Positions 1-64,000 of a stretch of DNA of 64,000 nt are shown here, in pieces. Source of the stretch: an uncultured Dehalococcoidia bacterium (GTDB lineage Bacteria > Chloroflexota > Dehalococcoidia > DSTF01 > JACRBR01); contig CAYJMJ010000004.1 in assembly GCA_964371095.1 (NCBI GenBank), forward strand, positions 17,651 through 81,650, in the 5' to 3' direction. Both the position numbers and the translations under genes were made by a program. Numbering within the stretch: the first letter of the stretch is position 1; each line of letters opens with the position of its first letter. Under the pieces are notes generated by a model, which made no database searches, was not told where the DNA came from, and worked only from the letters and a program-made list of their open reading frames with translations.

Positions 1-84
1 GCCGGCGCGTGGCAGGTCACGACCTACAACTACCCGCAGCATCAGGACGCGATCGAGACGCTGCCGCTCCTCACCGCGGCGTAG
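1..84 (+). CDS. 3' end of an unidentified CDS truncated by the window start
   Basis: Open frame from base 1 to the TAG at 82-84, reading ...AGAWQVTTYNYPQHQDAIETLPLLTAA. No recognisable family. Confidence 0.3.
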   Translation, partial: AGAWQVTTYNYPQHQDAIETLPLLTAA

Positions 85-93
85 CGCACCGCG

Positions 94-1395
94 TCATGGC
101 GTCAGTCGGTGCACGTCGCGCGGAAACAGCGCGACCTCGCGGACGTTCGCCACGCCCGCGATCTGCGCCACCCAGCGTTCCAACCCGATCGCGAACCCAC
201 CATGGGGCGGCATGCCGTACCGGAACGCCTCCAGGTAACCCTCGAGCGCGCTGGGATCCTGGCCCTGGGCAGTGAGCGCCGATACGTAATCCTCGTGACG
301 ATGCAGCCGCTGCCCGCCCGTCACGAGTTCGAGCCCTCTGAACAGCAGGTCGAAACTGTTCGAGAACTCCGGGCGCGTGCGGTCCGGATGCGTGTAGAAC
401 GGCCGCTTCACCATCGGGTAGCCGGTGACGAACAGAAAGTCCGATCCGTGCTGGCACCGCGCCCACTCGCCCAGCCACCGCTCGTGCGCGGGCGCGAGGT
501 CCGGTTCCCCGACCAGGTCTTCGCCGGTGGCATCGCCGATGATCTTGAGCGCGTCCGCGAAGTGCACCACCGGCACCTCGCACGGCACGGCCGGCAGCGC
601 GACATCGACGAGCGCCAGCGCATCGCCCGCTTCCGCCCGCAAGGCATCGACCATCGCCGCGAGGGCCGCGGTGAGGACCGCCATCACGTCGCAGTGGTCC
701 TCGATGAACCCCATCTCCGCGTCGAGCGAGACGTACTCGTTGAGGTGCCGCGCCGTGTCGTGCGGCTCTGCGCGGAACACCGGCCCAACCTCGAACACGC
801 GCTCGAACACGCCCACCATGATCTGCTTGTAGAACTGCGGGCTCTGAGCCAGAAACGCCGGCGTTCCCATGTAGTCGACGCCGAACACATTCGCGCCGCC
901 CTCGGTCGCCGCGCCGACGATTTTCGGCGTATGGATCTCGACGAAGCCCCGCGCGCGCAGCGCCGCGCGAAACCCGGAAAGCGACGCCGCCGCGAGCTGC
1001 CAGAGCGCGCGTCGCCGCGGGTGACGGAGCGTCAGCGCCGCGTGGTCGAGCAGCGTCGGAAGCTGGCTGTTCAACGCCGGCCGGAACAGCTCGATCGGGG
1101 GCGCCTCCGATGCGGCGGAGATCACCTCAATCTCCGGCTGGCGGACCTCGACGCCCATCGGAGCCTGCGCGTTCGCGACGGCCGCGCCTTCCACCGCGAT
1201 CGCCGACTCAGCGTGCAGCGCCTCGATCCGCTCGGCGACGGCCGGATCGTCGACGACGACCTGCGCCAGCCCGCGCGCATCGCGAAGGATCAAGAAGCTC
1301 ACGCGGCTCAGGCGCCGGACGCGATGTATCCAACCAGCGAGCCGCACACGTCGTCCGGCGTGGTTCGGCAGTTCGATGCTGTAGATCCGCTCCAC
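94..1395 (-). CDS. aspS: aspartyl-tRNA synthetase, class IIb archaeal/eukaryotic-type (probably non-discriminating)
   Basis: 433-aa ORF with an N-terminal anticodon-binding OB fold and class II motifs (FRAEPHDTARHLNEYVSLDAEMGF, GGFAIGLERWV). GTG start at 1393-1395, preceded by GGGGAGGGGAGG as a Shine-Dalgarno. Confidence 0.9.
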   Translation of the reverse strand: MERIYSIELPNHAGRRVRLAGWIHRVRRLSRVSFLILRDARGLAQVVVDDPAVAERIEALHAESAIAVEGAAVANAQAPMGVEVRQPEIEVISAASEAPPIELFRPALNSQLPTLLDHAALTLRHPRRRALWQLAAASLSGFRAALRARGFVEIHTPKIVGAATEGGANVFGVDYMGTPAFLAQSPQFYKQIMVGVFERVFEVGPVFRAEPHDTARHLNEYVSLDAEMGFIEDHCDVMAVLTAALAAMVDALRAEAGDALALVDVALPAVPCEVPVVHFADALKIIGDATGEDLVGEPDLAPAHERWLGEWARCQHGSDFLFVTGYPMVKRPFYTHPDRTRPEFSNSFDLLFRGLELVTGGQRLHRHEDYVSALTAQGQDPSALEGYLEAFRYGMPPHGGFAIGLERWVAQIAGVANVREVALFPRDVHRLTP

Positions 1396-1746
1396 GGCAA
1401 CACCTCCCCTCCCCGGCCCGCGCCAGCAGGCAGAGAGAACGCAAGACGCCCCACTCGCGCGGACGAGGGGGCGTCTCGTGGTGCCACCGCATGTTCACCG
1501 CCGATCGCTATCGATCGACAGCCTTGGAGCCGGATAACGGGGGCGAACCGTCGGGGGTCTACTGTGCGCGTGCGGTTCTTCCCCGCGCTCGGGAGGGTCT
1601 TCGCAGGGTCCGGAGGCCGCCGTCACACCGGCAGGCGGCTCTCTACGCTCCGGGATGCCCGCTACTCATCTCCGTCGGCGCTGTGCGCATATCCTACCCG
1701 GTTCGCGGGTGGCGGTGCCAACATCGAGACGCGGACCGGGCGCCGG
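1396..1746 (-). ncRNA. putative T-box riboswitch leader of aspS
   Basis: 350-nt non-coding gap 5' of aspS. Minus-strand GCGGUGGCACCACG (plus coordinates 1477-1490) matches the T-box core GGUGGNACCGCG, and its UGGC bulge fits a G73 discriminator, as in tRNA-Asp/Asn. It sits immediately 5' of the 1445-1475 hairpin, then about 45 nt to the SD and GTG. A GAUGAGUAGC stretch resembles the AG/GA boxes of Stem I. Confidence 0.45.
1445..1475 (-). terminator. intrinsic terminator-like hairpin (likely the T-box terminator arm, or the cysS operon terminator)
   Basis: Plus-strand gacgcccc (1445-1452) pairs with ggggcgtc (1468-1475) across a 15-nt loop. On the minus strand the hairpin is followed by UUGCGUUCUCUCU. 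Confidence 0.5.
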
Positions 1747-3119
<1,373 letters not shown>

Positions 3120-3123
<4 letters not shown>

Positions 3124-3893
3124 CCGCCGATCGCCTTTCTGTCCGGCGGCGCGTTCCCGCCGCCGTTCTCGCCGTCTGCCGCTTCCCGCTCCCGATGCAG
3201 GTGGACCGGCTCTCCGCCTTCGGGGCCCGGCTGCGGCGCCCGGCCCCCGAGCGCCTCGACCTGCTCCTGCAGCGCGCGGATGCGCCGCTCCATCCGCTCG
3301 ATGTGCTGTTCCAGCGCATCGATGCGGTCCCACTCCGGGTCGGGCAGCCGCGTAATCGTATCGCCGCCGGCCTCGTGGAACGAGACGACGTGGCCGGGCA
3401 CGCCCACGACCGTGGCGTTCTCCGGCACGTTCGTCACCACGACCGATCCGGCGCCGATGCGCGCGTTGTCGCCGATCTCCACCGCACCGATGAGCTTCGC
3501 GCCCGCGCCGACGGTCACGCCGCGTCCGAGCGTCGGATGGCGCTTCGTGCGGTGCAGGCTCGTGCCCCCGAGCGTCACTCCCTGCAGGATGTGGCAGCCG
3601 TCGCCGATCTCGGCCGTCTCGCCGATCACGACACCCATGCCGTGGTCGATGAACAGCCCCTCGCCGATCTGCGCGCCCGGGTGGATCTCGATACCCGTGA
3701 GGAAGCGGCTGAAGTTCGAGATGGCGCGCGGAATCACGGGCACGCCGCGCCTGTGCAGCGTGTGCGCCAGTCGATGCAACTCCCGCGCGTGAAATCCCGG
3801 GTACGCCAGGATGATCTCGAGCGTTCCGCGTGCCGCGGGATCGCGCTCGCGGATCGTGTCGATGTCGTGCTTGATAGACCTGAAAACAGACAT
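3120..3893 (-). CDS. cysE: serine O-acetyltransferase with C-terminal coiled-coil/low-complexity extension
   Basis: Left-handed beta-helix hexapeptide repeats (GIEIHPGAQIGEGLFIDHGMGVVIGETAEIGDG...) and an N-terminal SATase helical domain. ATG at 3891-3893. Confidence 0.85.
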
Positions 3894-4086
3894 GAGGACG
3901 AGGTCCTCCTCCTACCCCTTGACGCGCCGCTGCTTCAGTCTGGGGCGCCCGCTACGCGGTCCGCCCCGGCGGACAACAGCAAGGCGCTTCGCTCAAGAAG
4001 GCGGCGCCTGCAGCGAATCCGGGAAAGGAAGACTTCGCCACGCAAGACTCCTGCGCCGCACCCACGCGGCGGCCGGTCGTGATGGT

Positions 4087-4554
4087 CTACTCTAACAACA
4101 CCACCGCGAGGGCGGCAACGCCGTCGCCGCGGCCTGTAAAGCCCAGTCCGTCCGTGGTCGTGGCCTTGACGCTTACGGCGCCGATGTCAAGTTCCAACGC
4201 CTCGGCGATCGCCTCCCGCATCGCCGGCACGTGAGGAGCGAGCCGGGGCTCTTCGGCCACCACCGTCGCGTCTACGTTGGCGACGCGCCACCCGGCGCCC
4301 CGTAGGCGCTCATCGGCCAGCCGAAGCAGGTCGATGCTCCGTGCGTCCCGCCAACGGTCATCCGACGACGGGAACATGCCGCCGATGTCCCCCAGTGCCG
4401 CCGCGCCGAGCATCGCGTCGATGACGGCGTGGGTCAGCGCGTCGGCATCGGAGTGCCCGGCCAGACCGCGCGGGTGCGGGATCGCGACGCCGCCGAGCAC
4501 GAGCCGCCGCCCGGCCGCGAACGCGTGTACGTCGATTCCCTGTCCGATCCTCAT
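4087..4554 (-). CDS. ispF: 2-C-methyl-D-erythritol 2,4-cyclodiphosphate synthase
   Basis: 155 aa; MRIGQGIDVHAF...GHSDADALTHAVIDAMLGAAALGDIG...ATTTDGLGFTGRGDG is the canonical IspF fold. First gene of an ispF-cysE-cysS arrangement. Confidence 0.9.
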   Translation of the reverse strand: MRIGQGIDVHAFAAGRRLVLGGVAIPHPRGLAGHSDADALTHAVIDAMLGAAALGDIGGMFPSSDDRWRDARSIDLLRLADERLRGAGWRVANVDATVVAEEPRLAPHVPAMREAIAEALELDIGAVSVKATTTDGLGFTGRGDGVAALAVVLLE

Positions 4555-4719
4555 CGGCGCGATTGTACCGGGAATGGTGCGATGGCAGCTTCCGATCGTA
4601 GGGAGGGCCGAGCGTCCGGTATGATCCTCGCAGTCATGGAAGACTTCGAGGCCTACGGACAGCTGCGCGACCGGCCGCGCGACACGCCGCCGCCGGGCGC
4701 GCCCGCCGCGGGGCGCGCG

Positions 4720-4750
4720 CCCCCCCCCCCCCCCCCGCGCCCCCCCCCCC
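4720..4750 (+). repeat. homopolymeric tract C17-GCG-C11 (encodes poly-Pro in every frame)
   Basis: Read directly from the sequence: 4720-4736 is 17 C, then GCG, then 4740-4750 is 11 C. An ATG-initiated frame starting at 4621 terminates at TGA 4756-4758; the LCP frame continues in frame 0. Confidence 0.9.
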
Positions 4751-4805
4751 GCCGCTGATCCTCGCGCCGCCGCGCCCCAAGCGCTCGCACTGGCTTCGCA
4801 ACATC

Positions 4806-5783
4806 GTGATGCTCGCGGCCCTCTACGTCGCGTTGGCCGTCGGCACGACGGTGCAGCCGCTGCCGATACCGTTCACGTCGGTCCACGCCTCGGTGCCGTT
4901 CCCGGGCGGCGCACCGGTGTTGTTCGGACTGCCGGACCGCCCGTTCACGGTGCTCGTCATCGGCCTGGACCGCCGCCCGTCCGAAAAGGGAGCGAGCCGT
5001 ACGGACACCGTGCTGCTCGTGCGCATCGACCCGGGCGCGCACAAGGCTGCGTTCCTCAGCATCCCGCGTGACTCGCTCATGGAGGTCCCGCAGGCCGGCG
5101 GCACCTACACGCAGGACCGCATCAACACCGCCTATGTCTACAACTGGTCATCGAAGGACGGCAGTGCGGCGCCGAAGGCCGTGGCGGCCACGATCGAGCA
5201 CAACCTGGGCATCAAGGTCGACCATTACATCACGTTCGATCAGCGCAGCGCCGAGGACTTGATCCAGGCCATGGGCGGCGTCACGATCGACAACCCGCGC
5301 GAATTCGGCCAGGAGGACTACTCCGACGACGACGTCCACGTCGTGCCGCAGCACTTCGCGAAGGGCAAGATCTCACTCGACGGCTACCAGGCCGTCGCCT
5401 ACGGCCGCATACGCGAAGGCTCCACCGATTTCGATCGCATCCAGCGGCAGCAGCGAGTCGGTTCGGCGCTCATTCATCAGGCATCGTCGCCGATGTCCGT
5501 CGTTCACCTGCCTGCGGCGTTCAACGCGTACCGGAAGACCATCAAGACCGACATGAGCCTGCGCCAGTCGGCGGGCGTGCTGTCGCTGCTCAAGGGCGTC
5601 GACGACGGCGACCTCAAGACGAAGTCGCTCGGCGACGCGGCGGTGTCGTGCAACTCCTGCACGGCGTCGATCCAGCTCCTCGACCCGGCCAGGGTGCAGG
5701 CGATCATCGCCGAAGCATTCGGCGACCCGGAGGCCGGCGCCCGCGCCGCGCAGCTTCTCGCCGCCGCGGGCGTCACGCCGTAA
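4806..5783 (+). CDS. LytR-CpsA-Psr (LCP) family cell-envelope phosphotransferase; N-terminus probably encoded from 4621 in another frame
   Basis: Transmembrane helix MLAALYVALAVG followed by an LCP domain (TVLVIGLDRRPSEKGASRTDTVLLVRIDP...FLSIPRDS...DRINTAY). The frame is open back to 4602 with no ATG. The 4621 ATG frame (MILAVMEDFEAYGQLRDRPRD...PPPP) would join it after a -1/+2 shift inside the poly-C tract. Confidence 0.8.
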   Translation: MMLAALYVALAVGTTVQPLPIPFTSVHASVPFPGGAPVLFGLPDRPFTVLVIGLDRRPSEKGASRTDTVLLVRIDPGAHKAAFLSIPRDSLMEVPQAGGTYTQDRINTAYVYNWSSKDGSAAPKAVAATIEHNLGIKVDHYITFDQRSAEDLIQAMGGVTIDNPREFGQEDYSDDDVHVVPQHFAKGKISLDGYQAVAYGRIREGSTDFDRIQRQQRVGSALIHQASSPMSVVHLPAAFNAYRKTIKTDMSLRQSAGVLSLLKGVDDGDLKTKSLGDAAVSCNSCTASIQLLDPARVQAIIAEAFGDPEAGARAAQLLAAAGVTP

Positions 5784-5793
5784 GGAGGACGAA

Positions 5794-6210
5794 TTGACCG
5801 AAGAAATCACCGCCGACTTCCTGATCCTCGCCGATGCGGCGCAGGTCCAGGGCGAGAAGCTCTATTTGCTGGGCGGCGGATGGTCGCTCATCTGGGCCAA
5901 GGAGTTTCCCGCGCAGCACCAGATGGCCGTCGCCGCCGGCATCCTCATCCCGTGGATGGAGACGAATGCCCGCCACCAGTTCCGCATCCACGTCCACTCC
6001 GAGGACGGCGCGACGTTCGGCGACGTCAGCGGCGAGTTCGAGCAGGGCCGCGCGCCCGGCCTCCCGCCGGGAACCACGCAGCGCGTCATGCTCACCGTCA
6101 ACATGGGTATCCGCATCGAGCGGCCAACAGAAGCCGCCGCCGAACTGTGGCTCGACGGCGTGCTCGCGCGCTCCGTGCCCTTCCGGATCGCCGCGACGCC
6201 TCCGCGCTAA
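5794..6210 (+). CDS. conserved hypothetical protein (138 aa), co-oriented 10 nt downstream of the LCP gene
   Basis: Clean ORF with non-biased composition (MTEEITADFLILADAAQVQGEKLYLLGGGWSLIW...). No family recognised. Confidence 0.55.
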   Translation: MTEEITADFLILADAAQVQGEKLYLLGGGWSLIWAKEFPAQHQMAVAAGILIPWMETNARHQFRIHVHSEDGATFGDVSGEFEQGRAPGLPPGTTQRVMLTVNMGIRIERPTEAAAELWLDGVLARSVPFRIAATPPR

Positions 6211-6935
6211 CCGCGCGCCTTTCGTGACTGCCCGATGAATGCGTCGAACAGCCGCCGCATGAGCGGCGCGAACTCCGGTTTGTGCCCTTCGGGCCGCTCG
6301 GGGTGCCACTGGACGCTCACCACCCAGCGATGCTGCTCGCTCTCGGCGCCTTCGACCAGGTCGGACCCGTGATCGTCGGCGAACGCGATCGGCCGCAACC
6401 CGGCGGCCAACTCCGACGCCCCGACGGCCTGGTGGTGGCGCGAATTGACCTCGAATGCGGTCTCGCTGAACGCCGCCGCCAGCCGCGTGTCGCCGATGAG
6501 CCGCACGCGGTGCCACCGCGATGGGTACCCCGGCGTGCCGAAGTCAGCGCGATGCTCTCCGCTGTCGATGTGCTGGAGGAGTCCGCCACCGAATCCGACG
6601 TTCATGAGCTGGTGACCCCGGCAGATCGCCAGCACCGGGATATCGAGCCGCAGCGCTTGCTCCAGGTACGCAAGCTCCATCGCATCGCGCTCGGGCGACG
6701 TCTCCTTGACCTTCGGGTGGCGCTCGGCGGCGTAGCTCGACGGGTCGACGTCGATGCCGCCGGTCAGCATCAGCGCGTCGAGCGATGGCGCCAGGTCGGC
6801 GGCCCGGCCCACGGCCGCCTCGTTGAGGTCGATGACCTCGCCCCCGGCCTCCCGCACGCGCGACCAGTACCGGTCGAGCGCCTCGGCCGCCACGTCCTCC
6901 CAGCGCGTTACGCCGATGCGCGGCGCATCACTCAT
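6207..6935 (-). CDS. class I glutamine amidotransferase, gamma-glutamyl-GABA hydrolase-like (peptidase C26)
   Basis: Catalytic Cys in LAICRGHQLMNV and a His/Glu region (WHPE). 242 aa. Confidence 0.8.
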   Translation of the reverse strand: MSDAPRIGVTRWEDVAAEALDRYWSRVREAGGEVIDLNEAAVGRAADLAPSLDALMLTGGIDVDPSSYAAERHPKVKETSPERDAMELAYLEQALRLDIPVLAICRGHQLMNVGFGGGLLQHIDSGEHRADFGTPGYPSRWHRVRLIGDTRLAAAFSETAFEVNSRHHQAVGASELAAGLRPIAFADDHGSDLVEGAESEQHRWVVSVQWHPERPEGHKPEFAPLMRRLFDAFIGQSRKARG

Positions 6936-7088
6936 CGCGGTTCACCCCACTTGCCCCGTACCTGCGGCACCGCGGCATACGCCGGCATGCCTCACTCCGA
7001 GGTTACACGGTGCGCCCCGTGTCCGCACCGGGCGAACAAGAAGGGCAGCCTCGTGGCTGCCCGTTCGAGCTGCGGCTCGGCGAAGCGG

Positions 7089-7922
7089 TTACTCCTCGAA
7101 CTCCGGGTCGTCGGCGTCTTCGTCGCGCGCGACGTCGAACAGCGTGACCTCTCGAGGTTCGGCTTCGTGCTCGGCCTCGTGTTCCGTTTCCTCCCACTCC
7201 TCGTTCTCTTCGGCGAACTCGTCTTCCTCGTCGAGGTCGGCCCGCACGAGGCTCTCCTTGGTGTACGGCCGCACCACCTCGCCAGCCTTGCCCGCCGGGA
7301 ACGACAGCCGGCCCACCTGGCCCGGGTGCTGGAACGTCTCCTTGATGATCACCCGCACGCTGTCGCCGCTCAGGCCGGCGACCGCCGCGGCGTACTTATT
7401 GCCGCCGGCGATCAGCCTCGTCAGCCGCAGCGCCAGCTTCGGCTCGATGTCGCTGATGTAGTCGCCCGCCATCGTCTCGACCGTCAGGCGCGAGCCGATG
7501 GTCTTCAGCGCCACCTCGTCGCCGGCCGACAGCGTCGCGAGCATCTTGATGTTCGCGGGCTTGAGCACGGTCACGCCCGTCTTGCCCATCTCCTCGATGA
7601 ACAGGCTGGTGTCCACCTGCTGCGCCCTGTCCGGCTCCGCCTTGGCGCGCGCCGTCGCGAGCCGCTCGAGGTTCTTGCGGGCAATCGAATTGGTCGGCTC
7701 GAGTTCCAGCGCCTGGTGGTACGCCTCTCGAGCTTCCTTGATCTTGCCCGTCTCGCTCAACGCCTTGCCGAGCCGGTTGTAGGCCTCGGGCTCCGTGGGA
7801 AACACGGCGATGATCGCGCGGTTGGCCGTGATCGCGTCGTCCCAGCGGCTCTGCATCGCGAACTGGATCGCCTGCTCGGTCCGAACGCGCTTGATGCGCG
7901 CTTTGTCTTCGGTCTGGTTCAT
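7089..7922 (-). CDS. TPR-repeat protein with acidic C-terminal tail
   Basis: TPR-like helices (AYNRLGKALSETGKIKEAREAYHQALELEP) and a C-terminal Glu/Asp-rich tail. Start chosen at MNQTEDK (7920-7922), preceded by AGAGGA; the ORF is open up to 8006. Confidence 0.7.
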   Translation of the reverse strand: MNQTEDKARIKRVRTEQAIQFAMQSRWDDAITANRAIIAVFPTEPEAYNRLGKALSETGKIKEAREAYHQALELEPTNSIARKNLERLATARAKAEPDRAQQVDTSLFIEEMGKTGVTVLKPANIKMLATLSAGDEVALKTIGSRLTVETMAGDYISDIEPKLALRLTRLIAGGNKYAAAVAGLSGDSVRVIIKETFQHPGQVGRLSFPAGKAGEVVRPYTKESLVRADLDEEDEFAEENEEWEETEHEAEHEAEPREVTLFDVARDEDADDPEFEE

Positions 7923-8117
7923 ACGTCCTCTTGAATGCGTTCGGGGGCTCGAATGTCGGGAGATTGTAGGCTGTTGCCCGAAGCAACACAAGTCAGTTTT
8001 TCCCACGGTAGCATCGGCCGAATACCCTCATGTTCGATTGCCACATGCACGTAACATTAGGGCCGGCCCCGTGCGATGGTTCTCGCACCTGGCGCCCGCA
8101 CTCCGTATATTCTCTGC

Positions 8118-8798
8118 ATGAGCGAGACTGCACCCTCCGTCAACGAGGTCATCGTCCACGGCATCATCGTCGGCGCGTTCCAGGAGAACTGTTGGGTGAT
8201 CGGGAACCGCCGCACGGGCGAGGCCGTCTGCGTCGATCCCGGCGACGAGCCCGAGGAGATCCTCGCCATGGCCCGGGAGATGGGCGTCCAGATCAAGTAC
8301 ATCGCCAACAGCCATGCCCACATCGACCACATTCTCGGCGTGGCCGCCGTGCGCGAGGCTACCGGCGCGAAGTTCCTCCTCCATCCCGGCGACCTGGAGA
8401 TCGCCCGTGGCACGGCGAAGTCCGCCCGCGCCTTTATGGGCATCGACATCCCGAACCCGCCGGAACCCGACGCCCTCCTCGCCGACGGCGATGAGATCGA
8501 CGTCGACGGGCTGAAGCTCACGGTCCTGCACACCCCGGGGCACACGCCCGGCAGCGTCTCGTTCTACGCCAACGGCGTGCTGTTCGCCGGCGACACGCTG
8601 TTTCAGGGCTCCATCGGCCGCACGGATCTCCCCGGCGGCGACGAGCGCCAGGAGATGGCGAGCATCGTCGACCGCCTGCTGGCCCTCCCCGACGACACGA
8701 TCGTGCTGCCCGGCCACATGGGCCAGACGACGATCGGCGAGGAGCGGCAGCGCAACCCATTCGTCCGCATGGAACTCGCCCGCCGCGAGGGACGCTAA
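8118..8798 (+). CDS. MBL-fold metallo-hydrolase (glyoxalase II-like)
   Basis: HAHIDH metal-binding motif, TPGHTPGS and DTLF. Start chosen at MSETAPSV. Confidence 0.85.
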   Translation: MSETAPSVNEVIVHGIIVGAFQENCWVIGNRRTGEAVCVDPGDEPEEILAMAREMGVQIKYIANSHAHIDHILGVAAVREATGAKFLLHPGDLEIARGTAKSARAFMGIDIPNPPEPDALLADGDEIDVDGLKLTVLHTPGHTPGSVSFYANGVLFAGDTLFQGSIGRTDLPGGDERQEMASIVDRLLALPDDTIVLPGHMGQTTIGEERQRNPFVRMELARREGR

Positions 8799-8819
8799 CC
8801 GGAGCCGCGGAAGCCGGGC

Positions 8820-9023
8820 CTACTTCGCGATCATGACGTCGGTTGACTTCACGACCACCGTGACGCGGTTGCCCTTCTTCAGGGCCAGCGCGTCGGCCGA
8901 GCCGCGCGTGATCGCGGCGACCATCTCCTGCCCGCCGATGTCAACGACGACCTCGCTCATTACCGTGCCGAGCTTGACGCTCACGACCTCGCCCTTGAGC
9001 TGGTTCCTGGCGCTGAGCGGCAT
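8820..9023 (-). CDS. single-domain molybdopterin/molybdate-binding Mop (TOBE) protein
   Basis: 67 aa, MPLSARNQLKGEVVSVKLGTVMSEVVVDIGGQEMVAAITRGSADALALKKGNRVTVVVKSTDVMIAK: a typical Mop/TOBE fold. The ORF track extends it upstream; I prefer the short form. Confidence 0.7.
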   Translation of the reverse strand: MPLSARNQLKGEVVSVKLGTVMSEVVVDIGGQEMVAAITRGSADALALKKGNRVTVVVKSTDVMIAK

Positions 9024-9133
9024 CTGTTCCACCTCCTGCGTGTCGAGTTGCCGGGGACGATCGTACACCCAACCGGCATGCGCGCACCGGTCCGTCCGCC
9101 CCTCCGCCACGTGCCGTCCGGCCCCTTGCACGG

Positions 9134-9161
9134 CGGACTTCGATATAGGACGATTTGTCCG
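9134..9161. promoter_or_regulatory. candidate operator: nested inverted repeats CGGAC-N18-GTCCG and GGAC-GATTT-GTCC around a CGATATA motif
   Basis: Seen in the sequence 9 to 36 bp upstream of the regulator ATG at 9170, in the divergent region shared with the mop gene. CGATATA resembles the E. coli ModE half-site. Confidence 0.35.
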
Positions 9162-9169
9162 CAATCCGG

Positions 9170-10306
9170 ATGGAGGTGCCAACCGTGGGACGTCGCACAG
9201 AGGCCGCTGCCCTCCAGAGCAAGGTCCGCGCGGCACGGGTTGCCGGGGGCCTGTCGCAACACCATCTTGCTGAACGGGCCGGCATCACCCGCCAGGCGAT
9301 CGTGGCGATCGAGGCCGGGCATTACACGCCCAACACCGCCGTCGCGCTCCGCCTTGCCCAGGCGCTCGAATGCCGGGTCGAAGACCTGTTCGTCCTGCCG
9401 GAGCCCCGCGTCGAGCGGCCGGCGGCGATCGCAGGCGGACGCGTCGCACCGGGCGCGCGCGTCGTCGTGGCGGCCGTCGGCGACCGGCTCGTCGCGCATC
9501 AGTTGGGCGGCAGCGGCCTGTTCGCCCCGGCCGACGGCGTCGCCGTGAACGCGGCATCGAAGGTCCAGCTCTTCATCGACCCCGAGCAGGCCGAACGCAC
9601 CGCGTTTCTCGTCGGTTGCGACCCGAGTCTCGGCATCCTCGCGTCGTGGGTATCACGGCGTTCCCAGGCGGCGCGGCTCGTCTGGCTGCCTGGATCGAGC
9701 CAGGCCGCCCTCGACGCGTTGAAGCACTCCACGGCCCACGTCGCCGGCATCCATCTCCGCGACGCGAAGACCGGCGAGTTCAACGTCGCCCACGCGCGGC
9801 GCGCGCTCGCCAGCGCCGGTGGCATCGTCGTCAGCTACGCCGGATGGGAGCAGGGATTCATCGTCGCGCACGGCAACCCGAAGAAGCTCGGCTCCATCGC
9901 GGACCTCGCACGGCCAGGCGTGCGTCTCGTCAACCGCGAGGCCGGCTCGGGGAGCCGCGCTCTCCTCGATCAGTTGCTCGGCGGATCCCGCATCCCGGCC
10001 GAGCGGGTGCTCGGGTACGACGACGTCGTCAGGAGCCACATGGCCGTCGCGCGCGCCGTGGCCAGCGGCGCCGCCGATGTCGGTATCGGGCTTCGCGCAG
10101 TCGCCAGGGCCTCCTGCGGATTCGTGCCGCTGGCCGACGCCCGGTTCGATTTCCTGATCCCGAGCGAGCACCTCAAGCATCCGGCGATCCAGGTATTGCT
10201 CGACGTCATGCAGTCCGCGTCGCTCCGCGCCGACCTGTCCGCCCTGCCGGGATATGACGTGAGCGCCACGGGAACGGAACAGGCGCGATTCGGCGCCGTC
10301 GCCTGA
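9170..10306 (+). CDS. transcriptional regulator, XRE-type HTH fused to a PBP-like (ModA-like) substrate-binding domain; putative molybdate/tungstate-responsive
   Basis: N-terminal HTH (LSQHHLAERAGITRQAIVAIEAGHYTPN) and a C-terminal periplasmic-binding-protein-like 2 fold. Next to mop and modABC. The alternative TTG at 9155 was used by the ORF track. Confidence 0.8.
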   Translation: MEVPTVGRRTEAAALQSKVRAARVAGGLSQHHLAERAGITRQAIVAIEAGHYTPNTAVALRLAQALECRVEDLFVLPEPRVERPAAIAGGRVAPGARVVVAAVGDRLVAHQLGGSGLFAPADGVAVNAASKVQLFIDPEQAERTAFLVGCDPSLGILASWVSRRSQAARLVWLPGSSQAALDALKHSTAHVAGIHLRDAKTGEFNVAHARRALASAGGIVVSYAGWEQGFIVAHGNPKKLGSIADLARPGVRLVNREAGSGSRALLDQLLGGSRIPAERVLGYDDVVRSHMAVARAVASGAADVGIGLRAVARASCGFVPLADARFDFLIPSEHLKHPAIQVLLDVMQSASLRADLSALPGYDVSATGTEQARFGAVA

Positions 10307-10345
10307 TAGAGTCCGGCGCAAGCCGCACGAGAACGGAGAGAGCCC

Positions 10346-11212
10346 ATGGTTCGTCCACTCCGCCGCCGCGCACGCCGGTGGCTCGTCGTTGCCATCGCCG
10401 TGATCGGCGCGATGGTGGCTGCGTGCGGAAGCGGCTCGAGTTCGGACGAGAAGCGCGGGGCGTCGCCCGCGGCCGGCGCGTCCGAGACCGGCGGGCTGTC
10501 CGGCTCGATCACCGTGTCCGCCGCCTCCTCCCTGACGGACGTGTTCTACCGCGAAGCGGCGGCGTTCCAGAAGGCGCATCCCGATACGCGAGTGAACTTC
10601 AACTTCGGCGGCAGTCCGACGCTCGTGACCCAGCTCGACCAGGGCGCCCCGGCCGACGTGCTCGCCACCGCGGACGAGAAGAACATGAAGTCCGCGTCCG
10701 ACAAGTCGCTCGTGGGCGCCGTCAACGTCTTCGCCAGGAACCGGCTCGTCATCGCCGTCCCGACGTCGAATCCCGGCGGGATCCAGGCGCCGAAGGACCT
10801 CGCCAAGCCCGGTCTCAAGCTCGTGCTCGCGGAGGAAGGCGTGCCCGTCGGCGATTACGCGCGCCAGGCGCTCTCGAAGATGGAGTCCGACGGCTCGTTC
10901 GGGGCCGGGTTCACCGGCGCCGTGCTGAAGAACGTCGTCTCCGAAGAGTCGAACGTCAAGGCGGTCGTCGCCAAAGTGCAGCGCGGCGAGGCCGATGCCG
11001 GCATCGTCTACAAGACCGATATCACGCCCGCCGTCGCGAAGGACGTGACCACAATCGACATTGCCGACGGGTTCAACGTCATCGCCTCCTACCCGATCGC
11101 CATCACGTCGATGGCCGGGTCCCCGGGCGTCGCCGCGGCGTTCATCGAGTTCATCATGTCCGCCGAGGGCCAGAAGATTCTCACCGATAACGGGTTCAGC
11201 GGGGTGAAATGA
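10346..11212 (+). CDS. modA: molybdate ABC transporter substrate-binding lipoprotein
   Basis: Lipobox (VAACGSG) and a ModA-family fold with the SAASSL anion-binding motif. Stop overlaps the next start as ATGA. Confidence 0.9.
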   Translation: MVRPLRRRARRWLVVAIAVIGAMVAACGSGSSSDEKRGASPAAGASETGGLSGSITVSAASSLTDVFYREAAAFQKAHPDTRVNFNFGGSPTLVTQLDQGAPADVLATADEKNMKSASDKSLVGAVNVFARNRLVIAVPTSNPGGIQAPKDLAKPGLKLVLAEEGVPVGDYARQALSKMESDGSFGAGFTGAVLKNVVSEESNVKAVVAKVQRGEADAGIVYKTDITPAVAKDVTTIDIADGFNVIASYPIAITSMAGSPGVAAAFIEFIMSAEGQKILTDNGFSGVK

Positions 11213-12084
11213 GCGGCGCCGTCCACGCATCGCACCGCACCGCCGGCGGCGTCCGGGCGGGCCTCGGTTGGCTCTTCAGCCCGCCGGCATTGCTCTTCGC
11301 GGCGTTTCTCGCGGTGCCCCTCGCGGCGTGCGGCGGCTCGCCCACGCCCGACGCGACCGCGATCCCGGGTCAGCGGCCATCGGGTAACATCACCGTCCTC
11401 GCCGCTGCCGACCTGCGCCTCGCGTTCGACAAGATCGGGGCCGCGTTCGAGAAGACCTGCGACTGCCGCTTGACGGTGACCTACGGCTCGTCCGGGACGT
11501 TCGCGACGCAAATCAAGCAGGGCTCACCTGGCGACGTCTTTGCGTCCGCGGACGTGTCATATGTCGATGGGTTGGAACAGGACGGGCTCATCCTTCCTGA
11601 CACAAAGCGGGACTACGCTATCGGACGCATCGTCCTGGCAGCGAGCGCCGGCTCACGATTGACCATCGACGGGTTGGCTGACCTCGCCGGCCCCCAGTTC
11701 AAGAAAGTCTCCATTGCAAACCCTGATCACGCTCCATACGGCCGTGCGGCGAAGGAAGCCCTGACCGCACTGGGTCTGTGGGACAAGATCGAGCCGAAGC
11801 TCGTGCTCGGCGAGAACGCCGCGCAGGCCACCCAGTACGTCGAGACAGGCGACGCCGACGGTGGCATCATCCCGCTTTCGCTTTCCATTCAGAACAAGGA
11901 CAAGATCCGGTACGTACTGATCGACGACAGACTCCACAGTCCCCTGAGGCAGGCGGCCGCCGTCCTCAAGCAGAGCAAGCACGCCGACGTGGCAAGAGCG
12001 TTCCTTGACTACCTCAACGGGCCGGAGGGGCGGCCCATCATGCGCGAGTACGGGTTCGTTCTTCCCGGGGAACAGGCGCCATGA
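11209..12084 (+). CDS. second ModA-family substrate-binding lipoprotein (divergent paralogue, possibly tungstate/other oxyanion)
   Basis: Lipobox (LAACGGS) and a ModA-like fold, but the anion-binding motif reads LAAADL instead of SAASSL. ATGA overlaps on both sides. Confidence 0.85.
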   Translation: MSGAVHASHRTAGGVRAGLGWLFSPPALLFAAFLAVPLAACGGSPTPDATAIPGQRPSGNITVLAAADLRLAFDKIGAAFEKTCDCRLTVTYGSSGTFATQIKQGSPGDVFASADVSYVDGLEQDGLILPDTKRDYAIGRIVLAASAGSRLTIDGLADLAGPQFKKVSIANPDHAPYGRAAKEALTALGLWDKIEPKLVLGENAAQATQYVETGDADGGIIPLSLSIQNKDKIRYVLIDDRLHSPLRQAAAVLKQSKHADVARAFLDYLNGPEGRPIMREYGFVLPGEQAP

Positions 12085-12755
12085 ATGCCATCGACGCATC
12101 GGACATCATCATCACACTGCAGGTGGCGAGTCTCGCGACGCTCCTTTCGATCCTCGTCGGGATACCGCTCGCGTGGATATTGGCGCGCTACCGGTTCCGC
12201 GGGCGGGCGATCGTCGAAGCGTTGACGATGCTGCCCCTCGTCTTGCCGCCGACCGTCGTCGGGTATTACCTGCTGCGGGCGCTGGGGCGAAGCAGCGCGT
12301 TCGGCCGCTTCCTGGAAGAGGACCTGGGGATACGGCTGGTCTTCACATGGCAGGGCGCCGCCATCGCCGCAGCGATTCTTTCAGCGCCTCTGCTCATCCG
12401 CACGGCGCAGTCCGCCTTCGAGCAAGTTGACCCGGAGTTGGAGCGCGTAGCCGCGACGCTGGGGCGGTCCCGTGTCAGCGTCTTCGTCTCGGTCACGCTG
12501 CCTCTGGCGCTGCGCGGCGTGACCGCCGGCATCGCGCTCGCGTTTGCGAGGGCAGCTGGTGAGTTCGGGGCCACGGTCATGATCGCGGGCAACATTCCCG
12601 GCAAGACACGCACCCTGCCGATCGCGGTCTACGACGCGGTGCAGGCGGGCGACATCGCGCGCGCGAACGCGACGGCGCTCCTGCTCATCGGCATCAGCCT
12701 GTCGTGCCTCCTGTTCTTCAGCTGGACCACGCTGCTATTCAGGCGCTCGCCATGA
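12081..12755 (+). CDS. modB: molybdate ABC transporter permease
   Basis: 224 aa with five transmembrane helices and the ABC permease EAA-like motif. ATGA coupling to modC. Confidence 0.9.
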   Translation: MNAIDASDIIITLQVASLATLLSILVGIPLAWILARYRFRGRAIVEALTMLPLVLPPTVVGYYLLRALGRSSAFGRFLEEDLGIRLVFTWQGAAIAAAILSAPLLIRTAQSAFEQVDPELERVAATLGRSRVSVFVSVTLPLALRGVTAGIALAFARAAGEFGATVMIAGNIPGKTRTLPIAVYDAVQAGDIARANATALLLIGISLSCLLFFSWTTLLFRRSP

Positions 12756-13939
12756 GCGCTTCCGGGCGTGGCAGCGCCATCGACGATGGACGGCCGGCGC
12801 CGGGCCCTCGCGACCTCGATGTGCGCGCGTGCCGGCAGTTTGGAGAGTTTCGCCTGAATGTCGAGTTCTCGGGCGGCGATGAGACGGCTGTGCTCTTCGG
12901 ACCGTCGGGCGGAGGCAAGACGCTGACGATGAAGGCCATCGCCGGCCTTGTGCGGCTCGACGCCGGGCGGATCGCCGTGGGGCCGCGCGTGCTGTACGAC
13001 AGCGAACGCCGCATCAACGTCCCGCTGCGGTCGCGACGCGTGGGCTACGTGCCGCAGGGTTACGCGCTGTTCCCGCATCTGACCGTCGCGGAGAACATCG
13101 CCTTCGGCCTGCATGGCAGCGGGCGCGCGGCGCGCGACGCCACTGTCGCCGACATGCTGCACTTGACGGAGTTGGAGGGGCTGGAGCGACGCCGCCCCGC
13201 TCAGTTGTCCGGCGGGCAGCAGCAGCGCGTGGCTCTCGCGCGAGCGCTCGCCTGCCGCCCGGACATCCTCCTGCTCGACGAGCCGTTCAGCGCGCTCGAT
13301 GCTACGATCCGCGCGGAGTTGCGCGACGCCATCGTCTCGCTGCATGAGTCGCGTGGCATCCCCGTCCTGATCGTCACGCACGACCTGGCGGACGCGTTCA
13401 GCCTCGGCAACCGCATCATCGTGATCGAGGGCGGCCGTGTGTTACAGCAAGGGTCCCGTGAGGACGTATTCTTCCGCCCCGCCACGCGCCGCGTTGGCCA
13501 GCTCGTCGGCACGCGAAACATCCTCCCGATGACCGTGTCCGGGTTCTCCGACGGTGTGGTCAACCTCGACTGGTCCGGCAGACCGATCGTCGCCGCGATC
13601 TATTCGACTCACGCCGTGCCGCCACTCGCGCCTGGCCAGCGGGTCGAAGCATGCATCCGGTCCACGCAGGTCATGATTCGCCGACCGGGCGACACATACG
13701 ACGGGCGTCCTAACGTCTTTCTGGGGCGAATCGCCCACGAGATCATGGGCGCCGAGATCTATCGCCTCTTCGTGAGGCTCGCCGGCTCCGGGGCTCGCCA
13801 CGATCTGGAGATCGAGCTGCCGGCGTACACGTACTTTCGCCTCGGGCTGGACCGGAGCAAGGACATCGAAGTGTCCATCCGGCACGAGGCCGTGCACATC
13901 ATCCACGAGACTCCGGAGAGCACAGCCGCTCCGCGTTGA
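12752..13939 (+). CDS. modC: molybdate ABC transporter ATP-binding protein with C-terminal TOBE domain
   Basis: Walker A (GPSGGGKT), signature motif (LSGGQQQRVALARAL), Walker B (LLLDEP) and a C-terminal TOBE/Mop domain. Start at the ATG overlapping the modB stop. Confidence 0.9.
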   Translation: MSASGRGSAIDDGRPAPGPRDLDVRACRQFGEFRLNVEFSGGDETAVLFGPSGGGKTLTMKAIAGLVRLDAGRIAVGPRVLYDSERRINVPLRSRRVGYVPQGYALFPHLTVAENIAFGLHGSGRAARDATVADMLHLTELEGLERRRPAQLSGGQQQRVALARALACRPDILLLDEPFSALDATIRAELRDAIVSLHESRGIPVLIVTHDLADAFSLGNRIIVIEGGRVLQQGSREDVFFRPATRRVGQLVGTRNILPMTVSGFSDGVVNLDWSGRPIVAAIYSTHAVPPLAPGQRVEACIRSTQVMIRRPGDTYDGRPNVFLGRIAHEIMGAEIYRLFVRLAGSGARHDLEIELPAYTYFRLGLDRSKDIEVSIRHEAVHIIHETPESTAAPR

Positions 13940-13998
13940 GGCGAACGGCGACATGCCCGCCCACCCGTACGACGTGCTCGGCATCGGATCGAAGCACG

Positions 13999-14052
13999 AT
14001 TGGCATATCGCGCGCACTGCCGAGCATCTGTCCTTCGTTCCGAGCGAGTGAC
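13999..14052 (-). repeat. diverged copy of the dispersed intergenic repeat family (see 31066, 32705, 46283)
   Basis: The reverse complement, GTCACTCGCTCGGAACGAAGGACAGATGCTCGGCAG, aligns with GTCATCCTGAGCGAAGCGAAGGATCT...CGGGCAG at 31066. Confidence 0.4.
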
Positions 14053-14054
14053 CG

Positions 14055-15434
14055 TCAGCGGCCGTGGATCTCCCGCAGGAACCGCGCGTAGCTCTCCAGC
14101 GCGGCCATCGCTCGCAGGGCGCGCTCCGGATACGCGTACACCGGCACGCGCGCCGCGTCGAGCATCATGCGGCCGCGGCTCACCGCCTCGCCACCCATGT
14201 ACACGCCGGCGACGGGCTTGTCGCTCGTCCGCGCCAGGTGCGTGATGACCCGCGCCGTGCGCTCCGGCTCGGTCGGCGCCTGCGGCGTCAGCAGCACGAC
14301 GACGCCGTCGACGTTCGGATCGGCGAGCGCGATCTCCGTCGCGAGCTGGTACCGGTCCGCTGCCGCGTCGCCGAGCACGTCGATCGGGTTCGCCGATGAC
14401 GCCGCGGCCGGCAATCCCTCCGCGAGCCGATCGCGCGATACCGGCGACAACCGCGCCAGCTGCAGCCCGTACCGCTCGATGGCGTCGGTCGCCATCACGC
14501 CCGGCCCGCCCGCGTTCGTCACGACGGCGATCCGGCGGCCACGCGGCAGCGGCAGGTACGAGAACGCCAGCGTGTAGTCGAACAGCTCCTCCATCGAGTA
14601 TGCGCGCACGATGCCCGCCTGTCGAAACGCCGCATCGACCACCGCATCCGACGACGCGAGCGCCCCGGTGTGCGACGACGCGGCGCGCGCCCCCGCCGCG
14701 CTGCGGCCGACTTTCATGATCACGAGCGGCTTGCGCGCCGTCACGCGCTTCGCGGCCTCCAGGAACCGCCGCCCATCGGTGAACCCTTCCAGGTAGCTGA
14801 CGATCACCTTCGTCTCGTCGTCGTCGCACAGGTAATCGAGCACGTCGATCTCGTGCACGTCGGCCATGTTGCCGAGCGACACGAACTTCGAGAACCCGAC
14901 GTCGATCGCGCGCGCCCAGTCGAGGATCGCCGCCGCCATCGCGCCCGACTGGCTGACGACGGCGATCTCGTAACGGTACGGCGCCGACTCCGCGAACGTC
15001 GCGTTCAGGTTCGCGAACGTGTTGATGATGCCGAGCGAGTTCGGCCCGATGAGCCGCACGCCTCCGGCGGCCGCGCGCGCCCGCAGCTCGCGCTCCCGCG
15101 CCGCACCCTCGGCGCCGATCTCGCGAAAGCCCGCCGTGATCACGACGGCCGCCTTCACGCCCTTGCGGCCGCACTCGTCGATTACCTCAGCGGCGGCGGC
15201 GGCCGGCACCGTCAGCACCGCCAGGTCCACCGGCCCGGGGATCTCGTCGAAATGGGCGTACGCGCGAAGGCCGAGCACCGACTCCGCGTTCGGGTTCACC
15301 GGGTACAGCGGGCCGGGGAAGCGCGCCCGCATCAGGTTGTCGAGCATCACGTAGCCGAGCTTCTGCGGGTTCCGCGATGCGCCCGCGACGGCGATGCTGC
15401 GCGGCACGAAGAAGGCGTCGAGATCGGTGTTCAT
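14055..15434 (-). CDS. CoA-binding acyl-CoA synthetase (NDP-forming) alpha-like subunit
   Basis: CoA-binding Rossmann fold (SIAVAGASRNPQKLGYVMLDNL) plus a succinyl-CoA-synthetase-like ligase domain. Start at MNTDLD. Confidence 0.85.
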   Translation of the reverse strand: MNTDLDAFFVPRSIAVAGASRNPQKLGYVMLDNLMRARFPGPLYPVNPNAESVLGLRAYAHFDEIPGPVDLAVLTVPAAAAAEVIDECGRKGVKAAVVITAGFREIGAEGAARERELRARAAAGGVRLIGPNSLGIINTFANLNATFAESAPYRYEIAVVSQSGAMAAAILDWARAIDVGFSKFVSLGNMADVHEIDVLDYLCDDDETKVIVSYLEGFTDGRRFLEAAKRVTARKPLVIMKVGRSAAGARAASSHTGALASSDAVVDAAFRQAGIVRAYSMEELFDYTLAFSYLPLPRGRRIAVVTNAGGPGVMATDAIERYGLQLARLSPVSRDRLAEGLPAAASSANPIDVLGDAAADRYQLATEIALADPNVDGVVVLLTPQAPTEPERTARVITHLARTSDKPVAGVYMGGEAVSRGRMMLDAARVPVYAYPERALRAMAALESYARFLREIHGR

Positions 15435-15483
15435 GGCGTGCATTCTATGCGCTGCGAACGCCCGACCTCACTCGGCGCTGTCC

Positions 15484-15870
15484 CTATGTATCGTCCTCGG
15501 CCTCCAGAGCCTCTTTGAGGTTCGCGAGGCCCTGCACGAGCGCCAGCGCGAACCCCTGGTCGCGCAGCCCGAGCGTGATGGTGCGAAATAGCAGATACCG
15601 CAGCCCAAACGGCGTGAGCCGGCCCGACACCTCGGTGTATCCGTCTTTCGCCGCGATCTGGTACGTGAGCCAGCACGGCACGTCGCCGATTGTCACCCGC
15701 AGCTCGAGCGAGCGGCCGGGCTCCCGGCGGAGCACCTCGAACGCTCCGTCCGCCTCGGTCGACGCCTCGGCAAGCTCCCGTTCGAGCGCCGCGTAGATGC
15801 GCTCGGGAGTCGCGTTGATCGCGAACGCTTTCTCGATCGCCAGGGCTGCCTCCGTTTGCGCGCCGTTGGC
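15484..15870 (-). CDS. SRPBCC-family (polyketide cyclase/Aha1-like) protein; start uncertain
   Basis: ...LAIEKAFAINATPERIYAALE... is a typical first strand of the fold. The ORF is open to 15942 but overlaps the divergent neighbour, and no canonical start is visible. Confidence 0.5.
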   Translation of the reverse strand, partial: ANGAQTEAALAIEKAFAINATPERIYAALERELAEASTEADGAFEVLRREPGRSLELRVTIGDVPCWLTYQIAAKDGYTEVSGRLTPFGLRYLLFRTITLGLRDQGFALALVQGLANLKEALEAEDDT

Positions 15871-15940
15871 GGCCGGGCGCGTCTGCCGACATAATACGCG
15901 CGGCGCCCGCCGGCCGTGCGGTCCGCGCCGATGAGGGTTC

Positions 15941-17146
15941 ATGACCAGGACATGCGCGCGGCTCGCCGCCCTCTGCTGCGGCGCGCTGCTCTTCGCCTGC
16001 GGCGGCTCGACCGCCCGCCAGCCGACGCCATCCGCCGTGGCTACGCAGCCCCCGGCGGCGATGACCGTCGGGGCGGGTCAGCCGATCATCATCGGCATCT
16101 CGGCGGCGCTCAGCGGAGACCAGGCAAGCCTCGGCAACGATCTCGCCGACGCCGCCGACCTCGCCATCAGCGACCACGGCGGCTCCGTCAAGGGCCACTC
16201 GCTCAGGGTCGAGCGCGTCGACGACCGCTGCACCGACGCCGAGAAAGCCACGCAGGTCGCCCGCACGTTGCTCTCCGAGGCGGCGCTCGCGGGCGTGGTC
16301 GGGCCGATGTGTACGACGGGCGCGCAGGCCGCCAACAAGATCTACGAGGCCGCCGGCGTCGTGCACATCTCGCCGTCCGTCACGCGTTCGGACCTCTCGA
16401 ACCAGGGCGAGCGGTACTTCTTCCGCGTCGCCTGGCGTGACGATGTCGAGGCCGCCGTTCAGTCCGGCTACGCCTTCGGCACGCTCAACGTGAAATCGAT
16501 CACGCTCGTCGACGACGGCGAGCCGTACGGAAAGGCGCTCGCCGATGCCTTTGCGGCCGCATTCCAGCAGGCCGGCGGAACCGTCCTGTCACGCGAGCGC
16601 ATCGACCCGAACGCCGCCGACTTCTCGTCGCTCGCGCAGCAGGTGAAGAGCGCAAATCCCGATGCCGTCGTGTTCGAGGGCCTCAACCCGGGCGGCGTGC
16701 TGATCGCCAGGGCGCTGCACGACGCGGCCTACTCCGGCGCGTTCATCGCCCCGGACGGCGTGCTCAGCACGCGCGATTTCATCACGCAAGGTGGCCCCGC
16801 CGTCGAAGGCGCGATCGTCACCGGCGGCCCGATGCCCGACGACACGTTCGCCCGGCACTTCCAGGACCGCTTTCAGCGCGCGCCCGGCACGCCGTTCGTG
16901 CTCCAAACGCACGACGCGGTCACCATCCTCCTCAACGCGATCGAAACGAGCGCCGCCGAGGGTGACGGCGGCACGCTGGTCATCGACCGGGTGCGGTTGG
17001 CCGACACGCTGCGGGCGCAGAAGTCCACGGGGCTGACGGGATCGATCGAGTTCGACGAGAGCGGCGACCGGCGCGGCGACACGGCACTCGAGGCGGGCCT
17101 CGTGATCTACCGCGTGGTCAACGGCCGCTTTGAGCCCGTCCCGTGA
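15941..17146 (+). CDS. branched-chain amino acid ABC transporter substrate-binding lipoprotein (LivJ family), orphan
   Basis: Lipobox LFACGGS and a type-I periplasmic binding fold. No adjacent permease or ATPase genes. Confidence 0.85.
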   Translation: MTRTCARLAALCCGALLFACGGSTARQPTPSAVATQPPAAMTVGAGQPIIIGISAALSGDQASLGNDLADAADLAISDHGGSVKGHSLRVERVDDRCTDAEKATQVARTLLSEAALAGVVGPMCTTGAQAANKIYEAAGVVHISPSVTRSDLSNQGERYFFRVAWRDDVEAAVQSGYAFGTLNVKSITLVDDGEPYGKALADAFAAAFQQAGGTVLSRERIDPNAADFSSLAQQVKSANPDAVVFEGLNPGGVLIARALHDAAYSGAFIAPDGVLSTRDFITQGGPAVEGAIVTGGPMPDDTFARHFQDRFQRAPGTPFVLQTHDAVTILLNAIETSAAEGDGGTLVIDRVRLADTLRAQKSTGLTGSIEFDESGDRRGDTALEAGLVIYRVVNGRFEPVP

Positions 17147-17346
17147 TCAGGCGGCCTCGTTCAGCAGGTTCAGCTCGTCGAGCGCGTGCGACAGCGCCTC
17201 GTTCAGGAGGCGGATCGTCTTGTCGCGCTCGTCGACCTCGGCTTCGAGCTGGACGATGCGTGGCGACTTCCGGCGGATGGGCTTCGTTTCGGGTGTCACT
17301 GCAGGCTTCATGCGCCGATTCTGCGCCGTTTCCAGCCACACGGCCA
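17147..17346 (-). CDS. small basic coiled-coil protein (66 aa)
   Basis: MAVWLETAQNRRMKPAVTPETKPIRRKSPRIVQLEAEVDERDKTIRLLNEALSHALDELNLLNEAA. Composition is unlike the GC-driven spurious ORFs here. Confidence 0.4.
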
Positions 17347-17811
17347 TACGTGTTCCCCCGACATTCGTGACATATCGATGACAGCCCGCACGATCCTCAC
17401 GATCACCGTGCGCGACGGCGGGCCGGTCGTTACGGCGACGCCGCGGCGGCCGGCGGTCACCGCTCACGTCACGCTGGCCGGCCGGTGGCTGCGCATCGCA
17501 CTCTCCGGCGCCGGCGACGTTGAGCTGCGCATCGCCGGCGCGGACGACGTCGACGTGCGCGGCGGCTACCTCTACGCCGTGCCGGGAGACCCGTACGTAG
17601 TGCGCGCGCACGTCGCGGGGCGCCTCGCGGTCGCGGCGCGCCTGCGCCGCCGCTGACCCCGCCGAAGCTGCGTTACGAAGCGTTTACGGAGAGTTTCCCG
17701 CGCGGCGACGGCGCCATAACAACGCGCACACGGCACGCGGCGATAGTAGCAGCGTAGACGGTATCGCTCGCACCGGTGCGGGCGCCGCAACGCAGAGACA
17801 GAGAGGACGCC

Positions 17812-18303
17812 ATGCTCAAGAGAGCCTTCGTAGCAGCAGCATTCCTGGGAGCCGCGGCCTCGGCGTTCACCGCGTTCGCGCCGGCCGCCTCGGCCGCCAC
17901 GCCGCCGCCGGCCGGCGCCGCGCCGTCGGCCTTCGTCGCCGGGCGCAACGTGCTCACCGCGCACGGCTCGGGCATCGTCGCCGTCAAGGGGGCGATGGAC
18001 CTGAACGCCAGCGCCGCCGAGGGCGTGCTCCTCGTCAAGGATCCCACCGGCGACGCGCGCATCGACGTCGATGGCTATGGCGGCCAGGGCGAGTGGAACG
18101 GGGTCAAGGTGTACTGGGGCTTCCACGGCCACGCACACATCGTGGGCCGTGACGTCGGCGTGATGATCATCGGCCGCGACGTCGACCTCCGGGTCATCGG
18201 CCGGGGCTGGGCCTTCCTGAAGGGACACGGTTCGTACAGCGTCAACGGCGGGCCGCCGCAGCCCTGGACCGAAGAGGGCGCGCGGTTCAACGTCGCGCCG
18301 TAA
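17812..18303 (+). CDS. secreted hypothetical protein with signal peptide
   Basis: MLKRAFVAAAFLGAAASAFTAFAPAASA looks like a signal peptide, followed by a Gly/Asp-rich mature domain with an internal GRDVGVMIIGRDVDLRVIGRG repeat. Confidence 0.55.
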   Translation: MLKRAFVAAAFLGAAASAFTAFAPAASAATPPPAGAAPSAFVAGRNVLTAHGSGIVAVKGAMDLNASAAEGVLLVKDPTGDARIDVDGYGGQGEWNGVKVYWGFHGHAHIVGRDVGVMIIGRDVDLRVIGRGWAFLKGHGSYSVNGGPPQPWTEEGARFNVAP

Positions 18304-18326
18304 CCGTTGGGGGCGAGGTGCCGGCA

Positions 18327-18360
18327 GAGAGGGTCGCCTTCGGCGGCCCTCTCTGCGCGT
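18327..18360 (+). terminator. hairpin GCAGAGAGGG-N13-CCCTCTCTGC downstream of the secreted-protein gene
   Basis: Perfect 10-bp stem. It contains the GCAGAGA motif that recurs in the microsatellites at 36094 and 59900. Confidence 0.45.
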
Positions 18361-18489
18361 CCGAAGGCAGGCAGCACGGATATTGCCCGCTTTTTCCGGC
18401 CGTTTTACACGATTCCAACAATCCGCCGCCCCGTTCCTGCGACGATACTGGCAGGGGGACGCCGCGACGCCCCCGAAGGAGCGCGCACC

Positions 18490-19188
18490 ATGCCCGCACC
18501 CGCGAAGGTCGTCATCGTCGACGACGACGAGCACATCCGGGAACTTGCCTCGCTCTACCTGCGCAAGGAGGGGTTCGACGTCACCTGCGCCTGCGACGGC
18601 ACGAGTGCGCTCGAGAAGATACAGCAGGCGAACGCCAGCCTCGTCGTGCTCGACCTGATGCTGCCCGGCATGAGCGGCTTCGACGTCTGCAAGCAGATCC
18701 GCCTCACGAGCAACGTGCCGATCATCATGCTCACCGCGCGCGATGAGGACGTGGACAAGATCGTCGGCCTGGAGCTTGGCGCCGATGACTACCTCACCAA
18801 GCCGTTCAACCCGCGCGAACTCGTTGCGCGCGTCAAAGCCATCCTGCGCCGCGCCGACGGCCAGTCCCCCGCGACGGACGCAGCGGCCGTCATCCGCGCC
18901 GGCTCGCTCGCCATCGACAAGCAGCGCCGCGAGGCGACCATCGGCGACCACGAACTGCAGCTCCGCACCAAGGAGTTCGACCTGCTCGCCGCGCTCGCCG
19001 AGAACGCCGGCATCGTCCTCACCCGCGAGCAGCTGCTGGATCGCGTCTGGGGCTACAATTTCTACGGCGAGACGCGCACGGTCGACGTCCACGTGCAGCA
19101 CGTGCGCGCGAAGCTCGGGGAGTCCGGCCTGAGCATCGTCACCGTGCGCGGCGTCGGATACAAGCTGGTCGACCAGGCCGCGCGCTGA
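18490..19188 (+). CDS. OmpR-family response regulator
   Basis: Receiver domain (VVIVDDDEHIRELASLYL...DLMLPGMSGFDV...KPF) and a winged-helix output domain. GGAG Shine-Dalgarno. Confidence 0.9.
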   Translation: MPAPAKVVIVDDDEHIRELASLYLRKEGFDVTCACDGTSALEKIQQANASLVVLDLMLPGMSGFDVCKQIRLTSNVPIIMLTARDEDVDKIVGLELGADDYLTKPFNPRELVARVKAILRRADGQSPATDAAAVIRAGSLAIDKQRREATIGDHELQLRTKEFDLLAALAENAGIVLTREQLLDRVWGYNFYGETRTVDVHVQHVRAKLGESGLSIVTVRGVGYKLVDQAAR

Positions 19189-19199
19189 GGCTACCCCGC

Positions 19200-20729
19200 G
19201 TGTTGAACAGCGTTCGCTCCCGCCTCATCGCATCGTTCGCGCTGATCGTCGTGATCACGCTGGCCACGGCCGGGCTCGCGCTCTTCGCGCGGCTCGGCGG
19301 CTATCGGGACCAGATCGACGCCGGCACACTTCGCTCCACCGCCGCGCCGGTCTACTACAACCTCACCTTCTTCCCGGATGCACTGAAGGCCGATTCGGTG
19401 ACCGGCCGCCGCCTCCGCACCGAACTCACGTCGTACCTCCGGCTGCAGGCGCAGGACGCCGGCGTCATCGTCGTCCTCATCGATGCACAGGGCAACGTCA
19501 TCAACGAGGGCGCCACCGACGAGCGCTTGCTCGACGCGCACTTCGACGTGCCACCGCCGCCCGCGCGCGGCCCCGACTTCAAGCAGCTGCCCGAGCAGAA
19601 GTTCGACATCGACGGCGGCGGCACGCTGCTCTACGTCACCGTGCCGACGCCGAGGGTCGTGCGGGCGCAGCCCGCCGGTGTCGCCGCCATCGTCGTCGCG
19701 CTGCCCGAGACCAGCGCGCGCGACGTCTTTCGCGATCTGGCGCCGCGCCTGCTCTTCGCTGGCGCCATCGGCCTCGCCGCCGCGCTTGCCGTCGCGCTCG
19801 TGCTCTGGGCATGGATGTACCGGCCGCTCGGGAAGATCACGCGCGGCATCCGCGCCGTCGCGAGCGGCGACTACCGGCAGCGCGTGCCCGTCTCCGGCCC
19901 CGCCGAGCTGCGCGAGATGGCCGAAGACGTCAACGTGATGGCCGACTCCGTGCAGGTGTCGCAGCGGGCGCTCCGCGAGTTCCTGGCCAACGTCTCGCAC
20001 GAATTGAAAACGCCGCTGACGTCGATCCGCGGATTCTCGCAGGCCCTCGTCGACGGCACCCTCGACACGCCCGAGGAGCGCGCCCGCGCAGCCCGCGTCA
20101 TCGACATCGAGTCGCGCCGCCTCCTGCATCTCGTGGGCGAGCTGCTCGACCTCTCGCGCATCGAATCCGGCCAGCAGGCCATGCGGCTCGCCGCCGTACC
20201 CGCGTCCGAGCTGCTCGCGCACGTCCGCGACGTCTTCTCGATGCGCGAGGAGGAGAGCGGCGTCGCGCTCCGCATCGCCGCCCCGGACGATGCCGTCGTC
20301 TCCGCCGATTTCGATCGCATCGAGCAGGTGCTCGGGAACCTGGTCGACAACGCGTTCCGGCACACGCCGGCCGGCGGTTGGATCGAGGCGGGCGTGCGCC
20401 GCGCGAGCCCCGGCTTCGTCGAGTTCTACGTTAGCGACAGCGGCACCGGCATCCCGGAGGCGGAATTGCCGCACGTCTTCGACCGCTTCTACCGGAGCAG
20501 CGGCGAGCCGTCCGGTACCGGCGCCGGCCTCGGCCTCGCGATCTCCCGCGAGATCGTGCGCGCGCACGGCGGCCAGATTCGCGCCGAGGCGCCTGTCGCG
20601 GGCGGCACGACCTTCGTCTTCACGCTGCCGGTCGCGGGAGGAGCATCGCCGTCGCCGTCATCCGGGAATCGCGACCGCCCGTCGCCCCGGCTGACGCCGC
20701 CTTCCGAAGTACGGCGCGCCGGCGGCTAG
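19200..20729 (+). CDS. sensor histidine kinase (2 TM, periplasmic sensor, HAMP, HisKA, HATPase_c)
   Basis: H-box SHELKTPLTSIRGF, plus N, G1 (DSGTGI) and G2 (GTGAGLGLAI) boxes. Confidence 0.9.
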   Translation: MLNSVRSRLIASFALIVVITLATAGLALFARLGGYRDQIDAGTLRSTAAPVYYNLTFFPDALKADSVTGRRLRTELTSYLRLQAQDAGVIVVLIDAQGNVINEGATDERLLDAHFDVPPPPARGPDFKQLPEQKFDIDGGGTLLYVTVPTPRVVRAQPAGVAAIVVALPETSARDVFRDLAPRLLFAGAIGLAAALAVALVLWAWMYRPLGKITRGIRAVASGDYRQRVPVSGPAELREMAEDVNVMADSVQVSQRALREFLANVSHELKTPLTSIRGFSQALVDGTLDTPEERARAARVIDIESRRLLHLVGELLDLSRIESGQQAMRLAAVPASELLAHVRDVFSMREEESGVALRIAAPDDAVVSADFDRIEQVLGNLVDNAFRHTPAGGWIEAGVRRASPGFVEFYVSDSGTGIPEAELPHVFDRFYRSSGEPSGTGAGLGLAISREIVRAHGGQIRAEAPVAGGTTFVFTLPVAGGASPSPSSGNRDRPSPRLTPPSEVRRAGG

Positions 20730-22450
20730 CCGTTCGCTCTTACGTAGGACTCCCGCGGCAAGAAGTACGCCCGAAACGTCACCTCGCCGCCGCGCCGCCC
20801 TTCGGCGCTCGTGCCGCCGCTGAAGCGAAGCATCACGCCGTCGGCGTCCGAGAGATACGAACCGAGGAAGACGTACACGACGTCCGTGCTGCGGTCCGGA
20901 ACCGGATCGCCGGCGCCGCCGACGATGGGCAACCGCGTGCCGAACTCCTTCGAGCGATCCTCACCGGTGTATCCCGGCGCGAGAAACCGCCGCGTCTCGT
21001 AATCGAACGACCAGCGGTCGCTGTAGAAGTACACGTACGTGTCCTTCGGCAAGCCGTCGATATACCGCGAAGCGGCATCGATCTCGTACGGATACACGAG
21101 GCGCATCGCGGCGGTCTGCTGTACAGGCCCGAAGTACTGCCAGACGGAGCTAACGCCGGCGATGGCGACGGCGCCGATCGCGACGGCGAGGCCGGCCCGG
21201 CCGGACAGCCGTCGCCGCGCCTGCCACGCCGTTTCCCAGATCCACGCGAGCGGAAGCGCGGCGAGCAGCGCCACGAACGGCGCCAGTCCCAGCGTGCGCC
21301 GGAACAGTCCGTCCTCGACCGTGAGCAGCGCGCCGAGCGGCAGCACGACGCACGCCGCCAGCACGACGGCGTACTCCGGCCTCCGCCAACTCCAGATCGC
21401 GATGCCGAGGCCGGCGAGCGCCAGCAGCGACATCCACGGACCCACCGCCGGATGACCCGCCGTCGCCAGCCCGTCGCCGAAGTCCGGCCGGTCGCCCAGG
21501 ATGAGCCCCCGTTCGAGTTCGGCCGCGCGGTTCCAGATCAGCTTGGCCCTTCCCGGCCCCCCCGCGTCCTTCCACTGGCTCGACGACGTGAGGCCGACGA
21601 CGCGATCGTGCTGCCGGTACTCGCTCCCGTGCGTGCGCGCGTACTCGATCAGCGGCGCCGCCGTCGCCAGCGCGCACACGGCGAACACGGCGCAATCGAC
21701 GAGCAGGAAGCGCGCGCGGCGGCGCCATCCCCGCTCGTACAACGTCGCCCAGGCGAGCGCAACGAACGGCACCGGCACGAACAGCAGGTATGCGTTGTAG
21801 CTGTACACGCCGAGGCCGTGGAGCGCGCCGGCGATCCCGAACAGCCAGAAGCTGCGCCGCCGGAACGCCAGCCACAGCGCCCACAGGACCAGCACCTCCA
21901 TGAACGGCCAGGAAACGACCATGAACGCCGTGCGGCTCAGGTGCAGGTGCCACATCATTACCGCCAGCAGCGTGGCGCCGAACGCCGCCACGGTGCGGTT
22001 GAACATGCAGGCGAACGCCGCATACGCGAGCGGGATGGTCGCCACCCCGAACAGCGCCATCGAGAAGCGCGCCGTGAACGTCGTGTCGGGCAGGAACTTG
22101 AACAGCGCCGCCGTGACGTAGAGCGGCCCCGTCGGCTGCCCGAGCGCGCTCGTCACGTACGGGCCGATCCACCCCTCGCGGAGGATGCGCTGCGCGTCAA
22201 GCGCCGTCCACGCCTCGTCGCCGTGCAGGCCGAGCGGCACCGCGCCGAGACGCCAGAAACGAAGCAGTGCCGCCAGGACCGTGACGGCGGCGACGATCGC
22301 GAGGTCGGTCCGGGCGCCGGCGAGCGAGTCAGCCAGGCGCCGCGCCGTCGATCGGGTCGGCGCCGCAGCGGCAGCTTCGGGACGCGCGCCGGAAGCCGCC
22401 GCCGGCTCAACGATCACCTGGCACTCCCGTGAAACGCGACTGCGAGGCAT
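20726..22450 (-). CDS. GT39/ArnT-like membrane glycosyltransferase (PMT family)
   Basis: Polytopic membrane protein; the N-terminal region WRLGAVPLGLHGDEAW is typical of undecaprenyl/dolichyl-phosphate sugar transferases. Start chosen at MPRSRVS. Its 3' end overlaps the kinase gene by 4 nt. Confidence 0.8.
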   Translation of the reverse strand: MPRSRVSRECQVIVEPAAASGARPEAAAAAPTRSTARRLADSLAGARTDLAIVAAVTVLAALLRFWRLGAVPLGLHGDEAWTALDAQRILREGWIGPYVTSALGQPTGPLYVTAALFKFLPDTTFTARFSMALFGVATIPLAYAAFACMFNRTVAAFGATLLAVMMWHLHLSRTAFMVVSWPFMEVLVLWALWLAFRRRSFWLFGIAGALHGLGVYSYNAYLLFVPVPFVALAWATLYERGWRRRARFLLVDCAVFAVCALATAAPLIEYARTHGSEYRQHDRVVGLTSSSQWKDAGGPGRAKLIWNRAAELERGLILGDRPDFGDGLATAGHPAVGPWMSLLALAGLGIAIWSWRRPEYAVVLAACVVLPLGALLTVEDGLFRRTLGLAPFVALLAALPLAWIWETAWQARRRLSGRAGLAVAIGAVAIAGVSSVWQYFGPVQQTAAMRLVYPYEIDAASRYIDGLPKDTYVYFYSDRWSFDYETRRFLAPGYTGEDRSKEFGTRLPIVGGAGDPVPDRSTDVVYVFLGSYLSDADGVMLRFSGGTSAEGRRGGEVTFRAYFLPRESYVRANG

Positions 22451-22545
22451 ACTGAACGCTCGAACCCCGATCGCGCCGCCGCCTGCGGTCCGCATTCTGA
22501 CGCATGCGGACCACCGGCACCACGGCCGGGGCGGAAGGAGATGAC

Positions 22546-25032
22546 ATGGCAGGGATCGCTCGCAAACCCCATCGCCTGACCGCAAAGCAACTCCGCCGCG
22601 TCTGCGATCCGCGCTCGCTGAAGTTCAAGACCACCGCCGACGTGCAGCCGATCGAGGGCACCGTCGGCCAGGATCGCGCCGTCAGCGCCATGGATTTCGG
22701 ACTGAGCATCGAAGCCGAAGGCTTCAACGTGTTCGTCGCCGGCCCGCCCGGCACCGGCCGCACGACCGAGTTGAAGGCCCAGGTCACGAGCATCGCCTCG
22801 CGCCGTCCGGCGCCCCGCGACTGGTGCTACGTCTTCAACTTTCGCGAGCCCGCCCGGCCGCGCGCCCTCAGCCTGCCGCCCGATCGCGGCCACCAGCTCA
22901 GCCAGGACGTCGCCGAGCTCGTCGAGGCGCTCCGCAAGGACGTACCGCGCGCGTTCGAGAGCGACGAGTACGCGCAGCGGCGCGACCAGGTCAACCGCGA
23001 GTTGCAGGCCCAGCGCGAGCGCTTCTTCGAGGTGCTCGAGAAGGAGGCGCATCAGCGCGACCTCGCCGTGAACGTCACGCCCGTCGGCATCACGACCATG
23101 CCGGTCATCGATGCGAAGCCGATCACCAAGGAGCAATACGATCTCCTGTCCGACGAGCGCAAGCGGCAGATCCAGGAGCGCACCGCGGAGCTGGACTCGA
23201 TCATCGCCCAGATGGCGCCGCAGCTCCGCCGCCTCGACCGCGGCGCCGCGCAGCTCCTCGGCCAGCTCGACAGCCAGCTCATGGCCGCCCTCGTCCATCC
23301 GCGGCTCGAGGAGCTGAAGAAGGACTACAGCGACGAGAAGGACGTGCTCGACTTCCTCGACGCGCTCGGCGACGACATGATCGCGCACCTCGGCGACTTT
23401 CGGTCACCCGAGGAGGCGCCGCCGCAGATCCCCGGGCTGCCGGCCTTCTCGCGCGATGGAGTGTTCGACCGGTACAAGGTCAACGTCATCGTCACGCACG
23501 CGAAGGACGCCACCGCGCCCGTCGTGATCGCCGAGAGCCCGTCGTACTACCACATGTTTGGACGCATCGACTACCGCTCGACCTTCGGGTCGATGGTCAC
23601 CGACCACACGATGATCAAGCCCGGCGCGCTGCATCGCGCAAACGGCGGCTTCCTCGTCGTCCAGGCGCTCGACGTGCTTACCGCGCCGCTCGTCTGGGAA
23701 ACGCTCAAGCGCGCGCTTCGGACGCGACAGCTCCGGCTGGAGAACATCGGCGAGCAGTTCAGCATCATCCCGTCCGCATCGCTCTCGCCCGAGCCGATCC
23801 CGCTCCGCGTCAAGGTGGCGATGATCGGCACCGGACGCGTCTTCCAGATCCTCCAGACGGTCGACGAGGAGTTCGAGAAGCTCTTCAAGGCCAAGGCCGA
23901 CTTCACCATCGACGCCGACCGTATTGACGAGCACGTCGACGTCTACGCCCGCTTCATCGCCCGCCAGGCGATCGACAAGGGCATGCGGCCGTTCGACCGC
24001 GGCGCCGTCGCCCGCGTTGTCGAGCAAAGCTCGCGCCTCGTCGGCGACCAGGGGAAGCTCACGCTCCGCATGATGGACATCGTCGACCTGCTGGTCGAGG
24101 CCGACTACTGGGCGTGCGAAGAAGGGGCCAGGGCCGTCTCCGCGGCGCACATCGACAAGGCGATCGAGCAGAACACCTACCGCTCGAACCTGATCGAGGA
24201 CCGCATCCAGGAACTGATCAACAACGGCACGCTCAAGGTTGACGTCGGTGGCGAGGTCGTCGGCCAGGTCAACGGCCTCTCGGTGTACGAGACCGGCGAC
24301 TACTCGTTCGGCCGGCCGTCGCGCATCACCGCGCGCGTCAGCATGGGCCGCGGACAGGTGATCAACCTCGAGCGCGAGATCCAGAAGAGCGGCCCGTCGC
24401 ACAGCAAGGGGTTCCTCATCCTCCAGGGGTACCTCAACGGCAAGTTTGCGCATCGGCAGCCGCTCTCGTTCGCCGCCAGCCTCACGTTCGAGCAGGTGTA
24501 CGACGAGGTCGACGGCGACAGCGCGTCATCGACGGAGCTGTACGCGCTGCTCTCCGCGATCACGGACGTGCCGATCCGCCAGGGCGTCGCCGTCACCGGC
24601 TCCGTCAACCAGCTCGGCGAGATCCAGGCGATCGGCGGCGTCAACGAGAAGATCGAGGGCTTCTACGCGGTCTGCAAGGCTCGTGGCCTCACCGGCGACC
24701 AGGGCGTCATGATCCCGAAAGACAACGTCCGCAACCTGATGCTGAAACCGGAGGTCGTGCAGGCCGTCAAGGACGGCACGTTCAACGTCTGGACCCACTC
24801 CACGATCGAAGAGGGTGTCGAGCTGTTGACGAGCATGGCGGCGGGGAAGCTGCGCAAGGACGGCACGTACGCCGAAGGCACGCTCTTCCGCAAGGTCACG
24901 GACACGCTCGAAGCGATGACCCAGCGCGCCATCGAAGTGAACCGCGGCGCCCGCGACGGCGTCGCGCCGACGTCCGTCTCGGCCAACGGCACGCGGCGCG
25001 CCAGGCGCGATGGACGCGAAGCCCAGAAGTAG
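22546..25032 (+). CDS. Lon-like ATP-dependent protease (LonB/COG1067 type: AAA+ plus S16 peptidase)
   Basis: Walker A (GPPGTGRTT) and a C-terminal Lon protease domain with the catalytic Ser/Lys context (GDSASSTELYALLSAITDVPIRQGVAVTGSVNQLGEIQAIGGVNEKIEGF). About 830 aa. Confidence 0.85.
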   Translation: MAGIARKPHRLTAKQLRRVCDPRSLKFKTTADVQPIEGTVGQDRAVSAMDFGLSIEAEGFNVFVAGPPGTGRTTELKAQVTSIASRRPAPRDWCYVFNFREPARPRALSLPPDRGHQLSQDVAELVEALRKDVPRAFESDEYAQRRDQVNRELQAQRERFFEVLEKEAHQRDLAVNVTPVGITTMPVIDAKPITKEQYDLLSDERKRQIQERTAELDSIIAQMAPQLRRLDRGAAQLLGQLDSQLMAALVHPRLEELKKDYSDEKDVLDFLDALGDDMIAHLGDFRSPEEAPPQIPGLPAFSRDGVFDRYKVNVIVTHAKDATAPVVIAESPSYYHMFGRIDYRSTFGSMVTDHTMIKPGALHRANGGFLVVQALDVLTAPLVWETLKRALRTRQLRLENIGEQFSIIPSASLSPEPIPLRVKVAMIGTGRVFQILQTVDEEFEKLFKAKADFTIDADRIDEHVDVYARFIARQAIDKGMRPFDRGAVARVVEQSSRLVGDQGKLTLRMMDIVDLLVEADYWACEEGARAVSAAHIDKAIEQNTYRSNLIEDRIQELINNGTLKVDVGGEVVGQVNGLSVYETGDYSFGRPSRITARVSMGRGQVINLEREIQKSGPSHSKGFLILQGYLNGKFAHRQPLSFAASLTFEQVYDEVDGDSASSTELYALLSAITDVPIRQGVAVTGSVNQLGEIQAIGGVNEKIEGFYAVCKARGLTGDQGVMIPKDNVRNLMLKPEVVQAVKDGTFNVWTHSTIEEGVELLTSMAAGKLRKDGTYAEGTLFRKVTDTLEAMTQRAIEVNRGARDGVAPTSVSANGTRRARRDGREAQK

Positions 25033-25477
25033 CCCTCCCACGCGGGAGGAAATCTCGGCCGGCGGCGTCGTGTTCCGGCCGCGCGACGGCGGCGGCTTCG
25101 ACATCGCCCTCATCCGCACACACGAGCGCCGCTGGCAGCTGCCCAAGGGCTGGATCGAACACGGCGAGGCCGCGGAGCACACGGCCGTGCGCGAGGTCCG
25201 GGAGGAGGCCGGCGTCGACGCCGCCGTCGTCCGGCCGCTCGACCGGATCGAGTACTGGTACACGTCGCGGTACGACGCCGAGCCGGTGCGCGTGCACAAG
25301 TTCGTGCACTTCTTCCTCCTCCGATACACCGGCGGCTCCACCGACGATCATGACGACGAGGTCACCGAGGCGCGTTGGACCGACATCGCCGAAGCCGAGC
25401 GCATGCTCGCCTTCAAGGACGAGCGCCGCATCGTCGCGATGGCTCGCGACGCGCTCGGGGCGACTGCAGAACCCTGA
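25010..25477 (+). CDS. NUDIX hydrolase
   Basis: Nudix box GWIEHGEAAEHTAVREVREEAGV. Overlaps the Lon-like gene by 23 nt. Confidence 0.8.
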   Translation: MDAKPRSSPPTREEISAGGVVFRPRDGGGFDIALIRTHERRWQLPKGWIEHGEAAEHTAVREVREEAGVDAAVVRPLDRIEYWYTSRYDAEPVRVHKFVHFFLLRYTGGSTDDHDDEVTEARWTDIAEAERMLAFKDERRIVAMARDALGATAEP

Positions 25478-25525
25478 TGCCATCCGGGGCGTACGTGGAG
25501 ATGACGCGATTGACCAGGGAGCACG

Positions 25526-27112
25526 ATGATGCCTGACGCCAACGACCTGACGCAGATGCGCGGACCCGTGGTCGCCAACCACGGCATGGTGGCCTCCGAG
25601 CACCCGCTCGTCTCGCAAACGGGCGTCTCGGTGCTGCGTGGCGGCGGCAACGCGTTCGATGCCGCGATCGCCATGTCGGCGCTGCTGCCCGTCGTCAAAC
25701 CGCACCGCAACCATCTCGGCGGCGACGCCTACATCCTCGCCTACCCCGCGAGCGAGCGCCGCGTCACGGCGATCTGCTCCGGCGGCAAGGCGCCCGCCGC
25801 GGCGACGCTCGACCGCTACGCCGGCGCCATGCCCGCGACCGGCGGCGCCGCCTGCGCCATTCCCGGCCTCGTCGATGCGTGGCAGGAGTTCCACGCCCGC
25901 TGGTGCACCATGCCGATGCCTGATCTCGTTCGCCCGGCGGTTGCCGCGGCACGCGAAGGCTTCCCGGTCTCGCGCGAACTCGCGCTCATGCTGCACTACG
26001 CGCGCGGCCTCTTCGCGAAACACCCGGCGATGGCCGACGCGTTCTACCGCAACGGCGAACCGCCCGCGTTCGGCGCCATCTACCGCCAACCTGAACTGGC
26101 CGACGTCATCGAGGCCATCGGCATGCACGGCCGCAGCGCGTTCTACGAGGGCAAGGTCGCCGAGCGCATCGCCGAGGGCGTGCAACGCGCCGGCGGCTCC
26201 ATGACGGCCGAAGACCTCGCGTCGCACAGCGCGGACGTGCTCGAACCGCTGTCGGTCGACTACCGCGGGCACACCGTGTACGAGACGCCGCCGAACTCGC
26301 AGGGCCTGATCCTGCTCGAGGAGCTGAACCTCATCGAGGGCTACGATCTCGCGGCCTGGGGCCATCTCTCGCCCGACGCCGTCCATCACATGGTCGAGGC
26401 GAAGAAGGTCGCATTCGAGGACCGGGAGCGCACCGCTGGCGACGCCGCGTTCGTGAACTTCGACCCGTCGTCGTTGCTGACGAAGGAATGGGCCTCAACG
26501 CGACGCCAGGCCATCGATCCACGGCTTGCGCGGCCCGCGCCGGCCGCCGTCAACTCGTCCGATACGACGTCGTTCGTCGTCGCCGACGCCGCCGGCAATG
26601 TCTGCTCGTTCATCCAGAGCATTTTCGCCCACTGGGGCGCGGCCGTCGCGATCGATGGCACGGGCATCATCATGAACAACCGCATGAACGGCTTCTCGCT
26701 CGACCCGGCGCACCCGAACGTCCTCGCGCCCGGCAAGCGCACCATGCACACGCTCAACACCTACCTCGTCTTCCGCGACGGCAGGCCGTACATCGTCGGC
26801 AACACGCCGGGCGCCGACTACCAGGTCCAGACGAACCTGCAGGTGATCACCGGCATCATCGACTTCGGCCTTGACCCACAGGCCGCGATCGATGCCGCGC
26901 GCTGGGGCGACTCGCCGAGCGGCCTGCTCGTCGAAGACCACATGCCCGACGCGACGCAGCGCGAGTTGGCGCGCCGTGGCCACGACGTCAAGCCGGTGCC
27001 GCGCGTCCTCGCCCCGATGGGCCGGGCTCAGGCCATCGTCATCGACCCTGCCTCCGGCGTTATGATCGCAGGTAGCGACGCCCGCGGCGAAGGCGCCGCC
27101 GCCGGCTGGTGA
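25526..27112 (+). CDS. ggt: gamma-glutamyltransferase
   Basis: GGT-family Ntn hydrolase with a TTSFVVAD autoprocessing site (the Thr nucleophile) and a GSDARGEG C-terminus. Confidence 0.9.
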   Translation: MMPDANDLTQMRGPVVANHGMVASEHPLVSQTGVSVLRGGGNAFDAAIAMSALLPVVKPHRNHLGGDAYILAYPASERRVTAICSGGKAPAAATLDRYAGAMPATGGAACAIPGLVDAWQEFHARWCTMPMPDLVRPAVAAAREGFPVSRELALMLHYARGLFAKHPAMADAFYRNGEPPAFGAIYRQPELADVIEAIGMHGRSAFYEGKVAERIAEGVQRAGGSMTAEDLASHSADVLEPLSVDYRGHTVYETPPNSQGLILLEELNLIEGYDLAAWGHLSPDAVHHMVEAKKVAFEDRERTAGDAAFVNFDPSSLLTKEWASTRRQAIDPRLARPAPAAVNSSDTTSFVVADAAGNVCSFIQSIFAHWGAAVAIDGTGIIMNNRMNGFSLDPAHPNVLAPGKRTMHTLNTYLVFRDGRPYIVGNTPGADYQVQTNLQVITGIIDFGLDPQAAIDAARWGDSPSGLLVEDHMPDATQRELARRGHDVKPVPRVLAPMGRAQAIVIDPASGVMIAGSDARGEGAAAGW

Positions 27113-27183
27113 CCGGTCACCGCAACGGGCCGAGCCGCGTCTCGCGCCGAGGGCGCTCAGGCAGCGAACCGCCGCGCCTCTCC

Positions 27184-28767
27184 TCAATCCTGCGGCACAG
27201 GCCGCTCCAACTCCTCGATGGGGATCGGCATGTGGCAGTAACTGCAGGACGCTTCGTTCAGCGGGTCGCCGCCCAGACGCGATTGGCCCTGGCTGCCGAG
27301 GTCATGGCAGGTGAGACACCCGCCGCCGCCCAGGCCGCCGGAAAGCTGCTTACCGGTGGTGACGTTGACCAACTTGGCATGGCAACGGAAGCAGCCCGTA
27401 TTGACGTCAAGCCTGCCTATCGCATGCCCGCGGTTCTCCGCGTAGGTGAGCCAGCTCGTGTTCATGTCCGGATAGAACACCAGCGTCGAGATGCGTTTCA
27501 ATTCGTCGATCGCGGCTCGGATAGATGACTCCTTCACCGCGGCTATGTCTGGATAGTCAGTCCGATAGAACTCCTGTAGCTGCTCGAACCACCCGGGTTG
27601 TTTCCATTGCGCGGCCTGCGCCGCAGGATCGGTGACGGTAGCGTCGTGGATGCCCATCAGCCGGAGTGCTTCCCGTTTCAGGTACGGAAGGCTGGCGTCC
27701 ATGCGGCCGGCCGTGAGCGCGTCGTCGATGAGCGTATCCGGGGCAGGGATCTTGTGAGCCGCCCTATTGTGGCAGTCGATGCAGTCCATGAGGCGTTCGT
27801 TCTGCAGCTCCTGCCCCTCCGACACGTTCGGATTAACCCACTCGTCGTTGCCCTCGGGCTTTTCCACGACGACGCGGCCGATGACTTGCCGCTGTTCGTC
27901 GGCCGAGCGGTAGTAGACCTTCGCCGACGTGTGCCAGTGGACGCCGCCCGCCTCCTCCAGCAGGCTGCCGCCCGTGCCGACTCGGAACGCCAGGGCGCGG
28001 GCGTGAAGGGTGTTGTTCTCGTCGGGGAGGTAGGACCGGTACACGCGAAGGAAGAGGCCGTGCGCCTGCTCGCGCCAGTGGCACCCCTCGCATGTGGCGC
28101 GCGCCGGGCGGAGGTTCTTGGCCGGAGCCGGCACCGGCCTGGGGAACGAATTCGTCACGACGGCTGCCAGCTGGCCCATCCCTCCCAGCTTCGATTTCAC
28201 GTACCAGCTCGCCCCGGGCCCGATGTGGCAGGCGGTGCAGCGCACTTCGGCATGAGCAGAGCGCTTGTAGGCCTCATATTGGGGCTTCATGACCGTGTGG
28301 CAGAGCCGGCCACAAAAGGCCGGAGAGTCCATGAACTCCACCGTCCGATATCCGGTGGCCCCCAACATCCCCGCGATCACCGCGGTGAGTGTGGCGAAGA
28401 GCAGGATTGCCCTCAGGTGCTGGGGATTGCCGAAGTCCACTTGCAGGGCGGGCGGGGCACCTTGGCCCCGCCGTGCGGCGGCCGCCTGCCGACGCGCTTC
28501 CCAGAGCATACCTGCGGGCACAAGAACGAGACCCAGGACGAGCACCGTGGGCAGGGCCGTGAAAACCAGCATGCCGATGTAGGGGCTCGTCTCCACGTCG
28601 AAGACCTGCGACGTGAGAAGGAAGGCGAGACTGCCCAGACCGGCGGACACCAGCACGCCTCCCAGCAGGGAGATCGGGTTGCGAGCCAGGTGGCGGGCAG
28701 GCGAGTCGTTCATGGCGCCGCGTCCAGATTCATTCTCGGTGCGCTCGTTCAGTTGCCTACCGGTCAA
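27184..28767 (-). CDS. membrane-anchored multihaem cytochrome c (7 CxxCH)
   Basis: Three N-terminal transmembrane helices, then CGRLCH, CTACH, CEGCH, CIDCH, CFRCH, CLTCH and CSYCH. An alternative start at MNDSPAR (28716) is possible. Confidence 0.8.
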   Translation of the reverse strand: MTGRQLNERTENESGRGAMNDSPARHLARNPISLLGGVLVSAGLGSLAFLLTSQVFDVETSPYIGMLVFTALPTVLVLGLVLVPAGMLWEARRQAAAARRGQGAPPALQVDFGNPQHLRAILLFATLTAVIAGMLGATGYRTVEFMDSPAFCGRLCHTVMKPQYEAYKRSAHAEVRCTACHIGPGASWYVKSKLGGMGQLAAVVTNSFPRPVPAPAKNLRPARATCEGCHWREQAHGLFLRVYRSYLPDENNTLHARALAFRVGTGGSLLEEAGGVHWHTSAKVYYRSADEQRQVIGRVVVEKPEGNDEWVNPNVSEGQELQNERLMDCIDCHNRAAHKIPAPDTLIDDALTAGRMDASLPYLKREALRLMGIHDATVTDPAAQAAQWKQPGWFEQLQEFYRTDYPDIAAVKESSIRAAIDELKRISTLVFYPDMNTSWLTYAENRGHAIGRLDVNTGCFRCHAKLVNVTTGKQLSGGLGGGGCLTCHDLGSQGQSRLGGDPLNEASCSYCHMPIPIEELERPVPQD

Positions 28768-28937
28768 GCCGTGAACGACGGTGGCAACGTTGCGAACGGC
28801 CTCCGCGACGCATTGTTCTGTGAGCCATGTCGCACGTCAATAGCCTTGAAGCCGGCAGATCGCACGTACACATCGTCCCTCCGCCGCCGATGCTACGATG
28901 AACTACGCCCGCGATCGCACCTGACGGAGCGCTGCGC

Positions 28938-30773
28938 ATGACCTCATCCTTTCACTTCTCGCCGCGTCCGAACCGCGCCGCCGAGATCCGCTGGACCGAG
29001 TGGGGCACCGGCGCGTTCGAGCGAGCGCGGCGGGAGGACAAGCCGGTGCTGCTCGGCATCTCCGCCGTCTGGTGTCACTGGTGCCACGTCATGGACGAGA
29101 CGTCGTACTCCGACGGCGAGGTCATACGTCTGATCAACGAGCGGTTCGTGCCGATCCGCGTCGACAACGACCAGCGCCCCGACATCAACGCCCGCTACAA
29201 CATGGGTGGCTGGCCGACCACCGCGTTCCTGACGCCCGACGGCGAAGTGATGGCCGGCATGACGTACGTGCCACCGGACCAGATGCGCGACGTGCTCGCC
29301 CAGGTCAGCACGTACTTCCGTGACAACCGCGCCGACATCGACGCCAAGATCGCCGATATCGTCGCGCGCCGCGACGCCGAACGCAGCGCTTCCACGGCAT
29401 CCGGCGCCGAACTGTCGGACCAGATCCTCCGCGACGCGCTTCACGCCGCGAACGACGCCTACGACCCCGTCTTCGGCGGGTTCGGCGGCGAGCCGAAGTT
29501 CCCCCACACCGAGGCGATCGACCTGCTGCTGCACGTCCACCTGCGCGACGGCGACCGTGACGCCCTCCACATGGCGCGCAAGACGCTCGCGCACATGTAC
29601 GGGGGCGGCACCTACGACCAGGAGTGGGGCGGTTTCTATCGATACTCCACGAAACGCGACTGGAGCGTGCCCCACTACGAGAAGATGATCGAGGACAACG
29701 CGCTGCTCCTCCGCAACCTGCTCAAGCTGTACCGCATCACGCGGGATCCGCAGCACCGGCACTACATCGATGCCACGATCGCCTACACGGACACGTGGCT
29801 GTCCGATGCCGCGTCCGGGGCGTTCTACGGGTCCCAAGACGCCGACGAGGAGTTCTACCCCCTGCCTGCGGCGGAGCGCGCGCGCCGCACGGCGCCGTAC
29901 GTCGACCAGACGATCTACACGAGCTGGAACGCCATGGCGATCAGCGCCTACCTCGAAGCGTCGTGGACGTTGGACCGCCGCGATCTCGAGGAACGCGCGC
30001 TTCGCGCGCTCGACTTCCTCTGGAACCGGCTGCAGACCGGCGGCGCCATGTACCGCTACTTGACACCGGACGGGCCGCGCATCGCCGGCCTGCTCGAGGA
30101 CCAGGCGTGGGCGGCCGCCGCCTGCCTCGATGCGTACGAGGCCGCCGGACGGCCGCCGGACCTCGAACGCGCGCAGACGCTTGTCCGCTTCATGCGCGAC
30201 CGGCTGGCCGCCCCGGGTGGCGCCTTCTACGACACGCCGGCGGAGCACGAGACGCTCGGGCGGCTCGCCCTCCGTCAGACGCCGGTGAAAGAGAATGCCG
30301 TCGCGGCAGGGGTCATGGTGCGGCTCTCGCGCATGACGCACGATGCCGATCTCGAGGCAGCGGCTCGCCGCGCGTTGCTGCCGTTCGCCGGAATCGTCGA
30401 ATCGCAGGGCCACTTCGCCGCCGGGTACGCGACGGCGGTCGACGTGCTGCTGGATCCCGGCGCCGACGTGCGGATCGTCGCTCCGCCGGGCGACCGCGTC
30501 GGGCCGATGCGCGCGGCCGCGCTCGCACTCGCCGTCCCGAGCCGCACCGTGCGCGTCATCGACGATTCGGATGGCGACGCGTTGGAGCGCGCTGGGCTGC
30601 CCGCCCGGCCGTCGCCCGCGGCATACGTCTGCTACGGTACGCTCTGCTCGGAGCCCGTCACAGCGCCCGCCGATCTGGCCGAGGCCGTCCGGCGGACGCG
30701 CGAGGCCTACGAGCGGACGCGTCACATCGAACCGCTCGCCGGACCCCGCACGGGTCGTATGGCGAGCGACTGA
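28938..30773 (+). CDS. thioredoxin-domain protein, DUF255/YyaL family (Trx fold plus six-hairpin glycosidase-like domain)
   Basis: WCHWCHVMDETSYSD CxxC thioredoxin-like N-terminus and the DUF255 signature (YDQEWGGFYRYSTKRDWSVPHYEKMIEDNALL). Confidence 0.85.
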   Translation: MTSSFHFSPRPNRAAEIRWTEWGTGAFERARREDKPVLLGISAVWCHWCHVMDETSYSDGEVIRLINERFVPIRVDNDQRPDINARYNMGGWPTTAFLTPDGEVMAGMTYVPPDQMRDVLAQVSTYFRDNRADIDAKIADIVARRDAERSASTASGAELSDQILRDALHAANDAYDPVFGGFGGEPKFPHTEAIDLLLHVHLRDGDRDALHMARKTLAHMYGGGTYDQEWGGFYRYSTKRDWSVPHYEKMIEDNALLLRNLLKLYRITRDPQHRHYIDATIAYTDTWLSDAASGAFYGSQDADEEFYPLPAAERARRTAPYVDQTIYTSWNAMAISAYLEASWTLDRRDLEERALRALDFLWNRLQTGGAMYRYLTPDGPRIAGLLEDQAWAAAACLDAYEAAGRPPDLERAQTLVRFMRDRLAAPGGAFYDTPAEHETLGRLALRQTPVKENAVAAGVMVRLSRMTHDADLEAAARRALLPFAGIVESQGHFAAGYATAVDVLLDPGADVRIVAPPGDRVGPMRAAALALAVPSRTVRVIDDSDGDALERAGLPARPSPAAYVCYGTLCSEPVTAPADLAEAVRRTREAYERTRHIEPLAGPRTGRMASD

Positions 30774-30792
30774 CGGCGCGAGGAGGCGAACC

Positions 30793-31050
30793 ATGACATC
30801 AGAACAAGAACGGACGGCCGCCAGGCCGATTGAGGCCGCACGACCGAGACGCCGCATCATGCCGGTGCTGGGCGGCATCGCCGCGGCGGCTCTCGGCCTG
30901 TTCCTGTTGCAGAACCTGCAGGAGGTGGACGTGCACTTCCTCTGGTTCAGCTTCAGCACGCGTCTCACGTGGGCGCTGCTCGCCTCCACCGCCTTCGGCG
31001 TCATCTCGCTCGCCGCCTTCTCGATCTTCCGCCGCCGCGACGAGCGTTGA
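30793..31050 (+). CDS. small membrane protein (LapA/DUF1049-like), 85 aa
   Basis: AGGAGG Shine-Dalgarno 6 nt upstream of the ATG and two transmembrane helices. It lies in an alternative frame of a longer spurious ORF. Confidence 0.6.
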   Translation: MTSEQERTAARPIEAARPRRRIMPVLGGIAAAALGLFLLQNLQEVDVHFLWFSFSTRLTWALLASTAFGVISLAAFSIFRRRDER

Positions 31051-31065
31051 CCAAGCGACCGCGCA

Positions 31066-31090
31066 GTCATCCTGAGCGAAGCGAAGGATC
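31066..31090 (+). repeat. dispersed intergenic repeat, copy A (GTCATCCTGAGCGAAGCGAAGGATC)
   Basis: Read directly from the sequence; matches 21 of 25 positions with the copy at 31187-31211. Confidence 0.7.
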
Positions 31091-31186
31091 TACGCCCGTC
31101 GGGCAGTGCCGCACCACGCCACGCGACGCGCGCCAATTCACCGTCGTTCCCATTCGTGATGACCGTTGACCGACGCTTCGCCGATC

Positions 31187-31211
31187 GTCATCCTGACCGG
31201 AGCGAACGATC
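31187..31211 (+). repeat. dispersed intergenic repeat, copy B (GTCATCCTGACCGGAGCGAACGATC)
   Basis: Direct repeat of copy A, 121 bp downstream, in the same intergenic region. Confidence 0.7.
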
Positions 31212-31276
31212 GACACCGATTGGCGAGCCCTGCGCCGCGACCGCGCCGGGCGCACCGCCAGCGAGAGGAGCAATAC

Positions 31277-31810
31277 GTGACACTGCTCGAATTCATCCAG
31301 TCCGAGCTCACCCGCCTGCACGCGATGCTGGATCGTGGCGTCGCCGACCTCACGCCGGAGCAGTGGCACGCCGTGCCGGCGGGCAACCCCAGGACCAACA
31401 CCATCGCCTTCGAGATGTGGCACTACGCCCGCACCGAGGACAACATCGTCCGCTTCATCCTCCAGGGTCGGCGCCCGACGGTGTGGATGGAGGGCGGCTG
31501 GGCGGAGCGCCTCGGCCTGCCCCCCGTGGCGCAGGGCACCGGCATGTCGCCGGAGGACGCCCAGGCGATGCGCATCCCCGATCTCGACGCGTTCAAGCAG
31601 TACGTGCAGGCCGTCTGGGCCAGCACCCGCGACTACCTGGCGAACCCCGATACGTCCGTCTTCGATCAGCCAGTGACCGTGAAGCCGCTTGGTGAGATGC
31701 CGGCGATTCGCGCCCTCGGTCAGGTCTGCATGACGCACGGCTTCACGCACCTCGGCGAACTCGAGATCTGCCGAACGCTGCTCGGCCTCAAGCCGGCGAT
31801 CGGCGTGTGA
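31277..31810 (+). CDS. DinB/YfiT-like family protein
   Basis: DinB_2-like four-helix bundle (EFIQSELTRLHAMLDRGVADLTPEQWHAV...FEMWHYARTEDN). GTG start with GAGAGGAG 8 nt upstream; the ORF is open back to 31166. Confidence 0.7.
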   Translation: MTLLEFIQSELTRLHAMLDRGVADLTPEQWHAVPAGNPRTNTIAFEMWHYARTEDNIVRFILQGRRPTVWMEGGWAERLGLPPVAQGTGMSPEDAQAMRIPDLDAFKQYVQAVWASTRDYLANPDTSVFDQPVTVKPLGEMPAIRALGQVCMTHGFTHLGELEICRTLLGLKPAIGV

Positions 31811-31859
31811 TATCGGACGGCGCCTCCGTTTAACGCGCCGTTAACCGCCGTACGCTATC

Positions 31860-32660
31860 GTGCCACCGGTTACCGGCCAGGAGGCACCCGTGTCCGAGCA
31901 TTCCGGCATTGAAGACGAGCAAACCGCGAACGAACAGGCGCTCCGCGAGGCCGACGAGCAGTCGGCACGCCAACGCATCCCCGGCCCGTTCGATATTGCC
32001 TTCCTCTCCAACACCGAGAACGTCACCGAGTTGCTGCTCGTGCGCCACGGGCAGCAGGAGTACGACGTCAACGGCCCCGTCTCCGAGTTGCTCGACCCGC
32101 CGCTGAGCGCGCTCGGTCGCGAGCAGGCGCGCCTCGTCGGCGCCGCCCTGTCGACCGAGCGCATCGACGCTGTCTACGCGAGCCCGCTCCAGCGCGCGCT
32201 CGACACCGGCCGCGAGATCGCGCGCCATCACCGACTTGAGCCGATCGTGATCGACGACCTGCAGGAGATCGGCATCTTCCGCGACGTTCCGCCCGACCGC
32301 ACGCCGCTCGAGTTCATCGGACCGCGGCTGCTCGCCGGCGTCCGCCAGCGCATGGTCGCGGAGAAGTGCTGGGACGTCTACCCGTACACCGAGCCGAGCC
32401 ATGACTTCAACAAGCGCGTCATCAACGCCATCGAGGGCATCATGGTGACGCACGCCGGCGAGCGCGTCGTTGTGGCGTGCCACGGCGGCGTCATCAACGC
32501 CTACGTCGGCCACCTGATCGGCTCGCGGTACGACATGTTCTTCCGGCCCGCCCACACGTCGATCAACATCGTCGCCGGCGGCGACGGCCGGCGCGCGCTC
32601 TACCGCCTGAACGACATCCACCACCTGCTGACGCCCGAGGGCAGCCTGCACAGCGTCTAA
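31860..32660 (+). CDS. histidine phosphatase family protein (phosphoglycerate mutase-like)
   Basis: LLVRHGQ (RHG motif), conserved Arg/His residues, and the ACHGGVINAY motif. Confidence 0.8.
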   Translation: MPPVTGQEAPVSEHSGIEDEQTANEQALREADEQSARQRIPGPFDIAFLSNTENVTELLLVRHGQQEYDVNGPVSELLDPPLSALGREQARLVGAALSTERIDAVYASPLQRALDTGREIARHHRLEPIVIDDLQEIGIFRDVPPDRTPLEFIGPRLLAGVRQRMVAEKCWDVYPYTEPSHDFNKRVINAIEGIMVTHAGERVVVACHGGVINAYVGHLIGSRYDMFFRPAHTSINIVAGGDGRRALYRLNDIHHLLTPEGSLHSV

Positions 32661-32704
32661 CGCCGCCCGGCACGCCCGGCCGCCGCGCCACACCCAACCA
32701 CCCT

Positions 32705-32756
32705 CGTCATGTTGAGCGCGATACGCCGTCATGCTGAACGCAGCGAAGCATCTTCC
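32705..32756 (+). repeat. dispersed intergenic repeat, tandem copies C and D (GTCATGTTGAGCGCGATACGCC + GTCATGCTGAACGCAGCGAAGCATCTTCC)
   Basis: Same family as 31066 and 46306; shares the GCGAAGCATCTTCCCC tail with the 46306 copy. Confidence 0.65.
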
Positions 32757-32827
32757 CCGGCCGACGCCATCCGCTTCGTTTCGAGCTGACGGCGCCGCCA
32801 CGGTCTCATCGGCTATCATGCACCACC

Positions 32828-33709
32828 ATGACGCGGATCGCGGATCTCAACGGCAAGACGTGCGTCGTCACCGGCGCGAACAGCGGCATCGGCAAGGTCA
32901 CCGCCGCCGCGCTCGCATCGATGGGCGCGCACGTCGTGATGGTCTGCCGCGATCCCGCCCGCGGCGAGGCCGCTCGCGCCGAGATCGCGAAGCGCTCCGC
33001 CAACGAGCGCATCGATCTCTTGATCGCCGATATGGCCTCGCAGCGGCAGATCCGGCAGCTCGCCGCCGGCATCCGCACGCGGTATGACCGGCTCGACGTG
33101 CTCGTCAACAACGCCGGCGCGATGAACACCGCACGCACCCTCACCGAGGACGGCATCGAGACGACGTGGGCGGTCAATCACCTGGCGTACTTCCTGCTGA
33201 CCAACGAGCTGCTCGATGTGCTCAAGGCCAGCGGCCCCTCGCGCGTCGTCAGCGTCAGTTCGCGCGCGCACGTCGGCGCGCGCATCGACTTCGACGACGT
33301 GCAGGGCGAGCGGAAGTTCGCTGGCTATCGCATCTACGGCCAGTCGAAGCTCGCGAACGTCCTCTTCACGTACGAGCTGGCCCGTCGCCTCGAAGGCAGC
33401 CCGGTCACGGCGAACTGCCTGCACCCCGGCGTCGTCGCCACCGGTTTCGGCCACAACAACACCGATCTCTTCGGCCGGGCGTTCGGCACCGTGATGAGCG
33501 GGATTCGCCCGTTCCTGATGAGCCCCGAGCGCGGCGCGGAAACGTCGATTCACCTCGCGGCGTCGCCGGAGATCGAGGGTGTGTCCGGAAAGTACTTCTC
33601 GAGCAAGAAGCCCGTCCGCTCATCGCCGGAGACGTATGACGAGACGACCGCGCGCCGCCTCTGGCAGCTCAGCGAGGAGATGACGCAAATCCGCGTCGCG
33701 GCGGGCTGA
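32828..33709 (+). CDS. SDR-family oxidoreductase
   Basis: TGANSGIGK cofactor-binding motif, NNAG, and the YxxxK catalytic motif (YGQSK). Confidence 0.9.
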   Translation: MTRIADLNGKTCVVTGANSGIGKVTAAALASMGAHVVMVCRDPARGEAARAEIAKRSANERIDLLIADMASQRQIRQLAAGIRTRYDRLDVLVNNAGAMNTARTLTEDGIETTWAVNHLAYFLLTNELLDVLKASGPSRVVSVSSRAHVGARIDFDDVQGERKFAGYRIYGQSKLANVLFTYELARRLEGSPVTANCLHPGVVATGFGHNNTDLFGRAFGTVMSGIRPFLMSPERGAETSIHLAASPEIEGVSGKYFSSKKPVRSSPETYDETTARRLWQLSEEMTQIRVAAG

Positions 33710-33720
33710 GGAGTCGTCGC

Positions 33721-34614
33721 ATGACCTACTCGATCGTCGCGCGCGACGCAGCGACGGGCGCCCTCGGCGTCGCCGTGCAGTCGCACTACTTCTGCGTCGG
33801 CGCGAGCGTCCCCTGGGCCGAGGCCGGCGTCGGCGCGGTCGCGACGCAGGCGATGAGCGAGACCTCGTACGGCCCGCTCGGCCTCGACCTCATGCGCGGC
33901 GGCAAGACGGCGCCCGAGGCCCTGCGCGCGCTCGTCGCCGCGGACGTCGGCGCCGCGATCCGCCAGGTCGCGATGGTCGACGCTGTGGGCAACGCCGCCG
34001 CACACACCGGCGACCACTGCATCACCGAAGCCGGCCACCGCACCGCCGAAAACGTCTCGGTGCAGGCCAACATGATGGAGCGCGGTACCGTTCCTGACGC
34101 GATGCTCGCCGCGTACGGCGCCGCGACCGGCGACCTCACCGAACGGTTACTCGCCGCACTCGACGCCGCCGAGGCGGAAGGCGGCGACATCCGCGGACGC
34201 CAGTCCGCCGCCATCCTCGTCGTCCACGGCGCACGCGGTACGCCACCATGGACGGCACGCCATGTCGACCTCCGTGTCGAGGATCACCCGGCGCCGCTCG
34301 TCGAGCTGCGCCGCCTCGTCACGCTCCGGCGGGCCTACGACGCCTCCGACCGCGGGTTCGAGCGATTCCGATCGGGCGATATCGACGGCGGCATCGCCGA
34401 AATGGAGGCCGGACGCAACCTCGCGCCGGACAACGCCGAGATCGCGTTCTGGCAGGCGCTCGCGCTCGCCCGCCGTGACATCCCGGCCGCGCGTGCGCTG
34501 ATCGCGCAGGCCCGCGCCGCCGACCCCCGCTGGTCCGAGCTCCTCCGCCGTCTCCCCGCCGCCGGCCTCTTCCCGGAAAACGCCACGCTCATCGCGGAGC
34601 TGCTGCGGGAATAA
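33721..34614 (+). CDS. DUF1028-family (Ntn-hydrolase-like) protein with C-terminal helical repeat
   Basis: MTYSIVARDAATGALGVAVQSHYF N-terminus, characteristic of DUF1028. Confidence 0.75.
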   Translation: MTYSIVARDAATGALGVAVQSHYFCVGASVPWAEAGVGAVATQAMSETSYGPLGLDLMRGGKTAPEALRALVAADVGAAIRQVAMVDAVGNAAAHTGDHCITEAGHRTAENVSVQANMMERGTVPDAMLAAYGAATGDLTERLLAALDAAEAEGGDIRGRQSAAILVVHGARGTPPWTARHVDLRVEDHPAPLVELRRLVTLRRAYDASDRGFERFRSGDIDGGIAEMEAGRNLAPDNAEIAFWQALALARRDIPAARALIAQARAADPRWSELLRRLPAAGLFPENATLIAELLRE

Positions 34615-34699
34615 CGGAAGCTGGAGGCTAGAAACTGGAGGCTGGAGAGAGTTGTCCAATCGACGGCGGCGTGGTCGCCATCCAGCTTCCAGCCTCGCT

Positions 34700-34720
34700 C
34701 CGACCTCCGACCTCCGACCT
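34700..34720. repeat. heptamer microsatellite (CCGACCT)x3 directly after the stop codon of the minus-strand hydratase gene
   Basis: Read from the sequence. It is part of an imperfect inverted-repeat region (34617-34700) between two convergent genes. Confidence 0.8.
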
Positions 34721-35515
34721 CTACAAACCCGTAAACCGCGGCTCGCGCTTCTCGCGGAACGCGCGCACGCCCTCGCGCGAATCCTCCGTCGAGCCGGCGA
34801 GGCGGCGCATCGCTTCCCCCATGCGCAGCGCGTCGTCGAACGAGAGCGCCTGCGAGCGCACCGCCACTTCCTTCGTCGCCGCCATTGCTTGCGGTGCGTT
34901 CCGTGCGAGGCGGTCCGCCCATCGCATCGCCTCGGCGATGAGTTCGTCGTGCGGCACGACCCGGTTCACCAGCCCCATGTCATACGCCCGCGGCGCATCG
35001 ACGCGATCACCGACGAGCAGCAGCTCCAGCGCCGCGCCGAGCCCGATCACGCGCGGCGCGCGGATCGCCCCCGCGATCGTCGGCACGCCGATCTGCACCT
35101 CCGGAAACTGGAAGATCGCCCGCTCCGACGCGATCCGCAGGTCGCACGCCAGCGCCAGCGTCAGCCCTTCGCCGATGCAATAGCCGTTCACGGCCGCGAT
35201 CGTCGGCTTCCAGACGTCGAGCCCGCCCTGCAGGTCCCAGTCGAAGCGGGTCTCCCACAGGTGGCGCCCCGGGCCGTGCGGGTGCTGCCGAGTCTCGGCT
35301 TCCGCCTTCCCCCACGTCCGCACGTCGGCGCCCGCCGAGAAGGCTCGGTCGCCCGCGCCGGTGACGATCGCGACGGCGACCTCCGGATCGTCGCGAAACG
35401 CGCTCCATGCATCGTGCAGCTCGACGTGCATCGCGCGGTCGAACGTGTTGAGCGCCTCCGGGCGATCGAGCGTGATCAGCGCAACGCGACCCTGCGGCTC
35501 ATACCGAACAGCCAT
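34721..35515 (-). CDS. enoyl-CoA hydratase/isomerase family protein
   Basis: Crotonase fold (ITGAGDRAFSAGADV...GYCIGEGLTLALACD). Start at MAVRYEP, preceded by GGGAGGGA. Confidence 0.85.
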   Translation of the reverse strand: MAVRYEPQGRVALITLDRPEALNTFDRAMHVELHDAWSAFRDDPEVAVAIVTGAGDRAFSAGADVRTWGKAEAETRQHPHGPGRHLWETRFDWDLQGGLDVWKPTIAAVNGYCIGEGLTLALACDLRIASERAIFQFPEVQIGVPTIAGAIRAPRVIGLGAALELLLVGDRVDAPRAYDMGLVNRVVPHDELIAEAMRWADRLARNAPQAMAATKEVAVRSQALSFDDALRMGEAMRRLAGSTEDSREGVRAFREKREPRFTGL

Positions 35516-35600
35516 GACGTCCCTCCCGTTTCGATGAGAGATCTCCCAGACCGCTACGATAGCACGATGCCGCCGGCTGCATCGGCTACAATCGGCGCTG

Positions 35601-36038
35601 ATGTACGCGTTCGATGTCAGCGTGGAGATCGATGCGCCGCCGCAGCGCGTCTGGCGCGCGCTCTGCGATCCGGCCGAGGTCGTCCAATGGGACACCGGCG
35701 TCGCCGAGGCGATCGACGCGCCGCCCGATTATCCCCGGCCCGGCCAGCACGTGCGATGGCGTTACACAAATGGCCCGTTCCGCCTCCTCCACGACCGCCC
35801 GATCGACGTCGTCGAAAATCAGCGCCTGCGCGCGTCGTTGACGGTCGGCCCGGTGCGATTCGACGAGACGTACACGCTCGATCCGCACAACGCGGGCTGC
35901 CGCCTGACCGCGGCGATGCTCGTCCGCGTGCCGTTGCCCCTGCTCGGCCCGATCGTCGAGCGCTTCTACGCCGGACCGGCGGCCAGGTCCGCGGTGACCG
36001 CCTCCCTCGCCGCCATCAAGCGCCACTGCGAGCGCTAG
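35601..36038 (+). CDS. SRPBCC-family protein
   Basis: MYAFDVSVEIDAPPQRVWRALCDPAEVVQWD is the classic polyketide-cyclase/Aha1-like N-terminus. Confidence 0.75.
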   Translation: MYAFDVSVEIDAPPQRVWRALCDPAEVVQWDTGVAEAIDAPPDYPRPGQHVRWRYTNGPFRLLHDRPIDVVENQRLRASLTVGPVRFDETYTLDPHNAGCRLTAAMLVRVPLPLLGPIVERFYAGPAARSAVTASLAAIKRHCER

Positions 36039-36093
36039 CCACTCCCTAGCATCGCCGCGCGCGCTCGCGGCACGCCTTCGCTGTCCGCGGTTG

Positions 36094-36119
36094 CTCTCTG
36101 CTCTCTGCTCTCTGCTCTG
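36094..36119. repeat. heptamer microsatellite (TCTCTGC)x3-4 ending 1 nt before the stop codon of the minus-strand DSD1 gene
   Basis: Read from the sequence. A GC hairpin (gccgcg...cgcggc, 36046-36063) lies just upstream. Confidence 0.8.
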
Positions 36120-36120
36120 C

Positions 36121-37209
36121 CTACGCCCGCCGCTGCTCGGGATAACCCCGCGCCGCGATCGGCCACGCTCCGGCGACCTCGCCGCCCTCGATCGCGTACA
36201 TCACGTCGTGCAGGTTGATCGTCGGGTCGACGTGCGACGGCCACAGTTCGATGCGGTCACCGACGGCGAGCACAGCCTCGGCGGGCAGCGCGATCGTCGC
36301 GTGCTCGTCGCTCAGGAACAGCACCTTCGCTCCCTCGATCCCCTTCACCGCCGGGTTGCCGTGATCGACCGAACACGCCTTCAGCCCGCTGTCCGAGGCG
36401 CACTGCTCCGGGCGCGGGCGGCTCAACACCGTGCCCAGCACGCTGAACGCCTTCTCGAACGGCATGTCGAGTTGCGCGTACGCGGTGTCCATCAGCGCGT
36501 ACGAGCCTGCCTGGATCTCCGTGATGCCTTCCATCGTTCCCGTGATGTCGTACGTGCCGCTGCCTCCGCCGCTGACGATGTCGCAGCGCAGCCCCGCATC
36601 GCGCACCTGGCGCACTGTCGTGAGCAGCCGCTCCATCGCCTTCGCCGTCTTCTCCTCGCGCTCGGCGCGCGCGGCAATGCCGACGACGTGCCCCTCGTAT
36701 CCCATCAGCCCGCGCAGGATCACACCCTCGGTCGCATCGACGCGCTTCGCCAGCTCGACGGCGGGCTCGCCCGCCGCGATGCCGCACCGCGGCATGCCGA
36801 CGTTGACGTCGACGAGGACGCCGACTTCGACGCCCGCCAGGCGCGCGGCCAGCGCCAGGTCGTTCAGCCCGTACTCCGAGTCGACGGCGACGATGATGCT
36901 CGCCTGCGCCGCCAGCTTGGCCACGCGCGCGGCTTTGCCCGGCCCGACGACCTGGTTCGCGATCAGGATCTCATCCGTCAGCCGTTCGCGTACGACGACC
37001 TCCGCCTCGCCGACGGTGGCGCACGTCAGACCCGTGCAGGAGCCCGCCGCGATCTGCCGCCGCGCGATCTCCGGCGTCTTGTGCGCCTTGAAGTGCGGGC
37101 GCAGCTTGCACGGCCGCCCGGCGAAGTAGTCCGCCATGCGGCGAATATTCCGCTCCATCGCCGCCACGTCGACGACCAGCGCCGGCGTGGGAATCTCGTG
37201 CACCTTCAT
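36121..37209 (-). CDS. D-serine deaminase-like / D-threonine aldolase (alanine-racemase N-terminal domain family, DSD1)
   Basis: PLP-binding Lys region (HFKAHKTPEIARRQIAAG) and a C-terminal DSD1 domain. Start at MKVHEIP, preceded by AAGGAG. Confidence 0.85.
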   Translation of the reverse strand: MKVHEIPTPALVVDVAAMERNIRRMADYFAGRPCKLRPHFKAHKTPEIARRQIAAGSCTGLTCATVGEAEVVVRERLTDEILIANQVVGPGKAARVAKLAAQASIIVAVDSEYGLNDLALAARLAGVEVGVLVDVNVGMPRCGIAAGEPAVELAKRVDATEGVILRGLMGYEGHVVGIAARAEREEKTAKAMERLLTTVRQVRDAGLRCDIVSGGGSGTYDITGTMEGITEIQAGSYALMDTAYAQLDMPFEKAFSVLGTVLSRPRPEQCASDSGLKACSVDHGNPAVKGIEGAKVLFLSDEHATIALPAEAVLAVGDRIELWPSHVDPTINLHDVMYAIEGGEVAGAWPIAARGYPEQRRA

Positions 37210-37319
37210 GGCCTTGCTCCTTTCGGTCGTCCTGACCCGCTGCGCCGAATCTAGCACGAACGCCGCATACGCCCACGGCCGCGCTGGCCCGCACGGCCAT
37301 CGCTCGTTACCCTGCTCAC

Positions 37320-37898
37320 ATGACCGAGCAATCAGGACGGCGGCCCAGGCGCAGGCGCGGCGGACGCGGCGGAGCAAGCCGGCCGCGCGGCGAAGGCAGC
37401 CCCGGGCAGCCAGCGGCCAGCCCGGAGCAGCCGCCCCAGGCCGACGCGCGCGTGCCAAGGCAGGACACGCGTCGCGGCCGCGGCGGCGGCGGCGCTCCCG
37501 AGCGGCCCCGCACGCCCCCAGGACCACCAGGACCCGCGCCCGGCGGCCGCATCCAGCGCGCCCCCGCCGCGGGCGAGCGGCCGAAGCGCGAGCGCGCTCC
37601 GTCCGACGGCCGCTCGCGCGATCGCGGCCCGCAACGTGACCGCGATCGCGGCCCGCGCGTCTTCGAAGCGCCCGTACCTCAAGACGAGCGCTCCATCGAG
37701 CTTGGCGCCATGTTCAAGGAGGCGCAGACCGCGCTCCGCGACGCCCGCAAGGCGCTCGAGAAACGGAAGGCCGACTTCGACGACGAGCCGGAGTGGATGC
37801 TCGAGCAGTACCGCGCCGCCGAAAAGCGCTTCGAGGAGGTCTCCACCGAGTGGTCGGAGCACCTCGCGAAGACCGGCCGCAAGGTCGTCCGCCGCTAG
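37320..37898 (+). CDS. Arg/Gly/Pro-rich protein with structured C-terminal helical domain (hypothetical)
   Basis: The N-terminal 120 aa are low-complexity RGG/Pro-rich. The C-terminus (MFKEAQTALRDARKALEKRKADFDDEPEWMLEQYRAAEKRFEEVSTEWSEHLAKTGRK) looks like real protein. The true start could instead be the internal ATG near 37711. Confidence 0.45.
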   Translation: MTEQSGRRPRRRRGGRGGASRPRGEGSPGQPAASPEQPPQADARVPRQDTRRGRGGGGAPERPRTPPGPPGPAPGGRIQRAPAAGERPKRERAPSDGRSRDRGPQRDRDRGPRVFEAPVPQDERSIELGAMFKEAQTALRDARKALEKRKADFDDEPEWMLEQYRAAEKRFEEVSTEWSEHLAKTGRKVVRR

Positions 37899-38031
37899 GC
37901 CGCTCGTACCCCTCCGGCCATGCAGCGCAGGCTGCCGAATCTCAGGTTGCCCGCTCGATCCGCTTCTCGATGCCGATTCCGCCGTGGTATCGTAGACGCC
38001 TTAACGCGTACGGACCGACGGAGATGCGCCC

Positions 38032-39579
38032 ATGATCTTCACGAGCCCCTGGCCCAGCCTCGAACCTTACGAACCGATGTCCGTGCCGCAGCTCATCGAG
38101 GCCTCGGTCCGCCGCTGGCCGCATAAGGCCGCGTTCATGACGCCCGAGGGCCGCGCATACTCGTACACCGATTTCTGGACGGCCGTGAAGGGCACCGCGC
38201 GGGCGCTGCAGGATCACGGCATCCGCAAGGGCGACATGGTCGGCATCTACGCGCCCAACTCGATCGAGTACGGCGTCGCGCTCCACGGCGCGCTCCTCGC
38301 CGGCGCCACCGTCACGACGTTGAATCCGCTCTATCGCGAGCGGGAGGTCGAGCACCAGCTTCACGACGCGGGCGCCAAGCTCGTGTTCACGCTCGGCCCC
38401 CTCGTCCCGGTCGTCGAGGCCGCGCGCACCCACGTGCCCCAACTCGAACGCATCCTCGAGCTGGAAGGCATCTGGGACATGGCGTCTGCCGCCGCGGGCG
38501 AACCGGCGCCGGTCGCCATCGACCCCTTCAAGGACATCGCCGTCTTGCCGTACTCCAGCGGCACCACCGGCCTCCCGAAGGGCGTGATGCTCAGCCACCA
38601 GAACCTCACCGCCAACCTCCGTCAGACCGTCGCGCTCGGCATGACGAACGAGAGCGCCGTCGTGCTCGACTTCCTGCCCTTCTACCACATTTACGGGATG
38701 ATGGTGCTCCTCAATGTCGGCCTCGTCGTCGGCGCGACGCAGATCATCATCCCGCGGTTCGACCCCGAAGCCGTGCTCGAAATCCTCCAGCGTTTTCGTG
38801 TCACCGATCTTTATTGCGTGCCGCCGGCGATCCTCGCCCTCGCCAACCAGCCGCGCCTCGACGAGTACGACCTGTCCGCGGTGCGCTTCCTCATGTCCGG
38901 CGCCGCGCCGCTGCCGATCGAGGTCGGCCGGCAAGCCGCCGCGAAGCTCGGCTGCGTCGTCATGCAGGGTTACGGCATGACGGAATCCAGCCCCATCACC
39001 AACGTCAACCCGATCGCCTCCCCGCGCGAGGGCACGGTCGGGCCGGCCGTCTCCGACACCATCGAGAAGATCGTGAGCCTCGAGACCGGCGAGGAGCTGC
39101 CGGCCGGCGAAATCGGCGAGCTGCTCGTCTTCGGCCCGCAGGTCATGCAGGGATACTGGAACAACCCCGAGGCCACGGCCGAAACGCTGACGCCCGACGG
39201 CTGGTTGCGCACCGGCGACATCGCCTCGGCAGACCCCGACGGCTACATCCGCATCCACGACCGCAAGAAGGAGATGATCAAGTACAAAGGCTATCAGGTC
39301 GCACCGGCCGAGCTGGAATCCGTGCTGATGGAGCACCCCGGCGTGCGCGACGCGGCGGTCATCCCCAAGGCCGACCTCGAAGCCGGCGAGGTGCCGAAGG
39401 CGTTCGTCGTCCCGCGCGAGCCCAACCTCGACCTGCAGGCCGTGCTCGCCTTCGTGGCCGGCAAGGTCGCGCCCTACAAGAAGATCCGCGACATCGAGAT
39501 TGTCGAGGCGATCCCGAAGAATCCGTCCGGTAAGATCCTGCGCCGCCAGCTCATCGAACAGGAGCGCGCGAAGGGATAG
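38032..39579 (+). CDS. AMP-dependent acyl-CoA synthetase/ligase (4-coumarate/long-chain fatty-acid CoA ligase-like)
   Basis: AMP-binding motif YSSGTTGLPKGVMLSHQNL plus GYGMTE and the RTGD...KYKGYQVAPAELE region. Confidence 0.9.
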   Translation: MIFTSPWPSLEPYEPMSVPQLIEASVRRWPHKAAFMTPEGRAYSYTDFWTAVKGTARALQDHGIRKGDMVGIYAPNSIEYGVALHGALLAGATVTTLNPLYREREVEHQLHDAGAKLVFTLGPLVPVVEAARTHVPQLERILELEGIWDMASAAAGEPAPVAIDPFKDIAVLPYSSGTTGLPKGVMLSHQNLTANLRQTVALGMTNESAVVLDFLPFYHIYGMMVLLNVGLVVGATQIIIPRFDPEAVLEILQRFRVTDLYCVPPAILALANQPRLDEYDLSAVRFLMSGAAPLPIEVGRQAAAKLGCVVMQGYGMTESSPITNVNPIASPREGTVGPAVSDTIEKIVSLETGEELPAGEIGELLVFGPQVMQGYWNNPEATAETLTPDGWLRTGDIASADPDGYIRIHDRKKEMIKYKGYQVAPAELESVLMEHPGVRDAAVIPKADLEAGEVPKAFVVPREPNLDLQAVLAFVAGKVAPYKKIRDIEIVEAIPKNPSGKILRRQLIEQERAKG

Positions 39580-39628
39580 ACTTCACGTCAAGATCCAGGT
39601 TCTAGGTTCTCCCACCCGGAGGTGCCCG

Positions 39629-40456
39629 ATGTCTGAAGACGTACTGATCGACAAGCGCGACGACGGCGTGGCGCTGATCACGCTCAACCGGCCCGACAGC
39701 CTGAACGCGATGGGCGGCAGCCTCATGCCGATGCTCGCCGAGTACCTGCAGGACTGCTCGGCCGACCGCCGCGTGCGCGCCGTCGTGCTCACCGGCGCGG
39801 GCCGGGCGTTCTGCGCCGGCGGCGACGTCAAGGGCATGGCCGCCGGCCGCGATACGATCACCGGCAGCGACGGCGACAGGTCGCCCGCCTCCGCTTTCGC
39901 CCACGGCGTCGAGCAGCTCCGCACCGCACAGCGCTCCACGAGCTACGTCCTTCACACCATGCCCAAGCCGACGATCGCGATGGTAAACGGCCACGCTGTC
40001 GGCGCCGGCCTCAGCCTCGCGCTCGCCTGCGACATCCGCATCGCCTCCGACCGCGCGAAGCTCGGCACCGTCTTCCGCAACGTCGGCTTCAGCGGCGACT
40101 TCGGCGGATCGTACTTCCTGCAGAAGCTCGTCGGCATCGGCAAGGCGCGCGAACTCTACCTCACGGGCGAGATCCTCCTGGCCGACGCCGCACTTGCGAT
40201 CGGCATGGTCAACCGCGTGGTCGAGCACGAACGCCTCCACGAGGAGACGATGGACCTCGCGACGCAGCTCGCGTCCGGCCCGACGCTTGCTTACGCACGC
40301 ATGAAAGAGAATCTGAGCCGCGGAGAGACCTGCGACCTGCTGACGCTCCTCGACCAGGAGGCGCTCAACATGAGCCTCTCCGCGACGACGAGCGACCACC
40401 AGGAGGCGGCGCGCGCATTCGTCGAGAAGCGCCAGCCGTCGTTCAAGGGGAGCTAA
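39629..40456 (+). CDS. enoyl-CoA hydratase/isomerase
   Basis: Crotonase fold (LTGAGRAFCAGGDV...GHAVGAGLSLALACD). GGAGGTG 6 nt upstream of the ATG. Confidence 0.9.
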   Translation: MSEDVLIDKRDDGVALITLNRPDSLNAMGGSLMPMLAEYLQDCSADRRVRAVVLTGAGRAFCAGGDVKGMAAGRDTITGSDGDRSPASAFAHGVEQLRTAQRSTSYVLHTMPKPTIAMVNGHAVGAGLSLALACDIRIASDRAKLGTVFRNVGFSGDFGGSYFLQKLVGIGKARELYLTGEILLADAALAIGMVNRVVEHERLHEETMDLATQLASGPTLAYARMKENLSRGETCDLLTLLDQEALNMSLSATTSDHQEAARAFVEKRQPSFKGS

Positions 40457-40518
40457 CGTACTGACCCGGCGGATCTCACGCTGGCGTCAGCGCTGCGGCG
40501 GTGTAGAACGGGTGCTCG

Positions 40519-41337
40519 TTATCCGGCCGACGTAATCGACTCGATCCGCACGCGGAACGTGCCGGACGGCGCTTCGATTTCGACCTCTTCGCCTGCGCGG
40601 CGCTGGTACACCGCCTTGCCGACGGGCGATGCGATCGAGATCTTCCCCTGACCCGAGCGCACTTCATCCGGGTTCACGAGCGTGTAGCTCTTCGCATCGC
40701 CGGTGCGCAGATCTTTGATCGTTACCACGTCGCCTATCTGCGAGATGTCGCCCGGGTGCTCCGCGCCCTGGTCGAGCACGACGGCGTGCCGCAGCGTGCC
40801 GTCGATCTCGCGGATGCGCGCCTCCAGGTGACCCTGCTCGTTCCGCGCGGCGTCGAGCGGCGCGTTCTCGCGAAAATCCTTGTCGGCCATCGCCCGCGCC
40901 AGGTCCGCCTGGATCTCCGGACGCCGGTTCTTCAGCGCGTCCAGCTCCTGGACGAGGGCCTCGTGACCGTCTTTCGTCAGGTAGATCGGTTGGACCTCGT
41001 CCCGCTGGGCGTTCGCGCTCGATTTCGACGCCTTGCGCACACGCAGGTGCGTCCCGAGGTTCTCCGTCGTCAATCCGCGATCCTTCGCCCACTTGAGAAA
41101 CGCGCGGACGAAATCCGCGCGTTTGGCTGCATCCGATACCGTAGGGGGGAAATTCTCCGCGTACTGCGCAACTTCGTGGCCGCGCATCGTCGAAAGGTCT
41201 CGTTCGGGTCCGGCCCATCGCACGAATTTCAGCACCTCTGGCTGCGCGCCCTGCCGGATCGGCGCCTTCAGCGAGGCCAGATATATCGTCGCGACCTCCT
41301 GAAGCGTGCCCTGCACTGTCGTCGTATCACCCGCCAT
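40519..41337 (-). CDS. GreA/GreB-family transcription elongation factor homologue with extended N-terminal domain
   Basis: C-terminal FKBP-like GreA domain (IGDVVTIKDLRTGDAKSYTLVNPDE...ISIASPVGKAVYQRRAGEEVEIEAPSG) and a coiled-coil region. Start at MAGDTTT, preceded by AGGAGG. Confidence 0.7.
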   Translation of the reverse strand: MAGDTTTVQGTLQEVATIYLASLKAPIRQGAQPEVLKFVRWAGPERDLSTMRGHEVAQYAENFPPTVSDAAKRADFVRAFLKWAKDRGLTTENLGTHLRVRKASKSSANAQRDEVQPIYLTKDGHEALVQELDALKNRRPEIQADLARAMADKDFRENAPLDAARNEQGHLEARIREIDGTLRHAVVLDQGAEHPGDISQIGDVVTIKDLRTGDAKSYTLVNPDEVRSGQGKISIASPVGKAVYQRRAGEEVEIEAPSGTFRVRIESITSAG

Positions 41338-41418
41338 TGATGCCCATTCCTCCTGCCCTTCTTCCTGATTGTAGGCAGCGACCGATAAGGCGTCAAACAG
41401 CGCTGCTATCATCACGCC

Positions 41419-42132
41419 ATGCTCGACCTGCTGAAACGCGACGCGCCCACGTACGGCGTGAACCTATCCGAAGCTCAATGCGGCCAGTTCGAACGGTACC
41501 TTTCGCTGCTCACGGCGTGGTCCTCCAGGGTCAATCTCGTCGGCGACGTCAGCCCGGAAATCGTCCAGCGGCGGCACTTCCTCGAGTCGCTCGCCCTCGG
41601 CGCGGCGCTCCGCGAGCGCCAGATCCTGAGACCCGGCTCCGACGTGCTCGACGTGGGCGCCGGGGCCGGCTTTCCGGGCGTCGTCCTCAAGATCGCGTGG
41701 CCGGCGCTCCGCCTGACCCTGCTCGAGGCGACGGCGAAGAAGACCGCGTTCCTCGCAGAACTCGTGGCCGCCCTCGCGCTCGACCACACCGACGTAGTCA
41801 CCGGCCGGGCCGAGACGCTCGGCCACGAACCAGCGCTGCGCGGCCGATTCGACCTTGTGGTGGCCCGCGCCGTCGCTCCGCTGCCCGTGCTGTTGGAACT
41901 GGCGATGCCGTTCGCTCGCACGGGCGGCCGCGTCGTCACGCCCAAGGGCTCCCGTGCGGCAGCCGAGATCGCCGCTTCCGCTCACGCGCTCGAGATCCTC
42001 GGCGGCGAGGCATTCTCGCTGCCGCTGAACGTGCCCGGACCGCCCCAGACGCTCGTCATCGTCGCCAAGCGGCGCGAGACACCGCCCGGCTACCCACGCC
42101 GCCCGGGAACCCCGGCGAGGGCGCCCCTCTGA
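41419..42132 (+). CDS. rsmG: 16S rRNA (guanine527-N7)-methyltransferase
   Basis: GidB family: LDVGAGAGFPGVVLKIAWP SAM-binding motif. 237 aa. Confidence 0.85.
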   Translation: MLDLLKRDAPTYGVNLSEAQCGQFERYLSLLTAWSSRVNLVGDVSPEIVQRRHFLESLALGAALRERQILRPGSDVLDVGAGAGFPGVVLKIAWPALRLTLLEATAKKTAFLAELVAALALDHTDVVTGRAETLGHEPALRGRFDLVVARAVAPLPVLLELAMPFARTGGRVVTPKGSRAAAEIAASAHALEILGGEAFSLPLNVPGPPQTLVIVAKRRETPPGYPRRPGTPARAPL

Positions 42133-42261
42133 ATCGGCTCGTCTGGCTGCCGCCGAAGAGGGCTGGACAACTTGACTCAAGTGTTGTATGAGATAGACGC
42201 TTAATCGTTTAGGGCGAGGGCCGATGATCGCCTGCGCAGGCGGCAAGGAGGGGCAAGAACT

Positions 42262-42870
42262 ATGGCTCAGGCCGGAAATCTCGACGTCAATGCGATCGTT
42301 CAGCGGCTGCGCCGCCTGGCCACACTCGACACGAGCGTGTTCGACGAGGTCAGGGACGACGCCAGCGCCACGATCCCGGCGGCCGTCGTCGTCGTCGTAG
42401 CCACGTTCCTCACGGGCATCGGGGGCTGGCTGTGGTACCTGATGCAGGACTACAACCTCAAGGCCGGCACGTTCTTCATGAAGTCCGCGATCTTCGGGAG
42501 CGTGTTCTCGGTCGCCCTCTGGGTCGTCTGGGTCGGCGTCACCTACGTGATGCTCAGCCAGGTGTTCCGTGCGCGCGCCGACCTCAACCAGCTCATCCGC
42601 GTCATGGGATTCGCGGCCGCTCCACTCGCGCTGGGCGTGCTGCTGTTCATCCCCGGGCTCGACTACGGCATCGGCCTCACGTCTCTGGCCCTGCTGTTCG
42701 GCCTCACCACGATCGCCGTGCAGTCGGCGACCGATGCGAGCGCCGGCCGCGCCCTCGCCGCGAACGGCGCGGGGTTTGCGGTGTGGGCGATCGTCCTGCA
42801 GATGTTCGTCTCGGGCACGTACTTCTGGGACGCGTACGCGCCCGGCATCTTTGCCTTCGGTCCGCGCTGA
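42262..42870 (+). CDS. Yip1-family membrane protein
   Basis: Five transmembrane helices and a Yip1-like N-terminus. AAGGAGGGG Shine-Dalgarno. Confidence 0.7.
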   Translation: MAQAGNLDVNAIVQRLRRLATLDTSVFDEVRDDASATIPAAVVVVVATFLTGIGGWLWYLMQDYNLKAGTFFMKSAIFGSVFSVALWVVWVGVTYVMLSQVFRARADLNQLIRVMGFAAAPLALGVLLFIPGLDYGIGLTSLALLFGLTTIAVQSATDASAGRALAANGAGFAVWAIVLQMFVSGTYFWDAYAPGIFAFGPR

Positions 42871-42956
42871 GTCGACGCCGCGCTGATTGACAAGGGGGGC
42901 TCGTTCCGAGCCCCCCTTCGCCGTCTCTGGCGCACCCGGTCGATATACTCGCTGTC

Positions 42957-44219
42957 ATGGACCTGCTGACGAGTATTCGCGAGGACATGGCGCTCGAGGG
43001 AAACGTCTGGAAGTCCTACGTCTACCGCTTCCTGATGAACTTCCAGCTCTGGTGGCCGATCTGGGTCATCTACCTGCAACGCAGCCGCGGCCTCTCGCTC
43101 ACCCAGATCACGCTGCTCGACACGCCGTTCTTCCTGCTCATCGTGCTCGCCGAGGTGCCAACCGGCGCCGTCGCCGACCGCTTCGGCCGCCGCGTCTCGC
43201 TGATGATCGGCAGCGCGCTGCTCGCGGTCGCCGTGTTCGTCTTCGGTATCGCCGACAACTACGCCGTCATCCTCGTGTCGTATACGGCGTGGGGGCTGGC
43301 GCAAACGTTCCAGTCGGGCGCCGACACGGCGATCCTCTACGACAGCCTGAAGCTCGTCGGGCGAGAGGACGACTTCCAGAAGATCAACAGCCGTCTCTGG
43401 GCACTCACGTCGCTGGCCGTGCTCATCGCCATCCTCATCGGCGCGCCGATCGCGTCCGCCACCAGCCTCTCGTTCCCGATCGTTCTGAGCGCCGGTATCG
43501 CGCTGCTCGCCGTGCCCGTCGCCTTCTCGATGCATGAGCCGAAGGTCCCGCACGAGTTCCACGAGGCCTACCCGCTCATGGTCCTCAACGGCGTGCGCGA
43601 GTCGTGGCGGCAGCCGCCCGTGCGCTACATCATCCTTTTCTCCGGCATCCTGTTCGCCGCGACCTTCACGCCGCTCATCTTCCTGCAGCCGTACCTGCAC
43701 GATCACGGCGTCGGAACCGGCGACCTGGGATTCTGGCAGGCGCCCGTTCGCGCATTCGGTATCGCGTCGGCGCTGGGGGCGTACCGGTTCGTGTCGCGCA
43801 TCGGCCAGCCCGCCGCACTGCTCGCGCTGCCCGTCTCGCTGGCGATCGCGAACTTCGCGCTTGCCGGCTTCGATTCCGTCATCGTCTACGCGGCGTTCCT
43901 GCCGATGGGCATCGTCGCCGGCATGCAAAACCCGATTATCGCCACCTACGTCAACCGCCGCATCCCGAGCGAGCGCCGCGCGACGATACTCTCCGTGCAG
44001 AGCGTCGTGGGCAGCGTGCTGCTCGCGGTGTCCGAGCCGGCGGGCGGCCTGATCGCCGACCAGTTCGGGCTGCGCGCCGTGTTCCTCGCGTTCGGCGCGT
44101 TCACGACCACCGCCGGCTCCGTGGTCTTCGTTCTCTGGCTCCGCGCCGACAGCGCGGCGGGCGTCACGGACGAGGACGCGCCGCGCGAACCGGCGGCCGA
44201 ACCGGTCGGCGTCGCGTGA
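42957..44219 (+). CDS. MFS transporter
   Basis: 12 predicted transmembrane helices and MFS motif A (GAVADRFGRRVSLMIG). Confidence 0.85.
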   Translation: MDLLTSIREDMALEGNVWKSYVYRFLMNFQLWWPIWVIYLQRSRGLSLTQITLLDTPFFLLIVLAEVPTGAVADRFGRRVSLMIGSALLAVAVFVFGIADNYAVILVSYTAWGLAQTFQSGADTAILYDSLKLVGREDDFQKINSRLWALTSLAVLIAILIGAPIASATSLSFPIVLSAGIALLAVPVAFSMHEPKVPHEFHEAYPLMVLNGVRESWRQPPVRYIILFSGILFAATFTPLIFLQPYLHDHGVGTGDLGFWQAPVRAFGIASALGAYRFVSRIGQPAALLALPVSLAIANFALAGFDSVIVYAAFLPMGIVAGMQNPIIATYVNRRIPSERRATILSVQSVVGSVLLAVSEPAGGLIADQFGLRAVFLAFGAFTTTAGSVVFVLWLRADSAAGVTDEDAPREPAAEPVGVA

Positions 44220-44250
44220 TCGAGGCTCAACCCCGCCAGGACAACGTACG

Positions 44251-45183
44251 ATGATCACGGTGCTCTGCGGCGGCGTCGGCGGCTCGCGCTTCGTTCGCGC
44301 GCTCGCGTCCGCGCTGCCGCCGGAGCACCTGACCGCCATCGTTAACACCGCCGACGACGACTGGTTCCACGGCCTGTACGTTTCCCCCGACCCGGACATC
44401 GTCACCTACGCGCTCGCCGGCGAGGTCGACGAGGAGCGCGGCTGGGGCCTGCGCGGCGACACGTTCCGCTGGCTCGCGTCGCTGGAACGGTTCGGACACG
44501 ACACCTGGTTCCAGATCGGCGATCGCGATCTCGCGACGCACCTCCACCGGACGCGCCTGCTGAACGAGGGTGCGCCGCTCTCCGCCATCATGGCCGACAT
44601 CGCCCGCGCCTTCGGCGTCGACGTCCGTCTGCTGCCGATGAGCGATCAGCGTGTGCGTACCATCGTCGAGACCGACGCCGGCGATCTCGCGTTCCAGGAG
44701 TTTCTCGTCCGCCGCCACGCGCACGACGCCGTCCACGGCGTCCGGTTCGAGGGCGCGGCCCGGGCCGAGCCGGTGCCCGGCGTGCTCGACGCGATCCGCA
44801 CGTCACAAGCGATCTTCATCGCGCCGAGCAATCCCATCGGCAGCATCCGACCGATCCTCGCGGTGCCTGCGCTACGCGCGGCCGTGCTTGCTGCCCGCGT
44901 CCCGCGCATCGCCATCAGCCCGATCGTCGATGGCCGATCGCTCCAGCCGCCCGCCGGCGAGATGATGGCCGGCCTCGGCTACCCGGTCGACGTCGCCGGC
45001 GTCGCCCGCGCATACGCCGGCGTCATCGACACGCTGATCGTCGACGAGGCCGATGCCGCCCGCGCACCCGCCGTCCAGGCCGAGGGCGTGCGCTGTATCG
45101 TGGCACCCACGATCATGCGCGACGATGCCACGCGCCGCGCGCTGGCGTCGGCCGCGCTCGCGGCGGCGGGCCTCGCGCTCTGA
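44251..45183 (+). CDS. cofD: 2-phospho-L-lactate transferase (F420 biosynthesis)
   Basis: CofD/YvcK fold: ITVLCGGVGGSRF...VNTADDDWFHGLYVSPDPD...ERGWGLRGDT. Confidence 0.8.
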   Translation: MITVLCGGVGGSRFVRALASALPPEHLTAIVNTADDDWFHGLYVSPDPDIVTYALAGEVDEERGWGLRGDTFRWLASLERFGHDTWFQIGDRDLATHLHRTRLLNEGAPLSAIMADIARAFGVDVRLLPMSDQRVRTIVETDAGDLAFQEFLVRRHAHDAVHGVRFEGAARAEPVPGVLDAIRTSQAIFIAPSNPIGSIRPILAVPALRAAVLAARVPRIAISPIVDGRSLQPPAGEMMAGLGYPVDVAGVARAYAGVIDTLIVDEADAARAPAVQAEGVRCIVAPTIMRDDATRRALASAALAAAGLAL

Positions 45184-45225
45184 CTGGCGCCGGTAACAGC
45201 GCGCCCCTGCGGTAAGCTTGCTCCG

Positions 45226-46194
45226 ATGTCTCTCATCACCGCCGCCCGCGATCGATTCTTCCGGTTCGACATTGCCAGCCGCGCCGCGGTGCTCTCGTTC
45301 TCCTCGAACGCGCTGCTGATGTTGTTGAAGGTGGCCATCGGCCTGGCGTTCGGCTCTATCGCCGTGCTCGGCGATGGCGTCGACAGCGCGGAGGACGTGG
45401 TCGCCTCAGGCATCGCATTCTTCACCGTGCGGCTCGCTCTCCAGCCCGCCGACGAGGAGCACCCCTACGGTCACGGCAAGGCCGAGAGCCTCGCGGCGAT
45501 GTCACAGTCCGCCCTCATCGCCGGTGGCGCGGTGTTCGTCACGATCGCCGCCGTGCGCCGCATCATCACGCACGATGTCGCCGTCCACGTCGGCCCTTCG
45601 CTGATCGTCATGGCGTTCGCCGTCGCCGTTAACCTCGGCGTCTACGCGTATTCGATGCGCGCGGCGCGCATCAGCGGCTCCGTCGCCATCGCCGCCGACG
45701 CCAGGCACCTGCTGACCAACGTCGTGCAGGCCGGCGCGGTGATCCTGGGCCTCGCCCTCGTCGCCTTCACGAACAACCGCATCTTCGACCCGATTGTCGC
45801 GATCGTGCTCGCCGCGTATCTCCTGTGGATCGCCCTCGGCATCTTCCGCTCAGCGCTCGAGGAGTTGGTCGACACCGCGCTGCCGCCCGAGACCATCGCG
45901 CAGCTCGACGACTGCCTGGCGCACGAGAGCCACGGCATGCGCAGCTACCACGCGCTTCGCACGCGCAAGTCGGGCCGCGAGATCCACATCGACCTTCACG
46001 CGATCGTCGACCCCACGATCACCGTCAGCGAGGCGCACCGGCTCGTCGAGGATCTCGAACGGGACATCGGCGTGATCATCCCGGGCGCCATCGTCACGGT
46101 CCACCTGGATCCCGATGAGCCCGACATCATGGAGCGATGCGGTCCCAACACCACTTCCGCCGCGACGCTCGGCATTCACGTCCACCGCCACTGA
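45226..46194 (+). CDS. cation diffusion facilitator family transporter
   Basis: Six transmembrane helices, HxxxD-type metal sites (GDGVDSAED, HLLTNVVQAG) and a C-terminal cytoplasmic domain. Confidence 0.9.
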   Translation: MSLITAARDRFFRFDIASRAAVLSFSSNALLMLLKVAIGLAFGSIAVLGDGVDSAEDVVASGIAFFTVRLALQPADEEHPYGHGKAESLAAMSQSALIAGGAVFVTIAAVRRIITHDVAVHVGPSLIVMAFAVAVNLGVYAYSMRAARISGSVAIAADARHLLTNVVQAGAVILGLALVAFTNNRIFDPIVAIVLAAYLLWIALGIFRSALEELVDTALPPETIAQLDDCLAHESHGMRSYHALRTRKSGREIHIDLHAIVDPTITVSEAHRLVEDLERDIGVIIPGAIVTVHLDPDEPDIMERCGPNTTSAATLGIHVHRH

Positions 46195-46282
46195 GCGGCG
46201 TCGCGTCCGAACAACCGCAGCCCCGCCACGAAAACGGCGCCCGCGCCGCAGTCAGCGTGCCGAAGCACGGACATGAATTGCT

Positions 46283-46369
46283 CGTTGCTGACGCTCGAGT
46301 CCGATCATGCTGAGCGCGGCGAGGCATCTTCCCCCGCCGGCCAGGACCCTTCGCCCTGCTCAGCGTGAC
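46283..46369 (+). repeat. dispersed intergenic repeat, palindromic copy E (half-copy at 46283-46300 plus TCATGCTGAGCGCGGCGAGGCATCTTCCCCCGCCGGCCAGGACCCTTCGCCCTGCTCAGCGTGAC)
   Basis: Shares TCATGCTGAnCGCnGCGArGCATCTTCCCC with 32728-32756. Its termini GCTGAGCGCGGCGAGG and CCTTCGCCCTGCTCAGC form an imperfect inverted repeat. Confidence 0.65.
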
Positions 46370-46390
46370 CCGGTTCTCGACGTCCTGCTA

Positions 46391-47140
46391 CTACCCCAGC
46401 TCCCCCGCCGCCTGCAGCACGAGCGTCGCCGCCACCAGGCCCGCCGTCTCGGACCGCAGCACGCGTTCGCCCATCGTCACGATCGCCGCGCCGGCCGCCT
46501 CCGCGGCCTCGACCTCCGCCCGCTCGTAGCCACCCTCCGGCCCGATGAAGACGCTCACCTCGCCCAGCGCGAACAGCGCGTCGATCTCCGCCGCGAGCGC
46601 TGTCTGCACGTTCGGAGCCGCCTCTCCGGCTCCTTCGTACGGCACCAGGAGGATGCCCGGGGCACTCGCGAGCGCTGTCTCGAACGTCGCCGGCGCATCA
46701 ACCTCCGGCACGGCCGAGCGGCCGCACTGTTCCGCGGCCTCGATCACGATGCGCCGCCAGCGATCGGCCCGGTTCCCCTCGCCGGCCGTCTTCACGACCG
46801 CCCGCGCCGCGATCAGCGGCACGAAGCGCGAGACGCCGATCTCCGTTCCTTTCTCCAGCAGCCACTCGAAACGGTCGCCCTTCGTGATCGACTGGAAGAG
46901 ATGCACCTTCACGCGCGGCTCCGGCGGCCCCTCGCGCCGCTCGACCACGGCGCCCTCGACCGCGCGCTCGTGTACGCGATCGAGCCGCACCCGCACGTCG
47001 ATGCCACCGCCGTCAAACAGCGCGATCTCGTCGCCCGCGCGCAACCGAAGCACCTTCGTCAGGCGCCGCGCCAGCTCACCCTCGATCGTCACGGCGTCGC
47101 TCGCCAGCAGCGCCGGCTCGACGTGGAATCGCCGCGTCAT
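46391..47140 (-). CDS. rsmE: 16S rRNA (uracil1498-N3)-methyltransferase
   Basis: RsmE family: PUA-like N-terminus and a SPOUT domain (LFQSITKGDRFEWLLEKGTEIGV...IGPEGG). Confidence 0.85.
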   Translation of the reverse strand: MTRRFHVEPALLASDAVTIEGELARRLTKVLRLRAGDEIALFDGGGIDVRVRLDRVHERAVEGAVVERREGPPEPRVKVHLFQSITKGDRFEWLLEKGTEIGVSRFVPLIAARAVVKTAGEGNRADRWRRIVIEAAEQCGRSAVPEVDAPATFETALASAPGILLVPYEGAGEAAPNVQTALAAEIDALFALGEVSVFIGPEGGYERAEVEAAEAAGAAIVTMGERVLRSETAGLVAATLVLQAAGELG

Positions 47141-48036
47141 CGCCCCGCCTCGATGCATCGCCAGTCGCCCATCGCCTTCACCGACGCGATCCGGGCGCCC
47201 TCGGCCCGCAGCGCATCCGTCACACCGCGCTCCCGTTCGCCGATCACGCCCGAGACGACGAGCCGCCCGCAGGGCGCCAGCGCCGCCACAAGCTCAGCCG
47301 CATGTTCGATGATCACCCGCGCGATGATGTTTGCCACGACCACGTCGAACGCCGCTGCGGGCACGTCAAACGGCCACGCCGCGCCCATGCTGCCCTCCGC
47401 CGCCCGCACGACGTCTTCGACGCCATTCGCGCGCGCGTTCTCCTCCGTTACGCGCACGCAATTCGCATCGATGTCCACGGCGAGCACCTCGCGCGCACCG
47501 AGCTTCGCCGCGGCGATCCCGAGGATGCCGGAGCCGCAGCCGACGTCCAGTACGCGCACGCCTGGCCGTACCGCCCGTTCGAGCGCCTCGAGGCACATGC
47601 GCGTCGTTTCGTGCTGTCCCGTGCCGAACGCCATCCCCGGATCGAGCGTCAGCACGACGTCGCCCGCCCGCGGCTCGTAGACCCGCCATGACGGCACGAC
47701 GACGATCCCCTCGCCGAACCGCTCGACGTGAAAGTGCTCCTTCCACGACTCCGCCCAGTCCTCTTCCGCGACCTCGCGGGCGGATAGCCGCGCCTCGATG
47801 CCTCCCGCGGCGAACGCGGCGCGCGCCGCGTCCAGGACCTCCGGCGCGCCACCTCCATCGTGATATGAGCGAACGATGGCGTCTCCCCGGCGGTCGACTA
47901 TCGCGTCCGATTCGAGGTCCGGCTGCGTGAACGGCAACTCGATCGACACGTCGCGGCCCGTCAGGCCGCGGAGGATGTCCGCGGCGGTCTCTGTGGCGTC
48001 GGCTGCGACGGCGGCGGTGATCTCGATGTATTGCAC
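47137..48036 (-). CDS. prmA: ribosomal protein L11 methyltransferase
   Basis: PrmA signature (DPGMAFGTGQHETTRMCLE...VLDVGCGSGILGIAAAKLGA). Confidence 0.85.
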   Translation of the reverse strand: MQYIEITAAVAADATETAADILRGLTGRDVSIELPFTQPDLESDAIVDRRGDAIVRSYHDGGGAPEVLDAARAAFAAGGIEARLSAREVAEEDWAESWKEHFHVERFGEGIVVVPSWRVYEPRAGDVVLTLDPGMAFGTGQHETTRMCLEALERAVRPGVRVLDVGCGSGILGIAAAKLGAREVLAVDIDANCVRVTEENARANGVEDVVRAAEGSMGAAWPFDVPAAAFDVVVANIIARVIIEHAAELVAALAPCGRLVVSGVIGERERGVTDALRAEGARIASVKAMGDWRCIEAGR

Positions 48037-48039
48037 GGA

Positions 48040-48612
48040 CTACCGCGCGTTCGGCGCAGGGCCCGTCGATGACGGCGCACCCGCGGCGCCCGTCGGCGTC
48101 CGGCCGAGCCGCTCCTCGCGCTCCCGCTCGTACGCCGCCCACTCGACGACCAGCCGCCGATGCGCGAAATCGTAGCCGATCGAGTCGCCGATCCAGCCGC
48201 CGAGCAGCCCCGCGAATATCCGTCCGCCGACGATCAACACCGCCGTCGCCGCGGCCAGCATCCACAGCGACTGGTCGAATCGATACACCGCGATCGCCAC
48301 CAGCACGATGAACAGGATCAGGCCGAGTCCCAGGCCGGCGAACGCGAAGGAGTTGACGATCAGGCTCTCGCGCTTGCGCATCCGCCGGTAAAGGTCGAAG
48401 AAATCCGTCGGGATCTTCGCCACGGGCTCGTACTGCGACGTCGTCCTCCCGCAATGGCCGCACGCGTCGGCCTTCTTGCCCAGCGGCGTGTAGCAATACC
48501 CGCAGAAACGCCCGACGTTCGGCGCCTCGCCCTCGATCATCGCGGCCATCAGCGTGTCCAGCCGCTCTGAGAACACCGGGATGTCGGCTGGCGCCGGCCG
48601 CGTCTCGGTCAC
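48040..48612 (-). CDS. zinc-ribbon plus 2-TM membrane protein (hypothetical)
   Basis: CGYCYTP...CGHCG zinc ribbon followed by two transmembrane helices. Candidate GTG start overlaps the upstream glycosylase stop as GTGA; an alternative ATG lies at 48549. Confidence 0.55.
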   Translation of the reverse strand: MTETRPAPADIPVFSERLDTLMAAMIEGEAPNVGRFCGYCYTPLGKKADACGHCGRTTSQYEPVAKIPTDFFDLYRRMRKRESLIVNSFAFAGLGLGLILFIVLVAIAVYRFDQSLWMLAAATAVLIVGGRIFAGLLGGWIGDSIGYDFAHRRLVVEWAAYEREREERLGRTPTGAAGAPSSTGPAPNAR

Positions 48613-49130
48613 GACGCCACCGCCTCGCGCCGCAGCCGATCGCGGAGCGCGCGCAGTTCGCGAAAGAACGCCAGCTTCGCCGCCTTCTGGTACGTCGCGC
48701 CGCGCGCACTCGTCGAAGGCATGACGTACACCAGCGCGCCGCCGATCCGCTCCGGCTGCACGCCGAGCGCGCACGCGCGGCCCGCGAAGATCTCGTAGAT
48801 GCGCTTGCCGTTGAAGCAGATCAGGCGCGGCCGGTACCGCAACAGCCGCCGGCGCAGCGCCCGCGCGCCCGACCGCAGCTCGACCGGCGTCAGGTCGGAC
48901 AGCCCCGGTGACGGGCGCGCGACCATGTTCGTCAATCCGATGCCCCACTCGCTCACGCGGGCGTCCTGCTCGTACGTCAGCGGCTCGCCCACCAGCCCCG
49001 ATGCGAACAGCAGCGGCCAGAAATGATTGCCCGTGCCCGCGTAATGGTGCCCCACAGCCGCCGACCTGACCCCCGGGTTGATGCCGACGAACACCAGTTC
49101 CAGTCCCGGCTGAAGCACATCGCGGAGGAC
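48609..49130 (-). CDS. G/U mismatch-specific uracil-DNA glycosylase (Mug/TDG family 2)
   Basis: VFVGINPG motif and HYAGTGNHFWPLL are typical of Mug. Start approximate; the ORF is open to 49175. Confidence 0.75.
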   Translation of the reverse strand, partial: VLRDVLQPGLELVFVGINPGVRSAAVGHHYAGTGNHFWPLLFASGLVGEPLTYEQDARVSEWGIGLTNMVARPSPGLSDLTPVELRSGARALRRRLLRYRPRLICFNGKRIYEIFAGRACALGVQPERIGGALVYVMPSTSARGATYQKAAKLAFFRELRALRDRLRREAVAS

Positions 49131-49225
49131 GCTCACGATCGAAAAGGTAGCACAAGCTCTCCGCCAATAATCCACAGCGCAAAATGCGTAAATTTCGGCT
49201 ATACTCGGCGTACGTGAGCATCCGA

Positions 49226-50467
49226 ATGGCGAGCGACCTGCGCCTCAACCGCCTTCAGTTCCTGGCGGCCGTTGCGCCGCTTGCCTACATCGCGGTACTC
49301 CTCGCCGGCATCGCCGCATTGGATCTCCCTGCGTGGGCGGGCATCGTCGCCGGGATCGGTGTCTCCGTGCCGTTCGCCGTCGCCTTCGCGGCCCTCGTCT
49401 CCAACGCCGTCGGAGCCATGCGCGACAACACCTTCGCCCGCGAGCGCCGCTTCCGCAGCCTCCTCGATTCCGCCCCGGACGCCATCGTCATCGTCGATCA
49501 GCACGGAACCATCGTGATGGCCAACCGCGAGGTCACGCACGTCTTCGGCTACGACTCCGGCGAACTCATCGGCCGCTCCGTCGACATCCTGGTTCCCGAA
49601 GGGCTGCGCGCCGCGCACGCCGGACATCGCGCCGAATACCACGACGCCCCCGCGACCCGCCCGATGGGATCGAGTCTCAGCCTGGCCGCGCGCCGAAAGG
49701 ATGGCTCGGTCTTCCCGACGGAGATCAGCCTCAGCCCGCTCGAAGCCGAGGGGGGCATGCTGGTGACGAGCGTCATCCGCGACCTCACCGACCGCCGGCG
49801 CGCGGACGAGGAGCGCGAGCGGCTCCGGAGGGAGGCCGAGACCGAACGGCAGCGCACGCGTATCGCCATGGATCTGCACGACGGCATCATCCAGTCGATC
49901 TACGCCGTCGGCCTCAATCTCGAGGCCGCATCCGCCGACCTCGTCGATGGCACCGGCGACGTGCACGGACGCATCGACCGCGCCATCGACCAGATCAACG
50001 ACACGATCGGCGACATCCGGAACTACATCATGGACCTCCGCCCGACCCGCTTCAGCGGCGAGGTCGCCGAATCACTCACCGGAATCGCCCACGAGTTTCG
50101 CGTCAACTCGCTCATCGAGACCACCATCGACGTCACGCCGAATCTGCCGCCCCTCAGCCCCGAAGGCGGCAGCGCCCTCTTCCACATCGCCAAGGAGGCC
50201 CTCAACAACATTCGCAAGCACGCGGCGGCCACGTCCGTGGAGGTCAGCCTGCGCGCCCGCGACGGCCTCGTCTCGCTCGTCATCGCCGACGACGGCACGG
50301 GATTCGACGCGTCGATCGAACGCCCCGAACAACACAACGGACTCCGCAACATGGCGTCGCGCGCCCGCGCTGCCGGCGGTACACTCGATATCGTGAGTAC
50401 CCCACGGTCGGGAACGCGGATCCGCGTGGATATCCCTGGACAGACAGCGTCAGGAGAAACCGGATGA
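49226..50467 (+). CDS. PAS-domain sensor histidine kinase (HisKA_3, NarL-partner type)
   Basis: Two transmembrane helices, a PAS domain (SLLDSAPDAIVIVDQHGTIVMAN), an H-box (RIAMDLHDGIIQ) and HATPase_c. Confidence 0.85.
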   Translation: MASDLRLNRLQFLAAVAPLAYIAVLLAGIAALDLPAWAGIVAGIGVSVPFAVAFAALVSNAVGAMRDNTFARERRFRSLLDSAPDAIVIVDQHGTIVMANREVTHVFGYDSGELIGRSVDILVPEGLRAAHAGHRAEYHDAPATRPMGSSLSLAARRKDGSVFPTEISLSPLEAEGGMLVTSVIRDLTDRRRADEERERLRREAETERQRTRIAMDLHDGIIQSIYAVGLNLEAASADLVDGTGDVHGRIDRAIDQINDTIGDIRNYIMDLRPTRFSGEVAESLTGIAHEFRVNSLIETTIDVTPNLPPLSPEGGSALFHIAKEALNNIRKHAAATSVEVSLRARDGLVSLVIADDGTGFDASIERPEQHNGLRNMASRARAAGGTLDIVSTPRSGTRIRVDIPGQTASGETG

Positions 50468-51117
50468 GCGAGACTCGCGTTCTCATCGTCGATGACCATG
50501 AAGTCGTGCGCGAGGGGTTGCGCGCCCTGCTCAACCGCAAGGAGGGCCTTGCCGTCGTCGGCGAGGCCGGCACGGTTGAGCAGGCCGTCGCCGAGGCCGC
50601 CAGGACCGAGCCGGACGTCATCGTGATGGATGTCCGTTTGCCGGACGGCAGCGGCATCGAGGCGTGCCGGGAAATACGCCAGTCACGGCCCGAGGTCAAG
50701 GTCATCATGCTCACCTCGTACGCCGACGAGGACGCCGTATTCGCCTCGATCCTCGCCGGCGCCGCCGGCTACCTGCTCAAGCAAACCCGCGGCAACGCCC
50801 TGGCCGACGCCATCGCGTCGGTGATGCGCGGCGAGTCGCTCCTCGACCCGGCCGTCACGCAGAAGGTGCTCGAACGCGTCCGCACCTCCGGCCAGCGCGG
50901 AGAAGACGATCCGCTGTCCGCGCTGACGGAGCAGGAGCACAAGATCCTCGCCCTGATCGCCGAGGGCAAAACGAACAAGGAGATCGCCGACGAGGTCTTC
51001 CTCAGCGACAAAACAGTGAAGAACTACGTCAGCAACATTCTCAGCAAGCTGAACCTTCGCCGCCGCTCCGAGGCCGCCGCCTTCATCGCCCGGCGCGAGC
51101 CTCACCGCGAAGACTGA
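50464..51117 (+). CDS. NarL/LuxR-family response regulator
   Basis: Receiver domain (VLIVDDHEVVREGL...DVRLPDGSG) and a LuxR HTH (LTEQEHKILALIAEGKTNKEIADEVFLSDKTVKNYVSNILSKL). ATGA overlap with the kinase gene. Confidence 0.9.
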   Translation: MSETRVLIVDDHEVVREGLRALLNRKEGLAVVGEAGTVEQAVAEAARTEPDVIVMDVRLPDGSGIEACREIRQSRPEVKVIMLTSYADEDAVFASILAGAAGYLLKQTRGNALADAIASVMRGESLLDPAVTQKVLERVRTSGQRGEDDPLSALTEQEHKILALIAEGKTNKEIADEVFLSDKTVKNYVSNILSKLNLRRRSEAAAFIARREPHRED

Positions 51118-51131
51118 CCGGCAGCCCCTGG

Positions 51132-51881
51132 TTAACGGTCGTCGACGGGGACGATAACGGCCACCGGGCGAGACTCCCGCCGGCGTGCGCTGACCCGCGC
51201 CTGGCGGTAAATCGCCGTCGCCACGATGGCGGCGAACACCGCCGTGAAGAACAGCTCCAGGATGCGCACCATGGATTTCGTGTCGCCGAACTCGAGTCCG
51301 AACACGCCCAGCAGCACCCCCAGCCCCGTGTAACCGAGCACCCAGACGGCGCCGCCCGCGTAGTCCAGGGGCGCCCACCGGCGGTACGGGATCCGGAACA
51401 GCCCGGCCGCCGCCGGCCCGACGACGCGCGAGTAGCCCGCCCAGTGGTACGCCAGGATGATCCAGCGGTGGTTGGACTCCATGCCGCGGCGGGCCTTCTC
51501 CATCATGCCCGCGAGCGAGCCACGCTCCAGCACCCGCGTCCAGCCCAACCGCCCGATGAGGTAGCTGATCGTGTCGCCCAGGACGGTCGCGCCCACGCCG
51601 AGCGCCAGCACGAGCCAGACGTTGACCGCACCGTTCTCGGCCGCGAGCCCGGCCAGGATCATGACGACGGCGCCCGGGACGAGCAGCCCCAGGAACATGC
51701 TGTTTTCCAGCAGCACGCCAACGAACACCACGTAGTAGCCGTAGTCGCGGAAGAGCCGCTCCAGCTTGGCAACGCTCCACTCGCTGAAACGCTGAACGAA
51801 CGACAGATAGTAGTTCAGCGAATCGAACGGCGAGACGTGCGGGAACACGAACAGGAAGAACGCGACAGCGACCGCCAGCAT
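51132..51881 (-). CDS. DedA/SNARE-associated family membrane protein
   Basis: DedA motif region (YGYYVVFVGVLLENSMFLGLLVPG). Start approximate; the ORF is open to 52070. Confidence 0.75.
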   Translation of the reverse strand: MLAVAVAFFLFVFPHVSPFDSLNYYLSFVQRFSEWSVAKLERLFRDYGYYVVFVGVLLENSMFLGLLVPGAVVMILAGLAAENGAVNVWLVLALGVGATVLGDTISYLIGRLGWTRVLERGSLAGMMEKARRGMESNHRWIILAYHWAGYSRVVGPAAAGLFRIPYRRWAPLDYAGGAVWVLGYTGLGVLLGVFGLEFGDTKSMVRILELFFTAVFAAIVATAIYRQARVSARRRESRPVAVIVPVDDR

Positions 51882-52258
51882 GCTGAAGTTGCGCTTCAAC
51901 CACGGCTCCTGCCGCTCTTGCGCCGCCGTCTCGTCCACGTGCCGCGCTCCTGTCCGATGCGCCGGTGCGGTCCCGCCCGTCTGCTCGACGTGCCCCCGGC
52001 GAGCCGCATCTCCGTCCGGATCTCGTCGCCGTGATACATCAGCGCCGCGCCCGTGGCATGGTCCGGTCAACTCATTCTTGGAGCGAACGGTGAAAATCGC
52101 AACCCCGCTTCCCGAGGATTACCCGGTATTGGCATCCTTATCCCCGCTAACCCGGATCCGGCCTTGACCGCGCCGTTGTCGCAGCGCCGCCCGATCGTTT
52201 CTAATACTCCGGGCGGCCATCCCGCCGTTCGCCCGTCAATCGCGCGGCGTTCGACGTC

Positions 52259-53347
52259 ATGCAGACCCTCGGGAGAGCGATGACCCAGCACCAGGCATTT
52301 GTCACCAAGGACGATCAGGCGCTCAAGCTGTTCACGTGGTCCGCCGCGGCAGCCAGCCTGCGCATGGCCTACTACGGCCTCCGGCTCGGCCTCCTCCGGG
52401 CCATCGCGGACGCCCCCTCCGGCCTCACGCTCGACGAGTTGATTGAGGTCACCGGGCTCGATCCCCGTTATGTCACGGCGTGGGCGCGAACCGCCGTCGC
52501 CGGCGAGGTCATCGAGTACCAGGCCGAGGCCGGCCGCTTCATCATGGCGCCCTTCATGGAGGCGCTCCTCCTCGACGACCAGGACTTCCAGTACTCGGCC
52601 GGACTCGTCACCAGCCACGCCGTGGAGTCCCGCCTTGCCGGCCGCATCGAGGAATGCTTCCGCACCGGCGAAGGCGTCCCGTTCTCCGACTACGGCCAGG
52701 AGATGGTCGAGACGATCCACGCGTTCAGCAAGGCCGCGTACGAGCTGTTCCTCCCCAGCGTGCTCCTCCCCGAACTGCCCGATCTGACGAAACGGCTCGA
52801 AGGCGGCGGCACGATCCTGGAGCTGGGCTGCGGCGCCGGCGCCGGCCTCGTCTCGCTCGCCCGCACCTTCCCCGAGTGCACCGTCACCGGCCTCGACTCG
52901 GATCCGACGTCCATCGCACTGGCCCGCGATCGCATCGAGGCCGCCGGCCTCAGCGAGCACGTCCACGCCGAGGAGATGCGCGGCGAAGACCTCACCAGCG
53001 AGGACGCCTTCGACTTCATCTACGTCCAGATCTCGCTGCACGAGATGGACGACGCGCGCATCGTGCTGGCCAATGCGCGGCGCGCGCTCAAAGACGGCGG
53101 CACGCTGGTCATCACCGAGATCCGCGGGCCCGAGCGCATCGAGGACTGCGCGGGCGTCTACAACGCCGTGCTCTCCCACATCGACCTCTTCTACGAGATC
53201 CCGCAGTCCGTCGCGAAGGGTGGCCACGCCGTCGGCTTCTTCACGCGCGCGGAGATCGAGGAAATGGCGGCCGAGGCCGGGCTCAGCGGCGTGCGCGAAC
53301 TCGAGCTGGAGCAGCCGCTCTACGCCGCGTTCGCCGCGACGAAATAG
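52259..53347 (+). CDS. class I SAM-dependent methyltransferase (O-methyltransferase-like with N-terminal dimerisation/wHTH domain)
   Basis: SAM motif I (ILELGCGAGAGL), motif post-I (DSD) and an N-terminal winged helix. Confidence 0.85.
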   Translation: MQTLGRAMTQHQAFVTKDDQALKLFTWSAAAASLRMAYYGLRLGLLRAIADAPSGLTLDELIEVTGLDPRYVTAWARTAVAGEVIEYQAEAGRFIMAPFMEALLLDDQDFQYSAGLVTSHAVESRLAGRIEECFRTGEGVPFSDYGQEMVETIHAFSKAAYELFLPSVLLPELPDLTKRLEGGGTILELGCGAGAGLVSLARTFPECTVTGLDSDPTSIALARDRIEAAGLSEHVHAEEMRGEDLTSEDAFDFIYVQISLHEMDDARIVLANARRALKDGGTLVITEIRGPERIEDCAGVYNAVLSHIDLFYEIPQSVAKGGHAVGFFTRAEIEEMAAEAGLSGVRELELEQPLYAAFAATK

Positions 53348-53434
53348 ACCGCCTGACCCGTCGCACACCTCGAGCGGCCAATGGAAAGGGCGGCCCGCGG
53401 GCCGCCCTTGTCGATCTCCGGTGTGCGCCCGCCC

Positions 53435-54487
53435 CTACGGCGCGCGCGGTTTGATCTTCATGTTGTTGACGAACCCGAGCGTATCGAACGGCCAGTACGA
53501 GATCCACGCCTGGCCGATGATGTTCTCCTCCGGCACGAAGTCGCACTGCTGCTGCGCCGGGCACGTGTTCCCCCACGCGTGCGAGTCGTAGCTGTTCCGC
53601 CGGTTATCGCCCAGGACGAAGTACGCGCCCGGCGGCACCGTCTTGGGACCGTAGTTGTAGTTCGGCGTCGCGAGGATGTAGCTCTCCACCAGCGGCGCGC
53701 CGTTGATGAATACCTTCTCGTCCTTCACTTCCACGGTGTCGCCCGGCACGCCGATCACGCGCTTGATGAAGTCGCGGCTTGGATCGAGCGGGAACCGGAA
53801 TACGACCACGTCACCTCTGCGCGGCGCGCGGAACAGGTGCCGCTTCTCGCCGTCGTCGCCCGGGATGAACGGCAGGAACTGGTGCACCTTGTCCATGTCG
53901 ACGCGGAAGTAGAGCGCCTTGTTCACGAGCAGGTACTGCTCGCTCTGCAGCGAAGGCTCCATGCTCGCGCCCTCGACGCGGAAGTTCTGCACCACCGCCT
54001 TGACCGCGAAGAAGATCAGCACCGCCAGAATGACGGTCTCCGCCAGCTCGCGGCCGACCTGGCGCACGCGCGCTCCCACCGACCGCCGCCGCCTCGCGAC
54101 GCCCTCGTACGGAATCGCGCGATCGAATGCGTCGGCGCTCAATCCCAGGTCGGCCGTCGTATAGGCCAGCTCGAGCGAAACGGGCACGTCCGCGTACTCG
54201 TCCCCGTCGATGTAGCCGTAGGCGGAAACCCCGTCGCTCGAAGCCGCAGGCGGCCGTTCGACGGGCGTCATCGGCGCCAGCGCCGGTGCGCCAGGCGGCG
54301 GCTCCACCGGCGCGGGCGCGGCATCCACCGCAATGGCGGGCGGCGGCTCTACTGCGGCCGCGGCTTCCGCCCGGGGCACGCCAATGTCCGGGCGATATTG
54401 CTCTCGCCCGGTATCCAGAACGCCGTCGCGGTCGTCGGAAGAAAGCTGCCCGGACAGCGCGTCCGGGCCTGCGGGATCATAGGACAT
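53435..54487 (-). CDS. lepB: signal peptidase I with long Pro/Ala-rich cytoplasmic N-terminal extension
   Basis: S26 boxes: GASMEPS (catalytic Ser), RGDVVVF, VIGVPGDTV and GDNRRNSYDSH (catalytic Lys region). One transmembrane helix. Confidence 0.85.
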   Translation of the reverse strand: MSYDPAGPDALSGQLSSDDRDGVLDTGREQYRPDIGVPRAEAAAAVEPPPAIAVDAAPAPVEPPPGAPALAPMTPVERPPAASSDGVSAYGYIDGDEYADVPVSLELAYTTADLGLSADAFDRAIPYEGVARRRRSVGARVRQVGRELAETVILAVLIFFAVKAVVQNFRVEGASMEPSLQSEQYLLVNKALYFRVDMDKVHQFLPFIPGDDGEKRHLFRAPRRGDVVVFRFPLDPSRDFIKRVIGVPGDTVEVKDEKVFINGAPLVESYILATPNYNYGPKTVPPGAYFVLGDNRRNSYDSHAWGNTCPAQQQCDFVPEENIIGQAWISYWPFDTLGFVNNMKIKPRAP

Positions 54488-54567
54488 AAGCGGTCTATTC
54501 TAGCATGCGGGCCGCACGGGCAAGGTCGCCCGCCCGGCCGTGACCTCTGTTAGAATCTGCGGAACCG

Positions 54568-55188
54568 ATGACCAACCCTTCTCTCGAGGCCCCGGCCGGT
54601 CCCGACGGCATCGAAGCGGACCTCATCGAAGCCGCCTGCCGCGGCGATCTCGACGCATTCAACGCCCTCGTCGACCTGCACCAGCGCGGCGTCTTCAACC
54701 TCTGCCTTCGTATGCTCGGCAACCCGGCGGCCGCGGAAGATGCCTCCCAAGAGGCATTCATCTCGGCATTTCGCAACGTCCGGACGTTTCGAGGCGCGAG
54801 CTTCCGCGCATGGCTCATGCGCATCGCCGCCAACGCCTCCACCGACGAGCTGCGCCGCCGCGGCCGGCGGCCCGTGCTCTCGCTCGACGCGCCGCCGCCC
54901 GGCGCCGCCGATCCGATCGACGTCGCCGACGCCGCGGCCGGCCCCGAGACGCTTCTGCTCCGGCAGGAGCAGCAGGAGATCGTGCAGTCGGCGCTCATGC
55001 GCCTGCCACCCGACCAGCGCCTCGCTGTGATTATGTGCGACCTCCAGGGCTTTTCGTACGATGAGATCGCCGAAGCTATGCGAACGTCCGTCGGCACCGT
55101 GAAGTCGCGCATCGCCCGCGGGCGCGACAAGTTGCGGCTCGCGCTGGCGCCGGGCAGGGAACAATCGACGAGCGGGCAACGTCTGTAG
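54568..55188 (+). CDS. ECF-subfamily RNA polymerase sigma-70 factor
   Basis: Region 2 (FNALVDLHQRGVFNLCLRMLGNPAAAEDASQEAFISAFRN) and region 4 HTH (FSYDEIAEAMRTSVGTVKSRIARGRDKL). Confidence 0.9.
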   Translation: MTNPSLEAPAGPDGIEADLIEAACRGDLDAFNALVDLHQRGVFNLCLRMLGNPAAAEDASQEAFISAFRNVRTFRGASFRAWLMRIAANASTDELRRRGRRPVLSLDAPPPGAADPIDVADAAAGPETLLLRQEQQEIVQSALMRLPPDQRLAVIMCDLQGFSYDEIAEAMRTSVGTVKSRIARGRDKLRLALAPGREQSTSGQRL

Positions 55189-55231
55189 ATCATCGGGTGC
55201 CGTCAGGATACGGCGCGCCCGAGGAGAGCAT

Positions 55232-56170
55232 GTGAACGAAGTGTTAGGCCTCTTTCAAAGGACTCACCGGCCCGGCGCCGAGCAGCTGTCCGCCTATCTC
55301 GACGGCCGCCTCGACGTCGCCGCCGCGGCCCGGATCGAGGCACACGTAACGGCGTGCGACGCTTGCCGGAACCGCCTGGCGGAGCTGCGGGCGACGCGCG
55401 ACGTGCTCCGTTCGCTGCCCGAAACCGCGCCGCCCCGCTCGTTCCGCCTCCGCCAGTCCGACGTCGAGGCGCCGCTCCGCGCCCGGCCCGCCCCGCCGAT
55501 GGTCCGCGCCATGCCGATGCTCGGCGCCGCGGCGGTCGTCGTCTTCGTCGCCGTGGTCGGCGTCGATCTCTCCCGGTCCGATGGCGCGTCGCAAAGCACC
55601 GCGTCGCTAAAGGCCGGCCAGCCGATGGCGGCCGCCGCGCGCACCACGCAGGCGAGCGGCCCGGCTGAATTGACGTCGGGCGGCGCCCAGGGCGACGCGG
55701 CCGCGCCCCCGGCCGATGCCAACTCCGATCGATCCACGACCTCCGGCGAAGCTGGAACGGGAGTCGACACCACTGCGCCGGATCCTGCCGTCGGGCTGAA
55801 CCCTCCGCTACCCGAGATCCCGGGCTCGCTACCCCCGACGCCACTCGCCGAGGGACAGCTCGCGGCCGCACCGGCCGCCAACACCACCCCCGACCCCTCC
55901 GCCCCTTCGAAGGAGGCAGCGTCGGACGTCGAGGCGCCCTCGACCGGCGCGGCACTCAACCCGCCGGCGGCGACGCCACCCGCCGAGGGACAGCTCGCCG
56001 CCGCGCCGGCCACACCGGCATTCCGTGCCGCGGCCGACCGTAGCGCCGCCGAAGCATCGGGCAGCGGCACCGACACCGCGTATCGCATCGCCGAGGCATT
56101 ATCCGCCGCCGTCGCGCTCCTTGCGCTCGGGACGGTGATGATCTGGCGCGTCAGAAGGAGAGAGGTGTGA
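55232..56170 (+). CDS. zinc-finger anti-sigma factor (single TM, Pro/Ala-rich extracytoplasmic tail)
   Basis: HxxxCxxC motif (EAHVTACDACRNRL) and a transmembrane helix. Lies immediately after the ECF sigma gene. The linker has an internal tandem repeat, PP(T/A)P(L/P)AEGQLAAAPA, present twice. Confidence 0.75.
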   Translation: MNEVLGLFQRTHRPGAEQLSAYLDGRLDVAAAARIEAHVTACDACRNRLAELRATRDVLRSLPETAPPRSFRLRQSDVEAPLRARPAPPMVRAMPMLGAAAVVVFVAVVGVDLSRSDGASQSTASLKAGQPMAAAARTTQASGPAELTSGGAQGDAAAPPADANSDRSTTSGEAGTGVDTTAPDPAVGLNPPLPEIPGSLPPTPLAEGQLAAAPAANTTPDPSAPSKEAASDVEAPSTGAALNPPAATPPAEGQLAAAPATPAFRAAADRSAAEASGSGTDTAYRIAEALSAAVALLALGTVMIWRVRRREV

Positions 56171-56916
56171 CCATGAACCCGAAGAGAATCGCCATCCTGC
56201 CCGCCGTCGCGTCGGCGATATTCGTCGCGTCCGTCGCGGCCACCTGCGGCAGCACGACGACGCGCATCGAAAACACGGGCGCCAACCAACAGTCCGGCAT
56301 CACCGTCTCGGGCGAAGGCAAGGCGACCGGCAAGCCCGACGTCGCGATGGTCACGCTCGGCGTCTCCCGCCTCGCCGATTCCGTCGATGCCGCTCGCAAT
56401 GGCGCCGCCGCCTCGCTCGACGCCATGATCAAATCGATGACCGACAACGGCATCGCGAAGGACGACATCCAGACGGTGCAGTTCAACATCTCGCCGGAGT
56501 ACGACTACTCCAACGGCAAGCAGAAGCTGACCGGCTTCCGCGTGACCAACGTCGTGTCCGCGAAGATCCGCGACATCGGCAAGACGACCAAGGTCGTGGA
56601 CGACGCCGTCACGGCGGGCGGCAACGACGTCCAGGTGCAGAACATCTCCTTCACCATCGACGACCCGGAAGACCTCAAGAAGCAGGCGCGCGAGGCGGCC
56701 GTCGCCGACGCCAAGGCGAAGGCGCAGACGCTCGCCTCAGCGACCGGTGTCGCCGTCGGCGAGCCGATCAGCATCTCGGAGAGCAGCGCCGTCTCGCCGA
56801 TACCCTACGCGGCCGAGCTGCGGGGCGTCGCCGGCGACACGGCTCCCGCGACGCCCATCGAACCCGGCACGCAGGACGTGACCGTGAACGTCACCATCAC
56901 GTGGAGCATCAAGTAG
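56167..56916 (+). CDS. SIMPL-domain (DUF541) secreted/lipoprotein
   Basis: SIMPL fold (ITVSGEGKATGKPDVAMVTLGV...GFRVTNVVSAKIRD). GTGA overlap with the anti-sigma stop. Confidence 0.85.
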   Translation: MTMNPKRIAILPAVASAIFVASVAATCGSTTTRIENTGANQQSGITVSGEGKATGKPDVAMVTLGVSRLADSVDAARNGAAASLDAMIKSMTDNGIAKDDIQTVQFNISPEYDYSNGKQKLTGFRVTNVVSAKIRDIGKTTKVVDDAVTAGGNDVQVQNISFTIDDPEDLKKQAREAAVADAKAKAQTLASATGVAVGEPISISESSAVSPIPYAAELRGVAGDTAPATPIEPGTQDVTVNVTITWSIK

Positions 56917-56938
56917 CGCCTTCTGCTCAGGCCGTCAT

Positions 56939-56973
56939 GAGCGTGGAGCCGGGACGATCCCGGCTCCACGCTC
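56939..56973 (+). terminator. perfect 16-bp stem-loop GAGCGTGGAGCCGGGA-cga-TCCCGGCTCCACGCTC
   Basis: Read from the sequence, 22 nt after the SIMPL stop codon. No U-tract follows; downstream is GTTCCGCGG. Confidence 0.6.
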
Positions 56974-57093
56974 GTTCCGCGGCATGCGGGATCGCGCGCC
57001 GCCCCGAGCCGGGACCTCCCGAATCGGCCGCAACCCGGTCGTCCGCTACAATGTGGAGATCGAGCGCCCGCCTCCACCGGAAATACGCGATAC

Positions 57094-58221
57094 ATGACGA
57101 CTGAACGCAAGCAAGACTACTACGACCTGCTCGGCCTCCCGCGCGGCGCGAGCGCCGACGAGATCAAGAAGGCCTTCCGCCGCCTGGCGATGCAGTTCCA
57201 CCCGGACCGCAACCAGGCGCCCGAAGCCGAGGCCCGCTTCAAGGAGATCAACGAGGCGTACGAGGTCCTCTCCGACCCGGAGCGCCGCGCCATGTACGAC
57301 CGCTTCGGCCATGCCGCCACGCAGGGCGGCGCCGAGGGCTTCGCGCGCGGGTTCGAGGGCTTCGGCGGCCTCGGCGACATCTTCGATGCGTTCTTCGGCG
57401 GGGCGCAGGCGCGCGGCCACCGCGGCCCCGCGCGCGGCGCCGACATCCGCCGCGGCATCACGATCAGCTTCGAGGAAGCGGTCTTCGGCGCGGACAAGGA
57501 GATCGAGGTCCAGACCGCCGAGATCTGCGCCGTCTGCAATGGACTGCGCGCCGAGCCCGGCACGCAGCCCGAGCGCTGCACCCAGTGCAACGGCACCGGC
57601 GAGGTGCGCCGCGCCCAGCAGAGCATCTTCGGCCAGTTCGTCAACGTGGCCGCCTGCGATCGCTGCCGCGGCGAGGGCCGTATCGTCACCAACCCCTGCA
57701 AGCACTGCCGCGGCGCGGGCCGCGAGAAGCGCAAGCGCAAGCTGTCCGTGCACATCCCCGCCGGCGTCGACAACGGATCGCAGATGCGCCTCACCGGCGA
57801 GGGCGAGATCGGCACCCAGGGCGGCCCGCGCGGCAACCTCTACCTGCAGATCAGCGTCCGCCAGCACGACCTCTTCCAGCGCGACGACGACACGCTGCTG
57901 CTCGAGCTCGAGGTCAACTTCGCGCAGGTCGCGCTCGGCGACGAGATCGCCGTCCCGACGATCGACGGCACGGACCACGACCTCCGCATTCCCGCCGGCA
58001 CGCAGACCGGCGAGATGTTCGTCGTGCGCGGCAAGGGTGTACCGCACCTGCGCGGCGGCGGCCGCGGCGACATGGTTGTCCGCCTCAACGTCGTCACGCC
58101 GAAGCACCTGTCGAAAGAACAGAAGGAACTGCTCAAGCGCCTCGCCGACTCGATGGGTCCCGGCGGGAAGGCCGGCGACGACCACGGCCTCATGGGCAAG
58201 ATCAAGGGCAAGCTGGGGTAA
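57094..58221 (+). CDS. dnaJ: molecular chaperone DnaJ
   Basis: J domain (DYYDLLGL...HPDRN), a Gly/Phe region, four CxxCxGxG zinc-finger repeats and a C-terminal domain. No dnaK or grpE nearby. Confidence 0.9.
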   Translation: MTTERKQDYYDLLGLPRGASADEIKKAFRRLAMQFHPDRNQAPEAEARFKEINEAYEVLSDPERRAMYDRFGHAATQGGAEGFARGFEGFGGLGDIFDAFFGGAQARGHRGPARGADIRRGITISFEEAVFGADKEIEVQTAEICAVCNGLRAEPGTQPERCTQCNGTGEVRRAQQSIFGQFVNVAACDRCRGEGRIVTNPCKHCRGAGREKRKRKLSVHIPAGVDNGSQMRLTGEGEIGTQGGPRGNLYLQISVRQHDLFQRDDDTLLLELEVNFAQVALGDEIAVPTIDGTDHDLRIPAGTQTGEMFVVRGKGVPHLRGGGRGDMVVRLNVVTPKHLSKEQKELLKRLADSMGPGGKAGDDHGLMGKIKGKLG

Positions 58222-58224
58222 TTG

Positions 58225-59352
58225 CTAGGGAACCGGGACCACGTGTACGGGGCCCGGGCGTGACCGAAACCCATCCGGCATCACAAGCAGAAGCAGTGCC
58301 GCCAGCGCGGCGGTCGATGCGCCGAAGGCGAACGTCGCGGGCGGGCCGAACAGATCCCATAAACCGCCGCCAATCACGCTCGACAGCAGCAGCATGACGC
58401 CGACACATGCGTTGTACAGGCCCATCGCCGTGCCGCGGCGCTCCGCCGGCACGAGATCCGCCACGTACGCCTTGCCCACGCCCTCTGTGAACGCGATGTA
58501 CGCGCCGTAGATGATGAACAGCGGCCACACCGCCCACGCATCCGTCGCCAGCGCGAACCCGGCGTACACACCCGCGAAGATCGCGAAGCCGGCGACCAGC
58601 ACCGGCTTGCGGCCGATGCGATCGGAGCGGATGCCGGCGGGCAGCGACAGCGCGGCGTACGAGATGTTGTAGAGCACGTACGCGAGGACGATGGCCGTCG
58701 CGCCGAGGCCGAGGTTCTGCGACCGCAGCACGAGGAATGCGTCGCTCGAATTTCCAAACGCGAACAGCAACGTGACGCCGAGGAAGATCAGGAAGCGGCG
58801 ATCGTAGCCGCGCAGCGAAAATAGCGGCGGCAACGTGCCTTCGCGGGGCACGTGGCGGATCTCGCGCACGAAGAGCAGCACGAGAACGGAGATCAGCCCG
58901 GGGATGCCGGCAATGAGGAAGATCGGGCGGTAGTTGTCGTGGCCGAACCATGCCAACAACCCGAGCGCGGTGATCGGCCCGATGATCGCGCCCGAGGTGT
59001 CCATGGCGCGGTGCAGCCCGAAGGCGCGCCCGCGCGACGCCGCGTCCGTCGACTCGGCGATGAGCGCGTCGCGGGGCGCGGTGCGTATGCCCTTACCGCT
59101 GCGGTCGAGGAAACGGACGAACAACACCGCAGGCCAGTGGTACGCGAGCGCGAGCGCCGGCTTTGCGATGGCGGCGAGACCGTAGCCGGCGAACGTGAAC
59201 GGGACGCGGCGCCTGAGCCGGTCCGAGAACCAGCCGAACACGAGCTTGAGCAGGCTGGCCGTGCTTTCGGCGACGCCCTCGATGACGCCGACGGCGACGA
59301 CCGGCGCGCCGAGCGTGCTCGTCAGGAACAGCGGAACGAGCGGATACGCCAT
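58225..59352 (-). CDS. MFS transporter (N-terminus anomalous, see findings)
   Basis: MFS fold with motif A (GWFSDRLRRRVP). A conserved TM1 sequence (RNVWLLGVVSLFADISSE) is in frame upstream of the first ATG, with no canonical start codon before the stop at 59539-59541. Confidence 0.8.
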   Translation of the reverse strand: MAYPLVPLFLTSTLGAPVVAVGVIEGVAESTASLLKLVFGWFSDRLRRRVPFTFAGYGLAAIAKPALALAYHWPAVLFVRFLDRSGKGIRTAPRDALIAESTDAASRGRAFGLHRAMDTSGAIIGPITALGLLAWFGHDNYRPIFLIAGIPGLISVLVLLFVREIRHVPREGTLPPLFSLRGYDRRFLIFLGVTLLFAFGNSSDAFLVLRSQNLGLGATAIVLAYVLYNISYAALSLPAGIRSDRIGRKPVLVAGFAIFAGVYAGFALATDAWAVWPLFIIYGAYIAFTEGVGKAYVADLVPAERRGTAMGLYNACVGVMLLLSSVIGGGLWDLFGPPATFAFGASTAALAALLLLVMPDGFRSRPGPVHVVPVP

Positions 59353-59820
59353 CTCGCTGCTGATATCGGCGAACAGGCTGACGACGCCGAGGAGCCAGAC
59401 GTTGCGCGAGACGCCGCCGGCGCCCGGCTGCGTCTCGGTCGCTTCAGTGCCGGATTCGGTGGTCGACGTGGCGGCACTCCTCTCGTCAGGGGGCTCGTGC
59501 GTGCCGTCATTCTGGCGGCGCCAGCGGCCGGCCGCTAATTAACGCTCTCCAACCATTGGACCATCGCCGGCGCGACGTCGGACGAGACATCGTCGCCCGT
59601 GCCGCCGCTCGACCTGCGCTCGGCGCGGCGGCCGTGCTCGCCCGCGCCGGCGTGCCGGCCTGATGGATCGTCCCGGCCGTCGCCGCCTCCCTCCTCAGCT
59701 TGTCCCTCTGGCGCGCCGCCCCCACCCGCACCTGACCCCCGCAACCACACCTCCACGGCGCACCCTAACCAACGACGGTGAGCACCAAGTAGTCGACGGC
59801 GTTGCCCGATGCCCCGTGCG

Positions 59821-60034
59821 CCTTTGCTGTTTGCTGTCGGTCCCTGTGCTCCCTGCTCCCTGCGCCGTCCCTTTGCTGTTTGCTGCTTGCTGTTTGCTGT
59901 CGGCCCCTCTGCTCCCTGCTCTCTGCTCTCTGCGCCGCCCCTTTGCTGTCTGCCGTCTGCTGTCGGTCGTTCTGCCTCCTGCTCTCCGCCCTCCGCTCTC
60001 TGCCGGCTCTAACCTCTAACCTCTAACATCCAAC
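59821..60034. repeat. minisatellite: three imperfect 49-70 bp units (CCTTTGCTGTTTGCTGTCGG..CTCCCTGCTC(T/C)CTGCGCCG.C) followed by (TAACCTC)x3
   Basis: Read from the sequence. Units begin near 59821, 59870 and 59940, and are built from TTTGCTG and CTC(T/C)CTG sub-repeats. The array ends 30 nt upstream of the ilvD start. Confidence 0.85.
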
Positions 60035-60067
60035 CACGCTACCCTGTCCCCCACACGGAGGCACGCC

Positions 60068-61741
60068 ATGACGTTCGATCCCAAGCACAACTCCCGCACC
60101 ATCACCGACGGCCCGACGCGCGCACCCGCGCGCGCCTACTACTACAGCATCGGCTTCTCGACGGAGGACATCGCCAAGCCGATCGTCGGCATCGCCAACA
60201 CGTGGATCGGCACCATGCCGTGCAACTTCAACCTCCGCCTTCTTGCCGCGAAGGTCGCCGAGGGCGTCCGCAAGGCCGGCGGCACGCCGATGGAGTTCAA
60301 CACGATCGCCATCAGCGACGGCATCACGATGGGCACCGAGGGCATGAAGACCTCCCTCATCTCGCGCGAGGTCATCGCCGACTCCATCGAGCTGACGACG
60401 CGCGGCTACATGTTCGATGCGCTCGTCTGCCTCGTCGGCTGCGACAAGACGATTCCCGGCGCGGCGATGGCGCTCGCCCGCCTCAACATCCCCGGCATCA
60501 TCGTCTACGGCGGCACGATCCTGCCCGGCACCTTCGACGGCCACGACGTCAACATCCAGGACGTGTTCGAGGGCGTCGGCCAGCACGCCGCCGGCACGCT
60601 CTCCGATGCCGACCTCGATCGCCTCGAGCACGCCGCGTGTCCCGGCGCCGGCGCCTGCGGCGGCCAGTTCACCGCCAACACCATGGCCCTCGCGATGGAG
60701 TTCATCGGCCTGTCGCCGATCGGCAGCGCTAGCGTCCCCGCCGTCGACCCGCGCAAGGACGCCGTCGGCGTCCGCGCCGGCGAGATCGTGATGGACGTGC
60801 TGCGCCGCAACCAGCGCCCGCTCGACATCCTCACCCGCGCCGCCTTCGAGAACGCCATCGCCGGCGTCGCCGCGACCGGCGGCTCGACGAACGCCGTGCT
60901 CCACCTGCTCGCCCTCGCCCGCGAGGCCAACGTGCCGCTGAACATCGACGACTTCGACACCGTGAGCGCCCGCACGCCACTGCTCGCCGACCTCAAGCCC
61001 GGCGGCCGTTACCTGGCCGCCGATCTCGACAAGGCCGGCGGCGTCCAGCTCGTGGCGCAGCGCCTCGTCGCGGGCGGATTCCTCGATCCGAAGCAGCAGA
61101 CGCCCGGCCGCTCGCTCGGCGACGAGGCCGCGCTCGCCGTCGAGACGCCGGGACAGGACGTCGTGCACACGCTCAAGGATCCAATAAAGGCGACCGGCGG
61201 CCTCGTCATCCTGCACGGCAACCTCGCGCCCGAGGGCTGCGTCGTGAAGGTCGCAGGGCACGAGCGCCTGACGCACCGCGGCCCCGCACGCGTCTTCGAC
61301 CGCGAGGAGGACGCGATGACCGCCGTCACCGAAAAGCGCATCAAGCCCGGCGACGTCGTTGTCATCCGCTACGAGGGGCCCAAGGGCGGGCCCGGCATGC
61401 GCGAGATGCTCGGCGTCACCTCGGCGATCGTCGGCGAAGGGATGGGCGAGACCGTCGCGCTGCTCACCGACGGCCGCTTCAGCGGCGCGACGCGCGGCCT
61501 CATGGCCGGCCACGTCGCGCCCGAGGCCTGCGTCGGCGGACCCATCGCCGCCGTGCGCGAAGGCGACACGATCAGCTTCGACATCCCGAACCGCCGCCTC
61601 GACGTCGAGATCAGCGACGACGAGATGGCAGCGCGCCTGCGCGACTGGCGCGCCCCCGAGCCGCGCTACAAGACCGGCGTCATGGCCAAGTACGCCGCCC
61701 TCGTCTCATCCGCCAGCGAAGGCGCCATCACGCGGGTGTAG
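60068..61741 (+). CDS. ilvD: dihydroxy-acid dehydratase
   Basis: IlvD/EDD family: CDKTIPG, the Fe-S Cys ligands ([17 protein letters not shown]) and C-terminal SGATRG. GGAGG Shine-Dalgarno. Confidence 0.95.
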
Positions 61742-61774
61742 GGGATCAACAGCGAATCCACACCCTTCGCGGAA

Positions 61775-62233
61775 TTACCCAGACGGGGGGCGCCACGGAA
61801 ACCTTCTGGCCTCGGTCTCGAGGTCATCTGCGAAACGCTTGACGTCTCCAGCAGCGAGCCGAAATTCCAGTGACTCGCCCTCAACTCGTTGGTCATAGTC
61901 CAGTGCCGGGCGACAAAACTCCAGACGGAATCGAGCAAAGAGAGAGATTGCGCCGTCGTCGCGGCGAGCAGAGAACGAAAGGTTCGGCTCGATAGCATCA
62001 AACTCGCGAGCCTGACCGCCTTCCGCGACTTGCCTCAGCCAGTTGACCAGATCCGTGATCTCGTACGTCAGTAGCGCCGCTTCGCGAGCACGCCACCGCC
62101 GATCGCCGTAGGTTACAGCCAACTCGATCACCAGCCAGTTTGCGTCCGATTCGTCCTTCTCTCCGGCTGGGAACTGATACCCCGCGATGTCAAGCTGCAG
62201 CGAATGCTCTGGGTCGGGTTCGATACGCGCCAT
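61775..62233 (-). CDS. hypothetical protein (152 aa) in a low-GC islet; immunity-protein-like
   Basis: Clean ORF in sequence that is visibly lower in GC (roughly mid-50s %, against about 70% for the window). No family assigned. Confidence 0.5.
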   Translation of the reverse strand: MARIEPDPEHSLQLDIAGYQFPAGEKDESDANWLVIELAVTYGDRRWRAREAALLTYEITDLVNWLRQVAEGGQAREFDAIEPNLSFSARRDDGAISLFARFRLEFCRPALDYDQRVEGESLEFRLAAGDVKRFADDLETEARRFPWRPPSG

Positions 62234-62379
62234 GGCTGTGCACCTATCGGATCAGGGGGAGTCCCGCGTCTCTGGCCAATTGCAGCAACTGCACGGGCGT
62301 GACTATTGCCGTCACTTCAAGGCTTGCAGGTCTACAGATCGCGATCGTACGTCACTAGGAAGTCGGCGCCCGCGTGTTT

Positions 62380-62408
62380 CCGACCTCCGCCCTCCGACCT
62401 CTCAGCCA
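62380..62408. repeat. heptamer microsatellite CCGACCT-CCGCCCT-CCGACCT ending 4 nt before the stop codon of the minus-strand beta-propeller gene
   Basis: Read from the sequence; same motif as 34700-34720. Confidence 0.75.
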
Positions 62409-62412
62409 CCCA

Positions 62413-64000
62413 CTACGGCGGGAACGCCGCCTGCAGCAGCGTGTCCCCGTTCAGCACGTACAGCACGCCTTTCCCCTCGTCCACCGCCACCGCCCGCAGG
62501 TCCGTGAACGACGAGCTGACGATCTGACGCAGGAACGCGCCCTCCGCCGACGCGACGATGATCCGCTTGTTGCCCCGGTCCGCTACCACCAGCCGGTTCG
62601 ACCCCGGCAGCACCGAAAGCGACGCCGGCGACACCAGCCCCGTGTCGATGCCCGCCAGCGGAAACGGCGCCTCCGTCTTGCCGATGAACCGCCGGATGCC
62701 CGCCTTCGCGTCGAGCACGTAGACGTCTTGCCCCACCGCCAGCTCGGTCGCGTCGGTCAGCGTCGCGCCGTCGAGCAGCCCCGTTCGCTCGCTGTCGTAC
62801 CCGCTCTGTCCGGGCAGATAGCGCCACACCTGGTTCGACTTCACGTCGAGCACATACAGGTTGCCGCCCGATCCCGCGATCGCGGCGATCGAGCCGAGAC
62901 TGTCGGAGCCGCGAACCGTTACCGGCAGCGCGCCGCTGTCGGGAAAGTACGCGAACGACTGCCGCTTGTCGTCCACGATCGTCAGGCTCTTCGTCTCCTC
63001 CGACCAGGCGATCTGCATCGGCCGCGACGCCGTCATGAATCCCGCCGGCTCGCCTTCGCGGAACACGGATTCGGGCGCCTGTCCGCCCGCGAGCGCCACG
63101 CGCAGCACGCGCTTTCCCTTCGCATCGAGGAAGTACGCGCTGCTCCCGCCGATCACTGCGCTCGTCAGCGAAAGCGAACCCGTCGCCTGCTGCTGCAGGT
63201 CGGCCACCGTCGTGAAGTCCTTGATCTCGTACACCGCATCGAGCACGGCCGTCGCCGCGGCCACGTCCGATGTCAGGCCGACCACGTCCGCGTTGTCCTT
63301 GTGGATCTTCGCCGCGTCCACCAGCTTCGCGCGCGCGTCGCCGAGGAGTTGCCGCTTCGCGGCCGAGTCGCCCGTCGCCTGCGCCCGCGCGTTCGCCTCG
63401 CGCGCGGCCGCCACGAGCTTGGTGAACTTGTCCTCGCGGCTCTGCTGCACCGAGCCCGGCAGTTGCCAGTACGCCAGCCCGCCGAGCAGCGCCAGCGCGA
63501 TGACCGCGAACACGACGAGCTTGGGGACCTGGAACTGCGGCAGCGCCGCGATCCCGGTGCTGCGCCGATACCGCGGCGCGGCCGAGTCGCCGCGCAGGCG
63601 CACGTTTGTCGCGCGCGACGGCGACGTCGCGTCCGTGATCTCCCGCACCTGCTCTTCGATCGGACGTGGCGGCAGCGGCATGTCGCCGATGACGCCTGCC
63701 GCCAGCGACGCCTCGGCCGGCTCCGGCCCGCCGCTCGCAGGCGCCGCGACGAGCAGTCCTTCGGCGGCCGCCGCGTCGTCGGCCCGTGCCTCCGGCGGCT
63801 GTTCGACCGGCGCGCCGTTGCGCGTCAGGAATTCGGGCGGCTGCTCGGGCTCCGCCTCGAAGCACGACAGCAGCACGAGCGCCATGTTCGGCCGGTCGCG
63901 GCAGAGCAGGTACAGCTCCGGCAGTACCTCGTCGGATCCGCGCGACAGCACGCGCTCGATCTGTGCCTCCGGCAAGATCTCCGCGAGTTGCGTCGACGCA
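62413..64000 (-). CDS. membrane protein with extracytoplasmic NHL/YVTN-like beta-propeller repeats (5' end beyond window)
   Basis: Transmembrane helix LVVFAVIALALLGGLAYW, then repeated ...NLYVLD, ...DVYVLD and ...VLYVLN blades. The frame is still open at the window edge. Confidence 0.6.
   Translation of the reverse strand, partial: ASTQLAEILPEAQIERVLSRGSDEVLPELYLLCRDRPNMALVLLSCFEAEPEQPPEFLTRNGAPVEQPPEARADDAAAAEGLLVAAPASGGPEPAEASLAAGVIGDMPLPPRPIEEQVREITDATSPSRATNVRLRGDSAAPRYRRSTGIAALPQFQVPKLVVFAVIALALLGGLAYWQLPGSVQQSREDKFTKLVAAAREANARAQATGDSAAKRQLLGDARAKLVDAAKIHKDNADVVGLTSDVAAATAVLDAVYEIKDFTTVADLQQQATGSLSLTSAVIGGSSAYFLDAKGKRVLRVALAGGQAPESVFREGEPAGFMTASRPMQIAWSEETKSLTIVDDKRQSFAYFPDSGALPVTVRGSDSLGSIAAIAGSGGNLYVLDVKSNQVWRYLPGQSGYDSERTGLLDGATLTDATELAVGQDVYVLDAKAGIRRFIGKTEAPFPLAGIDTGLVSPASLSVLPGSNRLVVADRGNKRIIVASAEGAFLRQIVSSSFTDLRAVAVDEGKGVLYVLNGDTLLQAAFPP

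Follow-up and report, generated by a model that had tools for sequence, protein, structure and literature searches.

T-box riboswitches that answer to aspartate or asparagine tRNAs, or that lie upstream of aminoacyl-tRNA synthetase genes in the Actinobacteria, offer the closest described comparisons for the leader analysed here. In class I T-boxes of the Firmicutes (Rfam family RF00230), a Stem I with a GA motif, an S-turn specifier loop, an AG bulge and a distal loop is followed by Stem II, a Stem IIA/B pseudoknot with its F-box, Stem III and the T-box bulge, and a stronger terminator forms in competition with the antiterminator. The RegPrecise table lists Asp-specific T-boxes on hisS-aspS for the Firmicutes and an Asp specifier on aspS for the Lactobacillaceae, and in Clostridia the aspS2-gatCAB operon, which encodes a non-discriminating AspRS feeding the tRNA-dependent asparagine pathway, stands under an Asn-specific T-box (RegPrecise table; titles of Saad et al., 2012, 2013). 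Translational (class II) T-boxes of the Actinobacteria are described for ileS (Sherwood et al., 2015, as summarised elsewhere), and reviews portray actinobacterial T-boxes essentially as ileS leaders. For its five Chloroflexi genomes the RegPrecise table holds no Asp or Asn T-box, and such elements may be described in other surveys.

The window (the whole 64-kb stretch of DNA that was analysed) carries on its minus strand, in this order, cysE, cysS, a 351-nt spacer and aspS. The spacer (1396-1746) extends from the cysS stop codon to the aspS start, and its measured length agrees with the leader of about 350 nt that the first-pass annotation had assigned to aspS on this strand. The genes and the elements that frame the leader are as follows.

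3893-3120, minus strand: cysE
3123 to 1749-1747, minus strand: cysS, with a TTG start at 3123 that overlaps the cysE stop codon and a TAG stop codon at 1749-1747
1716-1721, minus strand: putative promoter-like -35 hexamer TTGGCA, its position kept in the four closest leaders
1691-1696, minus strand: putative promoter-like -10 hexamer TAGGAT, 3-5 nt upstream of where the T-box match begins
1456-1687, minus strand: T-box leader, full RF00230 match of 65.6 bits covering model positions 1-219 of 219
1401-1407, minus strand: Shine-Dalgarno (SD) sequence GGAGGUG, its GGAGG core ending 7 nt before the start codon, kept in relatives
94-1395, minus strand: aspS, with a GTG start at 1395-1393, encoding a predicted archaeal-type, non-discriminating AspRS of 433 aa

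The aspS product scores 555.1 bits with NF003483 (cut-off 353) and 383 bits with TIGR00458 (cut-off 368.4), both NCBIfam models for aspartate--tRNA(Asn) ligase with curated cut-offs, and it falls far under the cut-offs of the bacterial-type NCBIfam aspS models. Among the matches listed, its nearest homologues are named nondiscriminating aspartyl-tRNA synthetase and the homologues come mainly from the Chloroflexota, with some from the Armatimonadota, Dormibacterota and Actinomycetota. Judged by its sequence, the enzyme is thus an archaeal-type, non-discriminating AspRS, and the earlier wording that it was probably of this kind is borne out by the two scores above curated cut-offs.

The T-box motif GCGGUGGCACCACG lies at 1490-1477 on the minus strand, with UGGC at 1486-1483. 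The motif by itself is weak evidence, because its core 12-mer GGTGGNACCNCG, expected 0.21 times per window, was observed twice; the other of the two (6506-6517, minus strand) falls within a coding ORF, scores 1.9 bits with a covariance model of the leader family (model R1, below) and was rejected as a chance occurrence. What lifts the leader beyond chance is the full-length Rfam match (1687-1456; E = 4.4e-13 in 5 kb and 5.7e-12 in 64 kb) together with conservation in relatives. A default Rfam scan is silent here because 65.6 bits lies below the RF00230 gathering score of 93 bits, and the first-pass annotation had proposed to read such a shortfall as evidence against a T-box; the score does fall short, and the rule proves too strict, since two orthologous leaders pass with 107.5 and 96.9 bits while others remain below the gathering score at 82.3, 66.3, 65.6, 63.3 and 44.5 bits. 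High-GC orthologous leaders from the Thermomicrobiales score about 65 bits, similar to the window leader, which is itself 70% GC. The shortfall tracks GC content and insertions, with all domains present, and standard annotation thresholds miss the window leader because its genome is very GC-rich. The RF00230 scan found no further T-box in the 64-kb window, including none before cysE. Matches to two other RNA families, BsrF (2951-3006, E = 7) and sR45 (7075-7127, E = 0.02), fell short of the respective gathering scores and were put down to chance.

The canonical T-box architecture, including the IIA/B pseudoknot, was written by hand from the Rfam alignment of the window and then tested, because some of the long-range pairs that RNAalifold predicted from the seed alignment were spurious. 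In the covariation test 93.0% of cells were paired, compared with 38.9-46.1% in controls whose partners were slid by 1-3 columns; two-sided changes occurred in 30/53 pairs, and none of 500 shuffles reached the observed values. The domains of the leader, with their pairing in this test and their occurrence in an alignment of 73 leaders, are the following.

1587-1681, minus strand: Stem I, long form, from the Rfam alignment; helices 1-5 are 82-100% paired, with two-sided changes in 14/23 pairs
1676-1675 and 1590-1589, minus strand: GA/K-turn motif of Stem I, from the Rfam alignment
1644-1640, minus strand: AG bulge AGAGA of Stem I, found in 60/73 leaders
1633-1622, minus strand: distal loop of Stem I, from the Rfam alignment
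1596-1602, minus strand: 3' side of the specifier loop, from the Rfam alignment, comprising GAA (S-turn), GAC (specifier) and C
1597-1599, minus strand: specifier codon GAC (Asp), placed by Rfam alignment in the window and four orthologues and matching the downstream AspRS gene
1552-1585, minus strand: Stem II with S-turn (GAA ... AGUA); helix 6 is 100% paired, with two-sided changes in 4/5 pairs
1529-1550, minus strand: Stem IIA/B pseudoknot, with IIA (CGG/CCG) invariant
1540-1535, minus strand: F-box CCGUUA, conserved with its variants across the 73 leaders
1497-1522, minus strand: Stem III; helix 9 has two-sided changes in 10/10 pairs (14 leaders)
1474-1495, minus strand: T-box sequence AACAUGCGGUGGCACCACGAGA, with the bulge UGGCACC at 1486-1480

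Single positions follow the same pattern. The S-turn GAA is present in 64/67 leaders with an alignable specifier loop and AGUA in 59 aligned leaders, the IIB pairing (GCC 1544-1542 with GGC 1531-1529) is preserved in one leader (L028) where U-A replaces C-G, and the AA flanking Stem III (1495-1494) occurs in 72/73 leaders. The foot of helix A2 of the antiterminator departs from the described form, in which a G-U wobble at this place is a conserved steric sensor of the aminoacyl group, according to a T-box review: the window and all 33 leaders of the Chloroflexota type have A-U here, all 40 of the Actinomycetota type have G-C, and no leader has G-U. The A-U pair is not unique to the aspS family, because unrelated T-boxes from metagenomes show it too. 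With all T-box domains present and co-varying under a full-length RF00230 match, the proposal of the first-pass annotation that a T-box riboswitch precedes aspS holds, and the leader is almost certainly a genuine T-box riboswitch, Asp-specific and of the long-Stem-I type.

The 3' part of the leader can adopt two alternative folds, which are listed here with the sequence that follows them.

1459-1490, minus strand: antiterminator, with helices A1 (GCGG/CCGC) and A2 (ACGAG/CUCGU) around a 7-nt bulge; -10.1 kcal/mol
1442-1478, minus strand: terminator hairpin of 16 pairs with one bulged U and the loop CCGC; -29.9 kcal/mol
1432-1441, minus strand: tail after the hairpin, CGUUCUCUCU, a weak U-tract with 4 U in 9
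1405-1439, minus strand: possible second hairpin, in which the pyrimidine tail pairs with a G-rich region 5' of and into the SD

The antiterminator and the terminator are mutually exclusive because the hairpin re-pairs both strands of helix A2, so that folding one against the other, as had been recommended, does give exclusive helices with a large difference in energy. This asymmetry agrees with the transcriptional T-boxes of TBDB, where the antiterminator has -7.4 +/- 4.2 and the terminator -19.5 +/- 7.9 kcal/mol. Antiterminator helices 10-11 are 94-98% paired across the alignment, the terminator helix shows a two-sided change in leader L082 (CCCCC/GGGG to CCUCC/GAGG), and in 25 Chloroflexota-type leaders the downstream terminator arm tracks the variable antiterminator loop. 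The 8-bp GC hairpin noticed earlier at 1445-1475, directly 3' of the motif, is real and forms the core (GACGCCCC at 1475-1468 with GGGGCGUC at 1452-1445) of the longer, 16-pair helix; it had been placed about 45 nt before the SD and GTG region, and the helix does end 46 nt before the GTG start, with the SD lying in between. A terminator scan made no call at the tail CGUUCUCUCU of the window, but terminators were called at the same position in L084 (76% identical; tail UUUUUGCGUU) and, with clear U-tracts, in the lower-GC relatives L005 (tail UGUUUUUGUG) and L024. Transcription attenuation is accordingly put forward as the most likely readout, and a fairly probable one, rather than as a settled one, because the tail is weakly U-rich, yet the terminators of relatives are called at the same position.

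Upstream of the leader, the putative -35 element reads TTGGCA, TTGGCG, CTGGCG or GTGGCA in the four closest leaders and the sequence farther upstream diverges, and the putative -10 element is TAGGAT in the window, TAAGAT in L081 and L082 and TATGCT in L084. A consensus promoter scan with spacers of 16-18 nt made no call because the -35 and -10 elements are 19 nt apart. The assignment of the leader to aspS was examined with the covariance model R1, which was built from 14 leaders and searched against 83 related loci of the Chloroflexota and Actinomycetota (767 kb, E <= 0.01). A single full-length match, on the coding strand and directly upstream of aspS, was obtained in 72/83 loci and in the window (208.1 bits at 1686-1455), with no other match in the 767 kb at E <= 0.01. 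A T-box on an archaeal-type AspRS, earlier described as less usual, is therefore not unusual in these lineages. For the three nearest relatives that lie on long contigs, the gene upstream of the leader is cysS in L081, a methyltransferase gene in L082/L083 and a divergent gene in L084, and all of them keep the leader from the promoter-like pair through the SD; the leader belongs to aspS and not to cysS because it is retained where the upstream gene differs.

The specifier and the bulge define which tRNA the leader is predicted to read. The GAC specifier is invariant in the 67/67 leaders of the 73-leader alignment that have an alignable specifier loop, so that a check for GAC or AAC, advised in the first-pass annotation, returned GAC throughout and no AAC. 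In the window a C follows the specifier, and across these 67 leaders the position has C 37 times, A 29 times and U once; a T-box review describes a purine directly 3' of the specifier as preferred for stacking, as a preference, and the window leader departs from it. Across the alignment the tRNA-end-pairing bulge is UGGC in 70/73 and UGGU in 3/73 leaders. Bacterial tRNA-Asp has the anticodon GUC and the discriminator base G73, and tRNA-Asn also carries G73. Both forms of the bulge fit this discriminator because C and U both pair with G, and the earlier observation of a UGGC bulge, with C as the variable base suited to the textbook G73, stands. The 64-kb window contains no tRNA genes, and in 60 related loci that were scanned tRNA-Ala and tRNA-Pro genes were present and tRNA-Asp and tRNA-Asn genes absent.

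Set beside the described systems, the window leader shares with Firmicutes class I T-boxes the whole succession of domains from Stem I to the T-box bulge and the competition of the antiterminator with a stronger terminator; unlike them, it is 70% GC, scores below the gathering score and has a C after the specifier, an A-U instead of a G-U pair at the base of A2 and a degenerate U-tract. In contrast to the hisS-aspS T-boxes of the Firmicutes, it would control a lone archaeal-type AspRS and not hisS with a bacterial-type aspS. The clostridial aspS2-gatCAB T-box resembles it in standing on the gene for a non-discriminating AspRS, an enzyme feeding the tRNA-dependent asparagine pathway, but the window has a GAC (Asp) and not an Asn specifier, aspS alone without gatCAB in the operon and no overlapping codon. 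With the class II ileS T-boxes the likeness lies in the Actinomycetota orthologues of the aspS leader, which show an SD-pairing CACCUCC and, in some, an ultrashort Stem I with a GAC loop, whereas the window leader has a long Stem I, a hairpin that ends at 1442 with the SD (1407-1401) outside it, and aspS/GAC in place of ileS/AUC as gene and specifier. In the Actinomycetota orthologues the 3' strand of A1 runs into CACCUCC or CACUCCC, a stretch that pairs with the SD and has no U-tract after it; from these features they look translational and SD-sequestering. Stem I is very short in six of these orthologues (L030, L059, L050, L065, L054 and L057); L030 and L059, which fold simply, carry GAC in the terminal loop, and L050 and L065 have a GAC in the short 5' region. 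One orthologous family of aspS leaders thus appears to display both readout types, one in the Chloroflexota and the other in the Actinomycetota.

Taken together, the leader is probably an aspartate-specific, long-Stem-I T-box of aspS that acts by tRNA-dependent attenuation. Transcription would start at the putative promoter in the spacer just past cysS, and read-through from cysE-cysS would also cross the leader. The GAC specifier (1599-1597) in Stem I would pair with the GUC anticodon of tRNA-Asp while the tip of Stem I stacks against the tRNA elbow. An uncharged tRNA would pair its 3' end (G73-C-C-A) with UGGC (1486-1483) and stabilise the weak antiterminator (1490-1459), and RNA polymerase would then continue into aspS. 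If the tRNA is charged, the more stable hairpin (1478-1442) would form and halt transcription ahead of the ribosome-binding site. Under the proposed tRNA-dependent read-through, AspRS synthesis would therefore rise as tRNA-Asp charging falls.

Other readings of the same region differ in the gene that the hairpin serves or in the tRNA that is sensed. The hairpin does lie downstream of cysS and the 12-mer does occur once more by chance in the window, so that it might be read as the terminator of the cysE-cysS operon beside a chance match or a decayed relic of a T-box; yet it begins 269 nt past the stop codon of cysS, leader and hairpin are kept in their entirety before aspS without cysS as a neighbour, and the full-length model match shows covariation. 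This explanation, which the first-pass annotation had held open, is rejected as extremely improbable, given that the hairpin precedes aspS behind a methyltransferase or a divergent gene. The same annotation had raised the possibility of dual Asp/Asn sensing, in which uncharged tRNA-Asn (anticodon GUU, G73) would also be read by wobble pairing (G-U) at the first position of the specifier. Such sensing would suit an enzyme of the non-discriminating type that charges both tRNAs, in phyla (Chloroflexi and Actinobacteria) that are reported to lack AsnRS, and the UGGC bulge fits the G73 of both tRNAs as given in textbooks; a Lys T-box of B. cereus is moreover reported, in the title of PMC2916919, to be partly induced by low charging of tRNA-Asn. 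Against this, TBDB documents a strong preference of T-boxes for Watson-Crick pairing at all three specifier positions, the Asn-sensing clostridial aspS2-gatCAB operons are filed under Asn-specific T-boxes, and the 67 leaders offer neither AAC nor a second or overlapping Asn codon beside their GAC. No dedicated Asn sensing is indicated, because GAC is invariant and AAC and a second specifier are absent; as far as the leaders compared here can tell, nothing supports dual sensing by the aspS leader. It is accordingly judged very unlikely, and a weak near-cognate response to tRNA-Asn through the same wobble is conceivable.

Further readings keep the tRNA-Asp sensor and change the regulated step, which would mainly be translation initiation or RNA stability and not intrinsic termination. 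One possible route is an OFF-state helix between the free 5' half of the T-box, GGUGGCACC (1488-1480), and the start region, GGUGUUGCC (1404-1396); another is pairing of the SD region with the pyrimidine tail (1439-1405). The weak U-tract of the window speaks for a translational step, as do the OFF-state folds, where 9 bp join the bulge to the start region in the window and also in L082, even though their spacers differ, and the apparent use of SD sequestration by the Actinomycetota orthologues; proper terminators at the same position in lower-GC relatives speak against it. Binding of the T-box 12-mer to aspS start regions has a median of -15.8 kcal/mol, compared with -8.6 kcal/mol for 129 other genes of the same loci, but the aspS leaders share descent and five control genes with GAGGUG reach -14.3 kcal/mol. 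A YYRYY spacer after GGUG is found in 11/17 aspS regions as against 1/18 controls, although neutral transitions could account for the spacer variants, and true covariation between the bulge and the start region is impossible because the bulge is invariant. About ten unrelated UGGA T-boxes from metagenomes show no systematic pairing of this kind, so that the bulge-to-start-region pairing is not general and is a weak lead. The second hairpin (1439-1405) was rejected as a coupled SD sequestrator, being absent in L081, L082 and L084, present in both switch states and not significant (z-score -0.66). A mainly translational step is on balance unlikely. A two-level switch in high-GC Chloroflexota is a decidedly doubtful proposal. 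In it, charged tRNA would allow the terminator to form and the bulge GGUGGCACC, then single-stranded, to pair with the ribosome-binding region of aspS itself (GGUG and the YYRYY spacer); if true, any transcripts escaping the weak terminator would be silent in translation as well, the 3' end of uncharged tRNA on the bulge would free the start site, and the T-box bulge would be a binding site shared by the tRNA end and the SD region. Such a switch could moreover stand, as an intermediate, between the transcriptional (Chloroflexota) and translational (Actinomycetota) forms of the aspS leader family.

The reading of the leader as an Asp-specific attenuator of aspS leaves the understanding of the T-box mechanism itself unchanged, and T-boxes have long been known as a class; the element in the window adds to them an Asp-specific leader on a non-discriminating AspRS. 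For annotation, the strict 93-bit Rfam cut-off misses real T-boxes in GC-rich genomes, where leaders of about 65 bits have every domain and covariation. In the lineages reported to be without AsnRS, Asp-tRNA-Asp and the Asn-tRNA-Asn precursor are both made by one non-discriminating AspRS, and judging from the specifiers the synthesis of this enzyme appears to be tied to the charging of tRNA-Asp only, unlike in Clostridia with aspS2-gatCAB under an Asn T-box. Spanning two phyla with a terminator-type form in one and an SD-sequestering form in the other, the aspS leader family provides a natural series for the change of T-box readout.

According to the literature, a conserved G-U pair sits at the base of antiterminator helix A2 and serves as a steric sensor. 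Across the 73 aspS leaders of alignment A5, the corresponding pair, which joins positions 1479 and 1463 (minus strand) in the window, is A-U in 33 leaders, G-C in 40, and G-U in none, and an A-U pair at this place occurs in unrelated metagenome T-boxes too. T-boxes usually prefer a purine on the 3′ side of the specifier; the window has C at this place (1596, minus strand; GACC), as do 37 of the 67 leaders with an alignable specifier loop, and 29 have A.

The T-box bulge region GGUGGCACC (1480-1488, minus strand) can form 9 bp with the tail of the aspS Shine-Dalgarno (SD) sequence and its spacer, GGUGUUGCC (1396-1404, minus strand), and an equivalent pairing of the bulge with the start region is possible in many Chloroflexota orthologues despite their other spacers (UCACC, CCAUC, CUACC, and others). 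After controls, this putative pairing is suggestive only. The pyrimidine tail on the 3′ side of the terminator, UUCUCUCUGCCUGC, can also pair with the G-rich stretch leading into the SD, forming a predicted hairpin (1405-1439, minus strand) that is present in either switch state of the predicted folds; the three closest relatives lack it. Two Thermomicrobiales loci, L068 and L069, have a comparable small hairpin, CUCU/GGAG.

An exact second copy of the T-box core GGTGGCACCGCG lies at 6506-6517 (minus strand), within an ORF (6207-6935, minus strand) that resembles an amidotransferase gene; it scores 1.9 bits with the T-box covariance model and was rejected as a chance match. Rfam also gives a weak hit to sR45, an archaeal C/D-box RNA (7075-7127, minus strand); with 28 bits against a gathering score of 40 and E = 0.02 over the whole window, it is probably due to chance. 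An 867-aa ORF running antisense over aspS and cysS (109-2712, plus strand) is spurious, as is typical for 70% GC DNA, and one control analysis left out the aspS of the window because this ORF displaced it in the automatic ORF filter. Further upstream, the TTG start of cysS overlaps the TGA stop of cysE (TTGA; 3120-3123, minus strand), which suggests translational coupling of the two genes. The Rfam scan found neither a T-box nor any other Rfam element upstream of cysE in the window, unlike a Clostridium for which a Cys T-box is listed on cysES.

The T-box was absent from 11 of the 83 related aspS loci searched. Three of the loci lacking it (L020, L023, and L027) have in common a different conserved stretch, …CTAGAATCGACCGCCAG…CTCCACC…, approximately 100 nt before the aspS start, which is possibly a promoter with a short leader. 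Six aspS leaders (L030, L059, L050, L054, L065, and L057) have a very short Stem I, including:

L030, 3812-3967, short-Stem-I leader
L059, 3864-3972, short-Stem-I leader
L050, 1812-1952, short-Stem-I leader

The terminal loop holds GAC in L030 (GGAG-AUGGACC-CUCC) and in L059 (GUGACG), and a GAC lies within the short 5′ region of L050 and L065. The short forms are similar to the ultrashort Stem I known from ileS T-boxes of Actinobacteria.

The aspS T-boxes of the Actinomycetota orthologues were found without a terminator, and the 3′ strand of their helix A1 runs on into CACCUCC or CACUCCC, a stretch that base-pairs with the SD:

L026, L038, L045, L050, L054, L061, L065, L074, and other Actinomycetota loci, ~60 nt upstream of the aspS start, SD-pairing aspS T-box platform

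This platform is like that of translational T-boxes, a design known otherwise from ileS.

Follow-up and report, generated by a model that had tools for sequence, protein, structure and literature searches.

The question raised by this locus is whether a long, interrupted poly-C tract at the start of a LytR-CpsA-Psr (LCP) gene is a switch that turns the gene on and off, as the original prediction proposed, or a product of sequencing and assembly, which it named as the alternative. The window, as we call the whole 64-kb stretch of DNA that was analysed, carries a C17 run at 4720-4736, a GCG at 4737-4739 and a C11 run at 4740-4750; a tract of this form, placed by the prediction between a 45-aa ATG-initiated frame and the LCP frame, was thereby confirmed at 4720-4750 and found to be unique in the window. 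At a GC content of 69%, the window has no homopolymer longer than 7 other than these two, the runner-up being a single C7 at 21557, and apart from these three runs none exceeds 6; by our own estimate, composition would give about 0.002 occurrences of a C17 run. The tract lies far beyond the local run-length distribution, in agreement with the earlier description of runs of at least 17 as extreme for this genome.

The 45-aa frame occupies 4621-4758, begins with MILAVMEDFEAY and ends with PPPRR before its stop codon (full translation MILAVMEDFEAYGQLRDRPRDTPPPGAPAAGRAPPPPPPRPPPRR). In the LCP frame, a stop at about 4599 is followed by an open stretch as far as 5783, in which GTG 4806 is the first ATG, GTG or TTG codon and ATG 4809 comes next; upstream the frame is therefore open without an ATG, as had been stated. 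The corresponding 325-aa ORF matches PF03816 (LytR_cpsA_psr) over residues 65-227 (121.2 bits against a cut-off of 24.6, E=5e-35), which bears out the assignment of the gene body to the LCP family. The two frames are joined by a change of +1 or -2 nt, the reverse of the -1/+2 change that had been proposed, whereas removal of one C leads into a third, closed frame; the +1 fusion is 387 aa long, against the about 387 aa anticipated. Under the reading that we favour below, and with L001 and L015 denoting two contigs from parallel assemblies, the locus is made up of the following features:

4087..4554, - strand: ispF (YgbB), the divergent upstream neighbour (PF02542, E=5e-64)
4621..4701, + strand: putative genuine 5' end of the LCP gene, encoding the cytoplasmic N-terminal tail MILAVMEDFEAYGQLRDRPRDTPPPGA; the same as in the intact L001 gene
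4702..4748, + strand: putative spurious insert of 47 nt, placed with MAFFT against L001 and ambiguous by a few bases
4720..4750, + strand: C17-GCG-C11, the probable degraded 5' tip of the downstream contig, from the comparison with L015
4749..5783, + strand: putative genuine remainder of the LCP gene, with linker, transmembrane helix and LytR_cpsA_psr domain (PF03816); stop codon at 5781-5783
4778..4780, + strand: AAG (Lys)/AGG (Arg) polymorphism between two co-occurring strains, from the parallel contigs
5794..6210, + strand: DUF6941 gene, directly downstream (PF22091, E=1e-20), syntenic in all parallel contigs

In the remainder of the LCP gene the Pro/Arg linker is PPLILAPPRPKRSHW and the predicted transmembrane helix is LRNIVMLAALYVALAVGTTV, the hydrophobic stretch LRNIVMLAALYVALAVG having been assigned as transmembrane by inspection. 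The DUF6941 gene has a TTG start in the ORF listing, 10 nt past the LCP stop, and may be co-transcribed with the LCP gene.

The LCP gene, its homologues and a near-identical contig

A search of a large protein collection with the 387-aa fusion recovered hundreds of LCP proteins from Chloroflexota/Dehalococcoidia MAGs, with lengths of 362-418 aa and a query coverage of 99-100% that includes the N-terminal tail. In more than 100 of these homologues a MEDFEAYGQLRDRP-type tail is joined to the transmembrane helix and the LCP domain in one protein, the common layout being (V)MEDFEAYGQLRDRP, a short and variable Pro/Ala/Arg linker, R-R/K-RSHWLRN and the transmembrane helix; the strict form of the (V)MEDFEAYGQLRDRP motif, which corresponds to window positions 4636-4680, is present in 70 of the 120 best homologues (P0001-P0120). 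Because the homologues carry this tail fused to the LCP domain, sequence comparison identifies the 45-aa ORF as the true 5' end of the LCP gene. The proposal that the two frames are halves of one gene thus holds, given that homologues span both, and the predicted order of tail, Pro linker, transmembrane helix and LCP domain is also the one seen in the homologues. A start at GTG 4806 or ATG 4809 would deprive the protein of a part of its membrane anchor and of the positive charges beside it. A non-canonical CTG or ATC start for the LCP frame as it stands was considered and dropped, since the homologues include the upstream tail.

The start codon of the gene is ambiguous between ATG 4621 and the more widely conserved ATG 4636 (MEDFEAY...). 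A GGGAGGG sequence at 4601-4607 precedes ATG 4621 with a spacing of 13 nt, whereas stop codons closely precede V/MEDFEAY in many orthologues, which makes ATG 4636 the equivalent of the conserved start.

The best match, P0001 (371 aa), differs from the fused protein by a Lys/Arg change and a gap of 16 residues in the linker; identity is 96% overall, with all differences but one falling inside the insert, and outside it no further lesions are present. This protein is encoded intact on L001 (ENA ERZ13693050, NODE_3636, a SPAdes-style name), a contig that is 99.8% identical to window positions 1-11563 and that at the LCP locus differs solely by the absence of 47 nt. Between the anchors that flank the site, this clean allele has 6 nt (CGCGCC) and the window has 53 nt, and the longest run at the clean site is 3-4. 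Since 47 is not a multiple of 3, the insert produces an apparent frameshift. Joining 4621-4701 to 4749-5783 gives 1116 nt, that is 371 codons plus the stop, the length of P0001, and without the 47 nt the protein is colinear over 371 aa with P0001, as well as with homologues that cover 99-100% of the query, carrying the N-terminal anchor and the catalytic domain in one polypeptide. The true locus is therefore most likely, as far as can be judged from sequence, a single intact and ordinary LCP gene of 371 codons, whose predicted product starts with a cytoplasmic tail of the MEDFEAYGQLRDRP type and continues through a short Pro/Arg linker and a single transmembrane helix into the extracytoplasmic LytR-CpsA-Psr domain.

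More distant relatives were also inspected for the tract. No Pro run ahead of the membrane anchor exceeds 5 residues in the 120 best homologues, the usual maximum being 2. The 18 loci taken from GTDB species representatives, some of them on contigs as long as 1.05 and 3.6 Mb, have no homopolymer above 6 in the 5' part of the LCP gene, which is fused and intact wherever the motif was found. In the comparison with orthologues that had been suggested, the tract was thus absent from the 18 related loci and the 120 homologues. The closest locus in the scan of GTDB species representatives, L026, has 84% protein identity, and that set holds neither a representative of the window's own species nor a copy of the locus from long reads; a scan of JGI metagenomes for the junction, with 6-66 nt allowed between the anchors, gave 0 matches.

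Filler and scaffold gaps in parallel assemblies

Parallel loci were retrieved through look-ups of the exact ispF protein, present on 22 contigs of one ENA study, and of the truncated 324-aa LCP product that starts at ATG 4809 (P0121), on record on 9-10 contigs, none of those listed being the window itself. Exact look-ups of the 325-aa product with the GTG start and of the 45-aa ORF gave no record. The resulting set comprises 15 stretches (L001-L015) from 13 assemblies, all belonging to one ENA study; two contigs are represented twice, L005 and L013 being the same contig. The insert is missing from both L001 and L004, which are 99.8% identical to the window over 11.5 kb, and the 13 stretches besides these amount to 12 distinct contigs from 12 other assemblies. 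In these 13 stretches the anchors GACACGCCGCCGCCGGG and GCCGCTGATCCTCGCGCC are identical, and between them lie 45-215 nt of low-complexity sequence, different in each, as against the 6 nt of the clean allele. This filler is made up of poly-C interspersed with poly-G, poly-A and poly-T stretches and is interrupted in 10 of the stretches (9 contigs) by an N10 scaffold gap.

The position of the filler is constant across assemblies and its content is not. In the 12 other contigs and in the window its left edge lies within a few bases downstream of ...CCGCCGGG and its right edge within a few bases upstream of GCCGCTGATC, and in every filler-bearing assembly a poly-C run stands right before GCCGCTGATC, in forms that vary among assemblies (C25, C29, C13-G-C13, C16, C12 and C9). 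The inserts free of gaps are 47, 39, 44 and 40 nt long and display no preference of frame. Filler arms do not exceed 105 nt on either side, as would be expected for tips that derive from single reads with an anchor in good sequence.

The window's own insert has counterparts on both sides. L015 (ERZ13692936 NODE_602) reads NNNNNNNNNN, which includes an N10, and then exactly C17-GCG-C11-GCCGCTGATC, and from the first C of the tract onwards it is equal to window 4720-7283 with 1 mismatch in 2564 positions; the part of the window insert that lies ahead of C17 and runs into it (CGCGCCCGCCGCGGGGCGCGCGCC...) is similar to the left-hand filler of L006. Because of this L015 tip and the L006-like left filler, the window insert looks like two false contig tips merged into one. 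L005 and L012, which come from related samples, have their distal filler in common and differ in the proximal degradation, a pattern more in keeping with a deterministic error driven by the sequence than with real sequence.

Two strains that co-occur across samples of the same ENA study are separated by the AAG/AGG site, which lies 28 nt past the tract. AAG is found in the window, L002, L006, L008 and L015, and AGG in L001, L003, L005, L007 and L009-L014. Filler is present at the site in both the Lys and the Arg strain; the clean allele was found for the Arg strain only, with none on record for the window's Lys strain.

As a result of this variation, gene callers reported LCP 'proteins' of 371, 383, 384, 411, 419, 424 and 439 aa at the locus, and also split calls of 324+99, 324+44 or 324 aa alone. 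The 'proteins' of 383-439 aa in other sister assemblies have no Pfam match on record. On the ispF strand (minus), calls are over-extended to 236-269 aa as against 155 (L012 617-1366, L014 786-1496 and L015 687-1496), two of these three being without a YgbB Pfam match on record, and products of the artefact, such as P0122 and P0126, are present in public protein sets. A further protein of 371 aa, P0127 from a contig of 80,987 nt, has ...GAPPLARAPP... against ...GAPPLILAPP... at exactly the tract site; the residue change by itself would be consistent with a misreading of the codons CTGATCCTC towards G/C, and miscalls would then occur at the site even in assemblies of the correct length.

A probable systematic failure site in short reads

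The origin of the filler is clearest to the left of the scaffold gaps, where it repeats the true downstream gene colinearly and without gaps, but with many errors. In L008 the left filler matches it at 61 of 76 bases (z=14 against random window segments), and the same comparison gave 70 of 102 bases in L003 and L011 (z=11). A left filler that copies the downstream gene indicates that the molecules that were read had no insert. Within the window the insert from 4702 to about 4725 likewise repeats, in degraded form, the bases that truly come next, CCGCCGCTGATCCTCGCGCC, with 15 of 24 matching, and its remainder is poly-C filler to which most of C17-GCG-C11 belongs. The miscalls themselves are not random, given that 37 of 47 in L008 and L003 equal the first or second preceding true base, against 28.2±3.1 under a null drawn from the filler's own composition (P=0.002). 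The right-hand poly-C filler was not significantly similar to the true upstream sequence (P=0.06-1, the lowest being 0.057), and the distal ends of the right-hand filler in L005 and L012 look similar to it by eye only.

The linker DNA in which the calls break down (…ACGCCGCCGCCGGGCGCGCCGCCGCTGATC…) is 93% GC over 40 nt, at the 99.9th percentile of the window's 40-nt stretches. On the minus strand the site is a run of GGC triplets (GATCAGCGGCGGCGCGCCCGGCGGCGGCG) with 5 GGC in 25 nt, one GGC lies just before the forward breakdown, and the GGC/GCC density is at the 98th percentile of the window. Window sites that are equally or more GGC-dense did not fail, and the failing site, at the 98th-99.9th percentile, is not the most GC-rich. 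A DNA hairpin was rejected as the trigger, its minimum free energy of -31.6 kcal/mol being no better than that of shuffled sequences (z=0.72).

This pattern recalls the sequence-specific errors of Illumina reads, which set in at constant positions behind a GGC motif or an inverted repeat, show a lagging phase in which the miscall is the first preceding base in 49-64% of cases, have an A/T-to-G/C bias in high-GC genomes and leave assemblies with gaps and false branches (Nakamura et al. 2011, Nucleic Acids Res 39:e90, PMC3141275). The site studied here shares with them consecutive miscalls from one fixed position in many datasets, miscalls that copy a preceding true base (37 of 47), the A/T-to-G/C bias in a high-GC genome, and assembly gaps and false branches. 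GGC motifs are present on both strands as well, but equally GGC-rich window sites were unaffected. The site differs in the severity of the degradation, which ends in near-homopolymer calls. Severe degradation of this kind has a possible second source. Poly-G calls arise from signal loss on two-colour instruments, and such signal loss may also be involved in the near-homopolymer calls at this locus.

Altogether, the insert-free near-identical contig, the assembly-specific filler, the scaffold gaps, the colinear left filler and the lagging miscalls lead us to conclude that C17-GCG-C11 and about 16 bases preceding it, 47 nt in total, are very probably not the organism's DNA but an artefact of sequencing and assembly at a systematic short-read failure site. 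The original prediction had the right class of explanation in its sequencing-error alternative, which it conceived as a homopolymer error; a simple miscount does not describe the locus, since the whole insert of 47 nt appears to be spurious. We postulate that short reads coming from either side would lose phase at the GC-rich linker and then yield reproducibly wrong, C/G-enriched calls, and that the assembler would have lengthened both contig ends with such degraded reads, by about one read length at most. The two false tips would in most samples have been joined only by scaffolding, with N10 between them, whereas in the window's assembly they would have overlapped in poly-C and been merged into the out-of-frame insert of 47 nt that splits the gene call. 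The exact trigger is, like the platform, an inferred part of this explanation. On the artefact reading, base quality is predicted to break down right after ...CCGGGCGCG in forward reads and right after GATCAGC in reverse reads.

Alternative readings and consequences

Among the alternatives, the one that survives best is a real poly-C/poly-Pro insertion that was miscounted by one base, the true run being C18 or C12, so that the gene would encode an in-frame LCP protein of 387 aa with a Pro-rich insert of 16 residues. One added base does restore the full-length frame, the 16 additional residues would keep the protein within the 362-418 aa of the homologues, a real long C tract would give the poly-C run right before GCCGCTGATC in all filler-bearing assemblies, and long homopolymers are themselves difficult for short-read chemistry. 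We nevertheless regard a miscount as improbable, since the forward filler of L008, which belongs to the Lys strain, and of L003 and L011 enters the degraded downstream gene without any inserted bases, since C17-GCG-C11 adjoins a scaffold gap in L015, and since the lengths and interruptions of the tract differ arbitrarily among assemblies and Pro runs in the homologues do not exceed 5.

A related possibility, confined to the Lys strain, is that its LCP linker truly contains a long, hypermutable poly-C (poly-Pro) tract that short reads cannot traverse and that was garbled in every assembly. We hold this to be distinctly improbable; if true, it would be a homopolymer contingency locus controlling the attachment of cell-wall glycopolymers in an uncultured soil lineage of the Chloroflexota, a phylum in which, to our knowledge, homopolymer contingency switches have not been described.

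The phase-variation switch of the original prediction would be a slipped-strand contingency locus in which a hypermutable poly-C tract turns the LCP enzyme on and off, the differences among assemblies reflecting heterogeneity of the population. Contingency loci with poly-C or poly-G tracts are well known from surface genes of Neisseria, Haemophilus and Campylobacter, and the deposited sequence resembles them in its long homopolymer at a frame junction in the 5' coding region of an envelope gene. A cell-envelope enzyme is, from general knowledge, a plausible class of target, and the length does appear to vary at one site of near-identical contigs, with some variants in frame (383 and 384 aa) and others not. 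Unlike the length ladder of a known contingency locus, however, these variants are unrelated fillers in which poly-A, poly-G and poly-T stretches and N10 gaps occur, the left filler repeats the real gene in misread form, the clean sequence, with its longest run of 3-4, offers no tract on which slippage could start, and the tract is kept in 0 of 18 related species and 0 of 120 homologues. The switch is therefore highly improbable, given that neither a 99.8%-identical contig nor any orthologue examined has the tract and that the variants are not variants of tract length. Programmed ribosomal frameshifting on the poly-C was dropped as well, the tract being absent from the near-identical contig.

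It is extremely unlikely that a real insertion of 47 nt, possibly from replication slippage or duplication in the GC-rich linker, inactivated the gene and left a true pseudogene, because the resemblance of its first 24 nt or so to the following sequence (15 of 24), which recalls a degenerate tandem duplication, is explained by misread copies and extends over 76-102 nt in the assemblies with scaffold gaps, because the right part of the insert is a contig tip that adjoins N10 in L015, and because a single Lys/Arg change from P0001 is the only other coding difference and the gene has no further lesions. Miscount, switch and pseudogene all need the insert to be present in the DNA. Evidence against such an insert comes from the clean near-identical contig, the scaffold gaps and the copies that are misread yet colinear.

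With the artefact as the preferred reading, the deposited contig carries a false poly-C insert of 47 nt, so that a single gene is called as a 45-aa orphan plus a truncated LCP protein of 324/325 aa, and the sister assemblies have contributed chimeric 'proteins' of 383-439 aa and over-extended ispF calls that are now in public collections. Scans of high-GC MAGs for contingency loci, pseudogenes or poly-Pro proteins would collect false positives from sites of this kind, and comparison of parallel assemblies of the same population can expose such artefacts without access to the reads.

For the biology of the organism the finding carries little weight, the gene being most likely an ordinary intact LCP gene. 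LCP enzymes transfer undecaprenyl-phosphate-linked glycopolymers onto peptidoglycan through an extracytoplasmic catalytic domain that is anchored by one N-terminal helix, and the protein described here, by virtue of its PF03816 membership, is likewise expected to attach glycopolymers to peptidoglycan. It shares with known LCP phosphotransferases the PF03816 domain, a short cytoplasmic tail, the single N-terminal transmembrane anchor and the extracytoplasmic catalytic domain, and differs from them in the lineage-specific conserved cytoplasmic motif MEDFEAYGQLRDRP, for which a profile search returned no Pfam match. This conserved tail is the sole mildly unusual feature of the real gene.

Follow-up and report, generated by a model that had tools for sequence, protein, structure and literature searches.

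The molybdate cluster in the 64,000-nucleotide stretch of DNA from an uncultured Dehalococcoidia bacterium analyzed here (the window) is headed by a 373-residue regulator that joins an XRE-type helix-turn-helix (HTH) to a periplasmic-binding-protein-like (PBP_like) sensor domain, and the locus is probably a molybdate/tungstate uptake module controlled by a one-component, oxyanion-loaded sensor-repressor that occludes its own promoter. In the proposed mechanism, the oxyanion would be bound in the cleft that separates the two lobes of the cytoplasmic PBP-like domain, and ligand-induced closure would favor a dimer, assumed from the symmetry of the site, on a 27-bp palindrome at positions 9141-9167. 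The loaded regulator would then block transcription of reg-modA1-modA2-modB-modC, because its site overlaps the putative core promoter, and uptake would stop once the metal is abundant, as with ModE in E. coli and TaoR for tupABC.

The regulator gene (9185-10306, plus strand) is the first of the reg-modA1-modA2-modB-modC operon, in which a 39-nt gap separates it from modA1 and the genes that follow overlap by 4 nt. A scan of positions 8700-10500, which take in the regulator gene and the gap to modA1, predicted no terminator or consensus promoter. Profile matches to ModA, ModA, ModB, and ModC directly downstream, all on the plus strand, place the regulator at the head of a mod cluster, as the first-pass annotation of this DNA had it. 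The modA1 gene (10346-11212) encodes a lipoprotein-type molybdate-binding protein (TIGR01256, 135 bits against a cutoff of 62.5; SBP_bac_11, 5e-51) that is 67-73% identical to the copies in L081, L082, and L084 and represents the ModA type kept beside the regulator in close relatives. The second, divergent ModA, encoded by modA2 (11209-12084; TIGR01256, 198 bits against the same 62.5), is 27% identical to ModA1 and has no counterpart in the close relatives compared. The permease gene modB (12081-12755) matches TIGR02141 at 238 bits (cutoff 182.6), and the ATPase gene modC (12752-13939) matches ABC_tran at 1.3e-29 and TIGR02142 at 206 bits, under the cutoff of 285, with a C-terminal TOBE match of 18.5 bits, under the cutoff of 22.3. 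Translation of modC probably begins at ATG 12752 rather than GTG 12704, because this ATG forms an ATGA overlap with the modB stop codon and homologues align from residue ~31.

For the regulator itself, GTG 9185 is a more likely start than ATG 9170, because MGRR is the N-terminus of homologues, P0001 (99% identical) has 373 amino acids, and a Shine-Dalgarno sequence, GGAGG, lies at 9172-9176 on the plus strand, 8 nt before the GTG; relatives carry GGAGG or GGAGGT at the equivalent place. The spacer between the regulator and the divergent mop gene is therefore 161 bp long, with its inverted repeats 24-51 bp upstream of the start, amending the 147 bp and 9-36 bp that had been counted from the ATG.

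The fusion of an XRE-type HTH to a PBP-like domain was borne out by Pfam, which matched all three of the anticipated models: HTH_3 (PF01381; residues 19-73, 1.6e-12, 47.7 bits with the cutoff at 23) and PBP_like (PF12727; residues 161-348, 2.5e-60, 203 bits) in the regulator, and TOBE in the separate Mop protein. A beta-rich linker lies between the two regulator domains, and TOBE gave no Pfam match in the regulator polypeptide. Only XRE-type models match the HTH (HTH_3, HTH_31, HTH_19, HTH_26, and HTH_25), with no HTH_17 match at E<=0.01, and its matches among PDB sequences are the PbsX-family and CylR2 repressors. The PBP_like domain has a two-lobed alpha/beta fold that is superposable on ModA, WtpA, PstS, and Sbp, within the oxyanion-binding cluster of class-II periplasmic-binding-protein folds. 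Its fold matches also include many LysR effector domains, and LysR_substrate (PF03466) scored 19 bits against the regulator, below cutoff. The general layout, in which a two-lobed class-II PBP fold that shuts around its ligand comes after a small HTH, is also that of LysR-type and other HTH-plus-class-II-PBP regulators. The LysR type, however, has a different class of HTH and a linker helix where the window regulator has a beta-rich module, and the sensor domain of the window regulator resembles oxyanion transport proteins more closely than it does LysR_substrate. Recent descent of the sensor domain from the neighboring ModA was considered and rejected, as local similarity extends over 28 residues only.

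Class-II binding proteins typically hold anions at loops just before helices, and the invariant motifs of the regulator family, GCDPS (149-153), S177, and NRExGSGxR (255-263), lie in loops at such places. Together with the gene context, these motifs point to molybdate or tungstate as the likely ligand. That the domain binds another anion (phosphate, sulfate, or vanadate) or a molybdenum cofactor intermediate, with an indirect link to mod, is very unlikely: it is specifically modABC that accompanies the regulator, in two gene arrangements and in several phyla, and neither pst nor cys genes border the locus in the window. In its favor, a cofactor-pathway ligand is conceivable from the fusions of PF12727 to MoeA in archaea and Desulfovibrio that PMC10102598 describes, and mod genes are missing from the flank in 23 of the 80 genome loci fetched, several of them on short contigs.

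The MoeA-PBP_like fusions (PRK14498, "molybdopterin biosynthesis protein") have the C-terminal PBP_like domain in common with the window regulator, which lacks the MoeA domains; NF011068 scored 181.9 bits, below its cutoff of 534, with regulator residues 122-369 aligned to model positions 397-642. This common domain explains the JGI name of the regulator, "putative molybdopterin biosynthesis protein", a misleading name that the domain analysis corrects. Judged by its domain content, the window regulator is no cofactor-biosynthesis enzyme.

Nested inverted repeats had been reported in the spacer, and both are present at the positions given, an outer one of CGGAC (9134-9138) and GTCCG (9157-9161) with 18 nt between them, and an inner one of GGAC (9148-9151)-GATTT-GTCC (9157-9160). 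Neither goes beyond chance by itself, as the fractions of dinucleotide shuffles of the 161-bp spacer that reached the observed count of inverted repeats were 0.66, 0.14, and 0.30 for arms of 4, 5, and 6 nt. The repeats alone were thus discarded as evidence of an operator, and their significance comes from conservation only. By this measure the outer repeat falls away as a functional element: its left arm, GCGGAC (9133-9138, no strand assigned), is not kept in four close relatives (L001, L081, L082, and L084), which have CTTTGC, CAGCGC, CCGGGC, and TCATGC in its place, and it lies outside the functional element. The inner repeat stands, being conserved in relatives together with its GATA and (T/A)ATC flanks, and the whole site is kept across five close orthologous spacers.

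Conservation and a position weight matrix (PWM) define the operator as an imperfect 27-bp palindrome (9141-9167, no strand assigned), C-GATATAGGAC-GATTT-GTCCGCAATC-C, with seven of ten arm positions complementary. The family consensus is (G)GAT(A/T)nnnGAC-N5-GTCnnn(T/A)ATCC, with the inner GGAC-N5-GTCC as its core; each half-site covers 11 bp (GATA plus GAC), and Desulfobacterota show a spacing of N10 in place of N5. When the window site was scored leave-one-out over a scan of 127,940 window positions, it reached 29.0 bits at 9139-9169; the runner-up, at 10.3 bits, lies inside an MFS open reading frame (42957-44219), and no further operator copies were found in the window, nor do the open reading frames annotated between 94 and 53347 include molybdenum cofactor biosynthesis or molybdoenzyme genes. 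In 25 Chloroflexota loci of ~13 kb each, no other position outscores the operator, which is found 26-67 nt ahead of the regulator start; 10 of the 25 had contributed nothing to the matrix. The site in L028 is a perfect palindrome, GATAGCGGAC-AATAC-GTCCGCTATC, and that in L018 reads GGATATCAGAC-CGCAC-GTCTGATATCC. When metagenomes were scanned with GGATWNNNGACNNNNNGTCNNNWATCC, a regulator homologue was present in only two of the 80 matched loci listed (L096 and L110), where it lies immediately downstream of the site; the other listed matches look like chance, and no additional regulon members were taken from them. The recognition-helix residues R41, Q42, I47, and E48, invariant across the regulator family, appear in line with the conserved GAC/GTC core of the operator. 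With a palindromic operator directly upstream of the regulator's own start, autoregulation, as suggested in the first-pass annotation, is a reasonable reading.

The block GTGCCGTCCGGCCCCTTGCACG (9111-9132, plus strand) hardly varies among five orthologous intergenic regions. It contains a -35-like TTGCAC at 9126-9131, and a weak -10 candidate, GACGAT, follows 17 nt later at 9149-9154. This block is the candidate promoter of the regulator-mod operon, an assignment drawn from conservation and spacing because the consensus scan gave none there. In Thermomicrobia-type loci, the left half-site forms the -35 element of a canonical TTGAC(G)-17-TACACT promoter. As the window promoter is weak, the idea of occlusion thus rests on the conserved TTGCAC block and on these clearer promoters in relatives. 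The possibility that the spacer encodes a molybdenum cofactor riboswitch or another known RNA was rejected, since Rfam at E<=1 gave only a sub-threshold Guanidine-III match inside the regulator open reading frame.

We argue for control by a holo-repressor by analogy with ModE and TaoR. The same protein and site could in principle work with the opposite logic, the apo-form binding DNA and the oxyanion releasing it, or the regulator activating mod transcription. Ligand-released repressors exist among XRE-family proteins, and the weak consensus of the window promoter could fit activation. The abstract of the TaoR paper (Rajeev et al. 2019) is said to describe TaoR as an activator and a repressor. 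PMC11980592 likewise has TaoR both activating and repressing, and according to PMC12327845 its DNA binding in vitro is unaffected by tungstate. We nevertheless consider this opposite logic unlikely, as substrate-induced high-affinity uptake would be physiologically unusual and the Thermomicrobia-type site covers the -35 element and spacer of a strong consensus promoter, which is the geometry of a repressor.

The description of this system as a "split ModE" had to be given up, as the regulator shares neither the DNA-binding domain nor the Mop sensor of ModE. Whereas ModE consists of a winged-helix N-domain and tandem Mop domains, the window regulator combines an XRE HTH with a PBP-like sensor and has no homology to it; the ModE model NF007957 gives no match in the regulator, and its only match, to the separate Mop, scores 29.6 bits where the cutoff is 369. 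The operators also differ, ATCGnTATATA-N6-TATATAnCGAT for ModE and GATAnnnGAC-N5-GTCnnnTATC in the window. A CGATATA motif in the spacer had been likened to a ModE half-site, a resemblance that proved superficial: its GATA belongs to the half-site of the regulator family itself, as the outer part, and a TATATAnCG partner at N6 is missing. A ModE-type site in the spacer was accordingly rejected, with TCGATATA alone resembling one half-site and lacking a symmetric partner. By analogy, the physiological role is probably common to both, namely oxyanion-dependent repression of modABC through a palindromic operator over the promoter. Another alternative Mo/W regulator that stands in ModE's place beside mod/tup genes is found in the Desulfovibrio chimeras reportedly named TunR by Kazakov et al. 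2013, which join a phage-integrase-type domain to Mop domains; the window regulator has neither.

The nearest characterized relative of the window regulator is TaoR (DVU3193/"TupR"), reportedly presented by Rajeev et al. 2019 (Environ Microbiol 21:784) as a tungstate/molybdate-responsive regulator family. Both are cytoplasmic one-component proteins with an N-terminal HTH, a C-terminal PBP-like domain (IPR024370/PF12727), and Mo/W transporter genes nearby. They differ in the DNA-binding domain, which in TaoR is an excisionase/MerR-like HTH_17 (IPR041657), according to PMC11980592, and in the window regulator is of the Cro/C1 XRE type (HTH_3). TaoR also has a different operator and the TupABC transporter, as opposed to ModABC beside the window regulator. 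PMC11980592, PMC10102598, and PMC12327845 assign TaoR the regulation of tungstate transport (tupABC) and of a tungsten-containing aldehyde oxidoreductase.

Among 50%-identity representatives, the regulator family comprises 684 clusters at E<=1e-30, and relatives occur in 506 GTDB species genomes, Chloroflexota, Desulfobacterota, and Acidobacteriota among them. Within the fetched flank, modA or modB was present in 57 of the 80 genome loci, co-directional just downstream of the regulator in 26 and divergent in 23. L009 and L013 are Sphaerobacter and Nitrolancea loci. A literature search found no experimental work on any XRE-PBP_like family member and no publications on XRE-type Mo regulators, so that the family is apparently widespread, already named in databases, and experimentally uncharacterized in the literature found. 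In the textbook account, molybdate/tungstate homeostasis belongs to ModE. For molybdate, a 2024 metal-sensing review still names no regulator but ModE. Regulators other than ModE appear to be in use in many phyla, and this common family, with its modABC neighbors and a defined candidate operator, thus offers a candidate, ready for testing, for the Mo/W regulator that is missing in the groups that carry it. The XRE-PBP_like regulator is also a compact predicted oxyanion-responsive switch with a transporter-type sensor fold, which could serve as a biosensor part.

Divergent from the regulator lies mop (8820-9023, minus strand; ATG 9021-9023, stop 8820-8822), and the separate 67-aa single Mop/TOBE protein that the first-pass annotation had recognized there was confirmed by TOBE (PF03459, 2e-18, residues 4-65 of 67) and TIGR00638 (69.7 bits; cutoff 55). 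Its top PDB matches are 1gug, 1fr3, and 9beb, the best being C. pasteurianum MopII (1gug, 6.9e-14), and the SARNQLKG and VVKSTDVMI motifs are kept. Copies 88-93% identical occupy the same divergent position in L001, L081, L082, L084, and L096.

Mop had been put forward as a possible trans-acting sensor, and the strongest form of this reading is a two-protein sensor in which an oxyanion-loaded Mop hexamer would make contact with the XRE-PBP regulator, setting its response or making it sharper, as an unfused equivalent of TOBE-HTH-PBP fusions. Such fusions exist in gut genomes, with 3,818 TOBE-HTH_17-PBP proteins (IPR005116, IPR041657, IPR024370; "TaoR-like") counted in PMC11980592 and its supplement, and every one of the six close-clade loci retains mop beside the regulator in divergent orientation, even as mop's other neighbor varies. 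However, the described fusions carry another DNA-binding domain, no TOBE was found in the seven unusually long or split-matching XRE-PBP homologues examined, and the mop start lies ~130 nt from the operator center, which leaves even co-regulation unproven. In addition, small Mop proteins are established storage proteins, and a stand-alone TOBE gene sits beside the regulator in one of the 80 genome loci fetched (L001, a close-clade member) and is missing from the remaining 79. A two-protein sensor is therefore distinctly improbable, and Mop does not hold up as a general partner: confined to the window's own clade, the divergent mop is an accessory rather than a half that a "split ModE" would require. 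Sensing by a trans-acting Mop is possible only as a clade-specific add-on. It is similarly doubtful that Mop acting in trans would integrate the Mo/W reserve (Mop occupancy) with free oxyanion (PBP domain) at one operator, as a counterpart of the gut Firmicutes fusions.

Most simply, Mop would be a co-located oxyanion storage or buffer protein specific to this clade and outside the sensor. Like the molbindins and Tub (C. pasteurianum MopII, S. ovata Mop, and E. limosum Tub), it is a full-length single TOBE domain with a SARN-type motif, and it is unusual compared with these only in its clade-specific position divergent from an XRE-PBP regulator gene.

Domain searches of the window locus place an HTH_3 domain (residues 19-73, 1.6e-12) and a PBP_like domain (PF12727; residues 161-348, 2.5e-60; ATG-9170 numbering) in the regulator (9185-10306, + strand), with no HTH_17 or TOBE match in Pfam. 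The divergent 67-aa mop gene (8820-9023, - strand) encodes one TOBE/Mop domain and nothing more, matching PF03459 at 2e-18 and TIGR00638 at 69.7 bits (cutoff 55), so the division of domains between two proteins described by the first-pass annotation was recovered. The open reading frames it outlined are real, with a corrected start for the regulator: homologues begin MGRR... in a 40-sequence consensus, a metagenomic protein 99% identical to the regulator (P0001) is 373 aa long, the window GTG at 9185 aligns with an ATG in the closest genome locus, and GGAGG lies ahead of it at 9172-9176. GTG 9185 is therefore the most likely start, which would make the spacer to mop 161 bp. The mod genes follow on the same strand after a 39-nt gap and then with 4-nt overlaps: modA1 (10346-11212; TIGR01256, 135 bits), modA2 (11209-12084; TIGR01256, 198 bits), modB (12081-12755; TIGR02141, 238 bits) and, downstream of modB, the ABC ATPase gene modC, for which ATG 12752, in an ATGA overlap with the modB stop, seems a more likely start than GTG 12704. 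No terminator-like sites were predicted in 8700-10500, covering the regulator gene and the regulator-modA1 gap, and we take the operon to begin with the regulator.

Both nested inverted repeats reported for the spacer, CGGAC-N18-GTCCG and GGAC-GATTT-GTCC, are present where they had been placed. Dinucleotide shuffles of the spacer reach the observed inverted-repeat count in 66%, 14% and 30% of cases (arms of 4, 5 and 6 nt), so the sequence by itself proves nothing about their significance. Alignment of five orthologous spacers (window, L001, L081, L082 and L084; regulators 76-80% identical) revealed two conserved islands, GTGCC(G/A)TCCGGCC(C/T)CTTGCACG at 9111-9132 and GATA(T/C)AGGAC(T/G)ATnTGTCnG(C/T)(A/T)ATCC. 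The inner repeat is thus conserved, whereas the outer repeat was rejected as an operator component and attributed to chance because none of the four relatives keeps its left arm, GCGGAC, and all have unrelated bases there instead.

Further relatives were gathered by a genome scan with the 40-sequence alignment (506 species genomes; 80 loci fetched). GAC-N5-GTC occurs in 16 of 81 regions of 200 nt upstream of the regulator, compared to 0.044 expected per region; all 16 have a copy at -31 to -49 (one has a second at -153), with (G)GAT(A/T) and (T/A)AT(T)CC as flanks in every case. One relative, L028, carries the perfect palindrome GATAGCGGAC-AATAC-GTCCGCTATC, and another, L018, carries GGATATCAGAC-CGCAC-GTCTGATATCC. 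When the window site was left out of a 31-nt matrix, the matrix gave 9139-9169 a score of 29.0 bits, and the runner-up among 127,940 window positions, within an MFS-transporter ORF, scores 10.3. With leave-one-out matrices, 25 Chloroflexota loci have the top match of the entire ~13-kb locus 26-67 nt 5' of the start of the regulator; 10 of these loci contributed nothing to the matrix. The predicted operator in the window, C-GATATAGGAC-GATTT-GTCCGCAATC-C, spans 9141-9167, with 7 of 10 arm positions complementary. This conserved candidate operator is the main new result. The earlier suggestion holds in that a PBP-like-domain regulator probably autoregulates the mod operon through the palindrome. 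The CGATATA motif, previously likened to a ModE half-site, is the outer portion of the left half-site, mirrored on the right by AATC(C), and not a ModE half-site; the ModE consensus ATCGnTATATA-N6-TATATAnCGAT finds no second half in the spacer.

Desulfobacterota and related loci carry TGAC-N10-GTCA in place of the Chloroflexota GAC-N5-GTC, in one or more copies and often as TGACGTnTnnAAnnGTCA. It was found in 16 loci, in the spacers of divergent Desulfobacterota-type loci (among them L032, L036, L039-L043, L045, L048, L054, L056, L058, L066 and L075); in most of these the regulator and modABC are transcribed in opposite directions, and a few have no adjacent mod gene. The two sites have the GAC/GTC triplets in common, with spacing that differs by half a helical turn, and this common core fits the recognition helix, whose residues R41, Q42, I47 and E48 are invariant in the 40-sequence consensus. 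Separately, three of the contigs listed by a pattern scan, at least one of them labelled human-gut, contain a near-identical perfect palindrome, GGATACCGGACA-nnn-TGTCCGGTATCC (L086 2316-2342, L128 1472-1498, L134 2731-2757), with no regulator homologue found near it; in L128 it lies 11 nt past the end of a 481-aa ORF.

Promoter geometry is clearest in the Thermomicrobia-type loci, such as L025 (TTGACG-17 nt-TACACT), where the core of the left half-site doubles as the -35 hexamer and the spacer is taken up by the right half-site, a layout that, on sequence grounds, is repressor geometry. In seven such loci (L015, L017, L019, L021, L025, L026 and L031) the operator and a canonical TTGAC(G)-17-TACACT promoter overlap, in the region from roughly -70 to -20 relative to the start of the regulator. 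These loci also have the right half-site, TGTCnnnnAT(T)C, directly repeated 21 bp upstream, suggesting that more than one dimer may bind. The window clade has a conserved TTGCAC/TTGACC 17 nt ahead of GAC(T/G)AT at the operator centre, which itself lies ~130 nt from the mop start. This pair is a weak promoter by consensus and was not called by a consensus promoter scan, and its assignment as the window promoter is therefore one that we infer. We propose that the oxyanion-loaded regulator would bind the palindrome at 9141-9167, overlapping the putative promoter core, and so block transcription of its own operon; that it acts as such a holo-repressor seems to us a good deal more probable than otherwise. 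The ligand (molybdate, tungstate or both) and the sign of regulation are likewise inferred.

An AlphaFold2 model of the regulator on the 40-sequence alignment (mean pLDDT 91.2, pTM 0.81) was compared with the PDB using Foldseek, which placed ModA-like Lmo1041 (7tav, "PBP2_YvgL_like"; 18.3) first, with generic class-II binding proteins and LysR effector domains next in the ranking. Matches included the sulfate-binding SubI (16.9) and Sbp (16.0), M. jannaschii ModA/WtpA with tungstate (15.9), and ModA 6nio (15.7) and 7t4z (15.2). On this ranking, the PBP-like/ModA-fold domain proposed in the first-pass annotation is borne out at the level of the oxyanion-binding cluster, a fold that cannot name the anion. 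The family-invariant sensor residues (G149-C150-D151-P152, S177, N255-R256, G259, G261, R263 and H290 in the 40-sequence consensus) sit in loops just ahead of model helices 154-164, 177-185 and 261-272; anion sites in class-II binding proteins are typically at helix N-termini. Origin of the sensor as a recent copy of the neighbouring ModA was rejected, with only a 28-residue local match to ModA1 and none to ModA2. Between the HTH and PBP-like domains, a beta-strand-rich module of ~60 residues (9401-9580; residues 78-137, ATG-9170 numbering), confident in the model and with near-invariant R97, R106, F118 and D122, matches nothing in Pfam up to E<=5; it may serve in dimerisation or signal transmission.

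The best solved relatives of the window Mop are MopII of C. pasteurianum (1gug, 6.9e-14), S. ovata Mop (1fr3) and E. limosum Tub (9beb), and the SARNQLKG and VVKSTDVMI motifs are kept in comparison with molbindins. Small Mop/Tub proteins are established storage hexamers, and a co-located store is our default reading of Mop. A stand-alone TOBE ORF was found beside the regulator only in the close clade (L001, L081, L082, L084, L085 and L096, the last a match listed by a metagenome scan), as a divergent 67-aa gene whose product is 88-93% identical to the window Mop (L085 was not compared separately). There, the gene on the far side of mop varies (VTT-domain protein, beta-CASP nuclease or metallo-beta-lactamase), so the mop-regulator pairing itself is being kept, which favors a Mop acting in trans as a speciality of this clade. 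Consistent with this, TOBE-HTH_17-PBP fusions are abundant in gut genomes according to a published survey ("TaoR-like", 3,818 proteins; PMC11980592 and its supplement), which hints, in Rosetta-stone fashion, that TOBE can cooperate with an HTH-PBP module. However, the stand-alone arrangement was found only in the close clade, TOBE elsewhere occurring only as the ModC C-terminal domain, and TOBE is absent from all seven of the unusually long or split-matching XRE-PBP homologues examined, leaving a trans-acting Mop as a low-probability alternative to storage.

There is no structural sense in which the regulator is a ModE, and with Mop limited to one clade, it is wrong to frame the locus as a "split ModE" whose second half is Mop. 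TunR, an integrase-like domain fused to Mop domains, was rejected as a like system since its architecture differs. The nearest characterised system is the tungstate/molybdate regulator TaoR (DVU3193), reportedly characterised by Rajeev et al. in 2019, which has the sensor family and genomic theme in common with the window regulator but not the DNA-binding domain. By this analogy, the regulator would work in a TaoR-like manner, though its DNA-binding head has been exchanged and its operator is its own, and we do not file it in the TaoR family. Two papers report that DVU3193 regulates tungstate uptake (PMC10102598) and that TaoR regulation is tungstate-dependent in vivo with tungstate-independent DNA binding in vitro (PMC12327845). 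Literature searches on the XRE and PBP_like architecture (PF12727, COG1910, XRE family with modABC) found no study, and the molybdate entry in a 2024 review of bacterial metal sensing is only ModE.

An HMMER search, exhaustive over 1.84 billion cluster representatives, returned 684, 2,618 and 6,572 proteins at E<=1e-30, E<=1e-10 and E<=1e-3, respectively; most of the top 150 are ~360-400 aa and match most of the query from about residue 10. JGI already names members of the family [quoted passage not shown] or "putative molybdopterin biosynthesis protein", the latter because the PBP_like domain is shared with MoeA fusions; the MoeA fusion model NF011068 gives 182 bits against a cutoff of 534. 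This large, database-named family, a variation on the TaoR-type design, is apparently uncharacterised, and now has a candidate conserved operator. modA/modB lie within the flank in 57 of the 80 fetched loci: directly downstream on the same strand in 26 (Chloroflexota), divergent in 23 (Desulfobacterota and others) and otherwise arranged in 8; the 23 loci without mod genes include several short contigs.

The mod operon itself looks mosaic. Close relatives have a single modA followed by a modB of 278-282 aa (L081 6026-6865, L084 6023-6859), and in the window (11209-12755) there is an additional modA, modA2 (27% identical to modA1), and modB is 224 aa long. Window ModB is 43-45% identical to that of close relatives versus 56% to that of L004 and L012, more distant operons of ModA2 type, and the first ~40 residues of ModA2 match the N-terminal extension of the relatives' ModB at 64-70%, which suggests that the 5' end of the ancestral modB received a modA2-modB cassette by recombination. 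The regulator and ModA1 are 62-80% identical across L001, L081, L082 and L084; ModC is 69-77% identical in L001 and L082 and only 42% in L084. The C-terminal ~130 aa of window ModC (13541-13936) match TOBE below threshold (18.5 bits versus a cutoff of 22.3) and ModC of close relatives is without TOBE on record, so in this clade a stand-alone Mop is predicted to accompany a ModC whose regulatory domain is degenerate.

Window 4806-15443 and L084 (GCA_040960765.1, JBFOMR010000162.1) have the same gene order: LytR_cpsA_psr, DUF6941, peptidase C26, TPR protein, metallo-beta-lactamase, mop, regulator, mod genes and a CoA-ligase-like gene. The best genome match, L001, is an uncultured Chloroflexia MAG, which places the window in a Chloroflexia-type genome of ~69% GC. 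Four ORFs without a Pfam match at E<=1e-6 have coding-like GC3 of 0.81-0.90 (20726-22585 and 15484-15942, - strand; 17186-17656 and 17776-18303, + strand); one of them encodes a 619-aa protein and adjoins a LonC-like protease gene (22504-25032).

Follow-up and report, generated by a model that had tools for sequence, protein, structure and literature searches.

ImcH is, to our knowledge, one of the few known proteins through which electrons leave the quinone pool for extracellular acceptors. It makes up a branch of its own within the NapC/NirT/NrfH quinol dehydrogenases, carries seven haems in the Geobacter type and 6-10 in the family overall, and serves as a genomic marker for metal and electrode respiration. 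In Geobacter, this inner-membrane cytochrome passes menaquinol electrons outward (PMC4251993; 10.1101/2023.05.03.539133). Its signature comprises three transmembrane helices, a CX3CH motif right after the third helix, six CX2CH motifs, a NapC/NirT-like region and a length of 495-519 aa (PMC4251993, PMC6295460). ImcH function has been tested in G. sulfurreducens alone; as far as these two accounts go, menaquinol oxidation, reduction of periplasmic cytochromes and the requirement for high-potential extracellular acceptors are known only from the genetics and biochemistry of that organism (PMC4251993; 10.1101/2023.05.03.539133). A survey of 2018 listed a single Chloroflexi homologue, from Anaerolinea thermophila (Zhong & Shi, PMC6295460), which is the sole mention we found in the literature; we came across no dedicated report on ImcH in Dehalococcoidia or Chloroflexota. 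The canonical NapC/NirT/NrfH/CymA layout is a single N-terminal transmembrane helix with four haems (five in TorC), and NrfH (Desulfovibrio vulgaris, PDB 2j7a/2vr0) and NapC in addition have CXXCHXM as their first motif and work with a reductase dedicated to them.

The window, a 64 kb stretch of DNA from a high-GC Dehalococcoidia-type Chloroflexi MAG, encodes a multihaem cytochrome at 27184..28767 on the minus strand. The longest reading begins at a TTG and gives the 527 aa reported in an earlier sequence-only reading. The N-termini of homologues and the gene call on an identical public contig, a 509-aa protein (P0001) with 100% identity to the cytochrome, favour the ATG at 28713, which is likely the true start. 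The features of the gene are as follows (minus strand throughout; aa and residue numbers of the 527-aa reading).

27184..28713, minus strand: imcH-like gene, 509-aa seven-haem membrane cytochrome c, stop codon 27184-27186 included (longest ORF to TTG 28767)
28600..28677, minus strand: transmembrane helix 1, aa 31-56 (hydropathy, AF2 helix, translation check)
28492..28590, minus strand: transmembrane helix 2, aa 60-92, with an Arg-rich loop after it on the cytoplasmic side (hydropathy, AF2, loop charges)
28348..28419, minus strand: transmembrane helix 3, aa 117-140, counterpart of the single NrfH helix, adjoining the putative quinol site
28063..28347, minus strand: NrfH/NapC-like module with haem motifs 1-3 and putative menaquinol site (K193 at 28189-28191, Q199 at 28171-28173)
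28297..28314, minus strand: haem motif 1, atypical CX3CH (CGRLCH), from the motif scan; also a feature of ImcH (PMC4251993, PMC6295460)
28225..28239, minus strand: haem motif 2, CTACH (motif scan)
28078..28092, minus strand: haem motif 3, CEGCH (motif scan)
27769..27783, minus strand: haem motif 4, CIDCH, inside the family signature M-D-C-I-D-C-H-N (motif scan, alignments)
27232..27405, minus strand: C-terminal cytochrome-c7-like tri-haem domain, presumed electron exit
27379-27393, minus strand: haem motif 5, CFRCH, in the tri-haem domain
27304-27318, minus strand: haem motif 6, CLTCH, in the tri-haem domain
27232-27246, minus strand: haem motif 7, CSYCH, in the tri-haem domain

The three hydrophobic helices found by hydropathy correspond to AF2 helices at aa 13-37, 44-81 and 97-128 (509-aa numbering), and the loop charges obey the positive-inside rule, consistent with the N-terminus lying inside and the haem domain outside. 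The three N-terminal helices of the sequence-only reading are borne out. Its seven CxxCH motifs are indeed seven haem motifs, but the first of them is a CX3CH (aa 152-157), 12 residues past the third helix, and only the remaining six, at aa 177, 226, 329, 459, 484 and 508, are CXXCH. All six CXXCH columns are invariant or nearly so in a 61-sequence family alignment. Seven haem motifs in one ORF are far beyond chance; across the six frames of the window, the only other stop-to-stop ORF of at least 50 aa with a CxxCH owes it to the CHWCH thioredoxin motif of the neighbouring DUF255 gene. A CXXCK-type catalytic motif is absent from the cytochrome. The last three motifs lie in a region that resembles the tri-haem PpcA/cytochrome c7, with a match to Pfam Cytochrome_C7 (28 bits, cut-off 24.8); here, however, this region is joined to a membrane quinol dehydrogenase, and the c7 pattern of distal histidines is kept only in part.

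Together, the data indicate that the cytochrome is very probably a Chloroflexi (Dehalococcoidia) member of the ImcH family. It has the full ImcH signature: three transmembrane helices, CX3CH after the third, six CX2CH, the NapC/NirT-like region and the length. In BLASTP, a protein from a Geobacter sp. MAG (L038) aligns end to end with the cytochrome, query 12-494 to subject 12-491, at 33.9% identity over 502 aa (E 7e-104), so that homology covers the full length, though at only ~34% identity; the direct comparison is with this MAG orthologue rather than with GSU3259 itself. L038 carries E127, H137, K173, Q179 and Y188 at exactly the residue numbers given for G. sulfurreducens ImcH by Pimenta et al. 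2023, and is therefore identified as a true ImcH orthologue. Six further homologues from Geobacter, Geobacteraceae, Syntrophus and deltaproteobacterial MAGs gave E values of 1e-98 to 1e-102, and the first haem motif of the Geobacter homologues is CGELCH or CGEVCH. The pocket residues H137, K173 and Q179 map to H139, K175 and Q181 of the cytochrome (509-aa numbering), the latter two being K193 and Q199 in the 527-aa numbering, and the His, Lys and Gln of the haem-1/quinol pocket are invariant in 61 family members. Glu127 is conservatively replaced by Asp129 (509-aa numbering), in a column where an alignment of 18 sequences has D or E throughout, and Tyr188 by Phe190 (509-aa numbering), where most of the 18 sequences have Tyr and an 83%-identical relative (P0004) also has Phe. 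Comparison of the predicted structure revealed an NrfH-like fold for the third helix and the first four haems.

The likeness to Geobacter ImcH (GSU3259; PMC4251993; Pimenta et al. 2023, 10.1101/2023.05.03.539133, Protein Sci 32:e4796) extends over the three N-terminal helices, the CX3CH followed by six CXXCH, the size of ~505-510 aa and an NrfH-like first module with its pocket His, Gln and Lys. The two differ in their hosts, the Geobacter protein coming from diderm Desulfuromonadia, in the Asp and Phe replacements, and in a stretch of ~10 additional Gly-rich residues that the cytochrome has between motifs 5 and 6. The family is conserved over its full length, with ~2,000 matches and presence in at least 563 species genomes; this genome scan returned Acidobacteriota, Bacteroidota and Geobacter types, with no Chloroflexota among the matches listed. 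Homologues from Acidobacteriota, Bacteroidota and Ignavibacteria share the full-length architecture at 34-41% identity. Finding a clear homologue in a genome of Dehalococcoidia type adds to the case that the capacity for metal or electrode respiration may reach the Chloroflexi, and the generic label "NapC/NirT family cytochrome c" is thereby corrected.

The misfit to the NapC/NrfH layout of one helix and four haems, pointed out in the sequence-only reading, is confirmed. Against NrfH and NapC, the cytochrome shows three helices, seven haems, CX3CH-x-x-M as first motif and no partner in the window. NCBIfam holds no ImcH-specific model; its best match, NrfH, stays below cut-off (60.4 vs 134.2 bits), as do NapC/NirT (19.4 vs 310.6 bits) and TorC (23.2 vs 478.2 bits), while the generic Pfam Cytochrom_NNT passes (35.5 vs 24.1 bits). 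With three helices, seven haems and family scores this far under the cut-offs, membership in the canonical NapC/NirT/NrfH/CymA group was rejected.

By analogy with the Geobacter protein, the three helices would hold the cytochrome in the cytoplasmic membrane, its haem domain facing outward, and menaquinol would be oxidised, as Geobacter experiments suggest, in a pocket beside helix 3 and haem 1, the latter held by the CX3CH with the conserved Gln199 and Lys193 (527-aa numbering) close by. Protons would be let out on the outer side of the membrane, so that the step would be electroneutral yet preserve the proton motive force. Electrons may then run through all seven haems to the exposed C-terminal one, which would hand them on to the product of a gene elsewhere in the genome, either a soluble or wall-associated redox partner or an extracellular acceptor. 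From Geobacter, then, we infer that quinol is oxidised, which way the electrons flow and that the protein serves the respiration of extracellular acceptors of high potential. The standalone quinol-oxidising, electron-exporting module proposed in the sequence-only reading fits the role shown experimentally for ImcH, with the family assigned by full-length homology. The guess would thus be correct but not new, because ImcH is already known for the same role. Indeed, the claim to novelty fails: the cytochrome clearly matches a characterised family with partners encoded elsewhere, and shows no conserved linkage to DUF255 (below), the combination which that reading had itself named as its refutation. 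We conclude that the finding is an ordinary family assignment.

The real remaining difference lies in a Chloroflexi-type clade, as judged from its sequences, in the C-terminal exit domain and in gene context. Three histidines of this domain are missing in 37/37 Chloroflexi-type sequences, with no His, Met or Lys substitute at any of the three positions, whereas the same histidines are 100% conserved in the Acidobacteria-type clade and have equivalents in Geobacter. Compared with Geobacter ImcH, the cytochrome has no FxHPVD between motifs 6 and 7, and the histidines of DGxH and NHxxH are missing too. In the model of Geobacter ImcH, haems 2-7 have bis-His ligation (10.1101/2023.05.03.539133), which needs six conserved non-motif histidines, but just five of those in the cytochrome are conserved (H154, H259, H261, H320 and H430). 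Met417 is universally conserved, three further, non-conserved histidines lie in the soluble domain, and the C-terminal part of the structure models is of low confidence. As three conserved histidines are lost, ligation of the exit haems and their redox potentials may differ. This loss is a difference between subfamilies and no bar to membership of the ImcH family. The Chloroflexi-type gene is also usually an orphan, while the Acidobacteriota, Bacteroidota and Ignavibacteria homologues, which retain the three extra distal histidines and in some cases have an eighth haem motif, lie within 3 kb of a gene with at least 3 haem motifs in 68/80 genomes, often with an 11-haem protein immediately downstream.

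The host lineages are generally regarded as being without an outer membrane, and the altered exit domain together with the orphan context raises the testable question of how the ImcH module has adapted to a different cell envelope. It is conceivable, though we think it unlikely, that the Chloroflexi/Dehalococcoidia-type ImcH is a functionally distinct subfamily, in which one or two exit haems would be His/Met, His/other or five-coordinate and whose single protein would link menaquinol to an acceptor, external or soluble, without the periplasmic shuttle or outer-membrane conduit used in Geobacter. If so, the acceptor might have a higher potential, or the protein might even reduce it catalytically.

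The surroundings of the cytochrome gene bear on a second reading. Pfam on ~55 ORFs and a six-frame CxxCH scan detected no reductase, other cytochrome, Ccm or ResB/CcsA gene in the window, confirming the absence of a reductase partner noted earlier; NrfA, NapAB, TorA and DorA, the cognate reductases, were each absent by Pfam, and the CxxCH scan revealed no cytochrome gene in the ~27 kb to one side and the ~35 kb to the other. The 64 kb hold no menaquinone pathway either. The cytochrome could be a CymA- or NrfH-like hub, i.e. a quinol dehydrogenase of a generic kind that would supply one or several dedicated soluble-substrate reductases encoded elsewhere (e.g. nitrite, nitrate, DMSO, arsenate, fumarate) rather than extracellular electron transfer. 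We consider this improbable. The N-terminal haem module is NrfH-like in sequence and fold, CymA shows that one such protein can serve many partners (10.1101/2023.05.03.539133), and one relative (L087) has a molybdopterin oxidoreductase ~6-9 kb off; however, the NrfH, NapC, TorC and CymA-type models score far under their cut-offs while ImcH homology, by contrast, spans the full length, and no reductase is linked in the window or recurs among seven close relatives, whose context was taken from contigs encoding homologues at 85-52% identity. One same-clade relative (L083) lies near System II ResB/CcsA genes and another (L085) near System I Ccm genes, and the lineage is therefore able to make c-type cytochromes.

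The loss of the exit-domain histidines without replacement in all Chloroflexi-type sequences, and the mostly orphan state of the gene, could also be read as signs of a self-contained quinol:substrate reductase, in which one or two C-terminal haems without a distal histidine would offer an open substrate-binding site. Its sole basis is the missing ligands, against which stand the three additional histidines of the soluble domain, the universally conserved Met417 and the low confidence of the models in this region, and the cytochrome has no catalytic motif of the CXXCK kind; we regard this reading as very improbable. Slightly less probable still is that the cytochrome works in reverse, as a quinone reductase that takes its electrons from a donor in the periplasm or outside the cell, for instance Fe(II) or a reduced shuttle. 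Electrons can by nature run either way through a multihaem chain, and both metal reducers and metal oxidisers have proteins of the CymA and CbcL types (PMC6295460), but ImcH homologues have so far been tied only to quinol oxidation and Fe(III) reducers (PMC6295460), and the haem potentials of Geobacter ImcH, -350 to -150 mV, suit menaquinol oxidation (10.1101/2023.05.03.539133).

As an ImcH-family gene, the cytochrome resembles Geobacter imcH also in its transcription, the latter being monocistronic (PMC4251993). Both flanking genes are on the opposite strand, and the cytochrome gene is hence necessarily a single-gene transcription unit. A simple scan found no intrinsic terminator 3' of it, and tRNA and Rfam scans of the window gave no matches. 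Two features lie on its upstream side.

28812..28840, minus strand: sigma-70-like promoter match, TTGACG-17-AACAAT, between the two divergent genes, on the 5' side of the cytochrome gene
28938..30773, plus strand: DUF255/YyaL-type thioredoxin-fold protein, 611 aa, CHWC motif, not judged part of the system

The promoter is a consensus match only, with 1 found vs 0.2 expected. The divergent neighbour, 224 nt from the ATG of the cytochrome gene, is DUF255/Thioredox_DsbH (PF03190, 130 bits, E 9.5e-38), in agreement with the CxxC-containing DUF255 (YyaL) protein of the sequence-only reading, which had also raised a conserved pairing of the two genes. That pairing did not hold up: by tblastn (E <= 1e-3), a DUF255 relative was present within ~10 kb of a cytochrome homologue at 0/87 non-self loci, and Pfam listings contained no DUF255 near the close relatives at 85%, 83%, 66%, 65%, 62%, 57% and 52% identity. 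The neighbour has neither a signal peptide nor a transmembrane segment (maximum KD19 0.92), and is predicted to be cytoplasmic. Hence a functional redox pair, e.g. one that reduces thiols so that haem can be attached or one that relays electrons between disulfide and haem, for which the common intergenic region of the divergent genes and the CHWC redox motif might speak, is barely credible given its absence from all 87 loci and the lack of export or membrane signals, and we consider it effectively refuted. The suggested partnership is spurious, the adjacency is a coincidence of one genome and the neighbour is unrelated to the cytochrome. Downstream of its thioredoxin domain, the DUF255 protein carries a weak GlcNAc-2-epimerase-like match.

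Analysis of the cytochrome gene and of its divergent neighbour placed the following features in the window:

27184..28767, minus strand: imcH-like open reading frame in its longest reading, 527 aa from a TTG start
28297-28299 and 28288-28290, minus strand: His157 of the first haem motif and Met160 (527-aa numbering)
27232-27405, minus strand: C-terminal histidine losses (Y424 for H; V449 for H in CFRCHDGxH; FxHPVD deleted)
28938..30773, plus strand, divergent from the cytochrome gene: DUF255/Thioredox_DsbH protein (Pfam, 130 bits)

The sequence-only reading had described a 527-aa protein with three N-terminal helices and seven CxxCH motifs. Hydropathy analysis upheld the helices (aa 31-56, 60-92 and 117-140, 527-aa numbering) and the motif count held as well, but the first motif is CX3CH (CGRLCH, aa 152) followed by six CXXCH, and ATG 28713, the called start of the identical public metagenome protein P0001 and consistent with the N-termini of aligned homologues, favours 509 aa. 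An acidic TM1-TM2 loop and an Arg-rich TM2-TM3 loop indicate that the haem domain lies outside the cytoplasmic membrane. A six-frame scan of the 64 kb window revealed only one other CxxCH-containing ORF, the DUF255 neighbour, whose CHWCH is a thioredoxin active site, and therefore the cluster of haem motifs is not a matter of chance. Given that both flanking genes, encoding gamma-glutamyltranspeptidase downstream and DUF255 upstream, lie on the opposite strand, we concluded that the cytochrome gene is a single-gene transcription unit.

Pfam assigned aa 120-207 to the NapC/NirT N-terminal region and aa 455-512 to a cytochrome-c7-like region, the NCBIfam similarities to NrfH, TorC and NapC were all sub-threshold, and NrfH was the only, weak, sequence relative in the PDB. 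The search for homologues yielded about 2,000 proteins of ~510 aa that aligned over their full length, from sources including Dehalococcoidia, Chloroflexi and Acidobacteria, the descriptive names being "NapC/NirT family cytochrome c" or "nitrate/TMAO reductase-like tetraheme cytochrome c subunit". Geobacter sulfurreducens ImcH (GSU3259) has three transmembrane helices, a NapC/NirT-like region and seven motifs of which the first is CX3CH (Levar et al. 2014, PMC4251993), and its homologues in the Geobacter group are 495-519 aa long with three transmembrane motifs, one CX3CH and six CX2CH (Zhong & Shi 2018, PMC6295460); the window protein matches the published description exactly in helices, NapC/NirT-like region, motif number and CX3CH. 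Scanning genomes with the family alignment identified relatives in at least 563 species genomes, including several MAGs of Geobacter. One of these, a Geobacter sp. (L038), encodes a protein carrying E127, H137, K173, Q179 and Y188 at the ImcH residue numbers of Pimenta et al. (2023, bioRxiv 10.1101/2023.05.03.539133), indicating that it is an ImcH orthologue, and residues 12 to 494 of the window protein align with it at 33.9% identity (E 7e-104). The haem-1 proximal His, the Gln proposed as distal ligand and the quinol-site Lys are kept in the window protein and are invariant in 61/61 family members, whereas Glu127 and Tyr188 of Geobacter ImcH are replaced by Asp and Phe. Together, the data indicate that the window cytochrome is a member of the already known ImcH family.

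Architecture, homology, pocket residues and fold were observed in this analysis; the chemistry and the direction of electron flow would be those of Geobacter ImcH by homology. By homology with the characterised Geobacter protein, menaquinol would be oxidised in a pocket that TM3 and haem 1 form, protons would be released to the outside, and electrons would run along seven closely spaced haems to the last one, which is exposed, and from there to a partner. The earlier suggestion of standalone quinol-oxidising electron export thus matches the function published for ImcH, is already known and is homology-based here. In all 61 family members a methionine lies three residues past the CX3CH histidine (C-x3-C-H-x-x-M). 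It is reminiscent of the haem-1-ligating methionine of CXXCHXM in NrfH, whereas the published ImcH model has His/Gln ligation of haem 1 without a role for this Met.

Of 80 genomes from other phyla, 68 have a second gene encoding three or more haem motifs no further than 3 kb from the imcH homologue, and 58, mostly Acidobacteriota, have a large multihaem cytochrome gene no further than 1 kb away; in two Acidobacteriaceae (L002 and L008) that cytochrome is immediately downstream and carries 11 CxxCH in a stop-to-stop ORF of 645-864 aa. This suggests that in those phyla imcH homologue and multihaem cytochrome belong to a conserved module of two genes, which the Chloroflexi clade lacks. A second gene encoding three or more haem motifs was found within 3 kb in only 2 of seven Chloroflexi relatives, none was present in the fetched stretch of four of the seven, and the 64 kb window holds none besides the cytochrome gene itself. 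The exit domain differs as well. Three histidines (NHxxH, DGxH, FxHPVD) present in 100% of the Acidobacteria type, with equivalents in Geobacter, are absent from the Chloroflexi-type clade (37 of 61 aligned sequences, all at least 50% identical to the window protein), and no conserved His, Met or Lys substitutes for them in these 37 sequences. For haems 5-7, H430 and M417, the latter universally conserved, are the only candidate distal ligands left. Haem motif 6 is lost altogether in four clade members (P0054, P0057, P0060 and P0061), and an eighth motif occurs in seven members of the Acidobacteria type. The clade is recognisable as a subfamily by its lost histidines and sparse cytochrome neighbours; that its exit domain may behave differently we only infer from the sequences, as confidence in the C-terminal part of the models is low. 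It seems quite improbable that this exit domain, depleted of ligands, is functionally distinct and suited to a cell that lacks an outer membrane.

Among the Chloroflexi-type relatives, the following neighbourhoods were seen:

L085, 7579-11542; L082, 16858-21527; L084, 537-5200: kinase and regulator neighbourhoods
L083, 4024-7394: cytochrome cluster 3-6 kb upstream of the imcH-like gene, in a relative at 65% identity

In Dehalococcoidia-type relatives, dCache-HAMP-HisKA_3 sensor kinases and GerE-type regulators adjoin the imcH-like gene or pairs of multihaem-cytochrome and cytochrome-b genes. In L085 the regulator gene and the start of the imcH-like gene share 4 nt, and L082 encodes a 912-aa kinase with a fused Ni_hydr_CYTB cytochrome-b domain, a possible redox sensor. 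The L083 cluster encodes a multihaem cytochrome, a Fer4_11 iron-sulfur protein, an NrfD-type membrane protein and a second multihaem cytochrome, and a ResB/CcsA/DsbD_TM maturation cluster follows downstream of its imcH-like gene; the window genome, unlike L083, has no such cytochrome-rich island at this locus. Pfam annotation of the 64 kb window detected no Ccm, ResB/CcsA, reductase or other cytochrome, in agreement with the sequence-only reading that no obvious reductase partner is encoded there. Relatives of the same clade lie near maturation genes (System II at L083, System I at L085), indicating that the lineage makes c-type cytochromes.

A conserved pairing of cytochrome and DUF255, also considered earlier, was not borne out: none of 87 other loci (the 80 genomes of other phyla and the seven Chloroflexi-type relatives at 85-52% identity) has a DUF255 relative up to about 10 kb from the cytochrome gene, and the one contig with the same arrangement, L001, is near-identical and comes from the same population. 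No hydrophobic segment was found in the DUF255 protein, which should therefore be cytoplasmic, whereas the haems are outside the membrane. Absence from the other loci and the predicted cytoplasmic location refute a functional link, and the adjacency is a local accident. An 85-aa ORF (30793-31050, plus strand) directly follows the DUF255 gene and is among the gene calls of the identical public contig; the overlapping ORF 30830-31075 had no Pfam match.

The remaining window encodes housekeeping functions according to Pfam, including aminoacyl-tRNA synthetases, Lon, GGT, ABC transporters, two-component systems, DnaJ and IlvD. The DnaJ falls into a cluster of at least 90% identity with a protein named as being from a Dehalococcoidia bacterium, and several of the cytochrome homologues likewise carry Dehalococcoidia or Chloroflexi labels. 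The L001 gene calls also revealed a 563-aa PMT_2-type glycosyltransferase (~20725-22416, minus strand), and 39620-41415 holds an enoyl-CoA-hydratase-like and a GreA-like ORF; these three genes have no bearing on the cytochrome.
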